DNA of 64,000 nucleotides from an uncultured Candidatus Saccharibacteria bacterium (lineage in GTDB: Bacteria; Patescibacteriota; Minisyncoccia; 2-02-FULL-40-12; GWA2-44-9): assembly GCA_964513645.1 (NCBI GenBank), contig CAZENF010000003.1:127914-191913 (forward strand). Direction: 5' to 3'. Positions 1 to 64,000 of the stretch are shown here, piece after piece. The number at the start of each line of letters is the position of its first letter. Positions within the stretch are counted from its first letter, which is position 1. Both the position numbers and the translations under genes were made by a program. Under the pieces are notes generated by a model. It saw only the letters and a program-made list of their open reading frames with translations. It was not told the origin of the DNA and made no database searches.

Positions 1-22
1 TTATAAAGCTCGAAGCGATAAA

Positions 23-370
23 CTAGCTCCGTCCATAGTCATCCGCCAATCGGGTGATATCGTCTTCGTCATGTTCGCCGAAAGTGACCTCGATTATCGT
101 AGTATCAGTAATTCCTTCAGCACGATGCGCTTCTTCCTTTTTGAATGCGATAGTGTCGCCGGTCTTCAGAGTCAATGTTTCTTCGTCTTTTTGTATCTTG
201 GCTTCGCCGTCGGCTATAACCCAAAACTCGCTTCGCATCTGATGTTTCTGGAGGCTTAATCTCTGACCCTTTTTAACTTCTATTACTTTGAGATGCCATT
301 TTCCGGTCTCTTCGGCCATATCGTAGTATCCGCCCCAGGGTTTTTCCACGTCTTTGTTTAGTTTTTTCAT
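23..370 (-). CDS. Stand-alone cupin domain protein, type II mannose-6-phosphate isomerase C-terminal-like
   Basis: 115 aa ORF; motifs EKPWGGYY and LSLQKHQMRSEFWVIADGEAKI match the RPWGxY / LSLQxHxxRxEHWxVV cupin signature of type II PMI/GMP C-terminal domains; sits next to the GH130 genes. Confidence 0.6.
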   Translation of the reverse strand: MKKLNKDVEKPWGGYYDMAEETGKWHLKVIEVKKGQRLSLQKHQMRSEFWVIADGEAKIQKDEETLTLKTGDTIAFKKEEAHRAEGITDTTIIEVTFGEHDEDDITRLADDYGRS

Positions 371-376
371 ATTTTA

Positions 377-2296
377 TTAGTACGCATAAGCGCCGAACAA
401 TCTTAATAAGGTTGGTAAAGGCATCGCGGCTACTCCAACAACTGAATCAGCACCGCCATAGTACATGAATATTGTATCGTTCTTGATAACTGCTCCACAA
501 GGAAATACGACATTGTTGACCTGGCCGTTCTTTTCGAAAGGAAATCTCGGTTCGAGAATTGAGTCATCGGTTCGAGCCAAAATTTTTACCGGGTCTTTAA
601 GATCGGCCAGAATCGCGCCGACCCGGTAATAGCCGTCGTCATCTGAAATTCCATGGTACAACAACAGCCAACCTTTGGAGGTTTTTATCGGCGGGGCGGA
701 AATACCAACCTTTCTTGAATCCCACATTCCTTTGCGGGGTGCTATCCAACGGTATTCTTCAAGCCAGTGCTTACCGTCAAAATTAAGCGATTCGTGATAT
801 GAAATATCTATGTCTTGTCCGGAACGGTGAATGACCACGTATTTGCCGTTTATTTTTTCAGGGAATATCGCGGCATCTTTGTCGTCTATGTCCGGCGGGG
901 AGATAAGTACCGGTTTTGACCAGTTCCATTTTTGTTCGAGAAAATCTTTTTCCGAGATCGAGGTCAGAGCTACTCTGGGAGGACTCGAACCATTATAAGC
1001 GGTGTAGCACATATAAAGATGACTCCCGATCTTAGTGATACGAGGATCTTCACAACCCGAATTCCAATTCGGCTGGGATTTAGTTTCGAACGGTTCTCTC
1101 GGTAAATAGATCGGTTCAGGTCCGCGGTAATCGATATTAATCCCGTCTTTTGAAGTGGCGTAACCGATCACGGATGTATTGTCCTCTGACATTGCCCGGT
1201 AAAGTATGTGAACTTTTCCGCCAAGATATATTGCTGCCGGATTGAAAACAGCTTTTGATTCCCAGGGATGTTCTTTAAGCGGAGAGATTATTTCTTTCTC
1301 ATTTGACCACAGGACTTTTATCGGACCGCGGATAAATTCAAGTTTTGCCAGAAGCATTTTTAAAGATATCATCGCCACACAGATGACGGTATCTGCCCCG
1401 CCGTAGTAGAGATATATCTGTCCGTTCTTTACCAATGCTCCTGAAGGGAAAACTATATTCGGAACATGTCCCATTTTTTCATAATATTCTTCAGGGGTCA
1501 GGAGCGGTGCGCTTGTTCGTCCGATTATCTTGGTAGGATCTTTCAGATCAAGCAGAACGGCCTCAATGCTGAAAACTTGTTTCGGGTTGCCGTAGTCATG
1601 AATATACGAATAAAATATCAGCCAACCGTCTTTTGTTTTTATCGGCGGAGAACCCATTTCGACAAAATCATTCGGTTTTCTCTGGAGAGGCAGGGTGTTC
1701 TTATCCAAATTTTCATACCACTTTTTCCATTTCTCTTCATTCCAAAGATCTTCTTCTTTATCAAAGCTTGCGACGCCTATTTTGACCGGCGGCTGGTCGG
1801 TATTGACGGTCAGGATAGCCCACATTTTGCCGTTAATTTTTTCTGGGAAAAGGGCCATCGCTTTGGCGTTGAAAGGTGTGACGAGATGTTTTTCCTGAAT
1901 TTTTTCGAGGTCCTTGCTTATTGCAACACCGATCTTAATGCCTTCAGCCCGGAACGGATATTCGGAGAGGGCGGTGTAAAATATATAGTATTTTCCGTTG
2001 AGTTTGGTTGTCCGGGGGTCCTCACAGCCATATTTATCCCAGGATTGGTCGGAAACAATGAATCTTTTGCGGTCGGTAAAATTCAGTCCGTCCTTGGAAC
2101 GGCAGATGCCGATGTCAGATATCGATAATTTAAGGTTTGCCCCTGAATGATAATGCGAAAGTGAAACGGCTCGGTAGACCATGAATATTTCTTTGCCTTT
2201 CTCAACCGGACAACCGTTAAAAACCGCCTCTGCTTCCCATGATTGTTGGCGGTTTGGTTTAAGTATCGGGTTTTGGTGGCTTCTCTCTACTAACAT
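377..2296 (-). CDS. Tandem-duplicated GH130 family glycoside phosphorylase (two GH130 modules in one 639-aa polypeptide)
   Basis: Two copies of the GH130/DUF377 hallmark (GCEDPRTTKLNGKYYIFYTA and GCEDPRITKIGSHLYMCYTAYNG). Each is preceded by an AVFNxxxx...YRA(M/V)S block and followed by YYGGAD. Confidence 0.75.
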   Translation of the reverse strand: MLVERSHQNPILKPNRQQSWEAEAVFNGCPVEKGKEIFMVYRAVSLSHYHSGANLKLSISDIGICRSKDGLNFTDRKRFIVSDQSWDKYGCEDPRTTKLNGKYYIFYTALSEYPFRAEGIKIGVAISKDLEKIQEKHLVTPFNAKAMALFPEKINGKMWAILTVNTDQPPVKIGVASFDKEEDLWNEEKWKKWYENLDKNTLPLQRKPNDFVEMGSPPIKTKDGWLIFYSYIHDYGNPKQVFSIEAVLLDLKDPTKIIGRTSAPLLTPEEYYEKMGHVPNIVFPSGALVKNGQIYLYYGGADTVICVAMISLKMLLAKLEFIRGPIKVLWSNEKEIISPLKEHPWESKAVFNPAAIYLGGKVHILYRAMSEDNTSVIGYATSKDGINIDYRGPEPIYLPREPFETKSQPNWNSGCEDPRITKIGSHLYMCYTAYNGSSPPRVALTSISEKDFLEQKWNWSKPVLISPPDIDDKDAAIFPEKINGKYVVIHRSGQDIDISYHESLNFDGKHWLEEYRWIAPRKGMWDSRKVGISAPPIKTSKGWLLLYHGISDDDGYYRVGAILADLKDPVKILARTDDSILEPRFPFEKNGQVNNVVFPCGAVIKNDTIFMYYGGADSVVGVAAMPLPTLLRLFGAYAY

Positions 2297-2315
2297 TTAT
2301 AACTTGTTGGTTGCT

Positions 2316-2346
2316 CCGCTATCCCGTCAAGGCGGGATTACAGCGG
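2316..2346 (-). other. GC-rich stem-loop in the intergenic gap between the two GH130 genes (possible weak terminator or 5' leader structure)
   Basis: ccgct-atcccg-tcaagg-cgggat-tac-agcgg; no U-tract on the minus-strand transcript, so terminator function is uncertain. Confidence 0.3.
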
Positions 2347-2359
2347 TACGCTTAAGAGT

Positions 2360-3493
2360 CTATCCTTTTAAAGGTGATGTCCTAAGTTTAGGTTCTTTAT
2401 GATTCTTAAGTTCGTTTATAAATTCTTCAAAATCAGTGTGGGCAACACAAACATAACTATCGGCTCCACCGTAATAGACAAGAAGTTTTCTGTTCTTTAC
2501 CACCGCGCCTGAAGCATAGACAACTCCGCCTTTAAAACCGTGATTCTCGTAATGTTCGTTCGGTTCAAGTATCGGAGCTTTTGCCCGGGCGATTATTCTA
2601 GTCGGATCGTCTTGGTCAAGAAGCATTGCTCCGACGCGGTATTTGCCCCAGTCGTTATCCATTGCGTGATAGAACAAGAGCCAGCCATATTTAGTCTTAA
2701 TCGGTACCGGTCCTGCGCCACGTAGCCACCTATCCCAACAGTTTTTTCTGCGTTTTCCGCCGCCGTGGAAACTTTGAATATAATTTGTATCATCGAATTC
2801 CATCGTATCTCGGTACTCAACTTTTATTTCAGGATTTATGCTGTGCAATATCGCGTATTTTCCTTTTATTTTTTCCGGGAATATCAGCCAGTTTTTATGA
2901 ACCTCTCCGGGAGGGGAAAGAAGGATGGGTTCGGTCCAGTTCCACCTCTTATTTCTGAAGTCATCAACTTTTATGGAAGTTAAAGCGACCCGTAAATCTC
3001 CGTTGCAGGCGGTGTAGGTCATAAAAAGAGCATCTTCATTGCCTACTCTGACTATTCTCGGGTCTTCTCCGCCGCCCCATGAGCCGCCGGAAAAATATGA
3101 AAAAACATTATAAGACCTTTTTTGGTTAGGGTGTTCATAGGCCGGTTGAGGGTGGCGCTCTTTTATTCCAAAACCGTCGTCTGATGCGGCATAACCCAGA
3201 CGGGAAACACCGTCAGGTCCTATTGCCCGGTACATAAAATGAACTTTATCATCGAGCTGGACAACTCCTGGATTAAACGTCTGCCAGCCGTCCCATTCAT
3301 TGTTGTGCCGGGGAGAGATTATCGGATTAGAATGCGGTTTCCGAAGGGCTAATTTTGGAAAAGATTTTTTGGCCGGAGATTTTTTCTGTTTTTTTTGGTT
3401 TTTCGGTTTTGAAACCAACTTAACATTTCTCTTTTTTGGAGTTGTCGTTTTTTCTGTTTTTTTTCTGCCAAATCTTGACTTTTTTTGGGCCAT
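2360..3493 (-). CDS. GH130 family glycoside phosphorylase with a lysine-rich, disordered N-terminal tail of about 50 aa
   Basis: GGEDPRIVRVGNEDALFMTYTACNGD and YYGGADSYVCVA GH130 motifs. N-terminus is MAQKKSRFGRKKTEKTTTPKKRNVKLVSKPKNQKKQKKSPAKK. Confidence 0.7.
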   Translation of the reverse strand: MAQKKSRFGRKKTEKTTTPKKRNVKLVSKPKNQKKQKKSPAKKSFPKLALRKPHSNPIISPRHNNEWDGWQTFNPGVVQLDDKVHFMYRAIGPDGVSRLGYAASDDGFGIKERHPQPAYEHPNQKRSYNVFSYFSGGSWGGGEDPRIVRVGNEDALFMTYTACNGDLRVALTSIKVDDFRNKRWNWTEPILLSPPGEVHKNWLIFPEKIKGKYAILHSINPEIKVEYRDTMEFDDTNYIQSFHGGGKRRKNCWDRWLRGAGPVPIKTKYGWLLFYHAMDNDWGKYRVGAMLLDQDDPTRIIARAKAPILEPNEHYENHGFKGGVVYASGAVVKNRKLLVYYGGADSYVCVAHTDFEEFINELKNHKEPKLRTSPLKG

Positions 3494-3614
3494 TTAAGTA
3501 TGAAAAGACACTTAAATTATAAGGCTTTTTTACTTCTTAGACAAACAAAAATGGTGGATAACAATATTGATATAAATGATAGTATTTTGGTCATAAATCG
3601 TGTATTATTAAATT

Positions 3615-4358
3615 GTGAAGAAGAATCTATTGATCATGGGAATATTGTTTATTGTCCTGACCTTTGGGACGTTTTTTGTTTTGAAAAAAGACCAGCCTGG
3701 CAAGATCGGAGAACCGTTGCCGTCGCCCCGTCAGTATGTGTCGCCAACAACCAAAGCCAGTCCGTCAGTTTCCACTGTGTCCGGGGGTCTTCCTTCAGAA
3801 ATAAATCTCAACGTACCTTTTACTTCACAGGCGCCTTTTCAGGACTGGAGTCTGCCGTATGATGAATTTTGCGAGGAAGCATCGACCCTGATGGCGGCAA
3901 GTTATATCAAAGGTTCGCCGATAATAGACCCGGCAGATGCGAATAAAAAACTTTTGGAGATAAAAGCGTTTGAAGAAAAGTTCTTTGGTTTTTACGAGGA
4001 TACAAATACCGAACAGACTGCCATGATACTCACTAACTATTATGGTATCAAAAACATTAAAGTTTTATATGAACCCACTCTCGATGATATTAAAAAGTCT
4101 CTTGCCGGAGGTAAGGTTGTTTTGCTACCCGCAGCCGGGCAATTACTCGGCAACCCGTATTACCGTCAGCCGGGACCCATTTATCACATGCTTGTACTGA
4201 AGGGCTATACCAAGGACGGCAATATTATCACTAACGATCCTGGAACAAGAAGAGGCGAGAATTATATTTACGACGCTTCGGTTCTAATGAATGCGATGCA
4301 TGATTGGAATAACGGGGACATCCTCTCCGGCCGCAAAGCAGTCATAATAGTGGGCTAA
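3615..4358 (+). CDS. Membrane-anchored papain-like (peptidase C39-like) domain protein
   Basis: GTG start; N-terminal TM helix. Q...C pattern (SQAPFQDWSLPYDEFCEEAS) with a downstream His (PIYHMLVLKGY) and ITNDPG, typical of the C39-like Cys/His fold. Confidence 0.45.
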   Translation: MKKNLLIMGILFIVLTFGTFFVLKKDQPGKIGEPLPSPRQYVSPTTKASPSVSTVSGGLPSEINLNVPFTSQAPFQDWSLPYDEFCEEASTLMAASYIKGSPIIDPADANKKLLEIKAFEEKFFGFYEDTNTEQTAMILTNYYGIKNIKVLYEPTLDDIKKSLAGGKVVLLPAAGQLLGNPYYRQPGPIYHMLVLKGYTKDGNIITNDPGTRRGENYIYDASVLMNAMHDWNNGDILSGRKAVIIVG

Positions 4359-4369
4359 TATCTAAAATT

Positions 4370-4494
4370 AAAAATCCCGCGTAGGCTTCAGTCTATGAAG
4401 GGACTTGCGCAGGCCGACTGGGCCGAGCACGAAGCAAAATTTCAGCAGAAATTTATGCTGTGCCCTGAATGGGCTGAAGCCGAGAGCGGGATTT
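4370..4494 (+). other. Long imperfect inverted repeat of about 125 nt at the boundary of the GC-rich island. It may be the terminator of the upstream gene, a structured RNA or an insertion boundary
   Basis: aaaatcccgcgtaggcttcag (4370-4390) is complementary to ctgaagccgagagcgggatttt (4473-4494); GC content rises abruptly from here. Confidence 0.35.
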
Positions 4495-4511
4495 TCGTAG
4501 GAGCATTAAAC

Positions 4512-4540
4512 TTGCATATATAGAAGTTTTGTGTTATAAT
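4512..4540 (+). promoter_or_regulatory. Near-consensus sigma70 promoter (TTGCAT-17 nt-TATAAT)
   Basis: ttgcat at 4512-4517, 17-nt spacer, tataat at 4535-4540; lies about 75 nt upstream of the GC-rich ORF. Confidence 0.6.
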
Positions 4541-4616
4541 CTTGAAAGTACCATGGATAGGGGCAATTTCGTCCCATCCTATCTCTCGATCCGCCCCGGG
4601 CGGTGAAGGAGGAAAA

Positions 4617-5003
4617 ATGAAGATTCAAGTCGTCTCGAGGGATCCGCGTGTTCCGTTCCAGATTTCCAAAGAGAACGAGAAGAGGATTTACGAGTCTGCC
4701 GAAACCGCCGATGCGCTCAAGGCGCTCAACAGCATCGATCGGATCGCCAAGGTCATGGAGCTCTACGCTTCGGCGAAGATGATTCTCGCGAACCTCCATC
4801 AGTCGAAGATGGTGCGCCGTCTTGCCCACTGGCAGACGACCTGCCGTTTCGACGGCTGCCCGAAACAGCCCCGCATCGTCGGCCGCCGTCAGACCAGGAC
4901 TCATCTTTTCTGCAAGGGTCACACGTTGGTTGCGAGCTGCCTGTCGCGCGTGGACTACGAACGTCTCAAGTCGAGCTCGATGCTCCGCGTTGTCGTCGGG
5001 TAG
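4617..5003 (+). CDS. Small Cys/His-containing basic protein encoded on a GC-rich (about 58% GC) island; function unknown
   Basis: ATG at 4617 preceded by GGAGG (aaggaggaaaaATG). 128 aa; C-terminal CRFDGC...LFCKGH...ASC cluster. GC-rich codon usage unlike neighbouring genes. The track ORF 4542..5003 uses an upstream TTG. Confidence 0.5.
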   Translation: MKIQVVSRDPRVPFQISKENEKRIYESAETADALKALNSIDRIAKVMELYASAKMILANLHQSKMVRRLAHWQTTCRFDGCPKQPRIVGRRQTRTHLFCKGHTLVASCLSRVDYERLKSSSMLRVVVG

Positions 5004-5008
5004 TATCT

Positions 5009-5046
5009 GCCCCGCCTGATTAAATTCAGGCGGGGCCATTTTATTT
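5009..5046. terminator. Bidirectional intrinsic terminator between convergent genes
   Basis: gccccgcctga-ttaaat-tcaggcggggc perfect 11-bp stem, followed by cattttattta. Confidence 0.75.
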
Positions 5047-6403
5047 ATATGGTTCTATGAGGGTCGAGTTCTGTATCAGTCAAAGGCGATTGAGGCAGTT
5101 GTCGGATACGATATGGCAGGAGGATAATTAGAAACAGCATTTCGGTTGTACTGGCCAAAGCGAATGCGACCGGAATGGCTAAGATATCAAGCGACGGTAA
5201 CAGGAGATAACCTACCCCGATGGCGATGATCAGACCTATCACTGACATTATCACCGGTATCACGGTGTTTTTTGTTGCATAAAAAGCTCGGGCCAGAAGG
5301 TGGATAATAGATTCGGTCGGAATGCCCAAGGTAAATATTCCAAGAGTCATCGCGGTTCTGGCAATGGCTTTTTCATCAAAGCGTCCGCCGCCTAAGACGA
5401 GGCGTATCAAAGGTTCTCTGATGATGAACGTAACAACCGCGCAAAAAACACTGCCGGCAAATATCAGCAGAAAAGAATCTTTTAAGGTTTTTTTAAATTT
5501 TTCAGTTGAATGGGAAGCGATGGTTTCCGAAAGGACCGGAAAGGCGGTGGTGGCGAAAGTTATACCTATCAGACTGACCGGAACGCTCATGAAGTCTCTG
5601 GCAAAATTCATGACCGCGACCGAACCGGCGCTTAAACTCGAAGCCAGAACGGTGAATCCCCAGAACATTGCGAGCTCGACTGGATGGCCGAACATTTTAG
5701 GAAGCATCAGCGCAACGGTTTTTTTGAATTCTGGCGTTTTGAAATTAAAATTCATTTTAAATTTATAACCAGAAAGATAGCCGTCGATAATGCGGATGAG
5801 CATGTGGAACCCCGCGCCGCAGACGGTGCCGATTGCTACCCCGTTTATCCCGAAATATGGCGACAAAAATACCGCGCCCAATATCATCCCTAAGTTATAA
5901 AGTATCGGTGAAATTCCGTAGAAGAAAAATCTTTTTTTAGCCACCAGCATCGCTCCGATGGTATTGGATACCCCGAACATTATCGGCGATAACGAAAGCC
6001 ATCTTAAAATTCCGGTAACCATCGCCCGGCCTTCGGCGTCAAATCCGGGAGCGACGATAAAACTTATCTGCTTGGCAAAAACCACGAAAAATATTCCGGT
6101 CATGGTCATGGTTATTATCGCGGCTGAAACGACTGAATTTGAATAGGCATATGCCTTTTCGTGGTCTGATCGGTAAATTTCGCTGAAAAGAGGGACGAAA
6201 GCAGCCGCAATCCCGCTGGCAATAAGGATATTAAACAAAAGGTCGGGCATTAAAAAAGCGGCATTGTAAGCGTCCAACGCCCGTGAGGCGCCGAAAATAT
6301 GGGCAAACAGACGGTCTCTGAAAAGACCGAGCAGGTAAGAAACCAGGGTGGTCGAGGCTAAAACAGCGCTTCCGGCCGGAACGATCTTGAGGAGTTTGTT
6401 CAT
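5045..6403 (-). CDS. murJ: Lipid II flippase MurJ (MviN), MOP superfamily
   Basis: 452 aa polytopic protein; N-terminus LLGLFRDRLFAHIFGASRALDAYNAAFLMPDLLFNILIASGIAAAFVPLFSE is the canonical MurJ start. Confidence 0.85.
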   Translation of the reverse strand: MNKLLKIVPAGSAVLASTTLVSYLLGLFRDRLFAHIFGASRALDAYNAAFLMPDLLFNILIASGIAAAFVPLFSEIYRSDHEKAYAYSNSVVSAAIITMTMTGIFFVVFAKQISFIVAPGFDAEGRAMVTGILRWLSLSPIMFGVSNTIGAMLVAKKRFFFYGISPILYNLGMILGAVFLSPYFGINGVAIGTVCGAGFHMLIRIIDGYLSGYKFKMNFNFKTPEFKKTVALMLPKMFGHPVELAMFWGFTVLASSLSAGSVAVMNFARDFMSVPVSLIGITFATTAFPVLSETIASHSTEKFKKTLKDSFLLIFAGSVFCAVVTFIIREPLIRLVLGGGRFDEKAIARTAMTLGIFTLGIPTESIIHLLARAFYATKNTVIPVIMSVIGLIIAIGVGYLLLPSLDILAIPVAFALASTTEMLFLIILLPYRIRQLPQSPLTDTELDPHRTI

Positions 6404-6424
6404 ATAATGTGATAAAATAATAAC

Positions 6425-6826
6425 ATGACCAAATCTATATACAAAATTCTTATCGTTGAAGATGAAAAACTTATGCAGGAGCTCCTTACCGACCGTCTTT
6501 CTAAAGAGCCGATATTTAAGATCTACACCGCCAGCAACGGTGAGGAAGGGTTCGAAGTTTGCCGGGAATATATTCCAGACCTGATACTCCTTGATATAAA
6601 AATGCCTGTTATGGACGGGATAATGATGATGAGGGAGTTAAAAAAATACGAACAACTCAAGGATATTCCGATAATATTTCTGACCAATCTCGATCCGGAT
6701 GAGGACATTATCAAAAAGATCTCGGAAGAAAAACCGTCATACTACCTTATCAAAGCGAAAACAAATCTCGAGGATATTACCGAGAGGGTTAAAGAGACTC
6801 TTTCTGCAAAAAGACCGACATCTTAA
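6425..6826 (+). CDS. Stand-alone response regulator receiver (CheY-like) protein
   Basis: ILIVEDEKLMQELL...DLILLDIKMPVMDG...IIFLT; acidic pocket, phospho-acceptor Asp and conserved Lys contexts present; no output domain. Confidence 0.85.
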   Translation: MTKSIYKILIVEDEKLMQELLTDRLSKEPIFKIYTASNGEEGFEVCREYIPDLILLDIKMPVMDGIMMMRELKKYEQLKDIPIIFLTNLDPDEDIIKKISEEKPSYYLIKAKTNLEDITERVKETLSAKRPTS

Positions 6827-6898
6827 AAAAGCCGGACAGGCCCAAAAACTCTTATAATTTAAGGAAATTTAATCCATAGGCTGGTCAGCTGGTTTTTT

Positions 6899-7447
6899 TT
6901 GTGTAACAATTTGGCGCCAATAACGTCTTCAAATATGTCAGAACATAACGTGCTCAATGAACAATTCATGCAAGCCTATGACCAGTTTTCAGATGCTATA
7001 TTCAGGCATTGCTGGTTTAGGATTGGGGATCGTGAGAAGGCCAAAGATCTGATGCAGGATACTTTCACCAAATCATGGCAGTACATCGCCGATGGGGGCG
7101 TGGTCCAGAACCTTAAGCCATTTCTTTACCGCGTTGCCAATAATCTTATAATTGATGAATACCGGAAGAAAAAAGAACTTTCGCTTGATAGTCTTCAGAC
7201 CCTGGGCTTTGATCCTGGATTTGACGACCGGAACAGGAATGACAACCGGATCGACGCCAAACTGGCGGTCAGTGTGGTGAATCAGCTCGACGATAAATAT
7301 AAAGAGGTGGTTTTGATGAGATATATTGACGACATGTCGCCTTCGGAAATTGCCGAAGCCGTCGGAGAATCGGAGAATAACGTTTCAGTCAGGATACATC
7401 GCGGCCTTAAACAGTTAAAAGAAATTCTTGGAAAAAATGGAAGATAA
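6899..7447 (+). CDS. ECF-type RNA polymerase sigma-70 family factor
   Basis: Region 2 (LMQDTFTKSWQYI...YRVANNLIIDEYRKKK) and region 4 helix-turn-helix (LMRYIDDMSPSEIAEAVGESENNVSVRIHRGLKQLKEIL). Start may be the ATG at 6935 (MSEHNV). Confidence 0.85.
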   Translation: MCNNLAPITSSNMSEHNVLNEQFMQAYDQFSDAIFRHCWFRIGDREKAKDLMQDTFTKSWQYIADGGVVQNLKPFLYRVANNLIIDEYRKKKELSLDSLQTLGFDPGFDDRNRNDNRIDAKLAVSVVNQLDDKYKEVVLMRYIDDMSPSEIAEAVGESENNVSVRIHRGLKQLKEILGKNGR

Positions 7448-8303
7448 AAATTTCGAACAATTTATAAAAGAAGTTAGAAAGTCTGGCCTTTCCGACGAAG
7501 AACGTAACTCTATCCGGGAGTCAGTTTTTAATTTTATAAAAAATAATCCTGTAAGCGGTCAAACCCAACCCCGTCTCAAATACAGTTCCGGAAAAAATTT
7601 CTGGGACTGGTCGAGTATATATTTAAGAAATTTTAATTTAGCATCCATCATGGCACTATTACTCATCTTAACAGTAGCAGTTTCAAGCGGTGTCGGCCTG
7701 GCGGCTGAAAAAGCTCTGCCCGGCGACTTCCTTTATCCGGTGAAGCTCAATGTTAACGAGAACATTAGAGGTTTGACCAATATCACCGATCAACAAAAGG
7801 CCGATTGGGAAATTCAAAAAGCCGACCGCCGGCTCGAAGAAGCGGAAAACCTGGCTTCGAAAGGTTCTCTGGACTCGAAGAATCAGGCTGTTATCGAGGC
7901 TAATTTTGAAGCCCAATCTCGAAAAGTAAAGGACAGAATAAATAGTTTTGAAGATAAAAGTGACTTCAAGGCGGCGGCAAGCGTAAGCGCCAGTTTTGAA
8001 ACATCTCTGCAGGTTCACGAAAAAATATTACAGAAGATATCTGAAGAAAAAAAAGATTCTAAGAAAGATATCGAACCTATCGACGCTAAGATACGTTCGG
8101 AAGTAACAAGCATCAGGAACAGAAGAGACCACCTTGAGCTAAAGATAAGGTCCCACGGAAATACTAAGTTTAGGGAAGGTAAAAAAAGCAGTTCAAGTGA
8201 CGATAATTGGTCGGACACAGAGGTTAACGATGACATCAACATGAAAACAGCCAGCAGCTCAATCCGGCAAGACGGACATCTCAGATTAAAACTTAGATTT
8301 TAA
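7428..8303 (+). CDS. Single-pass membrane protein co-transcribed with the ECF sigma factor (putative anti-sigma / DUF5667-like)
   Basis: Overlaps the sigma gene by 20 nt; cytoplasmic N-domain, one TM (ASIMALLLILTVAVSSGVGLAA), then an extracytoplasmic coiled-coil-rich domain (LYPVKLNVNENIRG...). Confidence 0.45.
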   Translation: MEKMEDKNFEQFIKEVRKSGLSDEERNSIRESVFNFIKNNPVSGQTQPRLKYSSGKNFWDWSSIYLRNFNLASIMALLLILTVAVSSGVGLAAEKALPGDFLYPVKLNVNENIRGLTNITDQQKADWEIQKADRRLEEAENLASKGSLDSKNQAVIEANFEAQSRKVKDRINSFEDKSDFKAAASVSASFETSLQVHEKILQKISEEKKDSKKDIEPIDAKIRSEVTSIRNRRDHLELKIRSHGNTKFREGKKSSSSDDNWSDTEVNDDINMKTASSSIRQDGHLRLKLRF

Positions 8304-8317
8304 AACAAACATAAAAA

Positions 8318-8353
8318 CACAACATCCCGCATCTGCGGGATGTTGTGTTTTTG
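8318..8353 (+). terminator. Intrinsic terminator
   Basis: acaacatcccgca / tgcgggatgttgt perfect 13-bp inverted repeat, followed by gttttt. Confidence 0.8.
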
Positions 8354-8386
8354 GTGCAATGAATTTAATTCTGTTATAATCCCAGT

Positions 8387-9895
8387 ATGTCCAATAAGGC
8401 AGATGGTAAACTCAAAATACTTTTTGTCGCTTCCGAAGCGGCCCCTTTTGTTAAGGTTGGTGGTTTAGGCGAAGTGATGCGCTCCTTACCTAAGGCGCTA
8501 CGGAAACTCGGCCATGATGCCCGTGTTCTTATTCCCAAATACGCATCCATAGATCTTGAAAAATATCCTCTCGAGACCGAACTTAACAACATCAAGATCG
8601 CGAGCGGCGACAAGGACCCTTACGGTATTCTCATCTGTAACATTCTGAATCATGTGGGCTCCGACGGGGCTATCAATTATTTTCTTGAGAACATGGAATA
8701 TTATGAAAAAAGGGCCAATGTTTACGGTTATACCGATGATACGGTCCGCTGGGTCCTTCTTTCGAAGGCGGCTCTTGAGTTTGTCAGACAATCCAAATGG
8801 AAGCCGGACCTTATCGTCGCTTCTGACTGGCAGACCGGCTTTATTCCTAACCTCGTTCATACAGAATACAAAGATGATCCGGTACCCTCAAAGATACCCG
8901 TTGTTTTCTCTATCCATAATCTCAAATACCAAGGAACGTTCGATCCACGTTTTGTTTCGGAGATGGATTTTGATTCCGGTCAGGCTCCGATATCTGATTT
9001 TTTTGACCCCCAGACCCATAAATTAAGTGGGATGAGAAGGGGAATAATGTTCGCCGATGTTATCAATACTGTTTCCGAGACCTATGCCAGAGAAATTCTG
9101 ACCGAAGAGTTCGGTGAAGGTTTGGATAAACTTTTAAGTGAGCGTAAAAGCCGTCTTTTCGGTATTCTTAATGGCATTGATGTGGAATCTCTTAATCCAG
9201 AGACGGACAAAGAACTCGAAGTTAATTACAATATTCGTTCGACCGACAAAAGAAAAGAGAACAAGACCAGTCTTCAGAAACAATTCGGTTTGCCTCCTGA
9301 CGAGAATGTTTTTGTCATCGGGATGGTTTCGCGTATCGACGGCCAGAAGGGATTCGACCTGGTGACGCAAATGATCGGCCCCTTGATGGACAACATAAAC
9401 TTCCAGTTTGTTATCGTCGGAGAGGGCGATACCGGTTATCGGACATTTTTCGAAGAGCTTAAGGTTAAATATCCCGACCGGGTCGGTACGCATTTTTCAT
9501 TTGATTCACGTCTGCCGCGTCTGGTTTTCGGTGGCGCGGACGGGGTTTTGATACCCTCAAGATTCGAGCCCTCGGGTCTGGTGCAGATGGAAGCGATGCG
9601 CTACGGTGCCGTGCCTATTGTCAGGAAGGTTGGCGGCTTGGCGGATTCGGTTGCAGATTTTGCTCCGGAGTCTGACAGCGGTACCGGATTTGTTTTCGAA
9701 AGATACGATGCTTTTTCTCTGACGACTGCAATAATTCGAGCTCACGAACTTTACCGCCACAAAAAGGAATGGGAAAAGCTTGTTAAAAGAGCGATGACTG
9801 AAGACTTTTCTTGGGAAAAGTCCGCCGCGGAATACATAAAACTATTTGAAATGGCACTAAGGTTTCACAAGGAAAAAAGCGATGAGGTGGGCTAA
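8387..9895 (+). CDS. glgA: Glycogen (starch) synthase, GT5 family
   Basis: KILFVASEAAPFVKVGGLGEVMRSLPKAL (K-V-G-G-L ADP-glucose binding motif), GT-B architecture, 502 aa. Confidence 0.85.
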   Translation: MSNKADGKLKILFVASEAAPFVKVGGLGEVMRSLPKALRKLGHDARVLIPKYASIDLEKYPLETELNNIKIASGDKDPYGILICNILNHVGSDGAINYFLENMEYYEKRANVYGYTDDTVRWVLLSKAALEFVRQSKWKPDLIVASDWQTGFIPNLVHTEYKDDPVPSKIPVVFSIHNLKYQGTFDPRFVSEMDFDSGQAPISDFFDPQTHKLSGMRRGIMFADVINTVSETYAREILTEEFGEGLDKLLSERKSRLFGILNGIDVESLNPETDKELEVNYNIRSTDKRKENKTSLQKQFGLPPDENVFVIGMVSRIDGQKGFDLVTQMIGPLMDNINFQFVIVGEGDTGYRTFFEELKVKYPDRVGTHFSFDSRLPRLVFGGADGVLIPSRFEPSGLVQMEAMRYGAVPIVRKVGGLADSVADFAPESDSGTGFVFERYDAFSLTTAIIRAHELYRHKKEWEKLVKRAMTEDFSWEKSAAEYIKLFEMALRFHKEKSDEVG

Positions 9896-11372
9896 TTTTC
9901 TACATATTTACCAGCCGGCAGGGCAGCAACCGGATATTTTAGCGGCTGTATCCAATCAAAGCTATCGGCCGATACTTCAAGGCATTAAAGAAAACCCCAA
10001 AGCCAAAATGACCCTCAATATCAATGGGGTTCTTCTCGAGATGTTCGATCAGCACGGATATCGGGATCTGATCGATCTGATAAACGAACTCATGACGGAT
10101 GGTCGTCTCGAACTGACCGGTTCGGCAAAATATCACGCCCTTCTTCCATTTTTGTCTGAACAGGAGTTGATAAGGCAAGTTCAGGAAAACACAGAAACCT
10201 TAACCTTTTATACTGATAAAAAATTTAAGCCCCAGGGATTCTTTCCGCCGGAGATGGCTTACGATGAAAAAATAGTCCCCGCTATTGAGAGCTTAGGATA
10301 CAAATGGTTCATTATCGATGAGATAGCATGCGGAGGCAAGACAGGCCAGGTTGATTATACGAAGATATATAAAATTAAAGGTTCTTCCATGTCTGTTTTT
10401 TTTCGGGAACGTCGGCCCAGTAATCTTATAATGGGAGCGGCTGTCAGGTCTTTTGAAACTTTACGTGAGGCGATAGGTGGTGATATTAAGTCGGAGAGAT
10501 ACATGATAATCGGAATGGACGGGGAAACTTTCGGGCATCATCGGCCGGGATTAGATAAGCTTTTGTTGCAAATATTCCGGTCTTCAGAGTTCGAACTTGT
10601 AAAAATATCCGACCTCTTCAATTACTACCACGATGTTGTTGAGATAAACCCGGTTAAATCTACCTGGGCTTCAAGTGAAGAAGATATCGAAAAGGGTGTC
10701 CAGTTCCTGTCGTGGCGTGATCCCGATAATGAAATACATCGTTGGCAGCAGGAATTAGTAGATATTGCACTCGAAGGAGTATACGGAATGGATAAAACCT
10801 CGGCTCAATATGCGAATACGAGGCGCTTAATGGATGAAGCTTTGTCGAGTGATCAGTTCTGGTGGGCATCGGCCAAGCCCTGGTGGAGTCTGGAGGAAAT
10901 AGTCAGAGGAGCGGTTATGTGTTTCTCCATCATCAAAGACATACCGGCTATTGATAAGGAAAAAGTTGAGCATGCCCGGTTTTTGTATGAAAAAATAATA
11001 TCGACTGCTTTTCAGTGGAAAAGAAGCGGCAAAGTATATGACATGCTCCAGGCCCGTAAGAATATCACGAAGATACCGTTCAAGGAGAGGACGTTTGAAA
11101 AAGGAGGAGATGAAGAAGCAAAATACCTCGCTTTTATTGAGCTGTTAAAAACTCTCGAGAAAGAAGCTGTGGGAAAAGGGGAATATGAAAAAGCTATTCT
11201 GTGGCGCGATTCTATCTGGAAAATAGAAAATAAATCTGATATCTACGATGCGATGCATGCGATCGATCTTTTAAGGATGGAGATACCCAACTTTGAAGTT
11301 GAGGAAATTATTAAAAAATATCAGAAAAAATACCGTGAGATACGGGGTGGTCAGCCGGAACAGAGAGGATAA
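9882..11372 (+). CDS. Glycoside hydrolase family 57 protein (alpha-glucan processing: branching enzyme or amylase type)
   Basis: N-terminal NFLHIYQPAGQQ (HxHQP-like GH57 start), GVLLEMF, KYHALLPFL and ETFGHH motifs; overlaps glgA by 14 nt. Confidence 0.65.
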   Translation: MRWANFLHIYQPAGQQPDILAAVSNQSYRPILQGIKENPKAKMTLNINGVLLEMFDQHGYRDLIDLINELMTDGRLELTGSAKYHALLPFLSEQELIRQVQENTETLTFYTDKKFKPQGFFPPEMAYDEKIVPAIESLGYKWFIIDEIACGGKTGQVDYTKIYKIKGSSMSVFFRERRPSNLIMGAAVRSFETLREAIGGDIKSERYMIIGMDGETFGHHRPGLDKLLLQIFRSSEFELVKISDLFNYYHDVVEINPVKSTWASSEEDIEKGVQFLSWRDPDNEIHRWQQELVDIALEGVYGMDKTSAQYANTRRLMDEALSSDQFWWASAKPWWSLEEIVRGAVMCFSIIKDIPAIDKEKVEHARFLYEKIISTAFQWKRSGKVYDMLQARKNITKIPFKERTFEKGGDEEAKYLAFIELLKTLEKEAVGKGEYEKAILWRDSIWKIENKSDIYDAMHAIDLLRMEIPNFEVEEIIKKYQKKYREIRGGQPEQRG

Positions 11373-11379
11373 ATTAAAA

Positions 11380-11405
11380 ATACCCCTTAGGGGGTATTTT
11401 TTGCA
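11380..11405. terminator. Bidirectional intrinsic terminator overlapping the stop codon of the minus-strand gene
   Basis: atacccc-tta-ggggtat hairpin, followed by ttttttg on the plus strand and UUUUAAU on the minus-strand transcript. Confidence 0.6.
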
Positions 11406-12145
11406 GTTAGAACTTTCATCATCAGTTCCGGGCAATCGGTCACAATTCCGTCAACACCTAAATCAACGAATTTCTCGATCGTTTCGAGATCATTAAATAT
11501 GCCGGCCAGGACTTTTACGCCTTGCCGATTAACTTCCCGTATCTGTTTTTTAAGGGATGCTTTCCGGCCGCCGAGTGTTGCGAACAATAATCTACTTAGC
11601 AGAGATTCCTGAAGCCAGCCGATGGAAATAATATCAGGCCGGTATTTTGCTACGATTTTAGGAAGGTTGACCGGCCACATCACGATGAGATGTGTTTTGA
11701 TTGCCGAGTTCAAAGTTTTGGCAAAAGTGAGAAGTCTCGCATCGGATTCGATATTGAACATTACCAGGCGTTTTTGGAAAGCGGTCAGATAAACCCTCTC
11801 TTCGAGACCGTTGGCGGTAATCGCCCGAACAGCGTCTCCGACAAGCCCGAAAGAGTTTTGTTTTATGTCGAGGAGGCACGAAACATTGTCGAGTGTCTTG
11901 AGCATGCCCATCAGTTCATCGAGGTCCATGATATTGAATACCGAATTTCGAAGTTCCGCGTAGCTATAGCAGATAAGGTCGGGCTTGATGCTACCTGGGT
12001 GGTAGATTATTGGCTTTCCGTCCCAGGAATGGCAAATATCGGTTTCGATGCAGGTTATGCCTGCCCGGTAAAGATAAATTAACCCTTGGCGACTGTTGCC
12101 TATTTCGATGGGAGAAGCTCTGGTCCGGTGAGCCCAGATTTCCAT
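11387..12145 (-). CDS. Glycerophosphodiester phosphodiesterase (GDPD) family protein
   Basis: WAHRTRASPIEIGNS (HR(G)...EN(T) motif) and ETDICHSWDGKPIIYHPG (E-D...DG...H block) typical of the GDPD/UgpQ fold. Confidence 0.55.
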   Translation of the reverse strand: MEIWAHRTRASPIEIGNSRQGLIYLYRAGITCIETDICHSWDGKPIIYHPGSIKPDLICYSYAELRNSVFNIMDLDELMGMLKTLDNVSCLLDIKQNSFGLVGDAVRAITANGLEERVYLTAFQKRLVMFNIESDARLLTFAKTLNSAIKTHLIVMWPVNLPKIVAKYRPDIISIGWLQESLLSRLLFATLGGRKASLKKQIREVNRQGVKVLAGIFNDLETIEKFVDLGVDGIVTDCPELMMKVLTAKNTP

Positions 12146-12181
12146 AATAGTTTTTTGTGAATGAGCTTTAGTGTATGGTAT
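12146..12181 (+). promoter_or_regulatory. Sigma70 promoter with extended -10 (TTGTGA-18-TGgTATAAT)
   Basis: ttgtga...tggtataat immediately upstream of the msrA ATG at 12192. Confidence 0.5.
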
Positions 12182-12191
12182 AATTTTTCTA

Positions 12192-12752
12192 ATGAATAAA
12201 TCAACCCTAAAAGAAGCTATGTTCGGAGCGGGATGTTTTTGGGGAGTTCAGTATAATTTTGACCAACTGAAAGGTGTGATTGAAACAGAGGTCGGTTATG
12301 CCGGTGGACACACCGATAAACCGACTTACAAAGAAGTTTGTACCGACAAAACCGGCCATGCCGAAGTTGTTCATTTGCAGTATGACACTTCGGTCGTCAG
12401 TTACGAAGAATTGCTCAAAAATTTTTGGGAAAATCATGACCCAACAACAATGAACCGTCAGGGTCCGGATATTGGCAGCCAATACCGCTCGATAATTTTT
12501 TATTATGATGAAGAGCAGAAACGGACGGCGGAAAGGTCAAAAGAAGAGCTCGGTAAATCAGGCGAGTACATGAATCCCGTACGAAGTCTCGCTCGCGACA
12601 AAGTCACGAGTCCTCAAAAGGACCTCGGCGAGGCTACTTCGTACGGGATGAACAAAGTCGTGACCGAGATCGTCCCGGCCTCGCAGTTCTACAAAGCCGA
12701 GGAATATCATCAGAAATATTTTGAGAAGACCGGCCAGAAAGTTTGTCATTGA
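12192..12752 (+). CDS. msrA: Peptide methionine-S-sulfoxide reductase MsrA
   Basis: MNKSTLKEAMFGAGCFWGVQ (GCFWG active site) and GYAGGHTDKPTYKEVCTDKTGHAEVV. The track start at 12171 lies inside the -10 box, so ATG 12192 is preferred. Confidence 0.9.
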   Translation: MNKSTLKEAMFGAGCFWGVQYNFDQLKGVIETEVGYAGGHTDKPTYKEVCTDKTGHAEVVHLQYDTSVVSYEELLKNFWENHDPTTMNRQGPDIGSQYRSIIFYYDEEQKRTAERSKEELGKSGEYMNPVRSLARDKVTSPQKDLGEATSYGMNKVVTEIVPASQFYKAEEYHQKYFEKTGQKVCH

Positions 12753-12983
12753 TTTATAGATATCTTTTGGCTCGGATCGGATGTCCAAAATCTCTGCGCA
12801 TTTTGGCACCCTATCCCCTCGGCATTTCGAAGATCCGTTGTTAAGTCCGTGCTTATTTGTTACCGAAAATTATTCGTCAAAGCTCTAATTTTCGAACAAA
12901 TGGGCACTACCGCCTTACAGCGTCTTATTGATGAGCCGAAATGCCTGCGGGAAATTCCTCGCTAAAAGATATCTATAAATCAA
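12749..12983. repeat. Perfect 20-nt inverted repeat pair flanking 195 nt of non-coding DNA (MITE-like or structured-RNA element)
   Basis: ttgatttatagatatctttt (12749-12768, overlapping the msrA stop) and its exact reverse complement aaaagatatctataaatcaa (12964-12983). Internal complementary pair cggcatttcg / cgaaatgcc. Confidence 0.6.
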
Positions 12984-13039
12984 TATTTTCGCAGACTGTC
13001 TTTTTTGAACATCTAAATACTTAAATTGAATTTGCGCAG

Positions 13040-13235
13040 CCTGTCCCAATTTTTGTCACTTGATGAGCCGAATGAATTTAAGAAGATAGTTTAGATTTCT
13101 ATATCAAAATAATAGGTCGAGCGCCGAACGATAGTGAGGAGGCAAGCGAGGGTTACCTGTTATTTTGATAATAAAATCTATGCTATTCTGAATAAATTTA
13201 TGAGGCGAGGAACCGTGACCAAAAATTGGGACAGG
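13040..13235. repeat. Second inverted repeat pair (20/21 nt) flanking about 155 nt, ending 25 nt before msrB
   Basis: cctgtcccaatttttgtcac (13040-13059) versus gtgaccaaaaattgggacagg (13216-13235). Also a direct repeat ttgatgagccgaa(a)tg at 12928 and 13060. Confidence 0.55.
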
Positions 13236-13259
13236 CGAAAGCAAATTTATAAATAAAAA

Positions 13260-13673
13260 ATGACCAAAGACGAAATACAAAAAATGAATGAAGAAGATTG
13301 GAAGAAAAAGCTGACGCCGAAACAGTATAAAATTTTGCGTGAGAAGGGTACGGAAATGGCCTTTACCGGCAAGTATTATAAGAATCATGAGTCGGGGATG
13401 TATGTCTGCGGCGCCTGTGGCCAGGAATTATTCTCTTCAGATACCAAGTTTGATTCAGGTTCCGGCTGGCCGAGTTTCACGGATCCGGTCAACCGTGAGA
13501 ATGTTGAACTAAAACTCGATACCAGTCATGGCATGAACCGTGTCGAGGTTATCTGCAAGAATTGCGGTTCTCATCTGGGCCATGTCTTTGATGACGGCCC
13601 GAAGGATAAGGGTGGCAAACGCTTTTGTATCAATTCCTGTGCTCTGGATTTTAAAAAGAAAGAAGATAAATAA
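13260..13673 (+). CDS. msrB: Peptide methionine-R-sulfoxide reductase MsrB (SelR)
   Basis: CGACGQELF...GSGWPSF...[21 protein letters not shown]: two CxxC zinc motifs and the catalytic Cys context of MsrB. Confidence 0.9.
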
Positions 13674-13675
13674 AA

Positions 13676-14791
13676 ATGAAACGTCGAGATATAATCATAG
13701 TCATAGTTGTTTTAGCCGCTTTTGGTCTGATTTGGTATTTCCAAGACAGAAGTAGTATCTCACTACCAACCTCGGTAAATACGCAGTCGGGAGGGGTGGT
13801 TCAGGTTCAGAGTTTATTAAAACCGGAGAGTGACAAAGGATTTTCTGCCGCCCCCGACCTGACCGATGTTCAGGGATTTATAAATTCAAAACCCTTCAAA
13901 CTCCAGGATTATATCGGTAAAAAAGTTATTCTCATTGATTTCTGGACTTACAGCTGTATCAACTGTCAAAGAACCACGCCGTATTTGAATAGCTGGTGGG
14001 AAAAATATAACGACAAAGGTCTTCTGATCGTCGGAGTTGAAACGCCTGAATTTGAATTTGAAAAACATCTTGAAAATGTCCAGGCGGGCGTTGATAAACT
14101 CGGCATAAAATATCCTGTCGTCCAGGATAATAATTACGGGACCTGGAATGCTTACGGCAACCGCTACTGGCCCAGAAAATATCTCATCAATCTCGACGGC
14201 TACGTCGTCTACGATCATATCGGAGAGGGCGGTTACCAGGAAACCGAACAAAAAATTCAGGAAGTTCTTAATGAAAGAATGGCGGCCTTAGGAACGACAG
14301 GCAGTTTGACCGAAAGTTTAACTTCCGAACAAAACGACCATCTTGGTGATATCCAAAGCCCGGAAACATATTTTGGTTCAGGTCGGAATGAATATTTTGG
14401 CAACGGGACTGGCGCCCAGAACGGTACGCAGAATTTGACCAGACCTAAAAATATTCAGCTAAATCAGTTTTACCTGAACGGTAACTGGGAATTTTCTCCG
14501 GAATATGCCGAAAATAAATCTGAAAATGCGAGTATAATTTATAAATATAACTCTAAAAACGTTTATTTTGTGGCCGGTTCGGATAATGGTGCTAAGATCA
14601 AGGTTCTCCAGGACGGCCAGCCGGTTTCTGGTGCGGCGGGAGATGATGTCGCCAAAGATGGCACTGGCGGAGGTTTTATCAAGGAAAATCGGCTTTATAA
14701 ATTAATTTCTAACCCTTCCGCCGGCGAGCACACCCTTGAAATAATCATTGAAGAGCCCGGTCTTAAAGCGTTTACGTTCACATTCGGATAA
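13676..14791 (+). CDS. Membrane-anchored thioredoxin-like (TlpA/ResA family redoxin) protein with a C-terminal extension
   Basis: N-terminal TM; FWTYSCINCQRTTPYL (CxxC in a thioredoxin fold context); follows msrB by 3 nt. An envelope Msr-reducing partner is plausible. Confidence 0.6.
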   Translation: MKRRDIIIVIVVLAAFGLIWYFQDRSSISLPTSVNTQSGGVVQVQSLLKPESDKGFSAAPDLTDVQGFINSKPFKLQDYIGKKVILIDFWTYSCINCQRTTPYLNSWWEKYNDKGLLIVGVETPEFEFEKHLENVQAGVDKLGIKYPVVQDNNYGTWNAYGNRYWPRKYLINLDGYVVYDHIGEGGYQETEQKIQEVLNERMAALGTTGSLTESLTSEQNDHLGDIQSPETYFGSGRNEYFGNGTGAQNGTQNLTRPKNIQLNQFYLNGNWEFSPEYAENKSENASIIYKYNSKNVYFVAGSDNGAKIKVLQDGQPVSGAAGDDVAKDGTGGGFIKENRLYKLISNPSAGEHTLEIIIEEPGLKAFTFTFG

Positions 14792-14808
14792 TGTGATATA
14801 ATTAAATT

Positions 14809-16137
14809 ATGCCAAAAGACATTGACCTAATTTATCAGCAGACGGCGATGATCGAGCCGAAAGAAATCAAAGCCGGCCAGGAGGCCCTGAAGGATTATGT
14901 TGATTTTGTTTTTAAGGTTGCGAGTGAAGTTAATTATGATTACAACGAATCATCGATAAATCTGTCTCAAGACGATAATTTTAAGAACTATGTTCTTGCC
15001 AAGGTCCAGCAATGGAAAAACCCCGAGCTCAAATATATCGTCGTCGTCGGTATCGGCGGTTCGAATATCGGCACGATGGCGGTTTATCGGGCCTTACGTG
15101 GACGTCTTGAGGTTTTCATGGGCCAGAATGTTCCCAAAATAATCTTTGTTGATACGGTTTCTCCGCCGCTGATCAATCAGGTGGTAAAATTTCTCGAAGG
15201 TCAGGTTTCGAGCCCGGCTGAAGTCCTGGTCAACATGATATCCAAATCAGGTACGACCCTCGAGTCAGTAGCCAATTTCGAGGTTGTCTACGAAGTCCTT
15301 AAGAAAAAATTCGGCGAAGCCATAGATCAGCGTCTTATTTTTACCACTGACCGTGATACCAAGCTCTGGACCAAGGCCGAAGAGAAAAAACTCGAACTGC
15401 TTGAAATTCCCCAAGCCGTGAACGGCCGCTACTCGATATTGTCTTCGGTCGGTATGTTCCCTTTGGGTCTGGCCGGTTTTAACCCCCAGTTATTCTGGGA
15501 CGGCGCTTCGAGAATGGTGAAAAGGTGTGTCACTCGGAACGATCAGAATCCGGCGATGATATCCGCTATCTTGACCTACATGCACTATGCCAAAGGTTTG
15601 AACATTTACAATAATTTTTATTTTAATCCGGAGCTTAAATCGCTCGGCAAATGGCATTCGCAGCTTTTGGCCGAAGGCGTCGGCAAGGAATATAATCTTA
15701 ACAAGCAAAAAGTAAATCTCGGAATTACCCCGATGGTCACCATCGGTTCAACTGACCTTCATTCCATTGCCCAGCTTTGTCTGGCCGGTCCGAAAGATAA
15801 ATTTACCCAATTCGTTCATGCTGCACAGAAGGACGGTTCGCCGGTCGTGCCGAAGGAATTGTTCCTGCCTGACCTCGATCCCAATATCGCCGGCAAGTCA
15901 ATCGCCGACATCGTTGGAGCTATCTATTACGGTATTAAAATAGCATATCTTAAAAATTCTCTTCCGTTCTCTGAAATAATAATGTCCGATATTTCTGAAG
16001 ATTCTCTCGGTCAGTACATGCAGCTTAAAATGATAGAGACGATGTATCTGGCCCGTCTGATGGGAGTGAATGCTTTTGACCAACCGAAGGTCGAGGATTA
16101 CAAACGCGAAGCGGTGGAGTATCTCAAGAAACTTTAA
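14809..16137 (+). CDS. pgi: Glucose-6-phosphate isomerase (short bacterial/archaeal type)
   Basis: IVVVGIGGSNIGTMAV (GIGGS sugar-phosphate binding), RYSILSSVG, NAFDQPKVEDYKREAV (PGI signature 2-like). Confidence 0.75.
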   Translation: MPKDIDLIYQQTAMIEPKEIKAGQEALKDYVDFVFKVASEVNYDYNESSINLSQDDNFKNYVLAKVQQWKNPELKYIVVVGIGGSNIGTMAVYRALRGRLEVFMGQNVPKIIFVDTVSPPLINQVVKFLEGQVSSPAEVLVNMISKSGTTLESVANFEVVYEVLKKKFGEAIDQRLIFTTDRDTKLWTKAEEKKLELLEIPQAVNGRYSILSSVGMFPLGLAGFNPQLFWDGASRMVKRCVTRNDQNPAMISAILTYMHYAKGLNIYNNFYFNPELKSLGKWHSQLLAEGVGKEYNLNKQKVNLGITPMVTIGSTDLHSIAQLCLAGPKDKFTQFVHAAQKDGSPVVPKELFLPDLDPNIAGKSIADIVGAIYYGIKIAYLKNSLPFSEIIMSDISEDSLGQYMQLKMIETMYLARLMGVNAFDQPKVEDYKREAVEYLKKL

Positions 16138-16366
16138 TTACTGTCAAATACCCGCCGGAGAAGATTGATCATGCGGGGGAATTCGTTTAAACCGCGATTA
16201 ATTCATATTTTGTGCTTGTCTCCGGTCTTGTTATCCACTCTATTTCAGCCACCTATGGTAAAATTAGTATGTAGAACTCTTAAATAATATCGGATTTTTG
16301 AAGTTTGAATTTCGAATTATTTTTCGGTCATAATTCATAATTCTCTGTTCATAATTCGGTTATAAA

Positions 16367-16699
16367 ATGGGCTTATTCTTCTTACGGTTTGGGGTTGCGG
16401 CGGTTTTCATGTACCATTCTATTGGCAAACTTAGGGATCCTGAAAGATTTGCTCACGGAATGGGATGGAATTTTGGCCAAGCCCTGGGACTGGGCATCAT
16501 TGAGTTCATGTCGGCTCTCGCTGTTTTGGGCGGAGTAGGAGCCGGAACAGCCGCTCTTTTCTTGATGATAATAATGGCCGGAGCGATATATCACAAGGTG
16601 TTCAAATGGAACATACCTTTCATGGGTCGCGACAAAACCGGCTGGGAACTTGATTTTCTTTTGTTCCTTGCCTGCTTTACTATATATTTGAGATTCTAA
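16367..16699 (+). CDS. DoxX family membrane protein
   Basis: 110 aa, three TM helices, DoxX-like GMGWNFGQALGLGIIEFMSALAVLGG. Confidence 0.5.
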   Translation: MGLFFLRFGVAAVFMYHSIGKLRDPERFAHGMGWNFGQALGLGIIEFMSALAVLGGVGAGTAALFLMIIMAGAIYHKVFKWNIPFMGRDKTGWELDFLLFLACFTIYLRF

Positions 16700-16745
16700 A
16701 AGGCGGAATCTGCCTGTCGGCAGGCAGGGCGGTCAACAAGTTATA

Positions 16746-16973
16746 ATGATAAAAATATACACAACCCCTATTTGTGCTTACTGCAAAATGGCGAAGGAAT
16801 ACTTTAAGTCTAAAAACCTCAATTACGAGGAGATAAGTTTGGTCGGCAATCCTGAAGCCCAACAGCTCGTTATTTCCAAGACCGGCATTGTTGCCGCACC
16901 TATTATCGAGATAAAGAACAAATTCATCATTGGTTTCGACCGATCCAAAATAGACCTGGCGCTTAATTCTTAA
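16746..16973 (+). CDS. Glutaredoxin-like protein (NrdH/Grx family)
   Basis: KIYTTPICAYCKMAKEYF (CxxC in a Grx fold), 75 aa, ...FIIGFDRSKI. Confidence 0.8.
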   Translation: MIKIYTTPICAYCKMAKEYFKSKNLNYEEISLVGNPEAQQLVISKTGIVAAPIIEIKNKFIIGFDRSKIDLALNS

Positions 16974-16977
16974 ATTT

Positions 16978-17358
16978 ATGCCGCGGAGGAGGTTAATTAT
17001 CCTCATTACTCTGACGGTTATTACGGCGACGGCCGGTTTTTTATTTTGGCGCAAATACAAGGAGTGGCGCGCCGAAAGGGTATACATAGAAGCGATGACA
17101 GCCGATACTTATGGCGGGAAAACGCCGGAAGAAACCATTAACTTGTTCAAGGCTGCTCTCGAGAAAGGCGATGTCGAACTGGCCTCGAAATATTTTATGT
17201 TCGACAACAATTTATCAAAGGATAAATGGTTAAAAACTCTCATGGTCTTTAAGAACAAGGGTGTCCTGGGTGAGATGGCCAAAGACGTAAATTTAAATTC
17301 ACTCGACATCCAGCCCGATAAATATTCCGGTGTTTGGAAAATAGTTAATTTTAAATAG
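16978..17358 (+). CDS. Hypothetical membrane-anchored protein
   Basis: N-terminal TM (LIILITLTVITATAGFLFW); no recognisable domain. Confidence 0.35.
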   Translation: MPRRRLIILITLTVITATAGFLFWRKYKEWRAERVYIEAMTADTYGGKTPEETINLFKAALEKGDVELASKYFMFDNNLSKDKWLKTLMVFKNKGVLGEMAKDVNLNSLDIQPDKYSGVWKIVNFK

Positions 17359-17430
17359 AACAGTTTAATTGACCTCTCTCAAATTTTCCTTATAATATCC
17401 CTACACGTTCTTTTAAATCAGGAGTTTTGA

Positions 17431-18801
17431 GTGGAAACACAGGCCAGAACGGTACAGGAATTTTTTGATCTTTCCAAGATAGGACCCTTCAGCGATGACG
17501 AAGTTTCGATGATGCTCGAAGCCATTTTTAAGAAGATAAATGTCAGTTTTGCCAAGAACGAGGAAGTTCCGAAAACTATCCTTGTCGATCTGTTCGGTAC
17601 CCAGAAATCGATGAAAACTTCGGTTACGGGCAAGGTAGAGCAGGTTTTCAGGCGTCACGGATTCAAAGTATTTTGTCCGCCGGAAACAGCGGAACATGAG
17701 GGTATCCGAAGTCTCGATACGGATAATCCGGTTGTGGAACAGGCCAAGCATCTTAACGGCGTAAGGGCACAGGCATTGTATATGGCGAGACACCCGCGTG
17801 TCCATTTCGGTATGACCAGTCGCGGGCTCATCGATATGCTCTATTGGTATAAAAAAGGACTCAAAAAGGGAACCTACAGCCCGGCTCACGTGGAAAGTAT
17901 AAAGAACGAAGTTGTTGAACTTCTCCAGCTTCAGCTGGTTGACGCATTTTTCTTTTTCACCTGTTCAGTTGAGACTGTTATGAGGCGGGAATATGACGGC
18001 TCGCTGACTCAAAGGCGCGGCTCAAAAATGAACGAGAAGGATGTTGCCGATACCATCGGACTTTATAATGAAGTTCTGGCCGAGATCGAAGAAAGTGTTC
18101 CCGGTCTGCCGATATTCCATATCGATACTTCAGAAATGGATTTGCGCCAGGCCGGCCAGGAAGTTCTTCGGTATCTTCTGCCGACGATTTGCCGGCGGTT
18201 CGGCATTCCCGACTATTCCTACATGCCTTATTTACCGACGTTGGTTCAGCGCCGGGCCCGGCATTCGGATTATTTTGAGGAACAGCTTAAGCTTTCCGGC
18301 CATCCGGATCTCGACCGCTTGTTCAAGGCCGGCTGGGTTTATGTAAAAGAAACTCATGAAGAAGATACTTACTTCAATCCCGATAAGAACAAGGGAGAAG
18401 TTGTTCCTTCAGGAGAAACGATGCGTCTTCGATGTGATTATGATGGGACCAAATTTATGTATAAAGGCGAGCGTGAGGACATGATGTTCTCTCACTGTCG
18501 CCCGGTGACCTTCAAGGTCAATGCCGAAGAGATCAAAAAGATACAGGAAACATATCCTGCCATTGCATATATATTCAAAGAACGGAAGCATTATCGTAAA
18601 CAAGGTTCGACCGGTGACGGGCACTTCTTCAGTCTCCACCTGGACCGGGTCAGAGGTCTCGGCCTATTTACCGAGATCCGCGCCCGCGGTTCAGACGGAG
18701 CAACGCATGCCGAAGAAATGCTTAAACTGGCCGGCGAACTTGGCTTCACATTGAGCGATGTCCTGGAAGGCAACTATCTTTCCATGGTTTTTAAAAAGTA
18801 A
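17431..18801 (+). CDS. Two-domain protein: N-terminal nucleotide-kinase-like region fused to a C-terminal CYTH (triphosphate tunnel metalloenzyme) like domain
   Basis: C-terminal 170 aa: DTYF...RLRCDYDGTKFMYKGE...FSLHLDRVRGLGLFTEIRARG...LKLAGELGF resembles the CYTH/CyaB beta-tunnel pattern. N-terminal part is unassigned (degenerate P-loop-like GTQKSMKTS). Confidence 0.35.
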   Translation: METQARTVQEFFDLSKIGPFSDDEVSMMLEAIFKKINVSFAKNEEVPKTILVDLFGTQKSMKTSVTGKVEQVFRRHGFKVFCPPETAEHEGIRSLDTDNPVVEQAKHLNGVRAQALYMARHPRVHFGMTSRGLIDMLYWYKKGLKKGTYSPAHVESIKNEVVELLQLQLVDAFFFFTCSVETVMRREYDGSLTQRRGSKMNEKDVADTIGLYNEVLAEIEESVPGLPIFHIDTSEMDLRQAGQEVLRYLLPTICRRFGIPDYSYMPYLPTLVQRRARHSDYFEEQLKLSGHPDLDRLFKAGWVYVKETHEEDTYFNPDKNKGEVVPSGETMRLRCDYDGTKFMYKGEREDMMFSHCRPVTFKVNAEEIKKIQETYPAIAYIFKERKHYRKQGSTGDGHFFSLHLDRVRGLGLFTEIRARGSDGATHAEEMLKLAGELGFTLSDVLEGNYLSMVFKK

Positions 18802-18822
18802 ACTCCCTTCGGGGAGTTTTAA
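18800..18822 (+). terminator. Intrinsic terminator of the CYTH-fusion gene
   Basis: aactccc-ttcg-gggagtt followed by tttaaatt. Confidence 0.65.
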
Positions 18823-18825
18823 ATT

Positions 18826-18891
18826 ACAAGCATAAACCCTCGGCTAAAGTCGGGGTTTATGCTTGTAACAAAAAGCGGCAGTAATGCCGCT
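18826..18891. other. Two further hairpins between convergent genes (14-bp perfect stem 18826-18866; 7-bp stem 18874-18891 serving the minus-strand gene)
   Basis: acaagcataaaccc...gggtttatgcttgt and agcggca-gtaa-tgccgct followed by tt. Confidence 0.5.
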
Positions 18892-19248
18892 TTAAGCTTT
18901 GACCAAATTTCGATCAGTATGCACTGTCGATGTGACGAGGTCCTTTAAAAGGATCCTCTCATGTTTAAAATAACCTTTCCAAAACCTTACAAGGTCTCCC
19001 GTCTGGAAATCTAAATTATCCCAATCTATGAACTCATAGTTCTTGTTATCTACTGTAATTTGAACTATATTTTGACCCCCTGAACGCCAAGTGTTGGCTA
19101 CACTAGTTGTGACCTGTTCATCTCTGAAGTGGTTGCCGAGTGAATATTCGGCTGTTAAATTGAAGGCCAATACCACAAAAGCAAGAACAGGAAGAACTGA
19201 TAAAAAGATGTATGGGAATGGCATCTCCTGATACCTTAATGTTGTCAA
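18892..19248 (-). CDS. Hypothetical membrane-anchored protein
   Basis: 118 aa, one TM (IFLSVLPVLAFVVLAFNL), no recognisable domain. Confidence 0.35.
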   Translation of the reverse strand: MTTLRYQEMPFPYIFLSVLPVLAFVVLAFNLTAEYSLGNHFRDEQVTTSVANTWRSGGQNIVQITVDNKNYEFIDWDNLDFQTGDLVRFWKGYFKHERILLKDLVTSTVHTDRNLVKA

Positions 19249-19310
19249 AAAGCTTTTCTAAATTATTATAAGCAATTATTCGTGTCAAGCCACCGAACCA
19301 TAACGTTTGT

Positions 19311-19339
19311 TTGACTTTATTTACAAAATATTATATAAT
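19311..19339 (+). promoter_or_regulatory. Sigma70 promoter of the pilus operon (TTGACT-17-TATAAT)
   Basis: ttgact at 19311-19316, 17-nt spacer, tataat at 19334-19339; 45 nt upstream of the ATPase gene. Confidence 0.6.
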
Positions 19340-19383
19340 ATGTAATTGATTTATATCCGCTTTAGTGTAAGATTAACCGACTA

Positions 19384-20598
19384 ATGTCTAACACTCATAA
19401 AAAGAAAATAGATGCCGAGTTGTCCAAAGGCCGGAGTGTATCCATAATCAACTTGGTTGCCGCTCTTATCGGCTATGCCAACAGTATTAAGGCGTCTGAT
19501 ATCCATATCGACCCCAAGGAAAAAATGCTAAAAATCAGATTCAGGATCGACGGGGTTCTGAAAGATATTTACGACCTGCCGAAAGAGATACATCCAGAAA
19601 TAATCGGACGCATTAAGATACTTTCAAACTTACGGACCGATGAGCACCAAATGACCCAGGACGGTAGGTTCAGGATAAATGCAGACGATATTGAAAATAT
19701 CGATATCCGGGTTGCTATCAGTCCGGCTTATCATGGTGAAAGTGCGGTTCTTCGTCTTCTGACGGATAAAGCGGATCAGTTCAGTCTGGCCAATCTCGGC
19801 TTCAATGAAGAGAATCAGAGAAAAATTCTCGAAGCCGTCAAAAAACCTTACGGAATGATCCTGGCCACCGGTCCGACGGGCTCGGGCAAAACCACCACTC
19901 TCTATACCATCTTAAAACTTTTAAATACCAGAGATGTCGCCATCATTACTATTGAGGACCCTATCGAATATGCCATCGACAATATCAGACAAATCCCGGT
20001 CAACACCAGGACCGGCCTGACTTTTCATACCGGTTTGCGTTCAATTTTGAGACAGGATCCGGATATTATAATGGTAGGTGAGATACGCGACCAGGAAACT
20101 GCGGGCCTCGCGGTTAATACCGCTTTGACCGGCCATCTTTTACTTTCAACTCTTCACACCAATGATTCGGCCACAACTTTGCCCCGGCTTTTGGATATGA
20201 AGATCGAGCCCTATTTGGTTGCCTCAACGGTCAACATCGCTTTAGGCCAGAGACTTGTCAGAAAGATATGTGAAAATTGCAAAAAGCAATACAAGATGAC
20301 CGAAGCCGAGCTCAAAAGCCTGAACGGTATGGCTGCCAAGCTTACTGAAAAAGATTTCTATAAGGGCGCCGGCTGTGATAAGTGTAATCTGACCGGGTAT
20401 GAGGACCGGGTCGGCATACATGAAGTAATGCTTATCGATGCGGATATCCGGGAAGCTATCCTCAAAAAGGAATCTGCGGATACCATCAAGAAAATCGCGA
20501 TAAAAAATGGTATGAAAACGATGATCGAGGACGGTTTTGAAAAGGCCGCCCTGGGCATTACAACCATTGCCGAAGTTTTAAGGGTTATTCACGAGTAA
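19384..20598 (+). CDS. Type IV pilus / competence pseudopilus assembly ATPase (PilB/GspE/ComGA family, core domains only)
   Basis: Walker A ATGPTGSGKTTTLYT, Asp box, His box and tetracysteine motif CENCKK...CDKCNLTGY. At 404 aa it lacks the long N-terminal domains of PilB/GspE. Confidence 0.85.
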   Translation: MSNTHKKKIDAELSKGRSVSIINLVAALIGYANSIKASDIHIDPKEKMLKIRFRIDGVLKDIYDLPKEIHPEIIGRIKILSNLRTDEHQMTQDGRFRINADDIENIDIRVAISPAYHGESAVLRLLTDKADQFSLANLGFNEENQRKILEAVKKPYGMILATGPTGSGKTTTLYTILKLLNTRDVAIITIEDPIEYAIDNIRQIPVNTRTGLTFHTGLRSILRQDPDIIMVGEIRDQETAGLAVNTALTGHLLLSTLHTNDSATTLPRLLDMKIEPYLVASTVNIALGQRLVRKICENCKKQYKMTEAELKSLNGMAAKLTEKDFYKGAGCDKCNLTGYEDRVGIHEVMLIDADIREAILKKESADTIKKIAIKNGMKTMIEDGFEKAALGITTIAEVLRVIHE

Positions 20599-20607
20599 TT
20601 ATGTACT

Positions 20608-21678
20608 ATGGAACTGACTACCTATTTCAAAAACAGATTGCCGCTTAAGGATCAGGTTGCTTTTACCAAGCGCCTTGCTTTTCTGGTCCGGGCCGATGTA
20701 CCGATACTTGAAAGTTTGAGGATGATGCATAAACAGACCCGTTCCAAGTCTCGGGCTGAGATAATCGACCACATCATCCAGGATGTTTCAAACGGCCAGT
20801 ATCTTGCCGACAGTTTGGCCAAGTTCCGGAATACTTTCGGTGATTTTGCCATCAATATCATCCGGGTCGGTGAAGAAGGCGGAATTCTCGACCAAAATCT
20901 CGAGTACCTGGCCGAAGAACTCTACAAAAGACAAGAGCTTAAGAAAAAAATAATCGGCGCTCTCATTTATCCGGCTTTTATAACCATCTCGACTTTGGGT
21001 GTCAGTGGTTTCGTTACGGCCTATGTTTTTCCGAAAATAATGCCGATATTCAAAAGTATGGGCACTACTCTGCCGGTTACTACTCGCGCCCTGATATTTG
21101 TAAGCGGCTTCATTATCCATTATGGTATTTTAACTCTGTTCGGTCTGGTCATCGCCGGATTCATATGCTTTATGGCTTATAAAAAAAATAAGGCCTTTAA
21201 TTATGCGGCCAGTCACGCCATGATGAAAATGCCTGTCTGGGGAAACTTGATCCAAAACTACTATATGGCCAATTTTGCCCGGACTTTGGGACTTCTTTTA
21301 AACTGTCAGATGAATATAATTACCGCTGCCAGGATAACCGCCGATTCTACCCCGAACCTTATATATAAACACAGAATCTATGAACTGGCCGACGAAATCT
21401 CACGCGGTCGTAAAATATCACAATACCTCGAAACACAGGCAAACCTTTTTCCCGAAATGGTTCCCCAGATGATCGCCATTGGCGAAACGACCGGCAGTTT
21501 GGGTAACACTTTGATCTATCTGAGTGATTACTACGAGAAAGAGGTTAACGAAATAACTAAGAATCTCTCAAGTTCAATTGAACCCATCCTTCTGGTTTGT
21601 GTCGGGGTTATCGTCGGATTCATTGCGGTTTCAGTCATTACTCCTATCTATCAGCTCACGCAAAATATCCATCCGTAA
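20608..21678 (+). CDS. Type IV pilus / T2SS platform protein (PilC/GspF/ComGB family)
   Basis: 356 aa, two GspF-type repeats, polytopic; directly follows the ATPase gene. Confidence 0.8.
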   Translation: MELTTYFKNRLPLKDQVAFTKRLAFLVRADVPILESLRMMHKQTRSKSRAEIIDHIIQDVSNGQYLADSLAKFRNTFGDFAINIIRVGEEGGILDQNLEYLAEELYKRQELKKKIIGALIYPAFITISTLGVSGFVTAYVFPKIMPIFKSMGTTLPVTTRALIFVSGFIIHYGILTLFGLVIAGFICFMAYKKNKAFNYAASHAMMKMPVWGNLIQNYYMANFARTLGLLLNCQMNIITAARITADSTPNLIYKHRIYELADEISRGRKISQYLETQANLFPEMVPQMIAIGETTGSLGNTLIYLSDYYEKEVNEITKNLSSSIEPILLVCVGVIVGFIAVSVITPIYQLTQNIHP

Positions 21679-21688
21679 AGTTCAGTCC

Positions 21689-22117
21689 ATGAATGAAAAA
21701 GGTTTTACATTTATTGAAACTCTGGTCGTTGTTGTTATCTTTTCTTTTATTCTGGGTCTCGGATTTTTTATGAGCCAGGATCTTTATCGTTCCACTTCCT
21801 TTAATTCTGACACCCAGGCCATTGCTGCCGCTTTTGAGAGGGCACGGACCCAATCTTTGGACAATATCGACCAGAAACCTCACGGCGTTGTCTTAACCTC
21901 CGGCAATTATGTTATCTTCGAGGGCGCGGTTTACAATCCAAGCGATCCAAATAATTACTCTATTTCCGGCAATCCGAATTTTACTTTTACCGGTCCAACC
22001 CAGATTGTTTTTACCCAGCTTACGGGACAATCAAATGCCAGCGGCAGTTTAGTCATTCTTGACGGTTCCAAATCAGCTACCATATCTTTTAATTTTGAAG
22101 GAAGGATAAACTGGTAA
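21689..22117 (+). CDS. Prepilin-type N-terminal cleavage/methylation domain pseudopilin
   Basis: MNEKGFTFIETLVVVVIFSFILG: class III signal G-F-T-F-I-E. The track ORF 21578 start is an upstream in-frame extension overlapping pilC. Confidence 0.75.
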   Translation: MNEKGFTFIETLVVVVIFSFILGLGFFMSQDLYRSTSFNSDTQAIAAAFERARTQSLDNIDQKPHGVVLTSGNYVIFEGAVYNPSDPNNYSISGNPNFTFTGPTQIVFTQLTGQSNASGSLVILDGSKSATISFNFEGRINW

Positions 22118-23620
22118 ATGAAAAAATATTCAAAACAAAAAGGTTTCAGCACCATCGAGATCTCAGTCGCTCTCCTCATCATCACAGTAGGTTTGACCGC
22201 GGCTACTTTAGTCATTTTTGGCGGTCGGTCTTTTTCCTCGGATTCCGGACTCGATAACGAAGCATTATATAAAGCTCAGAGACAAATAGAGGATGCGAGG
22301 GCCTCGGCCCGGGCAAGTTTCGGTTCGGTCATTTCAAGCTCGAGCAACGACGGAATATATTTTAAAGAGGTCGTGGTTTCATCCGGTAGCCAGCCCTACA
22401 GCAAGAACGTCATTAGCCGGATTAGCTGGACGGCTCCTGGTCCGAGGTCTGAAAAGATCGAACTATCGACAACTTTAAGCGATTGGAAAAACGCTCTGGT
22501 CAAAAATCAGCCGTGTCTGACGCCTTTGTCGGGCGATTGGCAGCATCCGCAGATGGCTTTCTATGAATTCGGCAAAGATCTTCTTGGCGACTCTTCAAGC
22601 GGTTACCCTTTGACCGGGATTACCGTCCTGAACTCTAAGTTGTATGTTACTGTCAACAACACCAACGGTAATAATTTTCCGAGTCTTTTCATCTTTGATG
22701 TCTCAAAACCGGGCGTTAAACCGGCTCTTTTAACCAGTGCCGATAATGATCCGGGGGTAAAATCGGGCCTGAATGCCATAACGGTCAACGGCAATTATGC
22801 TTATGTCGCAAACGCCAACAATCCAAATTTTTCGACTTGCGCTACTTGCGGACAATTGCAAATATTCGACATCAGTAAAACGCCGCCCCAGGTCATAGAT
22901 ACTTTCAAGGTCCCCGGGGTGACCGGTAAGAACGGACAATCTATCGGTACCAGTATTTTTTATAAGGGCGGGATAGTTTATCTGGGTTTGGCGAAAACTC
23001 CCGATGGAGCAACGGGGGACACCGAATTTAATTTAATAGATGTTGGTGGCGGAGGACACGGCGGTAGTCCGACAAGCCCGGTTTTTCTCGGCGGCTACCA
23101 GGTCGGTAACGGGGTCAATGCGATATATGCTAAAGGCAAATATGCCTACATTGCAACGCCCAACAGCGAAAATATGACCATCTTGGATGTCAGCGATCCG
23201 ACCCACCCGACGAGAGCTGGCGGCTATTCTCCGGGAATCGGTTCCAACGGCGAGAGTTTGTTTGTCACCGGTTCTACCGTCTATCTTGGTCGGACCTTCG
23301 GCACCAACGAATTTTATATTTTAAATGTCCAGAATCCGGCGAGCATCACTGTTCTGGGTTCCAAAGATATCGGCAGCGGCAGCAGTACGAGTATTAACGG
23401 CGTCGTTTTGCGGAGCAATCTTGCGTTTTTGATAACCAATACCCAGTTCCAGATCTGGAATGTGGCAAATCCGGCGAGCATCACCCAGTGGGCGACACCT
23501 TTGAGTTTGCCGGCCGGCAGCGGCACGACCATCAGTTGTAGTACTGACAATTCCATCTATGTCGGCTCGCTACCTTCAAATGATAAAGGTTTTATCTCGA
23601 TAATTACCCCTGGTCCGTAA
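22118..23620 (+). CDS. Large pilin-like protein: prepilin N-terminus fused to an LVIVD-repeat beta-propeller domain
   Basis: MKKYSKQKGFSTIEISVALLIITVGL (prepilin signal). At least four blades of the LVIVD repeat pattern (NGNYAYVANA...LQIFDISKTPPQV; KGKYAYIATPNSENMTILDVSDPTHPT; STVYLGRT...FYILNVQNPASITVLG; SNLAFLITNTQFQIWNVANPASITQW). Confidence 0.65.
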   Translation: MKKYSKQKGFSTIEISVALLIITVGLTAATLVIFGGRSFSSDSGLDNEALYKAQRQIEDARASARASFGSVISSSSNDGIYFKEVVVSSGSQPYSKNVISRISWTAPGPRSEKIELSTTLSDWKNALVKNQPCLTPLSGDWQHPQMAFYEFGKDLLGDSSSGYPLTGITVLNSKLYVTVNNTNGNNFPSLFIFDVSKPGVKPALLTSADNDPGVKSGLNAITVNGNYAYVANANNPNFSTCATCGQLQIFDISKTPPQVIDTFKVPGVTGKNGQSIGTSIFYKGGIVYLGLAKTPDGATGDTEFNLIDVGGGGHGGSPTSPVFLGGYQVGNGVNAIYAKGKYAYIATPNSENMTILDVSDPTHPTRAGGYSPGIGSNGESLFVTGSTVYLGRTFGTNEFYILNVQNPASITVLGSKDIGSGSSTSINGVVLRSNLAFLITNTQFQIWNVANPASITQWATPLSLPAGSGTTISCSTDNSIYVGSLPSNDKGFISIITPGP

Positions 23621-23623
23621 ACT

Positions 23624-24091
23624 ATGAAAAAAAACAACGGCTTCAGCCTCATCGAAGTTTTAATATATATCAGCTTGATGTCACTTATCCTGACCGGGGC
23701 TTTGACCTTGTCTTACCAGCTCATCAGTTCAGCCGGTACTTCAAATAAAAATATCATAATTCTGGATGAAGCGAATTTTATGCTCCGAAAAATAAACTGG
23801 GCGATGGACGGGGTGGCGACAATCAATTCACCGGCTGTCGGGGCGAGCGGCCAGACTCTGTCTGTAACCAAAACCGGCGCCGCGAATCCGATAATTTTTG
23901 ATCTTAGTTCCGGAAATTTGAGAATAACCGAGAGCGGGGGAGCAGCGGTAATCCTCAACAGCTCGAGAGTTGTTGTCGCCGGTTTGAATTTTAAGCATTT
24001 TGCCGCCTCGGGCAACAAACCCGAATCGGTCAAAGCAAGTTTTACAGTCAACGGTACTGCGTTCGAAACTACAAAATATTTAAGAAAATAA
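23624..24091 (+). CDS. Prepilin-type pseudopilin
   Basis: MKKNNGFSLIEVLIYISLMSLILTG. Confidence 0.7.
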   Translation: MKKNNGFSLIEVLIYISLMSLILTGALTLSYQLISSAGTSNKNIIILDEANFMLRKINWAMDGVATINSPAVGASGQTLSVTKTGAANPIIFDLSSGNLRITESGGAAVILNSSRVVVAGLNFKHFAASGNKPESVKASFTVNGTAFETTKYLRK

Positions 24092-24092
24092 A

Positions 24093-24491
24093 ATGAACAG
24101 CCAATCCGGTTTTATCGCGATCATGTCATCCATCATCATTGTTCTGGTCGTAACCACAATGGCTTTTGCTTTGGGCATGCTCGGTTTCTTCAACCGTTTT
24201 AATATTTTGGACAGTCAGCTCAAGGAAACAAGTTTTGCTCTGGCCGAAGCCTGTGGCGATACTGCACTTTTGAATCTGGCTAACAATCCGAACTATACTC
24301 CGGTCAATGAGGTCGTCTCTTTCGGTTCAGAACAGTGTACCATTGTATCTTTGCAGTCGGATACTCCGGCTATCAATCAGACCACTATCAAAACCAAAGC
24401 GGTCGAAAATACCTCCGTATCGAACATCCAAATCGTCGTTAATTCCGATGACCTCTCGGTGATTACCTGGCAGGAAATACCTACTCTTTAA
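24093..24491 (+). CDS. Minor pilin-like protein (degenerate prepilin N-terminus)
   Basis: MNSQSGFIAIMSSIIIVLVVTTMAFALG; starts 1 nt after the previous pilin gene. Confidence 0.5.
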   Translation: MNSQSGFIAIMSSIIIVLVVTTMAFALGMLGFFNRFNILDSQLKETSFALAEACGDTALLNLANNPNYTPVNEVVSFGSEQCTIVSLQSDTPAINQTTIKTKAVENTSVSNIQIVVNSDDLSVITWQEIPTL

Positions 24492-24614
24492 TGCCTTTTT
24501 AAGTCGACCTCTTAAAGGTTTTTGTGTTTCGACACAGCTTGACAAAATAGTCAAAGTATAATATTATATGACTGGTATCTAAGCTTTATAGTTCGCTTAG
24601 TTTCTAAGTGACAA

Positions 24615-25061
24615 ATGACTAAAAATCCCATAAAATACTGGCTCTTTGGCGTGGTCTGTTTAGCCGTTCTTGCAGGTCTGACTTATCACGAAAAAACCGC
24701 CTTGGCGGAATGGATGTACAGGTATGATCTTCTGCCCAAGCCGGAATTTTTTACCGAATTATATTTTAATACTTATCCCAAATTCAAGGATATCGTCACC
24801 AATGGACAGCAGATATCATTTTCATTTACCATTGCCAACCATGAGGAATCGGAGCAGACCTATACTTACGAGGTCTGGTTCAGGGCCAGCGCCAACAATG
24901 AGATAAAGATAGCCAAAGGAGATGCGGATATTTCGCCCGGAGAATCCCAAACCATAAAGATCAATTATACCTTTGAACAGTTCGGATTATCAAAAAGTTC
25001 CATTGTTGTCAGAATACCTGAATCCGGAAGGGAGATACATTTCTTTCTGGGCCCGGTTTAA
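24615..25061 (+). CDS. Hypothetical membrane-anchored protein (predicted beta-rich ectodomain)
   Basis: N-terminal TM (YWLFGVVCLAVLAGL); preceded by a TTGACA-17-TATTAT promoter at about 24538-24566. Confidence 0.35.
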   Translation: MTKNPIKYWLFGVVCLAVLAGLTYHEKTALAEWMYRYDLLPKPEFFTELYFNTYPKFKDIVTNGQQISFSFTIANHEESEQTYTYEVWFRASANNEIKIAKGDADISPGESQTIKINYTFEQFGLSKSSIVVRIPESGREIHFFLGPV

Positions 25062-25071
25062 ATAAAAAATA

Positions 25072-26925
25072 ATGGCGTCAATCAAAAGAAAAAAAATAAC
25101 CGCCCTTATTCCTTGCTATAACGAAGCCGGAGGTATTGCTGCGGTCATCAATAATTTTCCGTTTGATAAAATTGATTATCAGGGTTTTGACCTCGAGATA
25201 GTTGTTATCGATAACAATTCGAGCGATTCGACTCCGAATATCGCACGTTCGCTCGGCGTAACCGTTCTCCATGAACCGATAAAAGGCAAAGGCAATGCGA
25301 TGCGCCGGGGTTTTAATTACGCCTTATCAAATCACGCCGATTATATCGTCATGCTCGATGGCGACGATACTTACCGTTCAAAAGAAATTTTAAGACTTAT
25401 CGAACCTTTGGATTCCGGTTTTTGCGACGTGGTTGTCGGCTCACGTTTGGGAGGACGTATTCATGATGGCTCGATGACGACTTTTAACAGGATGGGCAAC
25501 TGGGTGTTCTCTCATCTTGTCCGATATTTTTATCAGGTTAACGTAACCGATGTTCTCACCGGTTATTTTGCCTGGACCAAAAAAGCTTTGAAACATCTCG
25601 CCCCGAATCTCAAATCGCAGGGTTTTGCCATTGAAATGGAAATGGTCACTAAAATGGCGCGTCTCGGAGAGGAAATTTACTCTGTACCCATCTCATACGA
25701 TAAACGTGCCGGTGAGACCAACCTTAATCCAGTCTATGACGGTGCCAGGATACTTTGGATGTTTGCCAAAAATCTTGTTTGGAATGCTCCGTTGCAGTCG
25801 GTTCAGCGTATCGTTTTTGTTTCCGATGCCATCATGCCTTATAACAAAGGTGGGAAAGAGCGTCGTCTCTATGAAATAACCAAACGTCTCGTCAGGGAAG
25901 GACGCGAGGTACATATCTATACTATGAAATGGTGGGACGGGCCGTTCATCATTGAACACAACGGAGTATATTTCCATGCCATCTCGAAACTATATCCTTT
26001 ATACAACGGAGGCCACCGCTCGATAAAACAAGCTATCATGTTCGGTCTGGCCACTTTCAAACTTATCTTCGTTGATTTCGATGTTCTCGATGTCGACCAT
26101 ATGCCGTTCTTCCCGCTTTTCAGTGCGAGAATAGTAACCTGGTTAAAGGGTAAAAAACTTCAGGCCACCTGGCATGAGGTCTGGGGCTATAACTACTGGA
26201 TGCACTATTTAAAGGGCCTGAGTGGATTTATCGGATACATTATAGAGAGAACATCTCTTTTAATGCCGGATACAATTATTTCAAACTCGGAACACACTAC
26301 CGGCCGTCTTAAATCGGCGGGATTTAACGGTATCATCCAAACCATTCCCTTAGGAGTGGATGTTCCGAGAATAAAATCAGTCAAGAAAGCAAGCGACAAA
26401 AGCGATGTCATCTTTGTCGGGCGTTTGCTCGAGAATAAGAATGCGGATCTTCTGGTCAAAGCCATTGCTCTCGTTAAATACATCTATCCGAATGTCATCT
26501 GTAAGATCGTCGGTGACGGACCGGAAAAAGATAATATCGAAGGTCTTATCCGCAGACTTGGTCTCGAACAAAATATCCACATCACGTCTTTTGTTGCGGA
26601 AAGCGACGAGCTTTATTCTTTGATGAAGGCCTCTAAGATGCTGGTCTTGCCCTCTATCCGGGAAGGTTTTGGTCTGGTTGTGGTTGAGGCAAATGCGGCC
26701 GGCATCCCTGTTATCACCACATCTCACGAGGATAACGCTGCCCGGCACCTCATTCAGGAAGGCAGCAACGGTCTTCTGGCCGATGCAAGCATGAGAAGTA
26801 TTGCTGAAAAAATAATCAAAATAATGAGGAATGAAAATAAAATGCAGCCCAAAAAAGATATAGAGAAATATGACTGGCCTGTCGTGGTCCAACGAGTGGA
26901 ACAGGTTATAGGGCCGATGCCGTAA
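25072..26925 (+). CDS. Bifunctional glycosyltransferase: N-terminal GT2 (Dpm1-like) fused to C-terminal GT4 (group 1)
   Basis: N-terminal ALIPCYNEAGGI...VVIDNNSSDST...MLDGDDTY (GT-A DXD). C-terminal VGRLLENKNADLL...PSIREGFGLVVVEANAAGIPVITT (GT4 E-x7-E region). Confidence 0.75.
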   Translation: MASIKRKKITALIPCYNEAGGIAAVINNFPFDKIDYQGFDLEIVVIDNNSSDSTPNIARSLGVTVLHEPIKGKGNAMRRGFNYALSNHADYIVMLDGDDTYRSKEILRLIEPLDSGFCDVVVGSRLGGRIHDGSMTTFNRMGNWVFSHLVRYFYQVNVTDVLTGYFAWTKKALKHLAPNLKSQGFAIEMEMVTKMARLGEEIYSVPISYDKRAGETNLNPVYDGARILWMFAKNLVWNAPLQSVQRIVFVSDAIMPYNKGGKERRLYEITKRLVREGREVHIYTMKWWDGPFIIEHNGVYFHAISKLYPLYNGGHRSIKQAIMFGLATFKLIFVDFDVLDVDHMPFFPLFSARIVTWLKGKKLQATWHEVWGYNYWMHYLKGLSGFIGYIIERTSLLMPDTIISNSEHTTGRLKSAGFNGIIQTIPLGVDVPRIKSVKKASDKSDVIFVGRLLENKNADLLVKAIALVKYIYPNVICKIVGDGPEKDNIEGLIRRLGLEQNIHITSFVAESDELYSLMKASKMLVLPSIREGFGLVVVEANAAGIPVITTSHEDNAARHLIQEGSNGLLADASMRSIAEKIIKIMRNENKMQPKKDIEKYDWPVVVQRVEQVIGPMP

Positions 26926-26926
26926 A

Positions 26927-27625
26927 ATGAAAAAAATAAAAGTTACAACCAGCTGGGATGACGGCCATATGCTCGACATCCGTATCGCTAAACTCTTGAG
27001 AAAATACAACCTTAAGGGGACGTTTTTTATTTCTCCCAAGGACAGGGAGCTTTCTCCGACCGAACGTTTGACTGGCGGGGAGATAAAAATGCTGTCCAAA
27101 GAATTTGAGATCGGCGCACATACGATGACGCATCCGCTTTTAACCCGCGTTGAGGACCATATCGCCTATAAGGAAATCCTTGATTCCAAGAATTATCTTG
27201 AAAAGATCCTCCACAAACCGGTTAGAAGTTTTTGTTATCCCGGAGGTTTTTATAAAAAGAAACACCAACTTATCCTAAAAAAGCTCGGCTTTAAGTTAAG
27301 CAGGACAGTCAGCAGATTCGAGACTGAAACTGGTTCGAATTTGTTTGCTGTCCCGACAACTGTCCACGCCTACCGTCATTGGTCGGATATCGTTCCGATA
27401 TTTAAAAATGCCGGCTTCAGAAAATTCCTTTCCCGATATCTGAATTGGGATGAACTGGCCATATCCATGTTCGACAAAATAGCCGAGACCGGAGGCGTTT
27501 TTCATCTATGGGGTCATTCCTGGGAAATAGAAAAAAACAATGACTGGGAAAGATTGGAACGAGTTTTTAAACATATTTCAAATCACGCTAACGCCAAATA
27601 TATAACCAATGGAGACGTCGCCTAA
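26927..27625 (+). CDS. Polysaccharide deacetylase (CE4 / NodB homology domain)
   Basis: TTSWDDGHMLDIRIAKLLRKYNLKGTFFI (TFDDG-like motif 1), GAHTMTHP (motif 2 His); starts 2 nt after the upstream gene. Confidence 0.65.
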   Translation: MKKIKVTTSWDDGHMLDIRIAKLLRKYNLKGTFFISPKDRELSPTERLTGGEIKMLSKEFEIGAHTMTHPLLTRVEDHIAYKEILDSKNYLEKILHKPVRSFCYPGGFYKKKHQLILKKLGFKLSRTVSRFETETGSNLFAVPTTVHAYRHWSDIVPIFKNAGFRKFLSRYLNWDELAISMFDKIAETGGVFHLWGHSWEIEKNNDWERLERVFKHISNHANAKYITNGDVA

Positions 27626-30600
27626 AACAATTCTGCTTGTCGCTCCGTATTTTCCTCCTGACGGCGGCGGTTTAGAACGCTATGCCTTCGAGATCGCCAA
27701 GCGTCTCGCTAAAGGCTACAACTGGCGCATCGTCGTGATGGTGTCCGGCAAAAAATATGGTGAGGATACTAAAGAAGAATCAAACGGCCTGACGATATAC
27801 CGATTAGGATATAGTCTCAAAATTTCTAATACTCCATTAGGATTTTTGTGGTTTGGTAAAATTCGCAAAATTTTAAAGACTGAAAAACCAGATATCATAA
27901 ACATCCACACTCCTGTTCCGGGTATCGGAGATATAACTTCTTTTTTAGCGGGCAGCATCCCGACCGTGGTTACATACCATACCGGCAGCATGCTTAAGAG
28001 TAAGATCTTGCCGGATATTGCTGTCCGGTTATATGAGTACGGGCCTATGAGATTACTTCTGAACCAGGCCAAACATATAATTTGTTCGTCTGACTTTGTC
28101 CGTTTTAATTTTCTTGGGCGCTATATTCATAAAAGCACTACTATCACTCCTGCGGTCGATGTAGATATATTTAAGCCAGATGTCTCAAAAAAAGCTAAAG
28201 ACCCGACTGTATTGTTTGTCGCAGGTCTTGGCCATTCAGAACAGTACAAAGGTCTTGCTACTCTTTTGAATGCCATTTCGATGGTCAAAAATGATATTTC
28301 GAATATCCGACTTATTGTGGCCGGAGACGGGGATATGCGCTCAGAATACGAATCCCAAGCGGAAAAATTAGGAATCGGAAGCTCTGTAGATTTCAGAGGT
28401 AAATTAAGCAATGGCAAATTAGTTGCGGCTTATCAGGAAGCTCACATTTTTGTCTTACCGACATCAAATGACAGTTTTCCTTTAACCATCCTCGAAGCTA
28501 TGGCAACAGAATTGCCTGTGGTCTCAACCAGGATCGGTAGCATACCTTCTATAATTGAAAGCGGTCAAGACGGCTTCTTAATTAACGGATTTACTGCAGA
28601 GGCCGTAGCTTCTGATATATCGAAGATAATTAAAGACGAAATCGTTAAATTGAATTTTGGTCTTGCTGGTCGTAAAAAAGTATTAGATAAGTTTAATTGG
28701 AAATTGCGTGCTGATCAATATCAAAACGTTCTGTCATCTATTTCAGAATTTAAATTAAGGACAGTTCGAAAAATAGCTATTGTAACTCCATATTTTTATC
28801 CCAAGATTGGCGGACTTGAAAATTATGCTCTTGAAATGGGCAGAGCTTTAAGGCGCGACGGTAACGATATTTTTGTCATTACCAGTAATCATTTAAACAA
28901 AAAATGGCAATACGAAGAAATAGAAGGTATGAAGATTTATCGCATGCCAAGATTGTTTAAGATATCGAACACGCCGGTAAATCCTTTATGGTATTTATGG
29001 GTCTGGCGTATTTTAAGGCTTGAAAGACCAGATCTTATCAATGCCCATACCCCTGTTCCATTTATTGCCGATGTGACCGAAAGAGTAAGGGGCAATATAC
29101 CCCTTGTTTTAAATTATCACAATGATCTTGTGAAAAGTAATTTGTTTGCAGATCTGCTTTGTCGCATATCCTATATCTTTATGATAAACAAAACACTGCG
29201 TGATGCAGATAAGATAATAGCGACATCTCAATATTACGCTTCGCAATCCAGTTATTTAAGGCCGCTAATCAGTAAAATTGATTTTGTTCCGCCCGGAGTA
29301 GATATTAATAGATATAAACTCAATCTTGATGCACGCTATTTTAAAGAACGTTTTAAAGATTTTCGCACTGTGCTTTTTGTTGGTCAATTGGATAAAACCC
29401 ACAGACACAAAGGTCTGGACGATATAATAAAAGCCGTTGCCGAACTGAGGTCGTCGATAAAAAATATTAAACTTGTTGTTGTGGGTAAGGGTAATAATAT
29501 TGATTCATATAAAAAATATGCTGCTTCTCTTGGTATTGAAAATCAAGTAAGTTTCGAGGGGTTTGTTGAAGATGATGTATTGCCACAATATTATGCGGGA
29601 GCGGACGTTTTGGTCTTGCCGTCCAAAGATAAGTCAGAAGGTTTCGGGATGGTTATAACTGAGGCAGCTGCCTGCGGTACGCCAGCTGTTGCAAGTAGAA
29701 TCGGAGGAATCCCGGCAGCTCTAATAGACGGAGAGACCGGTATCCTGGTTTCACCTAATAATGTTTTACAACTTTCTGCGGCCATGAAAAAAATACTGGA
29801 CAATGGAACTTTTGCCAAAAAGTTAGGTGATAATGCCAGTTTGCGTATTAAAAAAGAGTTTGCATTATCGGTAGTAACAAGCAAATTTGTGGATATAATT
29901 TGTAAGATCGAGAAGAAAATTTCTATACTGCAAGTAGTGCCTTATTATCCACCCCACATAGGAGGAATGGAATTAAGGGTCAGAGATTTATCTACAAACT
30001 TGGTTAAGGAAAAAGTTGATGTTAATGTCATCACTTCTAACATTGGCGCTCAAAGCGGTTATTCTGAACAGAACGGTGTCAAGGTTAACTATCTGCCAGC
30101 ATTCAATTTTGCTAATACTCCATTTACCCCGGGACTTATATGGTACTTGCTTACTGTAAAAAAGCCCGATGTGTTTCACATACACATATCTCAAGCTTTT
30201 TTTCCGGAAATAGCTGCTATTGTTGCGAAAATAAGAGGTATTCCATACATAACCCATATACGTTTACTAGTTGAAGCATCAGGAGTTTTCGGAATTCTTC
30301 TGCCGATATACAGATATTTTGTATTAAAGCCGGTACTTCTTGGCTCAAAATACGTCATAACTTTGACAGAAGACGATAAGGAAATAGTGAATAATAAATT
30401 TAAGGTCCCGTTACCACGGATAAAAGTAATTCCAAACGCTACAGATTTTGGAATCATTGACTCACCAAGAACTATAACCAAACCTCTCAATATCCTTGCT
30501 GTTGGACGTATATCTCTTCAAAAAAATTATTCATTCATGTTGCAGGTTATGAGTGAATTCAAGAAAATATATGGCCCTGATTTTAAGTTAAAAATTGTTG

Positions 30601-31025
30601 GTACTGGTGACGGTTTATATAACCTTAAAAACGAGGCTGAAAAATTAAATCTCAAAAATAATATTCTATTCTTAGACGAAAAAATAGGTTCAGAACTGGA
30701 AGACATATACAGCAAATCTGATATTTTTCTGCATACATCTACTAAAGAAGGTTTTGGTACTGTTTTTATTGAAGCCATGACCAAGGGCTTGCCAGTGGTA
30801 GCTTCAAATATCCCTGGTTCACGTAATGTGATTATGAATGGAAGGAACGGCTTGTTAAGTGATTTTTCCTCTGAGGATATGGCTAAGAAGCTCGAACTTT
30901 TGTGCAGGGATCAATCCTTATACCAAAAAATCAGTGAAAATAATATTTCAGATGTTAAAAAATACAATTGGGACAATGTAGCGACTGATACGATCAACAC
31001 TTACTTACATGCAAGAAATTTTTAA
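27609..31025 (+). CDS. Triple GT4 glycosyltransferase: three complete tandem GT4 modules in one 1138-aa polypeptide
   Basis: Module starts: TILLVAPYFPPDGGGLERYAFEIA; KIAIVTPYFYPKIGGLENYALEMGRAL; ISILQVVPYYPPHIGGMELRVRDLS. Three C-terminal nucleotide-sugar motifs (DSFPLTILEAMATELPVVST; SEGFGMVITEAAACGTPAVAS; KEGFGTVFIEAMTKGLPVVAS). Confidence 0.75.
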   Translation: METSPKTILLVAPYFPPDGGGLERYAFEIAKRLAKGYNWRIVVMVSGKKYGEDTKEESNGLTIYRLGYSLKISNTPLGFLWFGKIRKILKTEKPDIINIHTPVPGIGDITSFLAGSIPTVVTYHTGSMLKSKILPDIAVRLYEYGPMRLLLNQAKHIICSSDFVRFNFLGRYIHKSTTITPAVDVDIFKPDVSKKAKDPTVLFVAGLGHSEQYKGLATLLNAISMVKNDISNIRLIVAGDGDMRSEYESQAEKLGIGSSVDFRGKLSNGKLVAAYQEAHIFVLPTSNDSFPLTILEAMATELPVVSTRIGSIPSIIESGQDGFLINGFTAEAVASDISKIIKDEIVKLNFGLAGRKKVLDKFNWKLRADQYQNVLSSISEFKLRTVRKIAIVTPYFYPKIGGLENYALEMGRALRRDGNDIFVITSNHLNKKWQYEEIEGMKIYRMPRLFKISNTPVNPLWYLWVWRILRLERPDLINAHTPVPFIADVTERVRGNIPLVLNYHNDLVKSNLFADLLCRISYIFMINKTLRDADKIIATSQYYASQSSYLRPLISKIDFVPPGVDINRYKLNLDARYFKERFKDFRTVLFVGQLDKTHRHKGLDDIIKAVAELRSSIKNIKLVVVGKGNNIDSYKKYAASLGIENQVSFEGFVEDDVLPQYYAGADVLVLPSKDKSEGFGMVITEAAACGTPAVASRIGGIPAALIDGETGILVSPNNVLQLSAAMKKILDNGTFAKKLGDNASLRIKKEFALSVVTSKFVDIICKIEKKISILQVVPYYPPHIGGMELRVRDLSTNLVKEKVDVNVITSNIGAQSGYSEQNGVKVNYLPAFNFANTPFTPGLIWYLLTVKKPDVFHIHISQAFFPEIAAIVAKIRGIPYITHIRLLVEASGVFGILLPIYRYFVLKPVLLGSKYVITLTEDDKEIVNNKFKVPLPRIKVIPNATDFGIIDSPRTITKPLNILAVGRISLQKNYSFMLQVMSEFKKIYGPDFKLKIVGTGDGLYNLKNEAEKLNLKNNILFLDEKIGSELEDIYSKSDIFLHTSTKEGFGTVFIEAMTKGLPVVASNIPGSRNVIMNGRNGLLSDFSSEDMAKKLELLCRDQSLYQKISENNISDVKKYNWDNVATDTINTYLHARNF

Positions 31026-32931
31026 TAAAAACACATTAATAGGGCAAATAAGCGCATACTATCCGCCCCACATAGGCGGAATTGAAAATGTGGTTGAGGC
31101 TGTTAGTAGGGAATTATCTGTGATGGGTCGGAATGTACAGGTGATTACAGCATCTAACTCACACTTATCAGAAAAAAACCATCCTCGTATAATCGGGTTG
31201 AAATATTTTGAAATTGCTCATGTACCTTTTACTCCCGGGCTTCTTTGGTATCTTTTGATGTTGCCCAAAAATTCTTTAATGCATCTTCATATTGCTCATG
31301 CATTTTTTCCAGAGCAAGTATTTATTGCTTCAAAAATAAGGAAGATACCATATATAGTTCATTTTCATCTCGACGTAGGACCATCGACTTTTTTAGGACC
31401 CCTATTCTTGTTATATAAAAAGATTGTCTGGGGGCCTGTTTTGCGCAGCGCAAGTAAGGTTATCGTTTTATCAAATGAACAATTAAGTTTGGTTTCCAGC
31501 AAGTATGGGGTTAAGAAAGAAAATATCGTCATTGTTTCTAATGGTGTGGGCCAAGAATTTATTAAGATCGGTAAGGAGCGTAAATCGTTTAGCAAAACTC
31601 TGCGTCTTCTGTCCGTCGGTCGTTTAGCAATACAAAAACGTCCGGAACGGCTATTGTATGCCATGTTGTCGTTGAATGTTCCTGTACATATGACTTTTGT
31701 TGGGGACGGTGAAGATAGAGAAAAACTTGAAACATTGGCCCGTGAATTGAAACTGACCAATGTCACTTTTGTCGGAAAAAAATTCGGAGACGAATTACTT
31801 GAGTATTACCGCAATTCAGATGTCTTTTTAATATCTTCAGATGAAGAGGGGATGCCCTTAGTGGTACTCGAAGCCATGGCTTCCGGTCTGCCTGTTATTG
31901 GTACGGATGTCATCGGTACACGTGAACTTGTAAAAGATACAGGGTTGCTTGTAGCCGAGCCATACCTCCAGAATTTTACATATGCCATAAGTAAACTTCA
32001 TTATAATCCAGAATTAGTAAAAGAATTGTCACAAAAAAGTGTTGAGAAAGCCAGTTCTTATACTTGGGCCAGTGCGGTTGAAAAAATAACTAAAATTTAT
32101 ACCGATATTTTAAAAAATGATGTTGTCTCACAAAATCGTAACCGGGAAATTGAGTTCTGGGACAATGTTAGCAAGAGAGATAAAGAATGGATTGTCAGTA
32201 CACCAAAGGAAGAAATCGAACAATTTATAGTTGATAAAATACGGAGAGGAAATACCAGATGGTGGGAGCCGATGATTGGCAAGTTAGAGGGCAAAAAAAT
32301 ATTAGACATAGGGTGTGGTACAACTTTTTTTGCGACATACTGGTCGTTGACGGGTAATGATTCTTTTGGTTCCGACTATTCACCAGAAACTATCAAAACA
32401 AATAATCTTTTACACGAAAAATTAGGATTGAAAAAGAATTTTTATGTTGCTTCGTCCGAGAAAATAGATGCAGCGGATAACTCTTTGGATGTAGTGCATA
32501 TGCGTTGGGTAATACATCATATACCACCAGAATTACAAAATAGCTCTATGTATGAGATAAAACGAGTTCTTAAACCTGGCGGAAAACTTATCGTATTTGA
32601 AACCAATTATGCCTACCCATTTAGATGGATAGTTCAGACACCGATATTGCGTAGTTTAAATTTTTTAAGACATTACGCTATAAATAAAGGTTGGTTAGAC
32701 CCAGAAGAAAAAGCTCTAACCAACGAAGGATATATAAATCTTATTGAGAATAATGGCTTTAAGATAAATATTGTTGACCACGATTTTACGTTCTTCTACT
32801 ACCCAGTAAGTTTATTGACCCGAAATGAATTCATAAGAAACTTAGTTCGGGAGTTTGATAATACAATCAGATCAATTATATCGGATAGGTTTAGTAAGGA
32901 TATTAAAATAATTGCAGAAAAATATGAATGA
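31009..32931 (+). CDS. GT4 glycosyltransferase fused to a C-terminal class I SAM-dependent methyltransferase
   Basis: N-terminal ISAYYPPHIGGIENVV...EGMPLVVLEAMASGLPVIGT. C-terminal ILDIGCGTTFFATYW (MTase motif I), LDVVHMRWVIHHI, LKPGGKLIVFE (motif post-II/III). Overlaps upstream by 17 nt. Confidence 0.75.
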   Translation: MQEIFNKNTLIGQISAYYPPHIGGIENVVEAVSRELSVMGRNVQVITASNSHLSEKNHPRIIGLKYFEIAHVPFTPGLLWYLLMLPKNSLMHLHIAHAFFPEQVFIASKIRKIPYIVHFHLDVGPSTFLGPLFLLYKKIVWGPVLRSASKVIVLSNEQLSLVSSKYGVKKENIVIVSNGVGQEFIKIGKERKSFSKTLRLLSVGRLAIQKRPERLLYAMLSLNVPVHMTFVGDGEDREKLETLARELKLTNVTFVGKKFGDELLEYYRNSDVFLISSDEEGMPLVVLEAMASGLPVIGTDVIGTRELVKDTGLLVAEPYLQNFTYAISKLHYNPELVKELSQKSVEKASSYTWASAVEKITKIYTDILKNDVVSQNRNREIEFWDNVSKRDKEWIVSTPKEEIEQFIVDKIRRGNTRWWEPMIGKLEGKKILDIGCGTTFFATYWSLTGNDSFGSDYSPETIKTNNLLHEKLGLKKNFYVASSEKIDAADNSLDVVHMRWVIHHIPPELQNSSMYEIKRVLKPGGKLIVFETNYAYPFRWIVQTPILRSLNFLRHYAINKGWLDPEEKALTNEGYINLIENNGFKINIVDHDFTFFYYPVSLLTRNEFIRNLVREFDNTIRSIISDRFSKDIKIIAEKYE

Positions 32932-35303
32932 ATAAAGTGCGTATTAAAATCTCGACAATATTAATTGTATCCATAGTTTGGTGGGCGGTCTTTGTGTGCC
33001 TGTCTTTGCTTCAGTTTAATCCGTTTGAAATTCTGAACATTACGGGTTTTCTTTTTCTAATTATTATTCCAGGCCTCTTAACCGTTTTGACTTTGGGTTT
33101 GGCCAATCTTGAATTCTGGGCAGCATCTGCTTTTGTTGTGGCATTCAGTATTTTTGAACTGATGTTAACCGCTCTTCTTGGCAACACCTTTTTGCCTTAT
33201 ATTGGTTTTCCACATCCGTTCCTGCCGAATATACTTATGACCCAGGTCTCGGTCCTGTTCTGGGTCCTGATTGGCATAAATTTATACGACGGAAATAAAT
33301 TTGAATTTAATATCCCGCGCTATTTTATTTTCAAAGACTTTAAGAATTTCTGCTTTGCCACTCTTTCGGTCTTGTTTGTTGTCTTAAGTATTTTCGGCGC
33401 TATACGGCTGAATAACGGGGCAAGTAATATTCTGACTATGATTATGCTCGGTTCTATGGGTCTTTATTTTGCTGTGATGCTTTTTAATCAGGATAAGTTC
33501 GAGGAGAACACGATACTTACAGGTTTGTATTTTATTGCTTTAGCTCTTCTTTTAATGACGAGTCTGCGTGGTTGGTATATTACCGGGCATGATATTCAGT
33601 CTGAATTCAAGGTTTTTCAGTTGCTTAAGGAAGATGCAGTCTGGAATATTGCGGCCTATCGTGATGCATACAATGCCTGTTTAAGCATTACTATTCTTCC
33701 GTCGATATTTTCATTCTTGCTCCGCATTCCTGACCAATACATATATAAACTTCTTTTCCAGATAATATTTGCCTTTTCTGTACCGGTTATATACATGACT
33801 GGACGCAAATGGGCAGGTCCGAGAATTTCTCTCCTTGGAATTTTATATTTCATCGGATTTCCAACATTTTTCACTGATATGCCGTTTCTTATTCGCCAGG
33901 AGACCGCCTTCCTGTTCTATGGGCTTATGCTCTATTCAATATTTGCAGCTGATCTTGAAATATTTACACGCCGGATGCTTTTTATCCTTATGGGCTTCGG
34001 TGTAATATTTTCCCACTACTCTACTACATATACGGTTTTGATGATATTTGGTTTAGCTGTTTTTTTCCGGCCAATACTTATCAAACTATTTGAAAGATTT
34101 GAAGACTCATATCTTGTCAAAAAATCAGGACTTGCGTCTTTGCTTGCTTATAACAGTCATGAAAAAGGTAAGATTACTATGGGCATGATTTTTCTCTTAC
34201 TTGCGGCGAGCTTTTTCTGGACGTCCAGTATCACTCAGACAGGAGGAGGTTTATCCAAAGTAATAAATGAGACAGTCTCAGCAGTGCAAAACGGTTTTGG
34301 AGAGGGGAACCGCTCGATTGATATAAATACGCTTCTTAGTTTCAGCCATCCTGACCAAAACCAAGAAATGCAGGGGTTTATCAAAAATTCAATAGGTAAG
34401 ATACGTGCCCAAGCAAATCCGGGCATATTTTATCCCGAAAAATCTTATAGCCAATACTCATTCTCCGCCTTACCGCAGGAATTAGTGCCTTTAACAGGCG
34501 GAGCTCAATGGCTGATTAATCACGGTATAAACATCGGAAAAATTATGACACTGTTTGGTTCCATTCTCGGAAAGCTGATAGAGGTTCTGGCTCCTTTGGG
34601 TATGATACATGTTTTGTTCAAAAAGAAGGTAGTTACATACATAGATGATGAGATCTATCTTATATCATTTTTCTCATTTGTGTTTATTCTTATGAACATC
34701 GTTTTGCCGGTGCTCTCGACTGAATACGGAATATTCCGTGCAATGCAGCAAGCAATGTTCATTATTGCCCCTATTATAGTATTGGGCAGTATGTCGTTGG
34801 GGGATATTTTGGCCAAAATTATCAGACATTCTAAAACAGCAATTATTTTTGCCACGCTTATGGCTCTGGTATTTTTCACTTATTCCACCTCTTTTGACCG
34901 CGAACTTATCGGCGGCTATTCAGCGGTTCTCCATTTAAGTAATTACGGTACCTATTATGACAACTATCTTATTCATGATGTTGAGGTTGTTGGTGTAGAA
35001 TGGATAACCAATATAGCTACAGCCAACCCGGAGAACATCAACGGAGTCCGGCTCTCGGTTCAAACCGACAGATATTCACGGGCAAAATTCGCATCATTAA
35101 CTACCTTGTCGACGGACAATGATATTTTTCCTGGGGTAGTTAGGAAATCGGCTTATGTATTCTTAAACCTGGCTAACGTAACCAAACAGCGTGCCGTAGC
35201 GTTCTATAATGGCGACCCTATTGCTTATGCTTATCCTGTAAAATTTTTGGATGAAAATAAAAACCTTATCTATGACAGCAACGGAGCCAGGGTTTATAAA
35301 TAA
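32928..35303 (+). CDS. Large polytopic membrane protein (putative GT-C-type glycosyltransferase, polymerase or YfhO-like)
   Basis: 791 aa. More than 12 predicted TM helices in two blocks separated by a predicted extracytoplasmic region, plus a 150-aa C-terminal soluble domain. No signature motif recognised. Overlaps upstream by 4 nt. Confidence 0.4.
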   Translation: MNKVRIKISTILIVSIVWWAVFVCLSLLQFNPFEILNITGFLFLIIIPGLLTVLTLGLANLEFWAASAFVVAFSIFELMLTALLGNTFLPYIGFPHPFLPNILMTQVSVLFWVLIGINLYDGNKFEFNIPRYFIFKDFKNFCFATLSVLFVVLSIFGAIRLNNGASNILTMIMLGSMGLYFAVMLFNQDKFEENTILTGLYFIALALLLMTSLRGWYITGHDIQSEFKVFQLLKEDAVWNIAAYRDAYNACLSITILPSIFSFLLRIPDQYIYKLLFQIIFAFSVPVIYMTGRKWAGPRISLLGILYFIGFPTFFTDMPFLIRQETAFLFYGLMLYSIFAADLEIFTRRMLFILMGFGVIFSHYSTTYTVLMIFGLAVFFRPILIKLFERFEDSYLVKKSGLASLLAYNSHEKGKITMGMIFLLLAASFFWTSSITQTGGGLSKVINETVSAVQNGFGEGNRSIDINTLLSFSHPDQNQEMQGFIKNSIGKIRAQANPGIFYPEKSYSQYSFSALPQELVPLTGGAQWLINHGINIGKIMTLFGSILGKLIEVLAPLGMIHVLFKKKVVTYIDDEIYLISFFSFVFILMNIVLPVLSTEYGIFRAMQQAMFIIAPIIVLGSMSLGDILAKIIRHSKTAIIFATLMALVFFTYSTSFDRELIGGYSAVLHLSNYGTYYDNYLIHDVEVVGVEWITNIATANPENINGVRLSVQTDRYSRAKFASLTTLSTDNDIFPGVVRKSAYVFLNLANVTKQRAVAFYNGDPIAYAYPVKFLDENKNLIYDSNGARVYK

Positions 35304-35304
35304 T

Positions 35305-38300
35305 ATGAAATTCATAATCGTAAATTCATTTCACAGAGACGACAAAGGTGACGCAGCGCTCACCCATGTTTTGATCGATCAGCTTTTATCCATCGACCCG
35401 AAGGCCGACATTGCTGTTTCGAGCATGGAGGAACCGTCCAACTACCCTTCATTTTATAAGGGACGCAATATCGGTTCTATCGAGCTTTATTCATCCTCAC
35501 AAATTCACCCCGGCTTGAGCCATATATTTTACAAAGTGTACTCGTTCTTAGCATTGTTTTTAACCGCCGAGGCTGGTAAAAAATTCTCATGGGTATTATC
35601 CAAAGACCTCGCTAAGATATACGAAGAATACAGAATAGCTGATATGATAATTTCTGTCGGAGGCGGATACTTTACAACTAAGCCTAACTTTGGCAGCCGT
35701 CTGCATTTGCTGTTTGCTCTTGAAACGTTAATGCTTTGCAAACGCATGGGCCTTAAAGTTGTTACCGCTCCGGTATCGGTCGGGCCGTTTCAGTATTCAT
35801 ACGAAGCCAGATATGCTTCCCGAATACTTAAAAAAATGGACTTGGTGATGTTGCGGGAAGATGTAAGTAAGAAATATTTTGTTGATAAGGAAGACAACCT
35901 GCCGGAAAACATTATTCGTGTACCTGACAGCGCTTTTGCTTTTAATCCGGAAGGGGATTTTGATTTGCGCGGTCTGGTTAAGGTAAAACCTGAACAAAAA
36001 ATTCTTATTTTAAGCGTACGCAACTGGCTCTTGTCGGATAAACAATCAGTTTACGAAAAAGCCCATGCCGATCTAATTGACCACATTGCTCAAAAATATC
36101 CGGATATTTTGCCAGTATTCATAAATCAATGCACCTTTCCTGATGTCAGTGAAGATGACCGTCTTGTTGTCGAAAGGATAATGGCGATGTCCAAGTCGAA
36201 AAAAGCGGCGTTTATTGCCGAAGATCTCGACTATATAAAGGTAAAACTTGCATATAAGCAGGCGGATTTTGTGATAGGTACGAGATTTCATGCCATGGTA
36301 TTCGGTCTGGCTTATCAGGTACCGGGAATTGCAATTGAGTATGAACATAAAACCCGCGGTATTATGCGTGACTTAGGTCTTGAAGAATGGGTAATTTCTA
36401 TTAGCAAAGTAACTTCAGAAAAACTTATTCAGCTATTCGGCGATATAGTAAAATTCCGAGAATTTTATAAAGAGCATTTGAAGAAGATAATGCCAGGGTA
36501 TAGTCACTCCACCGACAACGCCGTGAATATACTTTTAAATGTACTTCGAAAAAGAAACGAAGTTTATGTTCCCGGTAAAATAAGTCAAAAAATTAATAAA
36601 ATAATTTCTAAATTATATAACGACAGCTTATACAGAAATTCTTTTTATCTTATATTGGCCACCGCCGTTTTAGCCGGATTTGGATTTTTCTTCTGGCTCA
36701 TCAGTGCCCATTATATTTCGGCGGAGCAGATAGGAATTGCTACTGCTCTTATCTCGGCAATGAATATTATTGCCATTTTAAGTTTGATAGGTTTTGACAG
36801 CGCTATTGTCAGGTTTTTGTGGCATTCAACTAAGCGGAATGACAAACTCAATACCGCAATTATCTTGGTTGGTTCGGCTGCAACCCTGTTAAGCACAGCT
36901 TTCCTGTTGTTCTTGCCTTATATATCACCTAAGCTCGAATTTATCAGAAATAGTCCGCTAACTCTTTTTGCATTCATAATTTTCTGTGTCATGTCGTCTA
37001 TAAATATCCTTACCGATGCTGTTTTTTTGGCGTATCGAAAAACTGATTTTTCAATGATTATAAATACGATCTTCAGTTTCGTTAAAATGCTGTTGCCTTT
37101 GCTTTTTGTAAGATGGGGTGCATTTGGGATATTTTCAGCCGCTGCCATCGGCCAGTCGGTCGGGTTCATTTTGAGTATTTTTGCGATGATATGGAAATTT
37201 GATTATAAACCTAAATTTGTTGTGAATATGGAAATAGTCCGCGAGGTCTGGGATTATTGCGCCGCTAATTATGTGGCCGGTATTTTTAACCTTATCCCGG
37301 TAATGCTTTTGCCCATAATTATTACTAATCACCTCGGTTCGGCCCAAGCGGCCTATTTCTATATCGTTATGATGATAGCTAACCTCCTTTATGTTATTCC
37401 GCAGGCCGCCAATCGTTCTCTTTTTGCCGAGGGAGCTTTTGATGAAAAATCTTTCCATAAAAACATAGACAAAGCCGTTAAGATGATAGGCATATTACTT
37501 TTGCCGGCAATAATTATCTTTATTCTGGGCGGCAATTTTATACTTTCATTTTTCGGTAAAAATTATTCCGCCGAGGGCATCAATTTCTTTTATCTTGTTA
37601 TTTTTTCAGGTTTATCGGTAAGCATGTATTCTCTCTCAAACTCATTGTACCGGGTCAAGAAACAACTTACCCCGCTTATTATTTCAAACGCTGTCTATGC
37701 CTTCACGATCTTAGCTACCGCTTATCTCTTGCTTGATCACGGTCTGGTCGGCATTGGTCTTGCCTGGTTTGCCGGTAATACTTTGGCCTGTGTCGGATAT
37801 TTATTTTATATGAAAGAAGCTGAATATAAAATGATAGGCCGCGGTTGGCAGTATACGGTCTATGATATGGGAAATAGCAGAGTAGAAAAGAAGTATAATT
37901 CAATTTTTTTGTCCTATTTTATGATGTTTAAGGACGCGTTCAGGTATTTAAGGATGCCGGACCTGGCTTTCAGGAAGTATTATCGGGAAACTCAAAAAAT
38001 AGCCATGAACTCTCTTGAAAAAGTAATGGCTTCTCCTCTTGATAAAAATTTGTTCGGTAATCCGAAAATGATAGGAACTGTTGGATATGAGCAGGACCAC
38101 CTTAAGTCTCTTGGTAAGTATTTTATGGAACATAGCGCGGACGAATCAAAGGATAAGATAGACCGGGTGGTCAAATTTTGTCTGATGCTGTTCGAGCACT
38201 CATTGGCGGAAAAATATTTTAATATAGCAGACAATTTTGGTCTGGATGCTTCAGGTAATATCGTGTTGATAGATCTTGGGGAAATTATTGATTCGCGGGA

Positions 38301-38424
38301 AGAAATATCCGTTCAGATAAAAAACCGGGCATGGTCCGCCCCGGACGTTATTTCCGAGTTTCCGGAAAAACTACGCGGGTATTTTGTCCGGTCAATGGAT
38401 AATGCATTTGCCAATAAAATATAA
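35305..38424 (+). CDS. Fusion protein: polysaccharide pyruvyl transferase (CsaB/WcaK family) + Wzx-like MOP flippase + C-terminal soluble domain
   Basis: N-terminal ISVGGGYFTT...DFVIGTRFHAMVFGLAYQVPGIAIEYEHKTRG (PS_pyruv_trans). Middle: at least 12 TM with Wzx/polysaccharide-biosynthesis-protein pattern. C-terminal 240 aa unassigned. Start taken at ATG 35305 (2 nt after upstream stop); the track start at 35251 overlaps the upstream gene. Confidence 0.6.
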   Translation: MKFIIVNSFHRDDKGDAALTHVLIDQLLSIDPKADIAVSSMEEPSNYPSFYKGRNIGSIELYSSSQIHPGLSHIFYKVYSFLALFLTAEAGKKFSWVLSKDLAKIYEEYRIADMIISVGGGYFTTKPNFGSRLHLLFALETLMLCKRMGLKVVTAPVSVGPFQYSYEARYASRILKKMDLVMLREDVSKKYFVDKEDNLPENIIRVPDSAFAFNPEGDFDLRGLVKVKPEQKILILSVRNWLLSDKQSVYEKAHADLIDHIAQKYPDILPVFINQCTFPDVSEDDRLVVERIMAMSKSKKAAFIAEDLDYIKVKLAYKQADFVIGTRFHAMVFGLAYQVPGIAIEYEHKTRGIMRDLGLEEWVISISKVTSEKLIQLFGDIVKFREFYKEHLKKIMPGYSHSTDNAVNILLNVLRKRNEVYVPGKISQKINKIISKLYNDSLYRNSFYLILATAVLAGFGFFFWLISAHYISAEQIGIATALISAMNIIAILSLIGFDSAIVRFLWHSTKRNDKLNTAIILVGSAATLLSTAFLLFLPYISPKLEFIRNSPLTLFAFIIFCVMSSINILTDAVFLAYRKTDFSMIINTIFSFVKMLLPLLFVRWGAFGIFSAAAIGQSVGFILSIFAMIWKFDYKPKFVVNMEIVREVWDYCAANYVAGIFNLIPVMLLPIIITNHLGSAQAAYFYIVMMIANLLYVIPQAANRSLFAEGAFDEKSFHKNIDKAVKMIGILLLPAIIIFILGGNFILSFFGKNYSAEGINFFYLVIFSGLSVSMYSLSNSLYRVKKQLTPLIISNAVYAFTILATAYLLLDHGLVGIGLAWFAGNTLACVGYLFYMKEAEYKMIGRGWQYTVYDMGNSRVEKKYNSIFLSYFMMFKDAFRYLRMPDLAFRKYYRETQKIAMNSLEKVMASPLDKNLFGNPKMIGTVGYEQDHLKSLGKYFMEHSADESKDKIDRVVKFCLMLFEHSLAEKYFNIADNFGLDASGNIVLIDLGEIIDSREEISVQIKNRAWSAPDVISEFPEKLRGYFVRSMDNAFANKI

Positions 38425-38432
38425 ACTGAACC

Positions 38433-39638
38433 ATGAAAATATCCAACATTCGAACGAAGATAGATAGTGACACCGTTACTCTGATGGCCGACTGCAAGAT
38501 AAGGCCGGTAGGTATTGACACAGTATATTTTAAATTCCCACTTAAATATAGGAATTTTATCTATGAAGATGCAAGTCCTTTCGCTGCGGCTTTATTGATA
38601 CCTTCGATGTATTTTGATCAATCTCTCGAGATAGACGGAACGATAAGCGCCAAACTCTATGAAGGGATGCACAAGGCCCAAGACGTTCTTTTGGGCTGGA
38701 ACTTAAAAGACCCAAGGTTAAATAGAATAGAGATAAAAGTTAAGAATACTGCCAGGGATTCCGCATCTCCGGATAAAGTTGCAATGTTTTTTTCCGGAGG
38801 GGTGGACTCCTTTCATACTTTTCTTAAACATGAACATGACAAAATTGACCCCCTCACACACTTAATACTGGTTAATGGCAATGATATCGATATTCGCAAC
38901 AAACAATTATGGTCAGAAACAAGTGAGAGAATCGGAGCGGTCGCCAAAGAAACGGGCAAGGAAGTGATAGAAGTTGAAACAAACGTTCAGGTATTGACAG
39001 AGCCGATGTTAAACCCTGAATATACTCACGGTGGAAATCTCGGAGCGATGGGGTTATGCCTTCGAGGCGGACTTAAAAAAATATACATTGCTTCAACTTT
39101 CAGCTATGAACAGAATATGCCGTACGGTTCGAGTCCGGAGCTTGATTATTTATGGAGCAGTGAAGTTTTACAATTTGAACACGACGGTGCCGAAACCATA
39201 AGAGTTAAGAAAGTTGAGGATTTCATTGCCAAATCCCCGCTTGCATTGAAATATCTACGGGTCTGTAACCGCAATGTCAAAGGTACTTATAATTGCGGCA
39301 AATGTGAAAAATGTACCCGTACAATGCTTAACTTATATATGGCCGGGGCGTTGGATAAGGCACAAACTCTCCCGCATATTATTGATCCCAAACTTTTGGC
39401 ATGTAATGTTTCTCTCGATGGTCCAACCAACGACAGTTATACGCGACTTCATAAGACTATGATCGAAAAGAATATCGATAAAGAACTTCGGGATGCGGTT
39501 AAGTGGGGAGTAGATAATATGATAACAGTCTCTCAAACCCCTAAAGAAAAAATTATCCGCGGGATGATACGCCTTGACCATATGTATTTAAGAGGTTTCC
39601 TGTTCAAGATATGGTTAAGTATCGTTCATCCGTATTAA
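38433..39638 (+). CDS. PP-loop ATP pyrophosphatase family protein with QueC-like C-terminal zinc motif (candidate sugar amidotransferase)
   Basis: FFSGGVDSFHTF (SGGxDS PP-loop) at about residue 115. C-terminal C-x9-CGKCEKC resembles the QueC zinc site. N-terminal 110 aa unassigned. Last gene of the co-directional glycan cluster. Confidence 0.45.
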   Translation: MKISNIRTKIDSDTVTLMADCKIRPVGIDTVYFKFPLKYRNFIYEDASPFAAALLIPSMYFDQSLEIDGTISAKLYEGMHKAQDVLLGWNLKDPRLNRIEIKVKNTARDSASPDKVAMFFSGGVDSFHTFLKHEHDKIDPLTHLILVNGNDIDIRNKQLWSETSERIGAVAKETGKEVIEVETNVQVLTEPMLNPEYTHGGNLGAMGLCLRGGLKKIYIASTFSYEQNMPYGSSPELDYLWSSEVLQFEHDGAETIRVKKVEDFIAKSPLALKYLRVCNRNVKGTYNCGKCEKCTRTMLNLYMAGALDKAQTLPHIIDPKLLACNVSLDGPTNDSYTRLHKTMIEKNIDKELRDAVKWGVDNMITVSQTPKEKIIRGMIRLDHMYLRGFLFKIWLSIVHPY

Positions 39639-39767
39639 ACAGTAATAAACCTTGATAGTGTTACGGTAAAATATTTGTAAGAATAGTCATTTTTTCCACG
39701 TTTTTTAATTCGTTTTTTTAATGTAAATTTTAAAAAAATTACGTAAGTTTTAAGCCGGAAAAACGTC

Positions 39768-39796
39768 TTGTAGAAACAGTTTTAAACTGCTACAAT
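39768..39796 (+). promoter_or_regulatory. Sigma70-like promoter (TTGTAG-17-TACAAT) overlapping the annotated ATG of the downstream gene
   Basis: ttgtag at 39768-39773, 17-nt spacer, tacaat at 39791-39796. If used, translation starts downstream (candidate ATG 39843, MNNNSEGK...). Confidence 0.4.
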
Positions 39797-42440
39797 GACA
39801 TCATTAAATTTAGCTTTTTCAGGCCAGGACTTACTATTTCCAATGAACAACAATTCGGAGGGAAAATTATACATTGCGGGTATCTTGGTTGCCTTGGCCG
39901 TCATAATATTGGCGGGATATTTCCTATCCCCGTTTTCGTTTACTTTTGATCTTGCTAATTTACACGGTTCTCTTCAGGGCGGGAAGAATCCTCAACAGTA
40001 CGCCGCTTTGGTTTCTCCCGGCCTTGATACAACTCCTCCGATTGTAAGTTCCTTCGATATGCAACCCCGGACTATCAGTGCGGGCAATTATGCCACCGCC
40101 TCTTTTAATGTTACCGACTCTGGTGGCTCTCATATTGTCCGTGTTGCTCTTAACCGTGCGCCGTATAGCTCCTCCGGTTGTAATGTCGCTGATAAGTCAA
40201 GTTGTGACTGGATAAGCGTTGCAAATTCAAATACTTCTTCTGGCCTCGATTCCTGGACCGGGACTTTGATGGATAACCCTGGCCAGGGTACTTGGTGGTA
40301 CGGTTTTATGGTGGTGGACGGTGCCAATAATTTCGGCTATGAACCGGCTACAGTCGAGGTCATAGTTACAGCTGCTGTTCCGACCCCGACTCCGGGTGCG
40401 GATACTATCAAACCCAAAGTAACTTCTTTTGATGTTCAACCCCGAAATATAAATGTTGGTAGCTCTGTTAAAGTTTCCTTTACAGTAGTTGATTCTGGTG
40501 GTTCACATTTGAGTCGTGTTGGTATCAATCGGGCTTTATATAATTCAACCAACTGCAATGCTTCGGTAAAAACCGGTTGTCAGTGGGTCAGTGGCGGAAG
40601 ATTGTATCCTACAAGCGGATTAGATTCATGGTCTTCAAGTGCTGATAATTCTCCTGCTCTTGGAACATGGTGGTATGGTATATATGTAACTGATAATGGC
40701 GGTAATTTCGGATACGAGCCATATCAGATACAGGTTATCGTAAATCCTGCCTCGACACCTACTGCAACTCCATCACCAACTGCGACTCCTACGCCCACAC
40801 CAACTCCGACACCGAGGCCGAGTTCAACGTCGGTTCCGACGCCTACGCCCGGTTCAGGAGGACCTGGACCTACTACGCCTCCGACACCTACTCCGACTCC
40901 GACACCTGTTCCGACCGGCAGCGACACTATAAGACCGAAAGTAAACGCTTTTGATGTTCAACCTCGAACCCTTAACGTTGGCGGTTCAGTTCTGGCAACC
41001 TTTACTGTTTCTGATACCGGTGGCTCTCACTTATCTAAAGTCGGCTTCAGTCGGGCATCATATAATTCTTCAAATTGCAGCGAAACAGTAAAAACCACCT
41101 GCCAGTGGGTCAGTTTAGCAAAGACAGCGACACCTTATACCGACAACTGGAATTCTTCCTGGGCCGATACTCCTTCCGCCGGAACCTGGTGGTATGGAAT
41201 GTCTGCGACAGATGGCGCCGGCAATGTTGGCTATGAACCGGCAACGCTCGAAGTGTTCGTGAATACTGTTTCTTCAACCCCGACTTCGACTCCTGTTCCG
41301 GTTCCTACTGCCACTCCAAGCCAAACTCCTGTTCCGACACCTGCCCCAACTCCAACTCCGATACCTACGCCCGTTCCTACGGCAATTCCGACACCGACTC
41401 CAACTCCGTCACCAACTGTAACCCAGAATTATTCTTTTGGTTTTTCTGTAGCTGAAAGTTTCCTACCTTTATCAAGTGCTGAACTAAATGCTCGTATGGA
41501 TGATTTAGTGGCTTTGCATATTGGCTGGCTAAGGTTTGATATCGACTGGTCATCAGTGCAAGGACTAAATTCAACAATCTTTGATTGGACAGCTATAGAT
41601 AATTTAATAAGTGCAGCCAATTCGCATCACATAAAGCTTATGCCGGTTATTGATTCGACTCCACCTTGGGCTCGGCCGGCTAATTGTACTTCTAATAAAT
41701 GGTGTCCGCCGGCTGATAATAATGCTTTCGCAAATTTTGCCAAAGCTGTTGTTCAACGTTATACACCTCAAGGAGTCCATACTTGGGAAATATGGAACGA
41801 ACCCAATATCAATAGTTTTTGGCAATCTGGCCCTAATTCATCAGCTTATGCAAATCTTTTGACGGCAACCTATAATGCGATCAAAAGCGTAGATTCTTCC
41901 GCAACTGTTATATCGGCAGGATTGGCTCCTGCCGCCACTCAAGGTTCAACTATATCGCCAGTAGATTTCTTAACCAGTATGTATCAGGCGGGAGCCAAAA
42001 ATTACTTTGACGCTGTCGGTTTTCATCCATATTCATTCCCGGCCATGCCTTCTTACTACGCGGTTTGGAATGCCTGGTCGCAGATGTCCTCTACACCCAC
42101 AAGTTTGCGAAGTGTAATGTCGGCCAACGGAGATTCGGCTAAACAGATATGGTTAACCGAATATGGCGCACCTACAGGAGGGCCAGGAGCCGTTGCAGAC
42201 GTTAATAATTATAACTTCTCGGCCAGCCCGGATCATGTTACCGAAGCATTACAAGCGTCGATGTATCAGGATTCTATTAATTTGGTCCGGGGCTATTCAT
42301 GGGCCGGACCAATGTTCTTCTATTCCTATAAAGACTTAGGTACCTCTTCGAGCACCAACGAGAACTTCTTTGGCGTAATAAGATATGACGGCACTCAAAA
42401 ACCGGCTTATCAGACGGTAAAACAACTACTCGCCCAATAG
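39795..42440 (+). CDS. Secreted multidomain glycoside hydrolase: three repeated ~115-aa beta-domains joined by Pro/Thr-rich linkers + C-terminal GH5-like (clan GH-A) catalytic domain
   Basis: N-terminal signal/TM; three repeats (FD(M/V)QPR..(V/A)SF.V.DSGGSH..RV...RA.Y.S..C.....C.W.S......TWWYG......N.GYEP....V.V); PTPTPTPTP linkers; catalytic EIWNEPN (acid/base) and IWLTEYGAPTGG (nucleophile) motifs. True start may be 39843. Confidence 0.7.
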   Translation: MTSLNLAFSGQDLLFPMNNNSEGKLYIAGILVALAVIILAGYFLSPFSFTFDLANLHGSLQGGKNPQQYAALVSPGLDTTPPIVSSFDMQPRTISAGNYATASFNVTDSGGSHIVRVALNRAPYSSSGCNVADKSSCDWISVANSNTSSGLDSWTGTLMDNPGQGTWWYGFMVVDGANNFGYEPATVEVIVTAAVPTPTPGADTIKPKVTSFDVQPRNINVGSSVKVSFTVVDSGGSHLSRVGINRALYNSTNCNASVKTGCQWVSGGRLYPTSGLDSWSSSADNSPALGTWWYGIYVTDNGGNFGYEPYQIQVIVNPASTPTATPSPTATPTPTPTPTPRPSSTSVPTPTPGSGGPGPTTPPTPTPTPTPVPTGSDTIRPKVNAFDVQPRTLNVGGSVLATFTVSDTGGSHLSKVGFSRASYNSSNCSETVKTTCQWVSLAKTATPYTDNWNSSWADTPSAGTWWYGMSATDGAGNVGYEPATLEVFVNTVSSTPTSTPVPVPTATPSQTPVPTPAPTPTPIPTPVPTAIPTPTPTPSPTVTQNYSFGFSVAESFLPLSSAELNARMDDLVALHIGWLRFDIDWSSVQGLNSTIFDWTAIDNLISAANSHHIKLMPVIDSTPPWARPANCTSNKWCPPADNNAFANFAKAVVQRYTPQGVHTWEIWNEPNINSFWQSGPNSSAYANLLTATYNAIKSVDSSATVISAGLAPAATQGSTISPVDFLTSMYQAGAKNYFDAVGFHPYSFPAMPSYYAVWNAWSQMSSTPTSLRSVMSANGDSAKQIWLTEYGAPTGGPGAVADVNNYNFSASPDHVTEALQASMYQDSINLVRGYSWAGPMFFYSYKDLGTSSSTNENFFGVIRYDGTQKPAYQTVKQLLAQ

Positions 42441-42441
42441 C

Positions 42442-42669
42442 TTGAATAAATACGAATTAAAACTTATTCGTTCGCTTAGTTTGACGTTGTTTGTTTTCAG
42501 TTTTGCCGGCTGGGTTTATATTGCCGGGAACGCGATATCTCATCCCTGGACCCTCGATATGCCGCTGACTCATTTTGTTGATTTTCCGCGCGAAGATACT
42601 TTTGGTGTGGCTTGTTTCGGGATATCTTTTGTCTCGTTTTTTATCTATAATCTCGTAAAAGAAAACTGA
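42442..42669 (+). CDS. Small membrane protein
   Basis: 75 aa, two hydrophobic helices; no recognisable domain. Confidence 0.3.
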   Translation: MNKYELKLIRSLSLTLFVFSFAGWVYIAGNAISHPWTLDMPLTHFVDFPREDTFGVACFGISFVSFFIYNLVKEN

Positions 42670-42670
42670 T

Positions 42671-43783
42671 ATGAAAAAGCATTTACTCAACAAAAAATTC
42701 CTGTACGGATTGGTTGTTCTTTTTTTTATCATTCTGGTATTTACTTGGTATTCCGTCAGGAGCATGCCGGTTGTCGTTAATTTAAAAACTCCTCAACCCG
42801 CAAAGCTTAATTACCGTTTCGGTTTATCGGTCAGCCAGTCCTTGCTTTATAATTTAACCGATAACGAACTCAATTCCCGTTTAGACGATATTGCATCGAT
42901 GAACATTGGTTGGCTAAGATTTGATATCGACTGGTCTTCTGTCCAGCCGTCCGGTCCGGATTATTATGACTGGTCAGAAATTGATCGTCTCGTTGCAGGT
43001 GCGAACGTGAGAAATATAAAGCTCTTGCCGATAATCGACAATGTCCCGGCTTGGGCCAGGATTTCCGGATGTCATACTGCCTGGTGTCCGCCGGCAGATG
43101 ACAATACTTTTGCTAATTTTGTGTCAACTGTTGTAAGGCGGTACTCCTCCAAAGGCATTACCACTTGGGAAATATGGAATGAACCGAATATGAGAGGATT
43201 CTGGAAACCTGTACCTAACCCTGGAGCATATGCCGAACTTTTAAGAGCAGTATTCTTGGTGATAAAAAAACAGGAATCTTCCGCGACCGTTATTTTGGGC
43301 GGTCTCGGTTCAGCTGACCCTGATTACGGTGATATTTATGCCGCCGGTTTTTTGTCGTCGATTTATAAAGCCGGAGCCGGGCCGTATTTTGATGCGGTTG
43401 CATTTCATCCATACTCTTATCCCGGTGAACCTTCCTCTGATTTTCCGAGGAACAGTTGGCCCCAGATGCTTCAGACCGGTTCGGGTTTGCTTAGCGTGAT
43501 GGCTTCGAACGGAGACTCGTATAAAAAAATATGGTTGACCGAATTCGGCGCGCCGACTGGCGGTCCTGATTCCGTAACCGAAGACGGGCAGGCCTCGATA
43601 ATTCAGGATGCTGTCGGCTTGTGGCGGAACTATGACTGGGCAGGGCCTTTGTTCGTCTATACTTATAAGGATTCAGGCACCAATCCCAACACCAATGAAA
43701 ATTTCTTCGGCCTCCTCCGTTATAATGGTACTCAAAAGCCTGCATATAATTTGCTCAAAAACTTTGCAACTACGGTAAAGTAA
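42671..43783 (+). CDS. Membrane-anchored GH5-like (clan GH-A) glycosidase, paralog of the catalytic domain of the upstream gene
   Basis: NIGWLRFDIDWSSVQ, NIKLLPIIDNVPAWAR, TTWEIWNEPNMRGFW, YFDAVAFHPYSYP, IWLTEFGAPTGGP, NENFFGLLRYNGTQKPAY; block-for-block parallel to residues 520-881 of the upstream protein. Confidence 0.7.
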   Translation: MKKHLLNKKFLYGLVVLFFIILVFTWYSVRSMPVVVNLKTPQPAKLNYRFGLSVSQSLLYNLTDNELNSRLDDIASMNIGWLRFDIDWSSVQPSGPDYYDWSEIDRLVAGANVRNIKLLPIIDNVPAWARISGCHTAWCPPADDNTFANFVSTVVRRYSSKGITTWEIWNEPNMRGFWKPVPNPGAYAELLRAVFLVIKKQESSATVILGGLGSADPDYGDIYAAGFLSSIYKAGAGPYFDAVAFHPYSYPGEPSSDFPRNSWPQMLQTGSGLLSVMASNGDSYKKIWLTEFGAPTGGPDSVTEDGQASIIQDAVGLWRNYDWAGPLFVYTYKDSGTNPNTNENFFGLLRYNGTQKPAYNLLKNFATTVK

Positions 43784-43804
43784 AGCTCTGAATTCTCACT
43801 TTTT

Positions 43805-43836
43805 AAGGCGCCGCTTTACGCGGCGCCTTGCTTATT
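43805..43836 (+). terminator. Intrinsic terminator (GC-rich hairpin)
   Basis: aaggcgccgc-tttac-gcggcgcctt; weak T-tail. Confidence 0.5.
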
Positions 43837-43918
43837 GACTCTAATTTTTTTTGTGATAAAATATAGCAGCGACAAAAGACCGCCATTGGCGGCTCTTACC
43901 GTCTATTTGGCCATATTT

Positions 43919-45331
43919 ATGGATATATTTGCGAGCGAAAAGAAGATATGCATTATCGGCTCCGGTCTGGTCGGGGCGCTTTTGGCTACGCTTTTGGCGG
44001 AAGCCGGTTTTGGGGTTGATGTGTATGAAAAACGGAATGATCCCCGGAAGATGAACGGAGGCGAAGGCCGGACGATAGCTTTGTCCCTGTCGGACCGCGG
44101 CTGGAAAGCTCTACGTTATGCCGGCCTCGAAAAAACTATCCGCCTCAACACCAATCCTGCCTACGGCCGTAGGATACATACCGGGAATGGCGAGGACCAG
44201 ATACAGAAATACGGCAGCGGTTCGGAAGCGATACACACCGTCAACCGGAGCTATTTAAATACCGTTCTGATAGAAAGAGCTCTCGAAACAAAAAAAGTTA
44301 ATTTCTTTTTCTCTTACGTCTGCGAAGACATCAAACAGGATACCGGTGAGATTATTTTTACGATCAACGGGACCGGCGAAAAGTTAAGCCGGAAATATGA
44401 CCACATTTTCGGCGCCGACGGAATGTTCTCTGTGGTCAGAAAGAGTTTTACTGATAAAAATTTGTTCAAGTTCGACGAATCTAAGTTGGAGGTCGGTTAT
44501 AAGGAAATGAGAATACCGGCCGACAGGAACGGGAATTCCGTTCTCGAGAAAAATCTCGTCCATGTCTGGCCACGCAAAAACTCGATGTTCATTTCATTTC
44601 CGACCAAGGCAGGGGAGTTCGTCTCAACTTTGTTCATGCCGGTAGCCGGCGAAGATTCCCTCGAGTCGATCAGCGACCCGGCCGCACTTAAAAACTTTTT
44701 AACCCGTGAATATCCTGAAATTATAAAATTGGTGCCGGATTTTGAGGAGCAATTTTTCAAAAATCCTTCCTCCCAGCTTTTCCAGGTCAAAGGCGGACCC
44801 TGGCATTACAAGGACAAAATACTTCTGATAGGTGATTCCTGTCATGCCATTACGCCTTTTTACGGCATGGGTATGAACATCGGTTTTGAGGACTGCACTG
44901 TTTTGCTCGACCTCCTAAGGAAAAATTCCTTTAATTTTGAAAAAGTTTTCGCCGAGTTCGGGACCTTAAGAAAACCTGACACCGATGCAATGACCGAACT
45001 CTCTCTCAACAACTTGAAAAGCATCAATGAAAGTCCAGACCCGGATTATCAGACCAAGTGGCTTATCGAAAGAAGGATATGGGAACTTTTTCCCAAACTC
45101 TGGACCCCGGCCTATGTGCTTATAGCTTTTTCACATGTTGCCTTGTCCAAGGTCGCCCAAATAAAAAAACAGCAGGACGGGATAGTTAACGAACTTGTTG
45201 TAAAATATCCGTCTATCCTTGATTTTACCGATAAAGAGCTTAAGATGGTTTTCAAACCGGTCTTTGCCGGATTTAACCGGACGATAAGACCCTTCAGTTT
45301 TAAGAGTTTTTTCAGGGCGAGCGTCTCTTAG
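43919..45331 (+). CDS. FAD-dependent monooxygenase, kynurenine 3-monooxygenase-like
   Basis: [30 protein letters not shown] (Rossmann GxGxxG), [37 protein letters not shown] (KMO-like GD motif block). Start placed at the first ATG after the terminator hairpin; the track ORF extends to 43835. Confidence 0.55.
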
Positions 45332-45339
45332 TCAGTACT

Positions 45340-46470
45340 ATGAATTCAAGTTTTAATAAAGATCTTACCAAAAGATTTATTATCGCTTTTTATGTTGGGG
45401 CGTTTTTGGCGTCTTATATCATCCAGCCCTTGATATTTTCTGTTTCGGCTCACGACAGCCCAGATTATGAATGTAAGGACCGCGGTTTTGACTTTGGTAT
45501 TGTAAAATACGATTCAGGCGGTACGGGTCCGGATACTGACGGCGCTTCCGGTTCAGACGGATACCAAACCGGCGTTGAATGGGACGGCAATATCGTGAAA
45601 TGGAATTCCGATCCGGGTGTATCCGGCGTGATAACCAAAGAGGGCGATATTTCTTATGTTAATTCGGGCGGCAGTCGGGGCAGTATTACCCAACACGGCC
45701 AGTATCCTTTTAGCCATATAACTTTTTGCGGAAAAAACTTTCATCCGACTCCGACACCGAGTCCAGTTTGTACGCCTTCTTCAACCCCGACACCTCGACC
45801 GACCACCACTCCGCATCCTACTTATACGCCGACTCCTCATCCAAGTGTAGGTCCAACTCCGACTCTAAGCCCGCTTCCTTCAGTCACTCCAAGTCCTTCA
45901 CCCTCGCCAACATCAATGCCTACTCCGATACCCACACCTTCAGCAATTCCCTCTGTAACCCCAACACCAACTCCTACGCCTTCAACAACTCCGATGGTCA
46001 CGGCTACACCTTCGCCAACTCTTGAACCTTCGGTAACTCCTGAAGTAACACCTGACCCTTCTGATACACCGATTCCGACTCCGGACCCTTCTGATACACC
46101 AACTCCGACCAATATACCTAATCCAAATCCGCCCCCTCCGCCTATCGGCGGCGGATGTTACGGCTGTGAACCTTATGTTCCGCCAAGTCCGTCTCCGATA
46201 CCCGGTGAGGGTTCTGTAGTAACTCCGACTCCGACGCCGGACTCCTCCGGTTCCCAGCCGTCCCAAAGCTTTGGCGGGCAGTTTGTTCCGGTATTACCGC
46301 CTCAGGTTTTTGGTTACTCAACTTGTTGCCTTCCTGATACTGATTCATCTTTGTTCGAGAGATTTATGATATCCATATTTACCGCCTCGGCCATGACGGG
46401 ACTCCTAATGATGATAATTGGTTTTGACCTCCTGCCTAAGTTTTTGCTCTCAACCGGCTATAAAAATTAA
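45340..46470 (+). CDS. Pro/Thr/Ser-rich cell-surface protein with C-terminal sortase-type sorting signal
   Basis: N-terminal TM/signal, globular domain, about 180 aa of PTPTPSPSP low-complexity. C-terminus LPDTD + hydrophobic stretch ([17 protein letters not shown]) + KN-containing tail. Immediately upstream of the sortase gene. Confidence 0.55.
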
Positions 46471-46479
46471 ATTTTTTTA

Positions 46480-47118
46480 ATGACGATGCCTAAACCGCTA
46501 TATTTTAAGATAGGATTGATATTGTTGCTGGTGGGTGTTGCCGGAATTCTTTTGCCTTTTATTTCTTTCGGCGTTTCGGACGATTATGCCACTCTCGAAG
46601 TAATAGCCCAAAATGAAGAAGCGCAAAATTCTCAAAACAAATTTCTTCAGCAGGTGAGTATAAGCCTGGCAACACCGACTCCTGTTCCGTCGGTCAAATT
46701 TGACCCGAACCACCTTAATGTTACCGATCGGCTGGTCATTTCAAAGATAGGCGTCGATATGCCATTGTTTGAATCTGATAAACTGTCGATACTCTGGAAA
46801 GGCGGCTGGGTTTTCCCGGGTACATCCACTCCGGATAAAGGAGGGAATACGGTAATTTTCGGACACCGTTTCCGTTATCTTCCGCCGATAAACAATACTT
46901 TTTTCTCTTTAGATAAGATACAAATGGATGATACTTTCACGGTTGTCTGGAAAGGGACGATATATCACTACCAGGTTATCGATAAAAAAGTCATCGAGCC
47001 GAGCGATTTTTCCATTTTAAGCCAGAGTTCCGAACAGGAAGTAACCCTGGTAACCTGTACACCCTTATGGACAAGCAAACAACGCCTGGTCGTAGTCGGC
47101 AAACTTTTGCCAAATTAA
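46480..47118 (+). CDS. Sortase family transpeptidase
   Basis: N-terminal TM; catalytic His (TVIFGHRF), TLxTC motif (EVTLVTCTP) and downstream Arg (QRLVVVG). Confidence 0.7.
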   Translation: MTMPKPLYFKIGLILLLVGVAGILLPFISFGVSDDYATLEVIAQNEEAQNSQNKFLQQVSISLATPTPVPSVKFDPNHLNVTDRLVISKIGVDMPLFESDKLSILWKGGWVFPGTSTPDKGGNTVIFGHRFRYLPPINNTFFSLDKIQMDDTFTVVWKGTIYHYQVIDKKVIEPSDFSILSQSSEQEVTLVTCTPLWTSKQRLVVVGKLLPN

Positions 47119-47140
47119 AAACCGCAGGACAAAGGCGGTT

Positions 47141-47719
47141 TTACCATTTAACTCCCCATAGAAGGAGTATTTTTATAAAAAAGTATATCGAAGTGTTTGC
47201 GAAGATATGTGAAAGGACGGCCAGCTGCCATTCTCTCGTCCTGATTACTAACCAGCTCCAGGTCAGGCCGACAAAGAATATTGGCCCGAGGATGGGTAAA
47301 GAGTCGGAATGGCCGAGCGTCCACAAATAATTACCGATGATGAAAGGTATCCAAGCGAGAAAGTAAAAGAATTTTCCGGCTTCGTTCCCGATAAGTTCAT
47401 TGTTGCGGGACTCCCACAATTTAATGAACATTATAAGCAATAGTAAACACAGCCACGGCAGAAGGCGGTACTGAATTTCTTCCGCTCCGATGGTAATGCT
47501 ACTGGTAAGAAAAAATTTACCAAGGTCAGATATCGGATAAAGGAAGCTGATGTGAACATTCAGGTATGGTTTGAGTGTTCTGAACAATGGACTTGGGCCT
47601 GTTATCAGGGCTGACAAAAGAAATAATCCCGTGACTACTGTAATGTTGATGAGTGCTATTTTAAAAAATAAGAGCCACTTTTCTTTAGGAGCAGGCGGTG
47701 GAGCCAGGATATCGAACAT
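47141..47719 (-). CDS. CPBP family intramembrane glutamic endopeptidase (CAAX protease/Abi family)
   Basis: Motif 1 EExxxR (GAEEIQYRLL), motif 3 HxxxN (HIFANTSIYF); polytopic 192 aa. Confidence 0.65.
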   Translation of the reverse strand: MFDILAPPPAPKEKWLLFFKIALINITVVTGLFLLSALITGPSPLFRTLKPYLNVHISFLYPISDLGKFFLTSSITIGAEEIQYRLLPWLCLLLLIMFIKLWESRNNELIGNEAGKFFYFLAWIPFIIGNYLWTLGHSDSLPILGPIFFVGLTWSWLVIRTREWQLAVLSHIFANTSIYFFIKILLLWGVKW

Positions 47720-47834
47720 TTTGATATTTTCAAGGGACCTTAGAACTGGCTGATTTATACCACATTTTTAGGAATTTGTCGATATACAGATGGTCTGATG
47801 TTTGTAGTAAAATTAACTGGTAACGCTGAATTAT

Positions 47835-48494
47835 ATGGGAACTTTTCTTGGAATTGATCTCGTTGCTCTGATTAAAACAGCCGGATATCTGGGCCTGTTT
47901 TTTATTGTCTTTGCCGAGTCGGGATTATTGATAGGATTCTTTTTTCCTGGAGATTCATTGTTATTCACGGCTGGGTTTTTAGCTTCGCAAGGATTTCTCG
48001 GAATTGTACCCTTAATTTTATTGATGGCGGTTGCGGCGATACTTGGCGATAATGTCGGCTATGCCTTCGGGCGCCGAATAGGAGTAAAAATATTTACTCG
48101 TGAGGACTCGGTTATATTTCACAAAGCTCATCTCGAGAGGGCCAGAGTTTTTTACGAGAAATATGGAGGTAAGACTATAGTTCTTGCCCGCTTTATGCCG
48201 GTGGTCAGGACATTCGCGCCGATAGTGGCCGGGGTGGGACAGATGAACTATGGTCAATTCGTTTTTTATAATTTTTTCGGCGGCCTCGTCTGGGGACTTG
48301 GAATGCCGTTGGCCGGTTATTTTCTCGGCCGCACTATACCGAATGTCGATCATTACTTGCTGCCGATAATTTTGCTGATAATCTTGATCTCGATAGCACC
48401 GCCTCTTTGGCATGCTTTGAAAGACAAAGAGGATAGGAAGCGTATCAAAGAAGCGGTTATAAGCATAGTTCACTCTCTTTTGGGCAGGAAATAG
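47835..48494 (+). CDS. DedA/SNARE-associated (TVP38/TMEM64) family membrane protein
   Basis: FFFPGDSLLFTAGFLASQG DedA signature, polytopic 219 aa. Confidence 0.8.
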   Translation: MGTFLGIDLVALIKTAGYLGLFFIVFAESGLLIGFFFPGDSLLFTAGFLASQGFLGIVPLILLMAVAAILGDNVGYAFGRRIGVKIFTREDSVIFHKAHLERARVFYEKYGGKTIVLARFMPVVRTFAPIVAGVGQMNYGQFVFYNFFGGLVWGLGMPLAGYFLGRTIPNVDHYLLPIILLIILISIAPPLWHALKDKEDRKRIKEAVISIVHSLLGRK

Positions 48495-48516
48495 GATTTG
48501 TGGTATACTTACATAT

Positions 48517-48720
48517 ATGTACGTTTTTGGTCTGGCAATACTTCTTCTCGGTCTCGCATTTTTATTGAGGAATCTCGGTTTGCTTAGTTTTGCCGCGAGT
48601 TTCTGGTCGGTTTTTTATCCTCTGGTTATAATTCTGGTCGGGCTTGGGGTACTTGGAGCCACTTATGAAGGCCGGAAATTTCTCAAAAGACTAAAGGAAC
48701 TCTTCGGCAAAGAAAAGTAA
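48517..48720 (+). CDS. Small membrane protein
   Basis: 67 aa, two TM helices. Confidence 0.3.
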   Translation: MYVFGLAILLLGLAFLLRNLGLLSFAASFWSVFYPLVIILVGLGVLGATYEGRKFLKRLKELFGKEK

Positions 48721-48744
48721 AAGGTCCTCATGAGGACCTTTTTA
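48721..48744. terminator. Intrinsic terminator
   Basis: aaggtcctca / tgaggacctt perfect palindrome followed by ttt. Confidence 0.7.
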
Positions 48745-48952
48745 GAACCAAGTTAAGGTTTTCTATCCGCTGATCGTCTTCTTTTTCCCAATTCCATTTT
48801 TCGCTGCCATCCGAGTAAACCCACACGCGTTTGCCAGGAAGGAAAAATTGAGCCAACTGCCAATCTATTTCTGCCGTACCCGGTACTTCGTATCTTAGTC
48901 TTAATTCGTAGATCTTATAAGCACATATTTTGAGCCACTCTTCTCTTTCCAT
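48728..48952 (-). CDS. Small hypothetical protein downstream of the DUF192 gene
   Basis: 74 aa, Trp-rich (WLKICAYKIYELRLRYEVPGTAEIDWQ...WNWEKEDDQ); 57-nt gap after the DUF192 gene, same strand. Confidence 0.3.
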   Translation of the reverse strand: MEREEWLKICAYKIYELRLRYEVPGTAEIDWQLAQFFLPGKRVWVYSDGSEKWNWEKEDDQRIENLNLVLKRSS

Positions 48953-49009
48953 TTACACCTCCGGACACGATTCTTATACATTACAATATTAAATCAAATT
49001 TGTCAATTA

Positions 49010-49477
49010 CTAAAACCGAACAATATCGCCGGGTTTGATATTGTTTCTGTCCGACCAGCCGGCGTTAACCTCGATAACATAGAGAACAGGCGACGGTGGT
49101 TGAAAAGTTGCGGGATAGGTGTCAGGTGAGATGTTTTTTGTGACAGCGACTATTTTGCCGCTCTTATCCGCCCAGAGCATATCAAGTGGAAAATGCATGT
49201 CTTTCATCCAGAACGAAGGCGTTTCGGGCAGAGGAAATATGAAGAGCATTCCGTGGTTCTCGACCATTGAAGTGCGGTATGAAAGGCCGAGAACCTGTTT
49301 ATCCGGAGTATCCGCAACTTCGACGTTTAAAATTTCTCCGCCGATGTTTATTGTTTTCTGATTTTGAATACTAGCGGTATTGTTGTCCGTTTCCGATTTA
49401 TGGTTGAAGGCGGTGAACACTAAAAGCGCCAGAAAACCGAGGCCGAAGATAAGAAGGGTTTTTTTGTACATTTGCAT
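49010..49477 (-). CDS. DUF192 (COG1430) family secreted protein
   Basis: Signal peptide; LNVEVADTPDKQVLGLSYRTSMVENHGMLFIFPLPETPSFWMKDMHFPLDMLWADKSGKIV matches the DUF192 core. Confidence 0.65.
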   Translation of the reverse strand: MQMYKKTLLIFGLGFLALLVFTAFNHKSETDNNTASIQNQKTINIGGEILNVEVADTPDKQVLGLSYRTSMVENHGMLFIFPLPETPSFWMKDMHFPLDMLWADKSGKIVAVTKNISPDTYPATFQPPSPVLYVIEVNAGWSDRNNIKPGDIVRF

Positions 49478-49525
49478 CGAAGTTTACTCCATTATACTCG
49501 GGATTTTAGGGTTTAGCCATCGGGC

Positions 49526-49554
49526 TTGCCTTAAAAGCCGTTCTATGATATCAT
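49526..49554 (+). promoter_or_regulatory. Sigma70 promoter (TTGCCT-17-TATCAT) for the RRM protein gene
   Basis: ttgcct at 49526-49531, 17-nt spacer, tatcat at 49549-49554. Confidence 0.45.
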
Positions 49555-49595
49555 ATAGGCATTGTAGGTTTTTCTCGCGTTTCCTCTAAGCTTTT

Positions 49596-49690
49596 AGTAG
49601 GAACTGACGGGAGGTCGTTCCTACTAAAAATAGATAGGTCAGGGGAGGGTTACCATGAATTTTTCTTGGTTTATTTTCTCCTCGATCTAA
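49596..49690 (+). promoter_or_regulatory. Structured 5' leader: perfect 10-bp hairpin followed by a strong RBS and an 11-codon uORF ending 8 nt before the RRM gene start
   Basis: tagtaggaac-tgacgggaggtc-gttcctacta (49596-49627); aggggaggg RBS; ATG 49655 encodes MNFSWFIFSSI, stop TAA 49688-49690; RRM gene GTG at 49699. Confidence 0.45.
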
Positions 49691-49698
49691 ACAATTAG

Positions 49699-50043
49699 GT
49701 GAAGAAATTATATGTAGGCAATCTGCCCTACTCAACCACTGATGCCGATTTGAAGAGCATGGTCTCTCAATACGGTTCAGTCGATTCTGCTTCTGTCCTC
49801 ATGGACAGAATGTCGGGTCGTTCAAGAGGTTTCGGATTCGTCGAAATGTCGAACGATGATGAAGCCCAGGCCGCAATTGACGGTTTGAACGGTAAAGAGT
49901 TCGAAGGCAGGAAGCTGGTTGTCAATGAAGCCAGACCGCCTGCCGAACGAGGCCCTCGAAGGAGCTTCGGTGGCGGTGGCGGTGGACGTGGTGGATTTGG
50001 CGGCGGACGCGGAGGCTACGGCCGAGGCGGCGACAGCTACTAA
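49699..50043 (+). CDS. RRM-type RNA-binding protein with Gly/Arg-rich C-terminal tail
   Basis: RNP2 LYVGNL, RNP1 RGFGFVEM, C-terminal GGGGGGRGGFGGGRGGYGRGG; GTG start. Confidence 0.85.
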   Translation: MKKLYVGNLPYSTTDADLKSMVSQYGSVDSASVLMDRMSGRSRGFGFVEMSNDDEAQAAIDGLNGKEFEGRKLVVNEARPPAERGPRRSFGGGGGGRGGFGGGRGGYGRGGDSY

Positions 50044-50055
50044 TCCTTGCCAATC

Positions 50056-50085
50056 AAAAACTCCCGTAAGGGAGTTTTTGATTTT
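50056..50085 (+). terminator. Intrinsic terminator
   Basis: aaaactccc-gtaa-gggagtttt followed by tgatttt. Confidence 0.8.
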
Positions 50086-50113
50086 CCTGGAATACGTGTA
50101 TCATAAGCTTGTA

Positions 50114-50452
50114 ATGTTTAAAATTCCGAAAAACGATGCTAAATACCACTGGACCCAACATGTTTTAAGGAAGATGGCTTTTTATGGTCTGACCCCGGAC
50201 CGGGTTAAAAGGATAATCAGGACTCCGAGCCGTATCGAAGAGGGAATAGCCGAACAAACTATCGGGGTGATGCAGTTAGGGCCGAACAAGAAAAAACCGA
50301 CAGAAATTTGGGCAATGTACCGGACAAAACCAAAATCTCATCAAAAGATAGTAATCAGTGCTTGGCGTTATCCCGGAATCAGTCCGGTCGGCAAACAAAT
50401 TCCGATTCCGCAAGATATTTTGGAAGAGTTAAAAAAAGAGAATATAATTTAA
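50114..50452 (+). CDS. Small conserved hypothetical protein (DUF4258-like)
   Basis: MFKIPKNDAKYHWTQHVLRKMAFYGLTPDRVKRIIRTP...; 112 aa. The track ORF 49919..50452 overlaps the RRM gene and terminator; the internal ATG at 50114 is preferred. Confidence 0.35.
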   Translation: MFKIPKNDAKYHWTQHVLRKMAFYGLTPDRVKRIIRTPSRIEEGIAEQTIGVMQLGPNKKKPTEIWAMYRTKPKSHQKIVISAWRYPGISPVGKQIPIPQDILEELKKENII

Positions 50453-50536
50453 AACACAGACAGTTTAGAACGCAGCTGGCTTGGCCAAGAGCGTATCCGC
50501 CCTGATCTTAGGCGGAAGCGACCAGCAAGTTATAAC

Positions 50537-51352
50537 ATGAGAATTGGGTGTCATGTATCTATCGCAGGTGGGGTGATTAATGCGCCGAAAAACGCGGCTG
50601 ATTTAGGTTGCGAAGTTTTTCAAATGTTCACGCGGTCACCTCAAGGCGGGCCGGCACCGAAGATCGACGCTGAAGTTATCAAAAAATTTAAAGAAGAGAT
50701 GGAAAAATACGGCCAGGAGAATTGTTATATCCACGCTCCATATTATATAAATTTTGCTTCAGGTAACGAAAAAACAAGAGAAGCATCGATCAAGGTTATC
50801 CGAGAGGAACTTGAGCGCGGGAGTCTTCTCGGTGCAAAATATTTGATGACCCACCTGGGCAGTTCCAAGGATTTTACACGCGCTGAAGCGTTAAAGCTTG
50901 TTACTTCCGGTGTTCAGGCGGTGATGAAAAGTTACAAAGGCACAACCCAATTTCTGCTTGAGATATCAGCCGGTTCGGGAAATACCATCGGAGATACTTT
51001 TGAAGAACTTCAAGAGATAATGGGTGACAATAAGAATATTGGTGTTTGTCTTGATTCTGCCCATATGTTCGCTTCGGGTTATGATATTAAGACCAAGAAC
51101 GGAATGGCTGAAACCATGGCGATGCTCAAAAAAACCATCGGGCTTGAAAAAATAAAGCTCATTCATTCAAATGATTCCAAGGTTGGTCTGGGCGAACATA
51201 AAGATAGACACGACCATATTGGTGATGGTAAGATAGGCAAGGACGGCTTTATTAATCTTCTTAAAGCATTTCCTGGAGTTGATTTTATCCTTGAGACGAA
51301 GCCGGACAAAGTGGCTCAAGATATCAAATTACTAAAACAACTTCGGAAGTAA
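50537..51352 (+). CDS. nfo: Endonuclease IV (AP endonuclease family 2)
   Basis: MRIGCHVSIAGG, HAPYYINFAS, LMTHLGS, GVCLDSAHMFASGYDI, IHSNDSK, DRHDHIGDGKIG: the three zinc-site His/Asp/Glu blocks of Nfo. Confidence 0.85.
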   Translation: MRIGCHVSIAGGVINAPKNAADLGCEVFQMFTRSPQGGPAPKIDAEVIKKFKEEMEKYGQENCYIHAPYYINFASGNEKTREASIKVIREELERGSLLGAKYLMTHLGSSKDFTRAEALKLVTSGVQAVMKSYKGTTQFLLEISAGSGNTIGDTFEELQEIMGDNKNIGVCLDSAHMFASGYDIKTKNGMAETMAMLKKTIGLEKIKLIHSNDSKVGLGEHKDRHDHIGDGKIGKDGFINLLKAFPGVDFILETKPDKVAQDIKLLKQLRK

Positions 51353-51356
51353 AATT

Positions 51357-51647
51357 ATGGCAAATTTTTTCATGAACTATGCTAACTTATCCGCCTACGG
51401 CGGAATGAATATGGGTCTTTTCTCGGCGGTCTTTACGCCCATTGTTTTAGCTCTCCTTGTCTGGACACTTTACTGGAAGTATCGGGCCCTTTGGTATGCC
51501 GCCAAACATGATGATAAGTGGTGGTTCATCGCTTTAATGATTATAAATACTCTCGGTATTCTCGAGATAGTCTACCTTTATGTTATTAACAAACAATCCG
51601 GAGAACCTTCCGGCCATGACGAGAACAGTGTTCCGATGGTCCAATAA
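51357..51647 (+). CDS. Small membrane protein
   Basis: 96 aa, two TM helices. Confidence 0.35.
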   Translation: MANFFMNYANLSAYGGMNMGLFSAVFTPIVLALLVWTLYWKYRALWYAAKHDDKWWFIALMIINTLGILEIVYLYVINKQSGEPSGHDENSVPMVQ

Positions 51648-51652
51648 TAAAA

Positions 51653-51687
51653 ACACCCCGACGAAATGTCGGGGTTTGGTTTTATTT
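51653..51687. terminator. Bidirectional intrinsic terminator
   Basis: caccccgac-gaaat-gtcggggt followed by ttggttttattt. Confidence 0.7.
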
Positions 51688-51973
51688 AACGGGGATTTTT
51701 AGCGCAACTGTTAGGGACTCCCCATATACCGCCTTTATCGCCGGAGCTATAAATTAATGTTCCCGTATATGTGTCGCAGATTGCGGCCAAAGTGTAGTAA
51801 ATATTATTATTTGATTTTCCGGAGTAATCCCATTTTCCGAGTGCTTGAAATTGGAATCTAGCTTCTGATCTCTCAACTTGGGCCTCAACGGTAGCAGGGG
51901 CAAAATAATGGTCGGTCATTAGTCCAAATGAAAAACCCAGAACAATGAAAGCGGCCAGTACCAAGGTGCGCAT
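51686..51973 (-). CDS. Small secreted hypothetical protein
   Basis: 95 aa with signal peptide (MRTLVLAAFIVLGFSFGL); two Cys. Confidence 0.35.
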   Translation of the reverse strand: MRTLVLAAFIVLGFSFGLMTDHYFAPATVEAQVERSEARFQFQALGKWDYSGKSNNNIYYTLAAICDTYTGTLIYSSGDKGGIWGVPNSCAKNPR

Positions 51974-52015
51974 TTTGGCTCCTAGGAAGTTTTAAATGTG
52001 CGAGTATAGTCTAAT

Positions 52016-53197
52016 CTATTTATTGAATTTTGTCAAGAATTGTAATTTGAACTGGGTAAACTTTCCTTTGGTGATCGAGTCACGTATTTTCTCGACAAAA
52101 TCATTGAAGAACCACATATTGTGCATGAGGGCGTAACGCTGGCCTCGGGCGAGCTCTTTGGGTGAAGCGCTTTTTAGCAGTTTTCTGATATTGCTTCGGG
52201 AAATTTTTGACTTACAGGTCGGGCAGCCGCATCTATGATCAATTATTTTTTTATCGTCCGAGAATTTGCCTCGCATAACATCCAGTGTGCCAGTTGAGGT
52301 GTACAGGCGGCCGTGGCGAGCTTCTCGGGTAGGAATAACACAATCGAAAGTATCGACGCCGTTTGAGACGGCCTCGAGGATATCTTCCAATTTGCCTACC
52401 CCGAGAAGGTGGCGAGGTTTCTCTTCGGGCAGATAGGGAATGATCCATTTTAAAATTTTAGAGATCTGTTTTTTGGTATATGAGCCGCCGATGCCGAAAC
52501 CGTCAAAAGGCATACTACCGATGCTTTTCGCGCTTTTTATTCGAAGGTCTTTGAAAATCCCACCCTGAACAATGCCGAATAACGACTGGGAGTGGATTTC
52601 GCTTCGCTTCCCGTCTTGCTCCTGTTTCCTTTTTAGAACTTCCAGACAAATTTTGGCCCATTTATCCGTCAGTGCGACGGCTTTTTGATTATATTTATAA
52701 TTATCCAAAGGCGAGGTGATGTGATCGAAAGCAAATATAATATCCGCACCGATGCGGTTTTGAATTTTCATAGATAAAGCCGGACCAAGAAAGAATAGTT
52801 TACCGTTAAAATAAAATTCAACTCCCTTGCCGCTTATTTTTACCCTTGTTCTTTTAAAATCTTTTTGGGCTTTGGCGTCACCAGTCATAAATTTGCCGAC
52901 CTTACTCTTATTTCCAAAGGCAAGAGATAAAACCTGAAACCCTCCGCTGTCGGTCATTGTTGCAACCCGGCCGAAATTAAAAGGTCTCGGATTGTGCCAA
53001 AGGTGGAAAGTATTGGCAATTATAAGTTGGGTTTTTGTTTTTTTAATATCAGCCGGAGACAGGTTCCGGATCTGTCCGTAAGTGCCGACCATGACGTAAG
53101 ACGGGGTCAAAACTTTGCCGTGAGGCGTGGTTAAAACACCCAGGCGGGCTTTTGTTCTTTTATCTTTTTTTAATATTTTGAAAATTGTTTGTGGCAA
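52016..53197 (-). CDS. tgt: Queuine tRNA-ribosyltransferase (tRNA-guanine transglycosylase)
   Basis: LGVLTTPHGKVLTPSYVMVGT, TDSGGFQV, zinc site HRCGCPTCKSKISRSNIRKLL...H; 393 aa. Confidence 0.85.
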   Translation of the reverse strand: MPQTIFKILKKDKRTKARLGVLTTPHGKVLTPSYVMVGTYGQIRNLSPADIKKTKTQLIIANTFHLWHNPRPFNFGRVATMTDSGGFQVLSLAFGNKSKVGKFMTGDAKAQKDFKRTRVKISGKGVEFYFNGKLFFLGPALSMKIQNRIGADIIFAFDHITSPLDNYKYNQKAVALTDKWAKICLEVLKRKQEQDGKRSEIHSQSLFGIVQGGIFKDLRIKSAKSIGSMPFDGFGIGGSYTKKQISKILKWIIPYLPEEKPRHLLGVGKLEDILEAVSNGVDTFDCVIPTREARHGRLYTSTGTLDVMRGKFSDDKKIIDHRCGCPTCKSKISRSNIRKLLKSASPKELARGQRYALMHNMWFFNDFVEKIRDSITKGKFTQFKLQFLTKFNK

Positions 53198-53204
53198 TGT
53201 TTTT

Positions 53205-53230
53205 TAAAAACCCGCTTTTGCGGGTTTTAT
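53205..53230 (-). terminator. Intrinsic terminator of the upstream minus-strand gene
   Basis: aaaacccgc-tttt-gcgggtttt. Confidence 0.65.
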
Positions 53231-53970
53231 CTTGATCGGTAATTTCCCAGAGCATAAGTATATTTTTCTGTGCCGCGTTTCCTCACTTCATAATCAGCGG
53301 TGCCGGTCAGGTATTTTTCAATGACCATATCTTTATATTCGGTATACTCAACTGTAAACTCGAAATTATAAACGTCTACATTGATAGGGATAAAAAGAAT
53401 AAAGATTGAACTGACATCGAAACTGAAATGATAGTTTATGTTTCCTTCAACTTTAACTACACTAAGGTTGTCGAGATTTAAATAAACTTTTCCTGATGTC
53501 CGGTTTATGAACTCATCGGCGGTTTTTCTGACCTTCAGGTCCGGTTTGGGTTTGAACTTTATGACCGCACATTTGACGTCGTTTATGACGGCGGCGGTTT
53601 CGTCGGAAGGGTCGATAAAGAATTCATACCGTGTTTGAAATGCCTGATATAACTCTTCCACGCTCAAGTTTATAAGCTTCGGCGGACCGGTAATGGTCCG
53701 CTTCTCGGTCTTTTTAGACTTAAGATGGCCCTGATCATCGTACTCTTCGCTGTTTGAGACCATATCCGTAATGATGTTCCTGCGTGCGGGATTGTTGATC
53801 TTTGAAAGACCTTTTTCAACCATTAATTTTGCGATTTCCTGACCTTTGGAAATTCTTCCGGCCAAGAAGATCACTAAAACCATGCTCAAAATGCTAATTT
53901 TCCTTTTCAATACGTTCTCTATGTGTAAAAATGCTGTACATAATATATAACAAAAATCGGATATTTGCAA
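53227..53970 (-). CDS. Hypothetical exported protein
   Basis: Hydrophobic signal/anchor (ISILSMVLVIFLAGRI); beta-rich; true start may be an internal Met. Confidence 0.35.
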   Translation of the reverse strand: MQISDFCYILCTAFLHIENVLKRKISILSMVLVIFLAGRISKGQEIAKLMVEKGLSKINNPARRNIITDMVSNSEEYDDQGHLKSKKTEKRTITGPPKLINLSVEELYQAFQTRYEFFIDPSDETAAVINDVKCAVIKFKPKPDLKVRKTADEFINRTSGKVYLNLDNLSVVKVEGNINYHFSFDVSSIFILFIPINVDVYNFEFTVEYTEYKDMVIEKYLTGTADYEVRKRGTEKYTYALGNYRSR

Positions 53971-54009
53971 GTTTTGAATTTACAAAATTATTTATGGTAT
54001 AATGACCTT

Positions 54010-54249
54010 ATGAATAAAATATTGATATATTCGACTCCGACCTGTCCGTGGTGCAAAAAGGTCAAAGCTTACCTGACCGAAAAGGGCTTTGAGTACAAAG
54101 ATATAAACGTTGTTGAGGACCCGAAAGCCCAGGAAGAGATGATAGATAAGAGCGGCCAGCTCGGAGTTCCGGTCATAGATATCGACGGTAAGATAATCAT
54201 TGGATTTGATAAGGAAAAGATAGACCAGATCTTAAGTATAAAAAATTAA
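54010..54249 (+). CDS. Glutaredoxin-like protein (second NrdH/Grx paralog)
   Basis: MNKILIYSTPTCPWCKKVKAYL...VPVIDIDGKIIIGFDKEKI. A TTGAAT-18-TGgTATAAT promoter occupies 53978-54007, so the track start at 53965 is rejected. Confidence 0.75.
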   Translation: MNKILIYSTPTCPWCKKVKAYLTEKGFEYKDINVVEDPKAQEEMIDKSGQLGVPVIDIDGKIIIGFDKEKIDQILSIKN

Positions 54250-54258
54250 TTTAATAAC

Positions 54259-54873
54259 ATGCCAAAAAAAGAATTTAAAACACTATCGTATAAATCAGAT
54301 TCTCTTAAGGGAATTTCTGAAAAAACCATTGAGATACATCACGGCAAACTTTATAAGGGTTACGTAGATAAGTCGAACGATATCAAGGAAAAACTGATGC
54401 CCATTGCCAAAAGCGGCAAAGCGGAAGGCAATCAGATATACAGCGAATTAAGGGCCCTCAAGAACGGCGAGAGTTTTGCCAATAACGGAGTCTATCTTCA
54501 TGAGAATTATTTTGCTGTTATGGGCGGCGACGGAGTGCCAAGAGGAGAAGTGGCTGGCAAAGTGACAGAAAAATACGGCTCATTCGATAATTTTAAAAAT
54601 TATTTTTCTGCCTGTGGCATGGCTGCCCGCGGCTGGGCGGTTCTGGCCTGGGATATGTACGAGAAGGACCTCCGGATATTTACCTGCGATGCCCAGAATC
54701 ACGGTGGCATCTGGGGTACGGTCCCGGTTCTTTGTATGGATGTCTATGAACACTCCTATTTCATCGATACCGGTTCTGACCGCGCATCTTACATCAAATC
54801 ATTTTTTGATAATCTCAACTGGGACAAGATAGAGGAATTCTATCAAAAGGCCAAGAAATACGAACTAGACTAA
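54259..54873 (+). CDS. Fe/Mn superoxide dismutase
   Basis: HHGKLYKGYV, WAVLAWDMYEKDL, DVYEHSYFIDTGSDRASYI (D-x-W/Y-E-H-x-Y-Y metal-binding block). Confidence 0.85.
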   Translation: MPKKEFKTLSYKSDSLKGISEKTIEIHHGKLYKGYVDKSNDIKEKLMPIAKSGKAEGNQIYSELRALKNGESFANNGVYLHENYFAVMGGDGVPRGEVAGKVTEKYGSFDNFKNYFSACGMAARGWAVLAWDMYEKDLRIFTCDAQNHGGIWGTVPVLCMDVYEHSYFIDTGSDRASYIKSFFDNLNWDKIEEFYQKAKKYELD

Positions 54874-54937
54874 GGCCTTGACCTCGCATCTCTATTTTAT
54901 TAATCTGCGTAAGCGATATGTCTTTTGTGGTTGAGAA

Positions 54938-55189
54938 ATGAGTCTTTTGTCTTATCCGGCCGCTTTTGTCCTGGCGATATTTATTTTTGCCATAGGTTGG
55001 AGTTTGTACGGCGGAGCTTTAGAACAGAAGGACAAGATTAGCCTTCCGAGCCTCGAATATGCAAGCTTTACAACTGAAGAGAAAAAGAAATATAACGAAG
55101 ATATTAAGTCTTGTAAAAAATGGGGGATAATCGTGATTTGTGCCAGTCTTCCTTTTGTTGTGTATTTTTTCATCAAAGCCGCAATGTAG
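54938..55189 (+). CDS. Small membrane protein
   Basis: 83 aa, two TM helices. Confidence 0.3.
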   Translation: MSLLSYPAAFVLAIFIFAIGWSLYGGALEQKDKISLPSLEYASFTTEEKKKYNEDIKSCKKWGIIVICASLPFVVYFFIKAAM

Positions 55190-55197
55190 CGGCTTTT

Positions 55198-56643
55198 TTA
55201 TTCCCAGCTTGAGAACCAAACTCTGGCGTGGAAGGCCTTATCTGATAAAGGTGTGCCGTAGCTTAGAGGCGCGAAATAGATGAAAGAAATTACTGCAAGT
55301 ACAACCAGGACCAAAAACATTTTCTGGGGATCTTTTTTAACCGAAAGTTTACCGTGTTTATGTGTAATTTGTTTGAAATAATTATCCAGAAGGTAAGCCA
55401 TGATCATGACGGCAAATATCATCGCCGAAAGATAGTGGTAGAGAAACATTATTCTTTTTATCCCGACATAGGGCAGAAGGTCGAGGATGTATCCTGAAAT
55501 AAGGATAAAAAGAATTGGGGTTACATATTCGGACCTGCTCTCATATCTTCTAAGTTTTTTCCAGAGATAACCGCCGATGAGAAGTAAGGAATAAAGTATC
55601 GCGACGCTCGATGACCACCAGACAACGGGATTGCCGATGAAATAGATGCGTGAATAACCTGGGTCGGGCGGGGTGACAGATGAACTGACCCAGTAATATA
55701 TCGGTCTGAACATGAACGGCCAGGTGTACCATAAACTTGAATAGGGATGGGTTGCGGTCAGGCCCTGATTGACCAGGTACATTTGTTTGTTAAGTTCCCA
55801 GAAACGGCTGAAAATGTTCGGTACTTCTATGTTCGGATCGTTCTGATATTGGTTGCCGTCGAGGGTTTTTTGATAGCCTGCGCTCATGAATGCATCGCCG
55901 GTGCCGGACCTATGCAGTATTCCCGCGTAAGCCATTACTGCTGAAAAATAAACTATGACCGGTACGACAACCAAAGCTACGAGAGTTGTCAGGGTTTTCA
56001 GGTTTTTAAGATAGCCAAACCCGTTCCGGAACATATTTTTTAAAATATCCAATCCTTCAAAAATTACCGGGACCGCAAAGAACGAAAGGCCGACCCATTT
56101 TACCGCAAACGAACAACCGGCAAATACTCCGGTCAGAAACAGGAATTTTTTCTTATGGGTATTCCGATATTTGAAATAGAATAAAAGCGAGAGAAAACCA
56201 TAAAGCAATAGGAAACCGTCCATTAACAGAAAACGTGTCTGGACCAGAAGACCGTTATCGAACACGAGCAATAACGCCCCCAGAAATGAAGTAAAAGGGG
56301 TTATGCCGAGTTCGAGCATTATCAGATAAACTACCGTCGGTAGAACGGCTCCGGCCAGAGACGGCAGGAATCTAAGGATAAAATATTGTTTATCCGGATA
56401 TGTTTCGCCGATATTCTCGAAAGAAAAATTCGGCTGATAGTTCATAAGTTTTGCAAAACCGGAGATTGTCATTCTGGCTAAGGGCGGATGGCCGTCAAAA
56501 TGAAAAGTTCCTTTGATATAGTCATTTACGTGGCGGCCGTACCAGACCTCATCGAAAACAACCTGATTCGGATTGCCATAATAAAGAAAATGGACTAAAA
56601 GTCCGGCGGTTATCAGAACGACGATATATAGTTTATTATTCAT
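55198..56643 (-). CDS. PMT family (GT39) phospholipid-carrier-dependent protein O-mannosyltransferase homolog
   Basis: YIVVLITAGLLVHFLYYGNPNQVVFDEVWYGRHVNDYIKGTFHFDGHPPLARMTISGFAKL: conserved DE motif in loop 1 and HPPL block of PMT/GT39; polytopic 481 aa. Confidence 0.75.
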   Translation of the reverse strand: MNNKLYIVVLITAGLLVHFLYYGNPNQVVFDEVWYGRHVNDYIKGTFHFDGHPPLARMTISGFAKLMNYQPNFSFENIGETYPDKQYFILRFLPSLAGAVLPTVVYLIMLELGITPFTSFLGALLLVFDNGLLVQTRFLLMDGFLLLYGFLSLLFYFKYRNTHKKKFLFLTGVFAGCSFAVKWVGLSFFAVPVIFEGLDILKNMFRNGFGYLKNLKTLTTLVALVVVPVIVYFSAVMAYAGILHRSGTGDAFMSAGYQKTLDGNQYQNDPNIEVPNIFSRFWELNKQMYLVNQGLTATHPYSSLWYTWPFMFRPIYYWVSSSVTPPDPGYSRIYFIGNPVVWWSSSVAILYSLLLIGGYLWKKLRRYESRSEYVTPILFILISGYILDLLPYVGIKRIMFLYHYLSAMIFAVMIMAYLLDNYFKQITHKHGKLSVKKDPQKMFLVLVVLAVISFIYFAPLSYGTPLSDKAFHARVWFSSWE

Positions 56644-56673
56644 CCAGGGTATAGTATATTAATTTAAGATATT

Positions 56674-58350
56674 ATGTTCAGGATATTAAAACAATCGGTA
56701 AAAAGCCACCTTTATTACATACTCTTCTTAATTCTAACGCTCGGAACTTATTTTTCAATACTCTTCTCGAAGATACTGTATTTTAAGGATGATGGTATAT
56801 ATGCCGGCCATGTGAATGTCTGGAGCGATTGGGCTCTTCATATCGCGATTGCAAATATTTTCGCTTTCAAAAGTCCTCGGTATTGGTTCGCTTATCATCC
56901 GCTTTATGCCGGCGGCAAGTTCACTTATCCTTTTATGGCTGATATGCTGTCGGGATTTTTAATGCGGCTTGGACTGCCACTAAGACCGGCTTTTATTTTG
57001 CCTTCTGTTCTGATGGTGCTGGTTTTGCTGACCGGTCTTTATTTTTTAATGTATCTTCTGACCCGTTCCAAAAAACTGGCTGTGGTCGCAGTTATGATAT
57101 TTTTTCTGGCCGGTGGATTGGGTTTTATTGATTTTTTGAGAGATGCCTGGCAAAATCACTCGTTCTCTTTTCTGCCTTCAAACATAATGCTTGATTACGG
57201 CCGCCATGATAATTACCAGTGGTATGCCGGAAGTATGGTTGACGGATTGCTTCTGCCTCAACGTGCATTTCTGTTCGGTACGGCTTTGGGAGTCTGGGCT
57301 ATTTTAGGTCTTTTTTATGTTGTTTCAAGAGAAGACAAATTGGCAAAAAATATTAAGACAAATATATTAATTGTTGCCGGTATTTTGGCTGGAATACTGC
57401 CCGTGACCCATGCCCACAGTTTTATTGCCGTCATGGTCACCACCGGACTTTTGTGTTTTTTTAATATAAAAAAATGGATGCTCCTCTGGCCTTACGTTGC
57501 TGTTGCCGGCGTTATCTCATCCGTTCTTTATCTCACGTTCATTTCAGGCGGAATTCAGTCCGGTTCGTTTATCCAGAACCACTTAGGATATACCTCACAA
57601 GGTGATTTCTTTGACTGGTTGAGAATGTGGACCTTATTGTGGGGACTGATGCTCCCGATTGTCATGCTCGCTTTGTTTTTTTTCAGAAAAGAAATAGGAA
57701 CTTCGGGCTGGGCGTTGTATGCGGGGGCGGGCGCTCTTTTTGTGGCGGGAAATATTTTTTATTTTCAGCCGATCGCCTGGGATAATTCAAAAATTTTCTG
57801 GTGGGTTTATCTTCTGTTTTGTGCTCCGGCGGCGATGATACTCGGTAAACTTTGGTCAGGCAGGAACTTTATCTTGAGAGCGACGGCAGTTTTTATTTTT
57901 ACCACCCTTATTTTTACCGGCGTGGTTGATCTGGTCGGTCTTATTCAGATAGACAAGCATAGTTATCAGATGACCTCGGCCGAAGACATGAAACTTGGTT
58001 CCGAGATAAGCCAAAAAACCGACCCTGTGGCGGTTTTCCTTACTGCGCCGTCCCACAATCATTTCATCATGATCTGGGGTATGCGGCCGATACTGATGGG
58101 CTATACGGCCTGGGTCTGGAATTTTGGATTTAATTATAATCAACGTGAAGCCGACTTGAAACAAATGTTCTTAGGCGGAGATAACGCGCCTTCATTGTTA
58201 AAAAAATACAACATCAGCTATGTTGCCATCGGGCCGACCGAACTCCATGACCTGAACGCGAACGAACAATATTTTAAAGGTAATTTTCCTTTAGCTTTCA
58301 AAGATAATAATTACAATATTTATGATACGCGGACTGTTTTAGGACGTTAG
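56674..58350 (+). CDS. Polytopic membrane protein, uncharacterised (candidate GT-C-type glycosyltransferase)
   Basis: 558 aa with at least 11 predicted TM helices; acidic KDDGIYAGH block in the first loop; flanked by PMT and Dpm1 homologs. Confidence 0.35.
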   Translation: MFRILKQSVKSHLYYILFLILTLGTYFSILFSKILYFKDDGIYAGHVNVWSDWALHIAIANIFAFKSPRYWFAYHPLYAGGKFTYPFMADMLSGFLMRLGLPLRPAFILPSVLMVLVLLTGLYFLMYLLTRSKKLAVVAVMIFFLAGGLGFIDFLRDAWQNHSFSFLPSNIMLDYGRHDNYQWYAGSMVDGLLLPQRAFLFGTALGVWAILGLFYVVSREDKLAKNIKTNILIVAGILAGILPVTHAHSFIAVMVTTGLLCFFNIKKWMLLWPYVAVAGVISSVLYLTFISGGIQSGSFIQNHLGYTSQGDFFDWLRMWTLLWGLMLPIVMLALFFFRKEIGTSGWALYAGAGALFVAGNIFYFQPIAWDNSKIFWWVYLLFCAPAAMILGKLWSGRNFILRATAVFIFTTLIFTGVVDLVGLIQIDKHSYQMTSAEDMKLGSEISQKTDPVAVFLTAPSHNHFIMIWGMRPILMGYTAWVWNFGFNYNQREADLKQMFLGGDNAPSLLKKYNISYVAIGPTELHDLNANEQYFKGNFPLAFKDNNYNIYDTRTVLGR

Positions 58351-59058
58351 CCTGGGGCCGGAAACAGTTCGGCCAGTCAATCTGAACAAAAGGATCTCTT
58401 TAACCGCCCGCAATATAACTTTTACATTCGCTCCGGTTTGTTTGCCTGCAGTGCGAGGATAGTGGGTGACGGGGAGTTGCTTAATCTTGTAACCCATCCG
58501 TTTGGCCCTAACCAGAAGTTCTGTGTTTATCAGAGCGCCGTTAGATTCGAGATGAGCTTTTTCAATCACTTCACGTTTTATTAATTTGAAAGCACAGTCG
58601 ATATCTTTGACCCAAAGGCCGAACAAAATATTTACCGCTAACTTAAAAGTTCCGGCGTTGAGCTTACGTATGAAAGGATCCTGACGGTCGTGGCGGTATC
58701 CGATGACCAGGTCATATTTATCGGCGTATTCACCGAGCTTAGCTATCTCTTTAATATCAAATTGCCTATCTGAATCTGTAAAGAAAACCCAGTCTTTCCG
58801 GGCGGCATCAAAACCGCTTCTGACTGCCGCTCCATAGCCACGGTTTTTAATGTGATGAACCCACCTTATCCGGTCGTCTTCACGGTTTAATTTTTCCAGA
58901 ATCTCCTGGGTGTTATCGCTACTTCCGTCGTTAACTGTGATTACCTCGTAATCCCAACCCAAACTTTCCATGCAATTTTGGATATCTTTTATTAAAAGAG
59001 GCAGATTCTCGGCTTCGTTGTGGGCGGGCAGAACAATGCTTAAACTTAATTTGTTCAT
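58339..59058 (-). CDS. Polyprenol-phosphate mannose synthase (GT2, Dpm1/Ppm1-like)
   Basis: LSIVLPAHNEAENLPLLI, VITVNDGSSDNT, FFTDSDRQ (DXD), GYRHDRQDPFIRKL; 239 aa soluble GT-A. Confidence 0.8.
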   Translation of the reverse strand: MNKLSLSIVLPAHNEAENLPLLIKDIQNCMESLGWDYEVITVNDGSSDNTQEILEKLNREDDRIRWVHHIKNRGYGAAVRSGFDAARKDWVFFTDSDRQFDIKEIAKLGEYADKYDLVIGYRHDRQDPFIRKLNAGTFKLAVNILFGLWVKDIDCAFKLIKREVIEKAHLESNGALINTELLVRAKRMGYKIKQLPVTHYPRTAGKQTGANVKVILRAVKEILLFRLTGRTVSGPRLTS

Positions 59059-60434
59059 TTATGTATCTTAAACAATTTTTCCATTAATATCCCGGCCTGA
59101 TATTGAGCCGGGGTTGAACTGACGCCGTAGCTTAAAGGGGCCATAAGGAAGAAAGCTATAATTGAGAAGACGGCCAGGAAACTGAATAATTTCATGCCTT
59201 TTTCCTGACGGGACAGCCAATAAGATAAGATAATAATAGCAAAAACAAGCGCGGCCAGGTAGTGATATAGGAACATTGTCCGCTTGATAGTTACGAAAGG
59301 TAAAAGATTTGCAAAATAACCTCCCAAAAGCAGAAGTTCTGTTTTGCGTCCAGGATTTGGCCGGAAACTTAAATTTCCAAACAAGAGCATGATCACGGTG
59401 GCCGTTCCAAAAGACCAGACAATTGGATTGCCCATCAGATCGATCTGTGGACCATTGGCCGGAGTATTCTCATCCGCGACCCAGTAATCTATCGAGCCGG
59501 CCATCAACGGCCACTCGAACCATTTGCTTGCAAAAGGATGTCCGACGTTGTTGTGGTTATTTGATTCATACATTGCAATATTTATTTCGAAGAATTTTTG
59601 CAGTACACTGGATGGCTTTACCGACGCGTCGGAAGCGTAATTATTATCCTCAAGGGTTTTACGAAAACCAGGTCCGACGGCGGTATCGGCCGGACTATCT
59701 TTATAAAGAAGGCGGAAATCAATGCCAAAGATCGTAAAATAAATCACGACAGGAATTACTATGAATGCGGCGATAAGCAGAAATACTTTTTTAAATTCAA
59801 ACGTCCTCAAACCGTCCCGGTTTATTTCTGATATCATTTCGTAGCCCTCGAACAATAGAGGCAGACCTAAGAAAGAAAGGCCGGTCCATTTGATAGACAA
59901 AGCCAATCCGGCAAATATCCCCGAAGCCAGAAGATGGTAAGTGTCTTTAGTGTTTCGATATTTAAGATAAAAGAGGAAGGAGGTAAAACCGAACAAGAGA
60001 AGGAATGCGTCGAGTAATATATAATGCGACTGGACAAAAACCCCGTTCTCGAAAGTTACTAAAAGTCCTCCCAAAAAAGCCGGCTGATACTCAAGCCCAA
60101 GCTCGATAAGTATCAGGAACATAACGACCGGCAGAAGCGCTCCGGCCAGGTTAGGCAGGGCGCGGAGTATCATGTATTGTTTGTCCGGATAAACGTCTCC
60201 GATATTGGCGAAAGCAAACCCCGGCTTGAAATCGAACAGTTTAGCAAAACCTGCTATCATCATTTTTCCCAAAGGGGGATGGATATCGAAATAGAATTGG
60301 TGCGTGAAGTAAGATGAGACAAATTTACCGAAATGGACCTCGTCAAACACGACCTTATCCGGTTGCGTCAGGAAGATAAAATGCGTCAAAAGGCCAAGCG
60401 CCAGGAGAGTTAGTAAATAGTATTTTTTGGTCAT
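59055..60434 (-). CDS. PMT family (GT39) protein O-mannosyltransferase homolog, second paralog
   Basis: YYLLTLLALGLLTHFIFLTQPDKVVFDEVHFGKFVSSYFTHQFYFDIHPPLGKMMIAGFAKL; collinear with 55198..56643; overlaps the dpm1-like gene by 4 nt. Confidence 0.75.
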   Translation of the reverse strand: MTKKYYLLTLLALGLLTHFIFLTQPDKVVFDEVHFGKFVSSYFTHQFYFDIHPPLGKMMIAGFAKLFDFKPGFAFANIGDVYPDKQYMILRALPNLAGALLPVVMFLILIELGLEYQPAFLGGLLVTFENGVFVQSHYILLDAFLLLFGFTSFLFYLKYRNTKDTYHLLASGIFAGLALSIKWTGLSFLGLPLLFEGYEMISEINRDGLRTFEFKKVFLLIAAFIVIPVVIYFTIFGIDFRLLYKDSPADTAVGPGFRKTLEDNNYASDASVKPSSVLQKFFEINIAMYESNNHNNVGHPFASKWFEWPLMAGSIDYWVADENTPANGPQIDLMGNPIVWSFGTATVIMLLFGNLSFRPNPGRKTELLLLGGYFANLLPFVTIKRTMFLYHYLAALVFAIIILSYWLSRQEKGMKLFSFLAVFSIIAFFLMAPLSYGVSSTPAQYQAGILMEKLFKIHK

Positions 60435-60485
60435 TGGCGTTATGATATACTATATAGGTACAAAATTAAACCTCTAATAAATTTT

Positions 60486-61457
60486 ATGTTCGACCTCATC
60501 ATAATCGGCGGTTCGGCAGCTGCTACGACAGCGGCGATATACGGCGTCAGGCGCGGCCTTAAGTTAAAAATGCTCGCTAAAGATTTCGGCGGAGAAGTTG
60601 CAACTTCAGGTGATATCGGCAATTGGCCGGGCGAAGGCATGACGGATGGCATAACTTTAGCCGGTAAATTTAAAGACCACCTCAAACACTACAATGTCGA
60701 TATGGAAGAAGGGGTCTGGGTTGAAAAAATAGCCAAAGAAGAAGACGGAACTTTTTGTATCTCGACCAACAAGGGCAAATCAAATATGGCCGTGGACAAA
60801 ATGGCCTCTGACACGGCCGGAGGTCTTAAATGTGATTACAAAGCCAAAACCGTCATTGTTGCAACCGGGGTTCATCCCAGAGAACTCGATATTCCGGGTG
60901 AAAAAGAATACCGCAACAAGGGTGTCAGTTATTGCTCTACCTGTGATATGCCTTTGTTCATGGGCAAGACAGTAGCTGTGATAGGAGGCGGTAATTCTGC
61001 CCTCGAGTCCGGTCTGATGGCGGTTGATATTGCTAAAAAGGCCTACATCATAAACAAAAACGCTGTTTTCAAGGGCGATGACGTTTTGCTTAAAAAATTA
61101 GAAGCCGCAAAAGATAAAGTTGAAATAATTTACGAGGCCAAAACAAGCAGGGTCACAGGGGACAAGTTTGTAAATTCGTTGATGTATACTGATAAGAACG
61201 GAAAAGAACACGAGCTAAAAGTTGACGGGATATTTGTTCATATCGGCATGGTGCCGAATTCTGACCTTGTGCCGGATGATGTAGAAAAAAGCAAATTCGG
61301 AGAGATAAAGGTTAACAATAAATGCGAGACGAATATTCCCGGCCTATATGCTGCCGGTGATGTAACGGACGTGGCTTTTAAACAGATAGTTATCGCAGCC
61401 GGCCAGGGTTGTATGGCGGCGTTGAGCGCGGTCCAGTATCTTAATCAAATGAAATAA
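60486..61457 (+). CDS. trxB: Thioredoxin-disulfide reductase-like FAD/NAD(P) oxidoreductase
   Basis: DLIIIGGSAAATTAAIYG (FAD GxGxxA), redox-active CSTCDMPLF, TVAVIGGGNSALE (NADPH site), GIFVHIGMVPN, AAGDV. Confidence 0.75.
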   Translation: MFDLIIIGGSAAATTAAIYGVRRGLKLKMLAKDFGGEVATSGDIGNWPGEGMTDGITLAGKFKDHLKHYNVDMEEGVWVEKIAKEEDGTFCISTNKGKSNMAVDKMASDTAGGLKCDYKAKTVIVATGVHPRELDIPGEKEYRNKGVSYCSTCDMPLFMGKTVAVIGGGNSALESGLMAVDIAKKAYIINKNAVFKGDDVLLKKLEAAKDKVEIIYEAKTSRVTGDKFVNSLMYTDKNGKEHELKVDGIFVHIGMVPNSDLVPDDVEKSKFGEIKVNNKCETNIPGLYAAGDVTDVAFKQIVIAAGQGCMAALSAVQYLNQMK

Positions 61458-61897
61458 TGATATACCTCGGTTCCGACCATCGTGGATTTGAATTTAAGGA
61501 TAAATTAAAAAACACTCTGACAGAGTGGAGTTATGAGTTTGAGGATTTGGGTCCGTCCGAATACAACAAAGATGACGATTACCCGGATTATGCGGCCGTA
61601 GTTGGTGAAGCAGTGGCTGGTAAGGAAGACGCCAAGGGTATTCTCATCTGCGGTTCCGGCATTGGCGTTTGTATAGCAGCGAACAAGATAAAAGGCGTCC
61701 GGGCGGGAACGATGTCTACCCCCGAACAAACCAAGGCCTCGGTGTCAGACGAGGATACGAATGTACTTTGCTTATCGGCGGATTATACGGATGAGAAGGT
61801 GAGACTCGAGATAATTAAAACATTCCTTGAAACTAAATTCTCTGGCCTCGAAAGGCACGTCCGGCGGGTAAATAAAATAAAAAATCTCGAAAAATGA
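61457..61897 (+). CDS. rpiB: Ribose-5-phosphate isomerase B (RpiB/LacAB family)
   Basis: MIYLGSDHRGFEFKDKL, ILICGSGIGVCIAANKIKGVRAG. Confidence 0.85.
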   Translation: MIYLGSDHRGFEFKDKLKNTLTEWSYEFEDLGPSEYNKDDDYPDYAAVVGEAVAGKEDAKGILICGSGIGVCIAANKIKGVRAGTMSTPEQTKASVSDEDTNVLCLSADYTDEKVRLEIIKTFLETKFSGLERHVRRVNKIKNLEK

Positions 61898-62532
61898 CAG
61901 ATATAATTCCCGCGATTCTGACCGATTCTCCTGAAAAGTTCAAAGAACTGGTTCGCCGTTTCGAACCCTATGCCAAAAGAATTCACATTGATTGTGCGGA
62001 CGGGAATTTTGTGCCCAATCAAACCGTTAAAGCTTTTGAGCTTATCCCGTTGATAGAATCAGCTTCAAGATACGATATTCATCTGATGGTCCGTGAGCCG
62101 GCCCAGCATCTCAAACAATGGTTCTATACTCACGCTGACAGATTTATAATTCACGCTGAATCGGAAGGCGACCTGCTTAAAATAACCGATGAATTTCACA
62201 AGCATAACCGCAAGGTCGGTTTAGCGTTTAATCCCGAGACGGATATTGGTAGTTTTGAGGATATAATCAAGAACTTTGATTTTGTTCAGTTCATGACCGT
62301 TCACCCTGGTTTTCAGGGCGGGAAATTTGTAAAAGAAGTTGTTGATAAAATCTCGGCTTTTCATCAGAAATATCCTGATATAATGATTATGGCCGATGGC
62401 GGGATAACTCCCGAAACTGCTCCTCAATTAGCCAAGGCCGGAGTATCGTCCCTGGTTTCCGGCAGTTATTTAGTTAAGAGCAAAAATTTCGAGGAATCAA
62501 TCAATGAACTAAAAAATTCATGTACGACATAA
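61894..62532 (+). CDS. rpe: Ribulose-phosphate 3-epimerase family protein
   Basis: IIPAILTDSPEKF, IHIDCADGNFVPNQT, IHLMVREP, MADGGI; overlaps rpiB by 4 nt. Confidence 0.7.
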   Translation: MTDIIPAILTDSPEKFKELVRRFEPYAKRIHIDCADGNFVPNQTVKAFELIPLIESASRYDIHLMVREPAQHLKQWFYTHADRFIIHAESEGDLLKITDEFHKHNRKVGLAFNPETDIGSFEDIIKNFDFVQFMTVHPGFQGGKFVKEVVDKISAFHQKYPDIMIMADGGITPETAPQLAKAGVSSLVSGSYLVKSKNFEESINELKNSCTT

Positions 62533-63500
62533 TTTCCATCGGTTCTGCGACCCGCGACGTATTCTTCGGAGCCGATGATATCAAAAAATTCAAGATGGAT
62601 GAGTTTCCGACCGGCGAGGCGGTCTGTTTAGGCTACGGCTCAAAGATAGAGATGAAAAAAATCGTCCTGACCTCAGGCGGCGGGGGTACGAATGCTGCGG
62701 TTACCTTTGCCCGTCAGGGCCTTAAGACAGCCAATATCGGAGTAGTCGGTAAGGACTTTAACGGTACTGAGATACTCAATGAGTTAAAAAGCGAAGGCAT
62801 AGATGTGAGTCATTTTCAGAAACATGAGGATGACCTCACGGCCTATTCTGTCATCCTTGTTCATCCGGACGGCGAAAGGACGATATTATCATATAAAGGC
62901 GAAGGCCAGCATTTTGAAGCGGCTAAAATAGATTTTGATAAACTTCAATCAAAATGGCTTTTCCTCGATAGCTTGGGCGGCCATTTGGATTTTCTTGAAA
63001 AAGCGGTCAATTGGGCCAACAAGAACGGCGTCAAAATTGCCACCAATCCCGGCGGCAGAGAACTTGCCCAAGGCCTTGAAAAATTAAAACCATTTTTAAA
63101 AAATTACTCCATCGTGATAATGAATCAGGAGGAAGCGGCCGGACTCTCGGGTATAGATTATAAGAATGAGTCAGAGATATTTAAATTTATGGACAAGCTT
63201 ATCGGCGGGATATTTGTTATGACCAAAGGACCGGAAGGGGTTGTGGTCTCGGACGGCAAAAATATATATTCGGCCGGGGTACCGGATTCGCCGGTCGTTG
63301 AGAGGACCGGGGCTGGGGATGCGTTCAGTTCAGGTTTCGTGGTAGAATACATTAGGTCAGGTGATATTGTGAAGGCAGTACAGTTTGCGACCGCTAATTC
63401 TTCTTCGGTCGTGACCCAGTATGGTGCTAAAGCCGGAATTTTGAAAAAAGGAGATTGGGGACCATGGAAATTGGTAGATGTGTCCGTAAAACCGGTATAA
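62520..63500 (+). CDS. PfkB family carbohydrate kinase (ribokinase-like)
   Basis: GGGGTNAAVTFARQG (PfkB signature 1), TGAGDAFSSGFV (signature 2, catalytic Asp). Confidence 0.8.
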   Translation: MYDIISIGSATRDVFFGADDIKKFKMDEFPTGEAVCLGYGSKIEMKKIVLTSGGGGTNAAVTFARQGLKTANIGVVGKDFNGTEILNELKSEGIDVSHFQKHEDDLTAYSVILVHPDGERTILSYKGEGQHFEAAKIDFDKLQSKWLFLDSLGGHLDFLEKAVNWANKNGVKIATNPGGRELAQGLEKLKPFLKNYSIVIMNQEEAAGLSGIDYKNESEIFKFMDKLIGGIFVMTKGPEGVVVSDGKNIYSAGVPDSPVVERTGAGDAFSSGFVVEYIRSGDIVKAVQFATANSSSVVTQYGAKAGILKKGDWGPWKLVDVSVKPV

Positions 63501-63696
63501 AAAAGCCCCACCCAGATTTCTCTGAATGGGGCTCGACGACAACGCCGGCGCCGCGGACGTGGATTATATGCCCTTCCACCGAATCGGGGTTCTCACATTG
63601 AGCCTCCTTCCTTGAAGAACTGACAGATCGGATCGACTCCGAACTGTTCGGTAAGAGTATATCATAAATCACATAGTTTTGTCAATAGATTAAAAT

Positions 63697-64000
63697 ATGG
63701 AAAATTCATATACAAAAATAGCAAAAATGCTCCGTATCTCCCCGGGAGATCTTTTGAACATTGACCAGAAAATGTCCGCAATAACGGGTCAGAAGGGCGT
63801 AATGGACGCAATTGCCCAGGAATCGGATGAACTGGTCAAGAAAAATTTAAATGAGCTTGGTCTGGCCAAAGATGCCACGGCCGAGGAGGTATATCGGGTT
63901 TTGATAAACCGTCTTACCCATCTTGATAATCATCTTTTCGAACTTTTAGGCAAGCCGGACCTGATGAGCATGTCCGCGACCTGCGGTAAGATGTGCGAAG
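63697..64000 (+). CDS. Hypothetical protein, 5' portion only (runs off the window end)
   Basis: ATG at 63697, open frame to the end of the window (MENSYTKIAKMLRISPGDLLNIDQKMSAITGQKG...); not in the supplied track because no stop is reached. Confidence 0.3.
   Translation, partial: MENSYTKIAKMLRISPGDLLNIDQKMSAITGQKGVMDAIAQESDELVKKNLNELGLAKDATAEEVYRVLINRLTHLDNHLFELLGKPDLMSMSATCGKMCE

What the first reader, a model, noticed from the sequence alone, without database searches (positions are those of the whole stretch)
19311..24491. Minimal ComG/type IV pilus operon whose largest pilin is fused to an LVIVD beta-propeller
The operon is promoter + truncated PilB/ComGA ATPase + PilC + four prepilin-signal proteins, with no PilM/N/O/Q or prepilin peptidase in cis, resembling competence pseudopili of small-genome bacteria. 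The 500-aa pilin-like protein carries a class III prepilin signal fused to at least four LVIVD-type propeller blades. This is a likely tip adhesin or receptor-binding module, possibly for DNA or host-cell attachment.
Basis: partly seen in the sequence, partly recalled or inferred. Interest (0 to 1): 0.6.

Follow-up and report, generated by a model that had tools for sequence, protein, structure and literature searches.

The report
Pilus operon with propeller-tipped pilin
This is a compact type IV pilus gene cassette from an ultrasmall (Patescibacteria/CPR) bacterium in which one minor pilin carries a seven-bladed LVIVD beta-propeller, most likely shown at the pilus tip as a binding module; it is real and conserved, but belongs to a kind of "modular pilin" that has already been described.

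Summary
Window 19311-24491 (+) carries a sigma-70-like promoter and six tightly packed genes. These are a GspE/PilB-class ATPase lacking the N-terminal domain, a PilC/GspF platform protein, and four pilin-like genes. Three of those have canonical G|FxxxE signals; the fourth has a pilin fold but no Glu5. The 500-aa protein has a conserved prepilin signal, a small pilin module and a confidently modelled seven-bladed propeller built from seven LVIVD-like repeats. The six-gene order recurs in 12 Patescibacteria MAG loci with sufficient flanks. In 14 of 17 distinct related loci a seventh gene, a probable major pilin, follows directly; it is absent from this entire window. No PilD, PilM/N/O/Q or PilT lies within 64 kb. 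The most likely mechanism is an HIJK-like priming complex at the pilus tip that presents the propeller as a ligand-binding module. It is not a ComG, T2SS or PilY1 member by curated thresholds. Novelty is modest. Pilin-LVIVD fusions were already counted in a 2021 census of modular pilins (30 of 1,219). A propeller-bearing minor pilin, PilX2, was shown in 2024 to promote host binding in Saccharibacteria. The ligand is unknown; the propeller is acidic and conserved rather than diversifying.

The parts
19311..19339 (+). sigma-70-like promoter (TTGACT-17 nt-TATAAT), 45 nt upstream of the ATPase start
   Evidence: 11 of 12 consensus positions. Sequence read. This is a consensus match only; function was not tested.
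19384..20598 (+). Assembly ATPase of the GspE/PilB class (404 aa) lacking the N-terminal N1/GSPII domain
   Evidence: PF00437 E 3.2e-118; matches GspE positions 99-485/486 (496 bits, cut-off 630), PilB 173-562/564 (471 bits, cut-off 675) and ComGA (245 bits, cut-off 300). Walker A GPTGSGKT at 163, IIMVGEIRD at 228, LLSTLHTN at 253, CxxC...CxxC at 296-334; 49-66% identical in related loci.
20608..21678 (+). PilC/GspF platform protein (356 aa, two T2SSF domains)
   Evidence: PF00482 E 4.8e-52, two stretches. GspF 279 bits, PilC 248 bits, ComGB 142 bits, all below the equivalog cut-offs.
21689..22117 (+). Minor pilin 1 (142 aa; MNEKG|FTFIE), of the GspH/ComGD/PpdA-like 'H' type
   Evidence: N_methyl 27.7 bits (cut-off 21.2). 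ComGD E 6.9e-9 across nearly the whole length, below cut-off; 12-13 of 14 family members hit ComGD, GspH or PpdA; the true ATG is at 21689.
22118..23620 (+). Modular minor pilin (500 aa): leader aa 1-9, pilin module aa 10-125 (22145-22492), linker aa 126-139, seven-bladed LVIVD beta-propeller aa 140-500 (22535-23617)
23624..24091 (+). Minor pilin 3 (155 aa; MKKNNG|FSLIE); type ambiguous (J-like by position)
   Evidence: N_methyl 31.6 bits; family members give weak, mixed hits to ComGE, ComGF, GspH, GspI and GspJ, driven by the N-terminal helix; conserved in this position in all related loci.
24093..24491 (+). Pilin-like protein without Glu5 (132 aa; MNSQSG|FIAIM), the candidate capping subunit of the tip complex
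   Evidence: G6, A9, S12, C54 and C82 are invariant in 15 homologues, and position +5 is never Glu. AF2 pLDDT 85.3, helix 4-64 plus a five-strand sheet; the best relevant fold match is S. sanguinis PilA (7o5y), which is weak (E 0.05-0.14); no family hit.

Best explanation
This is a Patescibacteria-specific type IV pilus cassette.

- A short GspE/PilB-class ATPase and a PilC platform extract pilins from the membrane.
- The four consecutive pilin-like genes encode a priming or tip complex analogous to the GspH-I-J-K / FimU-PilVWX set.
- The Glu5-less 132-aa subunit enters first and caps the filament.
- The 500-aa subunit inserts through its small pilin module. Its C-terminal seven-bladed LVIVD propeller, joined by a roughly 14-residue linker, sits exposed at the tip as a ligand-binding (adhesive) module.
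- All four are expected to be cleaved after the conserved Gly by a prepilin peptidase encoded elsewhere. The filament body is built from a major pilin also encoded elsewhere in this genome; in most relatives that gene is the seventh of the cassette.

Shown here: gene content, signals, folds, synteny and family-wide fusion.
Inferred: processing, tip location, binding function and ligand.
For: - Machinery: ATPase and platform identities, with all catalytic motifs and the tetra-Cys motif typical of extension ATPases.
- Pilins: three canonical class III signals and one Glu5-less pilin fold.
- Operon structure: gaps of 0-10 nt between the genes, consistent with one operon.
- Synteny: the same six-gene order occurs in 12 distinct Patescibacteria MAG loci with sufficient flanks.
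- Structure: the high-confidence model shows a pilin module followed by a propeller.
- Obligate fusion: the pilin module is found essentially only fused to the propeller. Apparent short hits are contig-truncated. Longer ones add Ig-like domains after the propeller.
- Precedent: deleting the propeller-bearing minor pilin PilX2 in TM7x halves host binding without abolishing filaments (PMC11623550).
- Surface character: the propeller is acidic and rich in aromatics (pI 5.3, 35 F/W/Y in 371 aa). That fits protein or glycan binding better than DNA binding.
Against: - No experiment or expression data exist for this family.
- Assigning the pilins to H, I, J and K rests mainly on gene order and on the missing Glu5. 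Profile hits are weak and driven by the N-terminal helix.
- N_methyl scores for the 500-aa protein fall just below curated cut-offs.
- No PilD or major pilin lies in the window, so processing and filament formation in this organism are unverified.
- The propeller is more conserved than the pilin module (46% vs 38% mean pairwise identity). This is not what a host-specific, diversifying adhesin would show.
- LVIVD repeats have no known ligand (PMC2447325, PMC10210494).
- Fold matches are generic WD40-like propellers.
Confidence: 0.6

Rival explanations
1. It is a Com-like DNA-uptake pseudopilus. The minimal ATPase, platform and pilin set builds a short competence pilus, and the propeller is its DNA receptor.
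For: - The gene set is as small as comG, with no PilMNOQ or PilT in cis.
- The first pilin gives a nearly full-length though sub-threshold ComGD match.
- Patescibacteria depend on scavenged nucleotides, and Saccharibacteria are naturally competent (general knowledge; discussed in PMC11623550).
Against: - ComGA and ComGB equivalog cut-offs are not met, and GspE/PilB and GspF/PilC score higher.
- The gene order differs from comG: the major pilin is last or absent, not third.
- The propeller is acidic (pI 5.3).
- No comEA, comEC or dprA lies in the window.
- The YncE match is no better than matches to dozens of WD40 proteins.
Confidence: 0.15
2. The propeller is mainly structural. It would be a built-in equivalent of the PilY1 C-terminal domain that primes assembly, blocks retraction, or stabilises the tip complex as it passes through the wall, with no external ligand.
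For: - The propeller is more conserved than the pilin module and is never absent from the family.
- The conserved part of PilY1/PilC is likewise a propeller that docks on the minor-pilin complex (PMC8179133).
- There is no retraction ATPase in cis.
Against: - In TM7x the propeller pilin PilX2 is dispensable for filament extrusion but needed for binding.
- Some family members extend the propeller with Ig-like Big_3_5 or MBG domains typical of adhesins.
Confidence: 0.15
3. It is a T2SS-like pseudopilus or an enzyme-presenting filament. The system would secrete proteins or display a catalytic propeller rather than an adhesin.
For: - The best NCBIfam matches for the ATPase and the platform are GspE and GspF.
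- The family profile has a weak sequence match to a propeller phosphotriesterase (5hrm, E 3e-4, residues 193-322).
- The operon sits beside large polysaccharide and glycoside-hydrolase clusters.
Against: - All Gsp scores are below the equivalog cut-offs.
- There is no secretin and no GspC, GspL or GspM.
- A T2SS is not expected in a likely monoderm envelope.
- The neighbouring clusters are not conserved next to the cassette in relatives.
- The hydrolase match is marginal and covers only two blades.
Confidence: 0.07

Closest known systems
Modular type IV pilins, defined on Streptococcus sanguinis PilB (vWA module) and PilC (lectin module) with the Glu5-less PilA tip complex (Raynaud et al. 2021, PMC8179133; Shahin et al. 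2023, PMC9934059)
   Same: - A small N-terminal pilin module with a class III signal, a short linker and a bulky grafted module.
- Encoded in one operon together with a Glu5-less pilin.
- Monoderm-type machinery without a secretin.
- The 2021 census already lists pilin-LVIVD (IPR012902-IPR013211) architectures: 30 of 1,219 proteins, including one from Ca. Falkowbacteria.
   Different: - The module here is a complete seven-bladed LVIVD propeller of unknown ligand, not a vWA or lectin domain.
- There are four pilin-like genes rather than three.
- No homology exists beyond the N-terminal helix. orf132 resembles PilA only weakly (Foldseek E 0.05-0.14).
- No member of this family has been studied experimentally.
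PilX2 of Nanosynbacter lyticus TM7x T4P-2 (Grossman et al. 2024, PMC11623550)
   Same: [quoted passage not shown] Its deletion lowers host binding from about 10.6% to 4.6% while filaments are still made.
   Different: - PilX2 carries RCC1 repeats, not LVIVD repeats, and was not predicted to have a PilD signal. The protein here has a canonical conserved one.
- TM7x T4P-2 has PilM2/N2/O2, and its pilins sit in a separate locus, so the loci are not syntenic.
PilY1/PilC tip adhesins of type IVa pili in diderm bacteria
   Same: A beta-propeller is presented at the pilus tip on a complex of four minor pilins.
   Different: - PilY1 is not a pilin and docks non-covalently. Here the propeller is fused to a pilin.
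- No PilY1 family hit was found, and PilY1 is absent from the top structural matches.
- The resemblance is functional analogy only.
GspH-I-J-K / FimU-PilV-PilW-PilX / ComGD-GE-GF-GG core minor-pilin sets
   Same: Four consecutive pilin genes are co-transcribed with the machinery. The last lacks Glu5. The first is GspH/ComGD-like.
   Different: - Sequence membership in the individual H, I, J and K families is not demonstrable.
- The Glu5-less subunit is a small plain pilin without the alpha-domain of GspK.
- The second subunit carries a 360-aa propeller.
ComG competence pseudopilus operon of Firmicutes
   Same: A compact operon of ATPase, platform and pilins, with the prepilin peptidase encoded elsewhere and no PilMNOQ.
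   Different: ComGA and ComGB cut-offs are not met (245/300 and 142/240 bits). The ATPase keeps the C-terminal tetra-Cys region. There is no ComGC-like major pilin as third gene.

Membership tests
Type IV pilin / class III signal peptide (PF07963 N_methyl, TIGR02532) | A short basic leader ending in Gly, then a roughly 20-residue hydrophobic helix with Glu at +5 | tested here: met
   The 500-aa protein reads MKKYSKQKG|FSTIEISVALLIITVGL. Gly and Glu5 are conserved in at least 90% of 52 homologues. The 142-aa and 155-aa pilins pass the Pfam cut-off at 27.7 and 31.6 bits.
Type IV pilin / class III signal peptide (PF07963 N_methyl, TIGR02532) | Curated HMM score cut-off reached by the 500-aa protein itself | tested here: not met
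   PF07963 scores 16.7 bits against 21.2. TIGR02532 scores 15.8 against 16.3. This is a marginal miss, and the motif and fold are present.
Type IV pilin / class III signal peptide (PF07963 N_methyl, TIGR02532) | [quoted passage not shown] | tested here: met
   AF2 gives helix 10-66 plus strands 74-121 for the 500-aa protein, and helix 4-64 plus five strands for orf132.
Type IV pilin / class III signal peptide (PF07963 N_methyl, TIGR02532) | Cleavage and N-methylation by a prepilin peptidase (PilD/ComC) | not testable with these tools
   No Peptidase_A24 lies in the 64-kb window.
LVIVD repeat beta-propeller (PF08309 / IPR013211) | Tandem repeats of about 42 aa matching the LVIVD model above the gathering score | tested here: met
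   49.1 bits against 20.2, E 3.5e-13. Seven repeats align with the pattern xYAYVA...LxIxDVSxPxxP. Most homologues carry PF08309.
LVIVD repeat beta-propeller (PF08309 / IPR013211) | Repeats close into a beta-propeller | tested here: met
Modular type IV pilins (sensu Raynaud et al. 2021) | An N-terminal pilin module joined by a short linker to a domain not specific to pilus biology | tested here: met
   Pilin module 10-125, linker 126-139, propeller 140-500. The architecture IPR012902-IPR013211 is listed in their Dataset S1.
Modular type IV pilins (sensu Raynaud et al. 2021) | The grafted module has a direct role in a pilus-mediated function such as adhesion | not testable with these tools
   No experimental data exist for any member. 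No paper in the searched library links LVIVD to pilins.
Com pilus (ComGA-GG) | ComGA and ComGB equivalog scores reached | tested here: not met
   ComGA scores 245 bits against 300. ComGB scores 142 against 240. GspE/PilB and GspF/PilC score higher.
Com pilus (ComGA-GG) | A ComGC major pilin encoded as the third gene of the operon | tested here: not met
   The third gene is ComGD/GspH-like. There is no major-pilin homologue in the window.
Type II secretion system | GspE and GspF equivalog scores reached, plus the secretin GspD and GspC/L/M | tested here: not met
   GspE scores 496 bits against 630. GspF scores 279 against 424. No secretin or GspC/L/M families were found in the window.
Type IVa pilus (PilBCMNOPQT) | PilB equivalog score reached, with PilM/N/O/P/Q and PilT present | tested here: not met
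   PilB scores 471 bits against 675. None of PilM/N/O/P/Q/T is in the window or in the flanks of three related loci. They may be encoded elsewhere in the genome.
PilY1/PilC tip adhesin (IPR008707) | A C-terminal PilY1-type propeller in a non-pilin protein | tested here: not met
Core minor-pilin set H-I-J-K | Four co-operonic pilins, one of which lacks Glu5 | tested here: met
   Four consecutive genes are present. orf132 and all 14 homologues have G-F/Y-[IV]-A-[LI]-x-S, and never Glu, at +5.
Core minor-pilin set H-I-J-K | Sequence or structure membership of each subunit in the GspH, GspI, GspJ and GspK families | tested here: inconclusive
   The first pilin gives sub-threshold ComGD/GspH hits. 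The second hits only the N-terminal part of PilV (E 1e-5). The third is ambiguous. The fourth hits nothing. PDB profile searches hit only alpha-1.

The most novel reading that the evidence does not exclude
The LVIVD propeller pilin could be the host-recognition device of a dedicated, retraction-independent 'attachment pilus' shared by many uncultured Paceibacteria-type Patescibacteria. It would bind a widely conserved surface polymer of host cells, such as a wall glycan. That would explain why it is conserved rather than diversifying. It would also provide the first defined ligand class for LVIVD repeats and a molecular handle for finding hosts of uncultured CPR lineages.
Probability: 0.3. Interest if true: 0.55.

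Novelty: new member of a known kind. Interest (0 to 1): 0.35.

Why it matters
Patescibacteria make up a large share of bacterial diversity, and all cultured members live attached to host cells. How the uncultured majority find and bind hosts is unknown. This cassette is a conserved, compact pilus system whose tip probably carries a defined, well-folded and easily expressed binding domain.

If its ligand were identified, two things would follow:
- LVIVD repeats, which have had no function since 2004, would gain one.
- There would be a bait for identifying hosts of Paceibacteria-type lineages.

As it stands, the finding extends an already recognised principle, modular minor pilins, to one more module. 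It also adds a documented conserved gene order.

Tried and rejected
1. Reading the window's own genome for pilD or a major pilin failed. The identical 500-aa protein is in NCBI on a 264,921-bp contig but is not on record in the contig index. The genome is not among the GTDB representatives hit. Only two contigs of about 1.5 kb from the same organism were retrievable.
2. The AlphaFold-database Foldseek library was unavailable.
3. The 52-sequence alignment was too diverse for locus finding. A 12-sequence alignment worked.
It needed a second homologue search.
5. Profile searches of each minor-pilin family against PDB sequences matched only the N-terminal helix. For orf132 the only hit was a spurious Met-receptor Ig domain. 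They could not assign H, I, J or K identities. Per-member NCBIfam scans were equally ambiguous.
6. Foldseek on the orf132 model gave nothing at E <= 1e-3.
7. I considered whether the short (119-200 aa) hits to the pilin module were stand-alone pilins, which would date the fusion. The eight of these I read (134-177 aa) all break off in the conserved linker or propeller start, so they are truncated contigs.
8. I considered a misassembly as the cause of the missing major pilin. This is rejected because two independent assemblies show the same orf132-to-orf148 junction.
9. I considered an alternative genetic code. This is rejected because all six genes are intact under table 11.
10. No tRNA gene or Rfam family lies in the window.
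Full report
OBSERVATION

On the + strand, window 19311-24491 holds a sigma-70-like promoter match (TTGACT-17-TATAAT, 11 of 12, at 19311-19339). Six genes follow, separated by 0-10 nt.

- Gene 1 (19384-20598, 404 aa) is a PF00437 secretion ATPase (E 3e-118).
  - It aligns to GspE positions 99-485 of 486 and to PilB positions 173-562 of 564. It therefore lacks the N-terminal domain of those enzymes.
  - It keeps Walker A, the Asp/Walker B box, the His box and a CxxC...CxxC motif. The tetra-Cys motif is typical of extension ATPases rather than PilT-type ATPases (established knowledge).
  - Relatives are 404-420 aa, so the short form is the family's normal architecture and not a truncation artefact.
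- Gene 2 (20608-21678, 356 aa) is a PilC/GspF platform protein with two PF00482 domains.
- Genes 3-5 carry canonical class III signals: MNEKG|FTFIE (ATG at 21689, 142 aa), MKKYSKQKG|FSTIE (22118, 500 aa) and MKKNNG|FSLIE (23624, 155 aa). A six-frame motif scan finds only these three in the whole 64 kb.
- Gene 6 (24093-24491, 132 aa) begins MNSQSG|FIAIM. It has the Gly-Phe junction and a hydrophobic helix, but Met rather than Glu at +5.

THE 500-AA PROTEIN

- Pfam LVIVD scores 49.1 bits against a cut-off of 20.2.
- N_methyl and TIGR02532 fall marginally below their cut-offs. In an alignment of 52 homologues, however, the G-x-x-T-[LI]-E motif is conserved, with Glu5 in at least 90% of sequences.
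- An AlphaFold2 model built on that alignment is confident (mean pLDDT 89.5, pTM 0.82).
  - It shows an alpha-1 helix at 10-66 and a four-stranded sheet at 74-121, which together form a small pilin module.
  - A short linker follows, and then a closed propeller at 140-499.
- PilY1 is not among the top matches.

THE SIXTH GENE

- Fifteen homologues share invariant G6, A9, S12 and two cysteines, and none has Glu at +5.
- AF2 (pLDDT 85.3) gives a 60-residue helix packed on a five-stranded sheet, the pilin 'lollipop'.
- Foldseek finds nothing significant. The best relevant match is S. sanguinis PilA (7o5y; E 0.05-0.14, TM about 0.4). PilA is itself a Glu5-less tip pilin (PMC9934059).

SURROUNDINGS

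Pfam scans of essentially all other long ORFs of the window find glycogen and redox genes upstream. Downstream there is a large, lower-GC polysaccharide and glycosyltransferase cluster. No Peptidase_A24, PilM/N/O/Q, PilT, ComEA/EC or additional pilin was found. There are no tRNAs or Rfam families.

RELATIVES

- The 500-aa protein has about 100 full-length homologues (35-62% identity). All come from Patescibacteria/CPR metagenome bins and nearly all are annotated as hypothetical.
- In 12 distinct MAG loci with sufficient flanks the order ATPase, platform, pilin, LVIVD-pilin, pilin, Glu5-less pilin is identical. The bins are labelled Doudnabacteria, Nomurabacteria, Paceibacterota, Parcubacteria and 'Saccharibacteria'.
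- The flanking genes differ between genomes. The cassette is therefore the conserved unit.
- In 14 of 17 distinct related loci a seventh gene follows directly, and in a fifteenth (L017) the same pilin lies about 2.9 kb further downstream. It is a 152-190-aa pilin with the very conserved N-terminus KGFTLIEILVVIGIIAILA-IV-IAINPARQFAQAR and a C-terminal VTR. By its form this is the major pilin.
- tblastn with all fifteen finds no homologue anywhere in the window. In its place sits a membrane-anchored Ig-like/DUF1616 protein (24615-25061) behind its own promoter-like site.
- Two independent short-read assemblies of the same organism show the same junction, so this is not a misassembly.
- The window's operon therefore encodes a motor and a priming set, but not the filament subunit.

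FAMILY SIZE AND ARCHITECTURE

- phmmer with only the pilin module (aa 1-135) against 1.84 billion cluster representatives finds 545 hits at E <= 1e-3 and 167 at E <= 1e-10.
- Most of the best 150 are 456-570 aa.
- Of the ten short (<=319 aa) hits whose sequences were read, eight break off inside the conserved linker or propeller start and two run on into propeller repeats before breaking off, so all are truncated contigs.
- Longer ones (600-1073 aa) keep the LVIVD propeller and add Big_3_5 or MBG Ig-like domains behind it.
- The pilin module thus occurs essentially only fused to the propeller.
- Mean pairwise identity is higher in the propeller (0.46) than in the pilin sheet (0.38). The propeller is under purifying selection and is not diversifying.

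MECHANISM (INFERENCE)

Three features match the widely conserved H-I-J-K priming and tip complex of type IV filaments: four co-operonic pilins, the first ComGD/GspH-like, and the last without Glu5. In that complex the Glu5-less subunit enters first and caps the filament. A pilin carrying a 360-residue propeller on a short linker can be accommodated only at or near the tip, as argued for S. sanguinis PilB and PilC.

I therefore propose the following:
- The ATPase and platform, together with a PilD and a major pilin encoded elsewhere, assemble a pilus.
- The tip of that pilus presents the propeller as a binding module.
- The ligand is unknown. The acidic, aromatic-rich composition (pI 5.3) argues against DNA and is compatible with glycan or protein binding.
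- Conservation across lineages suggests a common rather than host-specific ligand, or else a partly structural role.

COMPARISON WITH WHAT IS KNOWN

- By curated thresholds the machinery is not ComG, not T2SS and not canonical T4aP.
- The protein is not a PilY1.
- It does fit the definition of a modular type IV pilin.
  - The 2021 InterPro census of such proteins already lists IPR012902-IPR013211 architectures, 30 of 1,219 proteins. These include a Ca. Falkowbacteria protein singled out as carrying a 'motif of unknown function'.
  - IPR013211 is the LVIVD repeat.
- In Saccharibacteria TM7x, the minor pilin PilX2 carries a heptabladed RCC1 propeller. It is needed for efficient host binding but not for filament extrusion. 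Its locus is organised differently, with PilMNO present and the pilins encoded in a separate locus.
- No paper in the searched library connects LVIVD with pilins.

VERDICT

The functional reading is plausible but unproven, and the 'ComG' label does not hold.

The principle is already known and the architecture already catalogued. The additions here are:
- the confident seven-blade model;
- the obligate nature of the fusion;
- the conserved six- or seven-gene cassette across Paceibacteria-type lineages;
- the Glu5-less pilin identity of the unannotated sixth gene;
- the absence of the major pilin gene from this particular locus.

Interest is moderate to low (0.35). Novelty: a new member of a known kind.

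Noticed in passing
window 24492-25061: In most relatives the major pilin gene follows the sixth gene. This genome instead has a promoter-like site (TTGACA-17-TATTAT, 24539-24567) and a 148-aa membrane-anchored protein with weak DUF1616 and Ig-like (CARDB/HYDIN) matches. The polysaccharide cluster follows. Two independent assemblies show the same junction (L022, L023).
   Followed up: partly
L005 8001-9434 and 13494-14978; 12215-13489: One related MAG carries two LVIVD-pilin paralogues, one upstream of the ATPase and one in the normal slot. The called gene for the first minor pilin is fused in frame to a Bro-N domain, and ORF6N-domain genes flank the cassette. This suggests a mobile-element or phage insertion.
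   Followed up: no
L017 12216-15251: In a Doudnabacteria genome (949-kb contig) the homologue of the Glu5-less 132-aa pilin is 1,011 aa long. There the capping subunit itself carries a large extra module. The major-pilin-like gene lies about 3 kb further downstream.
   Followed up: no
proteins P0157, P0159, P0171, P0190, P0202, P0216: Some family members of 740-1073 aa extend the LVIVD propeller with one to four Big_3_5 or MBG Ig-like domains. This architecture is typical of surface adhesins.
   Followed up: partly
window 25072-39638: A large polysaccharide-biosynthesis cluster has lower GC (0.36-0.40 against about 0.44). It includes a 1,138-aa protein with three tandem GT4 glycosyltransferase units, a GT4-methyltransferase fusion, a pyruvyl-transferase/flippase fusion and a DUF2206 membrane protein. 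It may be an acquired island.
   Followed up: no
window 55198-56643 (-) and 59055-60434 (-): Two PMT-family protein O-mannosyltransferases lie close together with a GT2 gene between them. They could glycosylate surface proteins, possibly including pilins. That link is pure speculation.
   Followed up: no
window 45340-47118: A sortase (46480-47118, PF04203) lies directly downstream of a 376-aa ORF with no Pfam match. The pair may be a sortase and its substrate, that is, a second surface-anchoring system.
   Followed up: no
window 17431-18801: A 456-aa ORF immediately upstream of the operon, on the same strand, has no Pfam family at E <= 1. It is not conserved next to the cassette in relatives.
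   Followed up: no
window 49699-50043: A small ORF carries an RNP-1-like motif (RGFGFVEM) and is probably an RRM-type RNA-binding protein. It surfaced only as a false positive of the prepilin motif scan.
   Followed up: no

Follow-up and report, generated by a model that had tools for sequence, protein, structure and literature searches.

The polysaccharide pellicle (PSP) of Lactococcus is initiated on undecaprenyl monophosphate by a Dol-P-Man-synthase-related GT2, which makes GlcNAc-P-C55 with no involvement of a phosphoglycosyl transferase (PGT), and elongation by a cytoplasmic glycosyltransferase has been demonstrated; in the authors' model, Wzx flips the chain and GT-C enzymes act thereafter (PMC10821137). 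The components of this pathway are WpsA/WpsB, WpsC-F, the Wzx protein WpsG and the GT-C enzymes WpsH/I/J. The Agl N-glycosylation pathway of Haloferax volcanii employs a monophosphate carrier, the initiator AglJ, a methyltransferase (AglP), a Wzx-like flippase (AglR) and a GT-C final transferase (AglB). The GacI/GacJ/GacK/GacL and GtrA/B/C systems, each of which moves one sugar, co-encode a polyprenyl-P GT2 and a GT-C transferase with a flippase, which in Gac is of the Wzx type, and Wzx/Wzy exopolysaccharide operons, such as that for Psl of Pseudomonas aeruginosa, combine several GT4 enzymes and Wzx with an in-operon, membrane-anchored PslG-type hydrolase.

The locus described here, located in a 64,000-nucleotide window of an uncultured Candidatus Saccharibacteria genome, is a genuine gene cluster for making a cell-surface polymer of sugars that carries decorations. 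It represents, in an unusually fused form, a cassette of ten genes found repeatedly in ultra-small Patescibacteria as well as in Actinomycetota and Chloroflexota. The cassette, centered on the uncharacterized membrane glycosyltransferase family DUF2206, is apparently undescribed; the original prediction of an undescribed system holds for this key protein family, for which a literature search found no functional paper under either DUF2206 or PF09971.

The closest demonstrated logic for the cassette, as proposed below, is that of Lactococcus PSP, where cytoplasmic glycosyltransferases extend the chain and, in the authors' model, a Wzx-type flippase exports it and GT-C fold enzymes polymerize or attach it (PMC10821137). 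The cassette differs from PSP in that its GT2, which is often fused to GT4, carries DGDDT in this locus rather than DxDxQ, the place of the small partner is taken by the bitopic DUF1616 protein, homology of which to WpsB/GacJ is not established, the GT-C enzyme comes from the uncharacterized DUF2206 family, there are additional functions, namely a CE4 enzyme, a PslG-like hydrolase, pyruvylation, methylation and a PP-loop enzyme, and a rhamnan partner pathway is missing. Compared with Gac and Gtr, the cassette integrates three to six GT4 modules along with a deacetylase and a hydrolase, with modules repeatedly fused to GT2 and GT-C.

Organization of the locus

The seven ORFs of the original prediction were reproduced at exactly the same coordinates, as were nearly all of its domain calls (Pfam and NCBIfam): the GT2, GT4, CE4, methyltransferase, pyruvyltransferase, Wzx and PP-loop domains are genuine and make up a glycan-assembly operon. 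The true span is wider than these seven genes, from a DUF1616-like gene that starts at 24615 to the second of two PslG-like hydrolase genes, which ends at 43783, with all features on the forward strand. In the 123-nt gap ahead of the first cassette gene lies the best sigma-70-like promoter match (24539..24567, +; TTGACA-17-TATTAT, 11/12), which is a consensus match only, regional counts of such sites not being above those in shuffles.

The modules DUF1616, GT2, GT4, CE4, DUF2206, Wzx and PslG-like hydrolase recur across 80 related loci. Conservation was counted in 47 loci with at least 7 kb on both sides, which cover Patescibacteria, Actinomycetota and Chloroflexota; 46 of these have GT2, 45 have Wzx, 39 have the hydrolase and 34 have CE4. 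The conserved first gene (24615..25061) encodes a 148-aa DUF1616-like bitopic protein (PF07760, E 1.9e-5, below the cut-off) with a single N-terminal TM helix in a hydropathy scan, followed by a beta-rich ectodomain. This gene adjoins GT2 in 27 of the 47 complete loci, and in two loci (L059 and L076) a DUF1616-like segment follows the C-terminus of Wzx (PF07760, E 4e-4 and 5e-3, below the cut-off). The mechanism proposed below leaves DUF1616 without a role, which counts against it.

Putative initiating and extending enzymes

The next gene encodes a 617-aa GT2-GT4 fusion (25072..26925), in which Pfam and NCBIfam place GT2 at residues 11-171. The GT2 part (about 25072-25821) is a putative initiating polyprenyl-phosphate hexosyl/HexNAc transferase, and the GT4a part (about 25837-26925) contains the EX7E motif. 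Every one of the best named relatives of the GT2 (AglJ, Dol-P hexose transferase, PpgS, DPMS and ArnC) is a polyprenyl-P glycosyltransferase, with the archaeal AglJ at the top (TIGR04182, E 9e-56), albeit at 189 bits against an equivalog cut-off of 325; the PDB matches are P. furiosus DPMS (5mlz, E 4e-11), then ArnC. The DxDxQ hallmark reported for polyprenyl-P GT2s is absent, the protein having DGDDT and the cassettes as a whole conforming to D(G/A)Dx(T/S)Y, which counts against the explanation favored below. The same genome encodes another GT2, of DxDxQ type and paired with two PMT enzymes, so that the one in the cassette is an enzyme in its own right with a dedicated function. Judging by these relatives, the AglJ-like or Dol-P-Man-synthase-like domain, overlooked in the original prediction, is a plausible initiator. 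Fusions of this type, 609-650 aa long, are also found in L003, L011, L014, L017, L023 and L061.

As originally noted, no PGT, Wzy or Wzz is recognizable in this locus. None of Bac_transf, Glycos_transf_4, Wzy_C, Wzz and LCP recurs among 84 unassigned intra-cassette ORFs or 145 ORFs lying within 3.5 kb to each side of the cassettes, and none occurs in 37 Pfam-scanned ORFs of the window, the scan leaving aside about 18 further ORFs of at least 120 aa, none in or beside the cluster. The cassette departs from Psl and other Wzx/Wzy operons in lacking a PslA/WbaP/WecA-type PGT, Wzy, PCP/Wzz and an outer-membrane export component, with a GT-C enzyme present instead. Many O-antigen clusters, however, lack the initiating PGT, which is encoded elsewhere, and this counts against initiation by the cassette GT2.

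The GT2-GT4 gene is followed by that for a cytoplasmic CE4 de-N-acetylase of 232 aa (26927..27625; PF01522 Polysacc_deac_1, E 1.5e-19), in which the motifs DD, HxxxH and RxxxYP are readable as SWDDG, HTMTH and RSFCYP, and neither a signal peptide nor a TM helix is predicted. Next is a triple GT4 fusion of 1138 aa (27609..31025) with three full GT4 matches, namely modules b (residues 1-380), c (381-770) and d (771-1138), of which b carries a DX7E variant; the mutual identity of the three is only 24-34%, so they are not recent duplicates. A 640-aa protein (31009..32931) joins GT4e to a class-I SAM methyltransferase (residues 425-545; Pfam/NCBIfam), a rare module found in 1 of the 47 other loci.

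A GT4 and a deacetylase together with a DPM1-like GT2 and a GT-C enzyme parallel GPI and PIM logic, and the product could be a lipoglycan or glycolipid anchor (PIM/LM/LAM- or GPI-like), with GT4 glycosylating a phospholipid or diacylglycerol, CE4 removing N-acetyl groups (cf. PIG-A/PIG-L) and DUF2206 extending the glycan outside with a GT2-made polyprenyl-P-sugar. Three intra-cassette ORFs match PIG-L-family deacetylases, the GT4 modules match MGlcDAG and GlcNAc-PG synthases at generic levels, and AftA, ALG9/12 and PIG-M are among the DUF2206 fold matches. We nevertheless consider such an anchor very unlikely, because the GT4 matches are family-level only, far under every equivalog cut-off, nearly all of the cassettes have a MOP/Wzx flippase, a class whose known members act on polyprenyl-linked substrates, and the PslG-like hydrolase is suggestive of a polymer that undergoes release or processing.

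The DUF2206 glycosyltransferase

The 791-aa polytopic membrane protein (32928..35303) belongs to DUF2206 and has a GT-C glycosyltransferase fold, which the original prediction overlooked; it could stand in for Wzy or a ligase, as a putative extracytoplasmic polymerase or ligase. PglB, STT3 and AglB are among its top fold matches, but the fold searches do not separate oligosaccharyltransferase-like enzymes from monosaccharide-transferring GT-Cs. The nearest sequence family is PMT_2/ArnT-like, which transfers single sugars rather than oligosaccharides; this, like the lack of discrimination in the fold searches, weighs against the pathway favored below. Homologues of the protein show weak PMT_2 matches.

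PMT_2 enzymes use monosaccharide donors, and GT2, a flippase of the Wzx type plus GT-C amount to exactly the four-component GacI/J/K/L logic (PMC10821137). Accordingly, the GT2 might make a polyprenyl-P-monosaccharide that is flipped by Wzx, like GacK, and added outside by DUF2206 as a single side-chain sugar, while the GT4 modules build a separate main chain, its carrier having been primed by a PGT of housekeeping type, to be polymerized or ligated by enzymes encoded elsewhere; PGT genes are commonly located outside glycan clusters. We regard this as an unlikely, if credible, alternative: the cassette, conserved as it is in three phyla, would provide neither exporter nor polymerase nor ligase for the GT4-made chain, such a scheme accounts less easily for the recurring fusions of GT2-GT4 and GT4-GTC type, and the bitopic DUF1616 partner is not a multi-pass GtrA-type flippase.

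The oligosaccharyltransferases among the fold matches and the AglJ-like GT2, reminiscent of archaeal N-glycosylation, could also point to protein glycosylation, the S-layer idea of the original prediction, with DUF2206 moving a flipped oligosaccharide to pilins, S-layer proteins or nearby Pro/Thr-rich sortase substrates; a type IV pilus operon lies upstream in the window, and PT-rich secreted or sortase-substrate proteins and a sortase lie downstream. The likeness to Agl extends to the methyltransferase, the Wzx-like flippase, the GT-C enzyme and, presumably, the monophosphate carrier, whereas the extending enzymes of the cassette are GT4 rather than GT2, the host is bacterial, and the WWDxG motif of AglB/STT3, looked for in the DUF2206 protein, is absent. 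Furthermore, pilus genes flank 0 of the 80 related loci, a sortase is found beside few of them (three in the synteny map and two more among flanking ORFs), and two PMT O-mannosyltransferases that could serve PT-rich proteins are already present in the genome. With the polysaccharide hydrolase retained in 39 of the 47 loci, protein glycosylation seems quite improbable.

Flippase fusion and PP-loop protein

The ORF at 35251-38424 encodes 1057 aa, but the gene likely starts at the ATG at 35305, one base past the preceding stop, giving 1039 aa; WcaK alignments start at residue 19 of the longer form. Its first domain (35305..36570) is a pyruvyl (ketal) transferase (PF04230 PS_pyruv_trans, 98.9 bits) resembling WcaK of the colanic acid locus (106 bits) and CsaB (79 bits), both under the equivalog cut-offs, and is an accessory module (13 of the 47 loci). 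The second domain (36583..37815) is a Wzx/MOP-type flippase with about 12 TM segments (PF01943 Polysacc_synt and TM scan), a borderline call in this locus because it scores 28.3 bits against a cut-off of 28.2, although orthologues match clearly and are encoded by stand-alone Wzx genes in 45 of the 47 loci. The pyruvyltransferase-Wzx part is thus as originally described, and the tail, previously 'unknown', can be placed as a small protein-kinase-like domain of about 200 aa (37822..38421). Most of its 310 representative homologues stand alone, with a length of about 200 aa; a weak match to the AceK kinase domain is shown by 16 of 48, and the profile matches AceK PDB chains at E 0.009 across the NFG...DLGE region. 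By this resemblance, it is possibly a sugar or lipid-linked-glycan kinase.

The 401-aa protein that follows (38433..39638) is a PP-loop ATP pyrophosphatase with a QueC-like fold, consistent with its original label as a QueC-like PP-loop ATPase. It shares with QueC and the QueC-like Cap9 the SGGxDS motif and a Cys cluster containing CxxCxxC, but only about 170 of the 401 residues align, at 13% identity, an N-terminal beta domain and a C-terminal helical domain are added, and there is no QueC match in Pfam or NCBIfam even at E 10. Unlike QueC, it is encoded in a glycan operon and strictly co-occurs with the pyruvyltransferase, not with queuosine genes.

Hydrolases and proposed pathway

Two membrane-anchored PslG-like hydrolases complete the cluster. 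The first, of 881 aa (39795..42440), consists of one N-terminal TM helix, three repeats of about 115 aa with Pro/Thr-rich linkers between them, and a PslG-like (clan GH-A) domain with weak GH39 and GH5 matches, and fits the conserved 'GH5' slot of the cassette. The second, of 370 aa with an N-terminal anchor (42671..43783), contains NEP and TEFG motifs and has PslG as the best PDB match (5bx9, E 1.2e-25, residues 49-366). Such hydrolases are typical of exopolysaccharide operons, and their conservation points more towards a polysaccharide product than towards S-layer or protein glycosylation.

We favor, with moderate confidence, the explanation that this heavily fused cassette uses polyprenyl monophosphate as the carrier on which to assemble a decorated heteropolysaccharide. 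The analysis shows the domain identities, the folds, the conserved gene set, its variable fusion and the absence of PGT, Wzy and Wzz genes; the lipid carrier, the order in which the steps take place, the acceptor and what each enzyme acts on are inferred. The GT2 domain would place the first sugar on polyprenyl-P, the five GT4 modules would extend the chain at the cytoplasmic face, and the signal-less CE4 would remove an N-acetyl group. The lipid-linked unit may then be decorated by the methyltransferase, the pyruvyltransferase, the kinase-like domain and the PP-loop enzyme, the last of these probably acting on a carboxylate group, which might be the one in the pyruvate ketal. The Wzx domain would flip the unit and DUF2206 would transfer it outside the membrane, to the growing chain or a wall acceptor, thereby substituting for Wzy or a ligase, after which the two hydrolases may trim or release the polymer.

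Fusion of the cassette modules

The density of fusions had suggested an obligately coupled assembly line. This is not borne out: across the 80 loci, the same modules are either unfused or differently combined, as GT4-CE4, CE4-GT4-GT4, GT4-GT4-GT4-GTC, PyrT-GT4, GT4-Wzx and Wzx-PyrT, so that fusion is frequent in Patescibacteria yet not obligatory. Close relatives encode Wzx separately, on the opposite strand. The concern, raised with the original prediction, that the long ORFs are artefacts of assembly errors or frameshifts joining separate genes draws on the 1138-aa ORF, whose b|c|d junctions are seen in one assembly only and whose triple fusion was not found in any close relative in a metagenome scan. 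Such an origin is extremely unlikely, because an independent Logan re-assembly (L001) carries identical GT4-methyltransferase, DUF2206 and pyruvyltransferase-Wzx-kinase-like ORFs and similar fusions, GT4-GT4 among them, are found in dozens of unrelated assemblies; the modules are cleanly delimited and joined by linkers of about 7-10 aa. Fusions of GT2-GT4 and GT2-GT4-GT4 type are found repeatedly, as consecutive steps would predict, and GT4-GTC fusions physically join cytoplasmic glycosyltransferases to GT-C. Pyruvyltransferase/Wzx fusions are also present in P0245 and Kitasatospora, and the kinase-like domain occurs as separate ORFs of 207-208 aa in L009 and L012.

Gene content of the cluster and authenticity of the fusions

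The original prediction placed a glycan assembly cluster of seven co-directional ORFs at 25072-39638, and the ORFs are found at exactly those positions on the plus strand, with neighbors that either overlap by 4-17 nt or abut. Pfam and NCBIfam searches reproduce the predicted domain content, namely, a GT2-GT4 protein of 617 amino acids (25072-26925), a CE4 deacetylase (26927-27625; PF01522, 70.6 bits against the cut-off of 23.1), a protein of 1138 amino acids with three complete GT4 modules (27609-31025), a GT4 fused to a class I SAM-dependent methyltransferase (31009-32931), a polytopic DUF2206 protein of 791 amino acids (32928-35303), and a fusion of a pyruvyltransferase with the Wzx flippase (1057 amino acids, 35251-38424; the ATG at 35305 is the probable true start). 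The last gene of the cluster encodes a PP-loop protein of 401 amino acids (38433-39638). The five GT4 modules, of which four contain the EX7E motif and one contains DX7E, share just 24-34% identity and hence are distinct enzymes as opposed to recent repeats. In the CE4 protein, the SWDDG, HTMTH and RSFCYP motifs are legible, and the metal-binding and catalytic residues are retained; because there is no signal peptide, this enzyme should act in the cytoplasm.

Long ORFs of this kind could result from frameshifts or misassembly that merged separate genes. Such an artefact is unlikely because the fusions are repeated elsewhere: the GT4-methyltransferase, DUF2206 and pyruvyltransferase-Wzx-tail ORFs are identical in an independent Logan assembly (L001), and unrelated genomes encode GT2-GT4 proteins of 609-650 amino acids, GT4-GT4 proteins, a GT4-GT4-GT4-DUF2206 protein of 1795 amino acids and several pyruvyltransferase/Wzx fusions. 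Unlike the other fusions, the internal junctions of the 1138 amino acid protein are known from one assembly, and a metagenome scan for close relatives of this triple GT4 protein produced distant matches only. The G+C content drops from ∼0.44 to 0.36-0.40 over the stretch that runs from the GT4 modules of the triple fusion (b, c and d) through the PP-loop gene (28000-40000). Values of 0.43-0.48 are retained in the flank upstream, in the genes with which the cluster begins and in the hydrolase genes downstream; this dip would fit lateral exchange of the variable part of the locus.

A conserved cassette with variable fusions

A DUF2206 profile search of one genome per GTDB species matched 401 loci, and the best 80 of these were mapped with the modules of the window itself. 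The gene set recurs in these 80 loci and typically is arranged as DUF1616, GT2, GT4, CE4, GT4, GT4, DUF2206, (GT4), Wzx and a PslG-like hydrolase. Among the carriers are Patescibacteria (Paceibacteria, Saccharimonadia, Adler-, Kaiser-, Yonath- and Woykebacteria), which are the closest relatives of the window cassette (up to ∼55% identity), Actinomycetota (Streptomyces, Pseudonocardia, a Mycobacterium sp., Actinoplanes and Acidimicrobiales) and Chloroflexota. Of the 47 loci with a flank of at least 7 kb on each side, GT2 is present in 46, Wzx in 45, the PslG-like hydrolase in 39 and CE4 in 34, followed by the pyruvyltransferase (13/47), the PP-loop protein (4/47) and the methyltransferase (a single locus of the 47). 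Judging by these counts, the window contains a decorated, additionally fused version of the conserved cassette.

Three ORFs within related cassettes match PIG-L family (GlcNAc-PI de-N-acetylase-like) deacetylases. If these are the loci that lack CE4, de-N-acetylation would look like a core step provided by either deacetylase family. Production of a lipoglycan resembling phosphatidylinositol mannosides or GPI is a rival explanation of the cassette as a whole that we consider improbable.

At least one fusion is found in 21 of the 24 Patescibacterial loci, compared with 8 of the 23 loci from other phyla. The partners vary from locus to locus (GT2-GT4, GT2-GT4-GT4, GT4-CE4, CE4-GT4, CE4-GT4-GT4, GT4-CE4-GT4, GT4-DUF2206, GT4-Wzx, PyrT-GT4 and Wzx-PyrT, where PyrT is the pyruvyltransferase), Wzx is also joined to an AMP-binding domain and to weak DUF1616-like segments in the synteny map, and close relatives encode the pyruvyltransferase and Wzx separately, on opposite strands. 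These shifting partners and separate genes argue against the obligately coupled assembly line that had been envisaged. The observation of a fusion-rich glycan cluster stands, and its interpretation is supported in part. The pattern fits neighboring enzymes that share a single membrane-bound substrate and readily become fused in streamlined genomes; the fusions can be read as a natural ‘Rosetta stone’ map of enzymes that work together.

In nine of the related loci (L015, L017, L018, L029, L031, L035, L036, L037 and L050), the Wzx genes encode 700-1040 amino acids. Many Patescibacterial Wzx proteins have a conserved C-terminal extension of ∼300 amino acids, with profile matches to RimK-type ATP-grasp glutamate ligases (E = 2.8e-4); the Wzx of the related locus L085 has an N-terminal fusion to an AMP-binding adenylating domain; and TupA-like ATP-grasp genes are located within four cassettes.

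A candidate pathway initiated by GT2

Of the components of the Wzx/Wzy-dependent pathway, Wzx itself is present, whereas, in agreement with the original prediction, no phosphoglycosyl transferase (PGT), Wzy or Wzz/PCP was recognized in the ORFs scanned. The flippase belongs to the MOP family, with PF01943 scoring 28.3 bits against the cut-off of 28.2 in the window and orthologs that clearly match Polysacc_synt and Polysacc_synt_3. The scanned ORFs of the window include no Pfam family of PGT (WbaP/Bac_transf or WecA/Glycos_transf_4) and no Wzy_C, O-antigen polymerase, Wzz/PCP or LCP ligase; nor does any PGT, Wzy, Wzz or LCP family recur among the 84 unassigned intra-cassette ORFs and 145 flanking ORFs of the related loci. 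The window does encode MurJ and a separate PMT system.

In sequence and profile searches, each of the best named relatives of the GT2 domain is a polyprenyl-phosphate glycosyltransferase. They comprise AglJ (E = 9e-56), a haloarchaeal Dol-P hexose transferase (3e-27), PpgS (2e-18), Pyrococcus furiosus DPMS (5mlz, 4e-11) and ArnC. AglJ starts a glycan on dolichyl monophosphate, with elongation to follow. The motif DxDxQ has been proposed as the hallmark of the polyprenyl-phosphate GT2 class (PMC10821137). A caveat is that the GT2 of the cluster contains DGDDT in its place, and the cassette-wide consensus is D(G/A)Dx(T/S)Y, whereas the second GT2 of the window, next to two PMT enzymes, has the canonical DSDRQ.

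In the pathway that we infer from this gene content, GT2 would prime polyprenyl phosphate and the GT4 modules would extend the chain, which CE4, the methyltransferase, the pyruvyltransferase, the kinase-like domain and the PP-loop enzyme would decorate in the cytoplasm; Wzx would then flip the product, DUF2206 would transfer it outside the membrane to the growing chain or to a wall acceptor, and the PslG-like hydrolases would trim or release it. The closest experimentally studied logic is that of the Lactococcus PSP pathway, in which WpsA/WpsB have been shown to make GlcNAc-P-C55, the cytoplasmic glycosyltransferase WpsC elongates this intermediate in vitro, and, in the authors' model, Wzx flips the unit before GT-C enzymes polymerize and attach it (PMC10821137). 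The names WpsA and WpsH in a paper on Actinoplanes come from an unrelated naming scheme.

DUF2206, a predicted GT-C transferase

PDB sequence searches with the 791, 1057 and 401 amino acid proteins, and profile searches for the 791 and 401 amino acid proteins, returned nothing meaningful, so that structure prediction was needed. The DUF2206 model, built with 47 homologs (pLDDT 85, pTM 0.88), has the GT-C fold of the transferases in GacIJKL and WpsA-B-G-J-type systems; Foldseek agrees, and many DUF2206 homologs give weak PMT_2 matches. In a rival, Gac-like explanation, which seems rather unlikely to us, the cassette would add a single-sugar decoration to a main chain primed elsewhere. The best conserved block of DUF2206, R214-G-x4-G-H-D-x-Q-x-E226, follows the seventh predicted helix and, by the positive-inside rule, would lie outside the membrane; H221, D222 and E226 are invariant. 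Protein glycosylation would be another function for a GT-C enzyme, and one that we regard as improbable: the 791 amino acid protein contains neither a WWD nor a WxDxG string, the oligosaccharyltransferase motif WWDxG is absent, and the general GT-C fold is all that is shared with STT3, PglB and AglB.

Our tentative proposal, which is possible but doubtful in its entirety, is that DUF2206 is a new GT-C family replacing Wzy or a ligase in a PGT-independent polyprenyl-monophosphate pathway for surface glycans that is widespread in Patescibacteria and shared with some Actinomycetota and Chloroflexota, and that the PP-loop family in this pathway performs a new glycan modification, in which the carboxylate of the pyruvate ketal would be converted, for example amidated, at the expense of ATP. 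One related locus (L039) contains two DUF2206 genes and another (L030) two PP-loop genes; by analogy with lactococcal WpsH and WpsJ, one copy of such a pair could serve as polymerase and the other as ligase.

Accessory proteins of the cassette

The 401 amino acid protein belongs to the PP-loop ATP pyrophosphatase superfamily, with a SGGxDS PP-loop on a Rossmann-like alpha/beta core. It shares the fold core, the PP-loop motif and a cysteine cluster with QueC but has no Pfam or NCBIfam match to a QueC model even at E = 10, and no PDB sequence match; it is, therefore, QueC-like in fold and not a QueC. The gene is confined to loci with a pyruvyltransferase (all seven related loci that carry it, and the window, in Patescibacteria and Acidimicrobiales), with the pyruvyltransferase alone in 11 loci and neither gene in 63 (Fisher's P = 9e-6, uncorrected for phylogeny). 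The substrates that PP-loop enzymes adenylate are carboxylates or carbonyl oxygens. Modification of the pyruvate-ketal carboxylate by this protein is one idea that can be tested. In other loci, Wzx is attached to different carboxylate-activating enzymes, namely, an AMP-binding domain and an ATP-grasp domain that resembles RimK.

The last ∼200 residues of the 1057 amino acid protein represent a family of mostly stand-alone 200 amino acid proteins (310 representatives) with a glycine-rich loop, a conserved lysine, NFG and DLGE motifs and weak similarity to the AceK kinase domain; on the strength of these motifs, the tail is tentatively considered a small kinase-like module. It is a separate family and not a leftover of the RimK-like ATP-grasp extension of Wzx (hhalign probability 1.2%).

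The gene directly upstream of the cluster (24615-25061) encodes a DUF1616-like bitopic protein, and its single transmembrane helix and ectodomain rule out a GtrA-like flippase. In two Acidimicrobiales loci (L059:7921-8730 and L076:2173-2904), a weak DUF1616 match follows the C-terminus of Wzx, with E-values against PF07760 of 4e-4 and 5e-3, under the cut-off. If genuine, these matches suggest that the small DUF1616 protein is a partner of the flippase on the outer face.

Downstream, on the plus strand, are two membrane-anchored hydrolases (39795-42440 and 42671-43783) with PslG, whose gene belongs to the Psl exopolysaccharide operon, as the best solved relative. In the second hydrolase, the match to PslG (5bx9, E = 1.2e-25) covers residues 49-366, and the WNEPN (NEP acid/base) and LTEFG (TE nucleophile) motifs of the PslG-like enzymes of clan GH-A (GH39-like) are legible; the Pfam matches to GH39 and GH5 are at or below threshold. 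The 881 amino acid hydrolase also contains three tandem repeats of ∼115 amino acids (39795-41400) with no Pfam match, a common ‘FDVQPR...SGGSH...TWWYG...GYEP’ pattern and long Pro/Thr linkers in between; these may be a glycan-binding or wall-binding module.

Implications for Patescibacterial surface glycans

The cell-surface chemistry of Patescibacteria (CPR), a group of abundant and for the most part uncultured epibionts, has, to our knowledge, hardly been described. The conserved cassette is a specific candidate for a pathway by which this group would make a surface glycan. The logic of a GT2-primed monophosphate carrier combined with Wzx and GT-C enzymes is already known from lactococci and haloarchaea; the new aspects are the components, the phylogenetic spread and the accessory chemistry. 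The full-text literature searched yielded no functional description of DUF2206, PF09971 or DUF1616, nor of a set of glycosyltransferase, flippase and deacetylase in Saccharibacteria or Patescibacteria. A predicted fold and testable role can now be offered for three families, DUF2206 (GT-C transferase), the 400 amino acid PP-loop family and the 200 amino acid kinase-like family. If the GT2-initiated monophosphate route is correct, this scheme would reach well beyond lactococci, its experimentally characterized home. Some of the organisms with homologous cassettes can be cultivated, among them Pseudonocardia thermophila DSM 43832, Streptomyces gilvus and Actinoplanes liguriensis, which opens the pathway to genetic and biochemical testing. 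Another polysaccharide locus alone would not surprise a specialist, but a conserved, PGT-less, GT-C-dependent cassette in CPR bacteria with homologs in cultivable actinomycetes is a useful lead.

Other genes in the neighborhood

Directly upstream of the cassette region is a type IV pilus-like operon (19384-24491) that encodes a T2SSE ATPase, a T2SSF platform protein, two N_methyl pilins, a 500 amino acid LVIVD-repeat protein and a 132 amino acid transmembrane protein. Pilin glycosylation can be dismissed as a general explanation, given that none of the 80 related loci has a pilus gene in its flanks. A second glycosylation set (55198-60434) is separate from the cassette. Its minus-strand genes encode two GT-C protein O-mannosyltransferases of the PMT family (55198-56643 and 59055-60434) and the ArnC/PgfS-like GT2 with the canonical DSDRQ motif (58339-59058), and a plus-strand gene (56674-58350) encodes a 558 amino acid protein with ∼13 transmembrane helices and no family match.

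The region at 45340-47118 encodes a 376 amino acid protein with a signal peptide or transmembrane helix, a very long Pro/Thr/Ser-rich region and, at the C-terminus, an LPDTD motif and a hydrophobic tail. This protein is probably a substrate of sortase, and a sortase gene (46480-47118) adjoins it. A sortase is also found beside the cassette in three related loci (L049, L061 and L062), with a homolog of the 376 amino acid protein in L061. Between the hydrolases and this region, an FAD-dependent protein of 498 amino acids with one N-terminal hydrophobic segment (43835-45331) was considered as a polyprenol reductase, a reading that found no support, its best match, to VioC-like aromatic monooxygenases (181 bits), far exceeding that to the geranylgeranyl reductase family (49 bits); this VioC-like monooxygenase recurs beside the cassette in four related loci (L006, L019, L029 and L066).

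What the first reader, a model, noticed from the sequence alone, without database searches (positions are those of the whole stretch)
27609..31025. Single 1138-aa ORF containing three complete GT4 glycosyltransferase modules in tandem
Each about 380-aa module has its own N-terminal PY(F/Y)xPxxGG start and its own C-terminal E-x7-E nucleotide-sugar motif. The three modules are divergent from one another, so this is not a recent triplication, which argues against an assembly artefact. Triple-GT4 polyproteins are very unusual and imply three sequential glycosyl transfers by one polypeptide.
Basis: seen in the sequence. Interest (0 to 1): 0.6.

Follow-up and report, generated by a model that had tools for sequence, protein, structure and literature searches.

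The report
Three glycosyltransferases fused into one protein
This is a real 1138-residue protein made of three different, complete sugar-adding enzymes (GT4 family) joined end to end; it sits in a surface-glycan operon conserved across Patescibacteria (tiny, mostly uncultured bacteria), where the same enzyme modules occur separately or fused in many combinations, so it is rare but not a new kind of thing.

Summary
The ORF (27609..31025, +, 1138 aa) and its three complete GT4 (GT-B fold) modules are confirmed. One detail needs correcting: module 1 has D-x7-E, not E-x7-E, and this is a conserved trait of its clade.

The modules are old paralogues (24-34% identity, no DNA similarity). Each falls in its own clade (A, B, D), and each clade has free-standing single-module orthologues elsewhere at 45-52% identity.

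Relatives with three GT4 modules in one ORF exist in independent assemblies (P0002 49%, P0004 38%, P0005 36%). Their junctions are at the same positions, but their third module belongs to sister clade C. A-B-D was seen only here. Close relatives encode A-B plus a separate GT4 gene. Others fuse the modules to a CE4 deacetylase or to the DUF2206 membrane protein, reaching 1905 aa.

The conserved Patescibacteria operon is:
- an AglJ-like GT2
- a GT4
- a deacetylase
- the multi-GT4 protein
- DUF2206, here predicted to have a GT-C fold
- a Wzx-like flippase

Most likely the protein makes three successive cytoplasmic sugar additions to a lipid-linked glycan. This is inferred, not shown.

Multi-module glycosyltransferases are already known (WbdA O8 has three modules). 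Verdict: a genuine fusion, a new member of a known kind, of modest interest.

The parts
27609..31025 (+). Tri-modular GT4 glycosyltransferase ORF (1138 aa), with no TM segment or signal-like N-terminus
27609..28757 (+). Module 1 (aa 1-383), clade A. N motif PYFPPDGGG at 27645-27671; D-x7-E at 28470-28496
   Evidence: free-standing orthologue P0179 (388 aa, 51%)
28746..28769 (+). Linker 1 (aa ~380-387, EFKLRTVR). Contains the only pLDDT<50 segment (aa 381-384). No stop or start codon
28758..29903 (+). Module 2 (aa 384-765), clade B. N motif at 28788-28814; E-x7-E at 29637-29663
   Evidence: free-standing orthologue P0189 (389 aa, 52%)
29907..29921 (+). Linker 2 (aa 767-771, IEKKI) between the last helix of module 2 and the first strand of module 3. 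No stop or start codon
29904..31025 (+). Module 3 (aa 766-1138), clade D, sister to clade C. N motif at 29940-29966; E-x7-E at 30747-30773
   Evidence: free-standing orthologues P0237 (375 aa, 45%) and P0191 (457 aa, 47%)
24615..25061 (+). Small DUF1616-like protein with one TM segment; first gene of the conserved operon
25072..26925 (+). Fusion of an AglJ-like GT2 (candidate polyprenyl-phosphate hexosyltransferase) and a GT4 (clade U). These are two separate genes in L001 and L013
26927..27625 (+). CE4/NodB-type polysaccharide deacetylase with no TM segment; overlaps the triple-GT4 start by 17 nt. In other genomes it is fused to the N-terminus of module A
31009..32931 (+). Fusion of a GT4 (clade C) and a SAM methyltransferase; overlaps the triple-GT4 stop by 17 nt. 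Clade C is the third module of the related A-B-C proteins
32928..35303 (+). DUF2206 polytopic membrane protein, predicted GT-C fold glycosyltransferase
35251..38424 (+). Fusion of a polysaccharide pyruvyl transferase and a Wzx-like Polysacc_synt flippase

Best explanation
The ORF is a genuine translational fusion of three different family-4 (GT-B fold, retaining-type) glycosyltransferases. They are written here as A-B-D after the paralogue clades the modules belong to. The fusion most likely arose by loss of the stop/start signals between adjacent genes of an operon. The protein has no membrane segment and is probably cytoplasmic. It sits in a tightly packed operon conserved across Patescibacteria: a small TM protein, an AglJ-like GT2 (+GT4), a CE4 deacetylase, the multi-GT4 protein, (a GT4-methyltransferase), a DUF2206 GT-C enzyme, a pyruvyl transferase/Wzx flippase, and a glycoside-hydrolase-like gene. 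Proposed mechanism (inferred): the GT2 primes a polyprenyl phosphate with a hexose or HexNAc, and the sugar is trimmed by the deacetylase. The three modules of this protein then add three successive, probably alpha-linked, sugars on the cytoplasmic face. The downstream GT4-methyltransferase and the pyruvyl transferase finish the glycan. Wzx flips it, and the GT-C protein transfers it to an envelope acceptor. Fusion fixes the stoichiometry and proximity of consecutive steps. The number and identity of the modules between A and DUF2206 vary between lineages, which would diversify the glycan. What is shown: the ORF, three complete modules, their clade membership, the split and fused relatives, the synteny, and the GT-C fold prediction. 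What is inferred: catalytic activity of each module, the donors, the acceptor, and the reaction order.
Against: No biochemical data exist for any member. All NCBIfam matches of the GT4 modules are below the curated cut-offs, so donors and acceptors are unknown. Modules 1 and 2 lack the Arg of the usual GR...K motif, and module 1 has D for the first E of E-x7-E, so activity of every module is not guaranteed. The exact A-B-D combination, and hence the B|D junction, is seen only in this one assembly. The independent Logan contigs retrieved do not cover 27768-30290. pTM 0.69 means the relative arrangement of the modules is uncertain. No canonical priming phosphoglycosyltransferase (WecA/WbaP type) was seen in the window. 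DUF2206 shows no OST-type WWDxG motif by eye, so its acceptor class is open.
Confidence: 0.6

Rival explanations
1. WbdA-like polymerase: the three modules act repeatedly, one per linkage, to polymerise a trisaccharide repeat on a lipid carrier. The adjacent methyltransferase would terminate the chain, as in E. coli O8.
For: WbdA O8 / K. pneumoniae O5 is a single polymerase with three GT modules, one per linkage, whose chains are terminated by methylation (PMC11231755, PMC7685785). A SAM methyltransferase domain lies in the next gene.
Against: No Wzm/Wzt ABC transporter is found among the window ORFs scanned; a Wzx-like flippase and a GT-C enzyme are present instead. The methyltransferase is fused to a GT4 and not to a WbdD-like kinase/coiled-coil protein: Pfam shows only GT4 and methyltransferase domains there, and a coiled coil was not searched for. 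In relatives the number of modules varies from one to three at the same locus position, which fits a variable oligosaccharide better than a fixed repeat.
Confidence: 0.12
2. The GT4 array builds a glycolipid or lipoglycan anchor (PimA/PimB-like, or GlcNAc-lipid followed by deacetylation as in GPI, mycothiol or GlcN-PG pathways) rather than a polyprenyl-linked oligosaccharide.
For: The best sequence and structure matches include PimA, PimB', MshA and BshA, and the NCBIfam GlcN_PG_synth model matches. A deacetylase is adjacent and, in some genomes, fused to module A.
Against: All of these matches are generic GT4 similarity below the curated cut-offs. The deacetylase matches CE4/NodB (PF01522), whereas MshB and BshB are LmbE-type enzymes (from memory; no such match was listed). 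The AglJ-like GT2, the Wzx flippase and the GT-C enzyme in the same operon point to a polyprenyl-linked route.
Confidence: 0.15
3. Only one or two modules are catalytic. The others are degenerate and serve as scaffold or acceptor-binding domains.
For: Module 1 has D-x7-E, and modules 1 and 2 lack the canonical Arg of GR...K. Some relatives carry a truncated middle module (P0040, P0136: ~150-250 aa).
Against: The deviations are conserved across whole clades (114 A modules), and free-standing A and B enzymes carry them too. This argues for functional variants rather than decay. All three modules fold as complete GT-B units with high confidence. D for E is a conservative change at a position aligned to MshA's active-site E.
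Confidence: 0.1
4. Assembly or sequencing artefact: two or three neighbouring GT4 genes were merged by a missed stop or indel, or by a chimeric join between strains.
For: The A-B-D protein is present in one assembly only. The Logan contigs retrieved from the same study break inside the gene and leave 27768-30290, with both junctions, unsupported. Close relatives do have the third GT4 as a separate gene. GC3 drops within the gene: M1 0.38, M2 and M3 0.31-0.32.
Against: Both flanks of the gap are 100% identical to the independent contigs. Junction positions and linker lengths match those of fused homologues from other samples. The frame is continuous with homologous alignment on both sides of each 5-8 residue linker. 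An artefact would therefore need two compensating errors within a few codons, plus loss of stop, RBS and start. The A|B junction is shared by dozens of di-GT4 proteins.
Confidence: 0.04

Closest known systems
Uncharacterised Patescibacteria multi-GT4 fusion proteins (e.g. P0002 1134 aa; P0004 1124 aa; P0005 = HJQ08689.1, 'glycosyltransferase family 4 protein', Candidatus Saccharimonadales, 1123 aa)
   Same: Full-length collinear homology (36-49% identity, 99% coverage). Modules A and B match (B is a less specific B' type in P0004 and P0005), junction positions are the same, and the operon context is the same: deacetylase upstream, DUF2206 downstream.
   Different: Their third module is clade C (48% identical to the GT4 of the window's downstream gene, but only 29-34% to module 3). 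The window has clade D fused, and keeps C as a separate gene fused to a methyltransferase.
WbdA of E. coli O8 / Klebsiella pneumoniae O5 (three glycosyltransferase modules) and WbdA O9a (two GT4 modules)
   Same: One polypeptide carries several GT modules, one per linkage type. A methyl-modifying activity is encoded nearby (PMC11231755, PMC7685785).
   Different: WbdA works in an ABC-transporter-dependent polymerase-terminator pathway in Gram-negative LPS. One O8 linkage is beta, so not all of its modules can be retaining GT4 (inference). The locus here has Wzx and GT-C genes and no ABC transporter. Sequence relationship to WbdA was not tested.
Single-module GT4 enzymes with solved structures (BshA 5d00, MshA 3c4q, PimA 2gej, PimB' 3oka, PglA 8dqd, PglH/WlaC 6eji, WaaG 8b5q)
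   Same: Each module has the same GT-B fold (target TM-score 0.75-0.84) and a G-rich N-terminal loop, a K-G motif and a (D/E)-x7-E motif.
   Different: Identity is only 18-24%, no equivalog threshold is met, and three such units are fused.
Archaeal Agl / bacterial Pgl lipid-linked oligosaccharide pathways (AglJ GT2 priming, GT4 extension, flippase, GT-C oligosaccharyltransferase)
   Same: The same set of enzyme classes is present in one operon: an AglJ-like GT2 (189 bits), GT4s, a Wzx-like flippase, and a GT-C protein whose best fold match is PglB.
   Different: The GT2 scores below the AglJ cut-off (325 bits). DUF2206 has no sequence match to any solved GT-C protein and no evident WWDxG motif. 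The acceptor is unknown.

Membership tests
CAZy GT4 / GT-B retaining glycosyltransferases (each module) | Two Rossmann-like domains: an N-terminal Glyco_transf_4-type and a C-terminal Glycos_transf_1-type domain | tested here: met
   Three stretches each of PF13439/PF13579 and PF00534/PF13692. Three complete GT-B units in the AF2 model.
CAZy GT4 / GT-B retaining glycosyltransferases (each module) | E-x7-E nucleotide-sugar motif in the C-terminal domain | tested here: inconclusive
   Met in modules 2 and 3 (aa 677-685, 1047-1055). Module 1 has D-x7-E (aa 288-296), the clade-A majority residue, aligned to the E of MshA.
CAZy GT4 / GT-B retaining glycosyltransferases (each module) | Structural similarity to solved GT4 enzymes | tested here: met
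   Foldseek hits to BshA, MshA, PimA, PimB', PglA and WaaG with E 1e-14 to 1e-20 and target TM-score up to 0.84.
CAZy GT4 / GT-B retaining glycosyltransferases (each module) | Retaining transfer from an NDP-sugar to a defined acceptor | not testable with these tools
   No equivalog-level match; all NCBIfam scores are below cut-off.
Patescibacteria multi-GT4 fusion family (A-B-C type) | Collinear full-length homology with conserved module junctions | tested here: met
   P0002 49%, P0004 38% and P0005 36% identity over 99% of the query. Linkers are at the same alignment positions.
Patescibacteria multi-GT4 fusion family (A-B-C type) | Orthologous module in each of the three positions | tested here: not met
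   Positions 1 and 2 are clades A and B as in the relatives (orthologous in P0002; a less specific B' type in P0004 and P0005). Position 3 is clade D here and clade C in P0002, P0004 and P0005.
Patescibacteria multi-GT4 fusion family (A-B-C type) | Conserved operon: GT2(+GT4) - CE4 deacetylase - multi-GT4 - DUF2206 | tested here: met
   Loci L001-L007, L011 and L012 compared with window 24615-35303.
WbdA-type polymerising multi-module glycosyltransferases | Several GT modules in one polypeptide | tested here: met
WbdA-type polymerising multi-module glycosyltransferases | ABC-transporter-dependent (Wzm/Wzt) export locus | tested here: not met
   No ABC transporter domain in any window ORF scanned; a Wzx-like Polysacc_synt is present instead.
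WbdA-type polymerising multi-module glycosyltransferases | Sequence homology to WbdA, and a WbdD-type terminator with a coiled-coil ruler | not tested
The neighbouring methyltransferase is fused to a GT4. No coiled-coil analysis was run.

The most novel reading that the evidence does not exclude
The triple-GT4 is the fused 'assembly line' of a previously undescribed, Patescibacteria-wide lipid-linked glycan pathway of archaeal flavour. In it, polyprenyl-phosphate is primed by an AglJ-like GT2, the sugar is de-N-acetylated in the cytoplasm, and the glycan is extended by shufflable GT4 modules, flipped by Wzx and transferred en bloc by DUF2206. DUF2206 would be a new GT-C family, possibly an oligosaccharyltransferase for surface proteins such as pilins or S-layer proteins. 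Swapping, fusing and splitting modules between the conserved A and DUF2206 ends, marked here by a GC3 trough over 28.7-32.9 kb, would then be how these episymbionts diversify their surface glycans.
Probability: 0.3. Interest if true: 0.6.

Novelty: new member of a known kind. Interest (0 to 1): 0.33.

Why it matters
For glycobiology the protein is a clean 'Rosetta stone'. The same GT4 modules occur free, in pairs, in triplets, and fused to a deacetylase or to a GT-C membrane enzyme. This links otherwise anonymous genes into one pathway and suggests the reaction order.

For Patescibacteria biology it points to a conserved envelope-glycan operon whose terminal enzyme (DUF2206) has no literature in the library searched and is here predicted to be a GT-C glycosyltransferase. 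The envelope of these reduced, mostly uncultured episymbionts is thought to matter for host attachment.

As a single observation, though, a multi-module GT4 protein is not surprising to a specialist. Similar database entries exist, and WbdA provides a characterised three-module precedent.

Tried and rejected
- The exact-sequence look-up of the protein's contig found nothing on record.
- The genome-contig scan returned only three distant GT4 hits (25-31%) and did not identify the source genome.
- Cluster look-ups of window proteins gave no organism names. Placement in Patescibacteria therefore rests on the names of homologues (Saccharimonadales, Paceibacterota, Kaiserbacteria).
- There are no tRNA or Rfam features in the window.
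- The afdb50 fold library was unavailable, so other three-GT-B proteins could not be sought by structure.
- The primary WbdA domain paper (PMC3488083) is not held, so the WbdA comparison rests on two secondary sources.
- Literature searches for DUF2206, for Saccharibacteria glycan loci and for 'three/tandem GT4' returned nothing relevant.
- The first alignment (A1) placed every second module on module 3 and left module 2 with two rows. It was discarded in favour of A2 for structure prediction.
- The promoter and terminator scans were at background level and were not used.
- A recent tandem triplication was rejected because there is no DNA similarity and each module is closer to orthologues in other genomes than to its neighbours.
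- I tried to obtain independent assembly support for the two junctions through Logan contigs. Only the flanks were recovered.
Full report
**1. Observation**

The window contains an uninterrupted ORF at 27609..31025 on the + strand (ATG start, 1138 aa).
- Pfam reports three matched stretches for each of the GT4 N-terminal families (PF13439, PF13579) and C-terminal families (PF00534, E 1.9e-118; PF13692, E 2.2e-100).
- I set the module limits at aa 1-383, 384-765 and 766-1138.
- The N-terminal motif PY(F/Y)xPxxGG is at aa 13, 394 and 778.
E-x7-E is present in modules 2 and 3 (aa 677-685, 1047-1055), but module 1 reads DSFPLTILE, that is D-x7-E (aa 288-296).
- That D aligns with the first E of the motif in Corynebacterium MshA. 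It is the majority residue in 114 related modules. It is therefore a clade trait, not decay.
- Pairwise identities are 34% (M1/M2), 24% (M1/M3) and 26% (M2/M3). There is no meaningful DNA similarity.
- AlphaFold2 on a 43-row alignment gives mean pLDDT 89.9 and pTM 0.69, with three complete GT-B units. The only segment with pLDDT below 50 is aa 381-384, in linker 1.
- Foldseek against the PDB returns single-module GT4 enzymes (BshA, MshA, PimA, PimB', PglA, PglH, WaaG) with target TM-scores up to 0.84. No solved three-GT4 protein appears.
- The protein has no predicted membrane segment. The single hydrophobic hit is a core helix of module 3.

**2. The three modules are different enzymes, not copies**

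I cut 245 GT4 modules out of the 120 best homologues, added the two other GT4 domains of the window, and compared them all.
- Four clades recur: A (module 1-like), B with a looser B' group (module 2-like), C (like the GT4 domain of the window's downstream gene, 31009..) and D (module 3-like).
- In a neighbour-joining tree, A plus B/B' form one superclade and C plus D the other. Module 1 sits inside A, module 2 inside a 14-member B clade, and module 3 inside a 5-7 member D clade.
- Each module is 45-61% identical to orthologues in other genomes, but only 24-34% identical to its neighbours in the same protein.
- Each module has free-standing single-module orthologues: P0179 (388 aa, 51% to M1), P0189 (389 aa, 52% to M2, plus about two dozen more), and P0237 and P0191 (375 and 457 aa, 45-47% to M3).

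**3. Fused and split relatives**

The word-indexed search found the identical protein once (NCBI, a 264,921-bp contig).
- It found full-length relatives with three GT4 modules: P0002 (1134 aa, 49%), P0004 (1124 aa, 38%) and P0005 (1123 aa, 36%, HJQ08689.1, Candidatus Saccharimonadales). It also found a very large set of ~740-770-aa di-GT4 proteins from Patescibacteria.
- Among the top hits the architectures are A-C (62), A-B' (28), A-B (6), A-D (4), a few B-C/B-D, A-B-C (3), and A-B-D in the window only.
- The exhaustive search of 1.84 billion cluster representatives gave 1768 proteins at E<=1e-30 and added further long fusions:
  - P0152 (1125 aa) and P0203 (1082 aa), other proteins with three GT4 modules
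  - P0022 and P0045 (1387 and 1375 aa), GT4-deacetylase-A-B' or -C
  - P0130 (1905 aa), A-B'-C-DUF2206
  - P0131 (1545 aa), A-D-DUF2206
- P0002 is carried by contigs from three samples (two JGI, one Logan). P0005 is carried by an ENA/NCBI and a Logan assembly, and P0004 by two ENA assemblies.
- In these proteins the module junctions fall at the same alignment positions as in the window. The linkers are only 5-10 residues long.
- The closest A-B proteins show the split state. P0003 (57% identity) is followed by a separate 375-aa GT4 gene that overlaps it by 8 nt. P0007 is followed, after a 9-nt gap, by a 367-aa clade-C GT4 and then DUF2206.
- The window therefore reads A-B-D | C-methyltransferase | DUF2206, where relatives read A-B-C | DUF2206, A-B | C | DUF2206 or A-D | DUF2206.

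**4. Artefact check**

- Neither linker codes a stop. Neither offers an ATG, GTG or TTG ahead of the first beta-strand of the next module.
- The reading frame is supported by homologous alignment right up to both sides of each linker.
- The A|B junction is shared by dozens of proteins.
- The weak point is that the B|D junction is unique to this assembly. Logan contigs from SRR12313479/80 are 100% identical to window 24953-27767, 30291-38774 and 30418-34701, but none of those I could retrieve spans 27768-30290, which holds both junctions.
- The two runs break at different positions on the downstream side (30291 and 30418; the upstream break at 27767 was seen in one run only). That looks more like thin coverage than a fixed structural difference, but this is an inference.
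- I put the artefact reading at about 4%.

**5. Context**

Genes from 24615 to about 39638 are on one strand, overlap each other by up to 53 nt or lie at most 10 nt apart, and match a locus conserved in every relative examined. The genes are:
- A small DUF1616-like one-TM protein.
- A GT2 whose best NCBIfam matches are AglJ (189 bits, below the 325 cut-off), dolichyl-phosphate hexose transferase and PpgS. Here it is fused to a GT4; it is split in L001 and L013.
- A CE4/NodB deacetylase without a TM segment.
- The multi-GT4 protein.
- In the window only, a GT4-methyltransferase.
- DUF2206.
- A pyruvyl transferase and a Polysacc_synt (Wzx-like) flippase, fused in the window.
- A GH5/GH39-like protein.

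Further context:
- No ABC transporter domain was found in any window ORF scanned.
- DUF2206 has no literature in the library searched and no sequence match in the PDB.
- Several homologues also carry precomputed PMT_2 hits.
- GC3 falls from about 0.48 in the first three operon genes to 0.31-0.33 across modules 2 and 3, C and the methyltransferase. It recovers to about 0.40 in DUF2206. This fits a variable cassette between conserved ends, but that reading is an inference.

**6. Mechanism**

What is shown: a cytoplasmic protein with three complete, distinct GT4 modules; their independent existence elsewhere; and recurrent fusion to the neighbouring deacetylase and GT-C enzyme.

What is inferred from established knowledge of Wzx-dependent and Agl/Pgl-type pathways:
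- The GT2 primes a polyprenyl phosphate.
- The deacetylase acts on an early cytoplasmic intermediate. It has no TM segment and is fused N-terminally to module A in many genomes.
- The three modules add three successive sugars. GT4 enzymes are retaining, so the linkages are probably alpha.
- C-methyltransferase and the pyruvyl transferase complete the glycan.
- Wzx flips it.
- The GT-C DUF2206 transfers it to an envelope acceptor.

The conserved gene and module order (A, then B, then D/C, then GT-C) may mirror reaction order. Fusion would enforce stoichiometry and proximity. Donors, acceptor and order remain untested.

**7. Rivals**

- A WbdA-like polymerase has a real precedent (three modules, one per linkage, methyl termination; PMC11231755, PMC7685785). 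It lacks its defining ABC-transporter context here.
- A glycolipid or thiol-type pathway is suggested only by generic GT4 similarity to PimA, MshA and BshA, plus the nearby deacetylase.
- A partly dead scaffold protein is argued against by clade-wide motif conservation and by free-standing orthologues carrying the same variants.

**8. Comparison and novelty**

- The protein meets the domain and fold criteria of GT4 for all three modules, with a D-for-E variant in module 1.
- It belongs to an uncharacterised but database-visible Patescibacteria family of multi-GT4 fusions. It differs from the other three-module members in carrying a clade-D third module instead of clade C.
- Multi-module glycosyltransferases are an established kind.
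- I therefore rate it a new member of a known kind, with modest interest (0.33).
- The more interesting lead is the operon as a whole, in particular DUF2206 as an unrecognised GT-C family tied by gene fusion to its cytoplasmic GT4 partners.

Noticed in passing
[not shown]
   Followed up: partly
window 35251-38424 (+): A 1057-aa fusion of a polysaccharide pyruvyl transferase (WcaK/CsaB-like, aa 32-366) with a Wzx-like Polysacc_synt flippase (13 hydrophobic segments). In L004 these are two separate genes on opposite strands.
   Followed up: partly
window 25072-26925 (+) and 31009-32931 (+): Two more fusion genes lie in the same operon: an AglJ-like GT2 + GT4 (split into two genes in L001 and L013), and a clade-C GT4 + SAM methyltransferase. 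An alternative gene call on Logan contig L016 starts the latter 27 codons later (613 aa), which would remove the first strand and the G-rich loop.
   Followed up: partly
window 38433-39638 (+): A 401-aa soluble protein with no Pfam or NCBIfam match but an SGGVDS motif typical of PP-loop ATP pyrophosphatases. It is the last gene of the glycan operon and may be a sugar-modifying amidotransferase-like enzyme.
   Followed up: no
window 28758-32931: There is a compositional trough: GC3 is 0.31-0.33 over modules 2 and 3, the C GT4 and the methyltransferase. It is about 0.48 in the first three genes of the operon and about 0.40 downstream. This suggests an exchanged cassette between conserved ends.
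   Followed up: partly
window 55198-60434 (-): Two PMT-family protein O-mannosyltransferases (481 and 459 aa) lie in this interval. A 239-aa GT2 (58339-59058) overlaps the start of the second PMT gene (59055-60434), and an unannotated 558-aa + strand ORF (56674-58350) separates it from the first PMT gene. GT2 plus PMT is the classic polyprenyl-phosphate-mannose synthase plus PMT arrangement, so a second, separate glycosylation system is present.
   Followed up: no
window 377-3493 (-): Two GH130 (beta-1,4-mannooligosaccharide phosphorylase) genes. The first (639 aa) has two GH130 stretches in one ORF, which is another tandem-domain fusion.
   Followed up: no
window 19384-24091 (+): A type IV pilus cluster (PilB-like T2SSE, T2SSF, two N_methyl pilin-like genes and an LVIVD-repeat protein) lies immediately upstream of the glycan operon. 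Pilins are a conceivable acceptor for the glycan, but this was not tested.
   Followed up: no
P0130 (1905 aa), P0131 (1545 aa), P0022 (1387 aa), P0045 (1375 aa), P0322/P0329 (~1158 aa): Very large relatives fuse two or three cytoplasmic GT4 modules directly to the GT-C DUF2206 membrane protein, or to the CE4 deacetylase. GT-B and GT-C enzymes in one polypeptide is itself an unusual architecture.
   Followed up: partly
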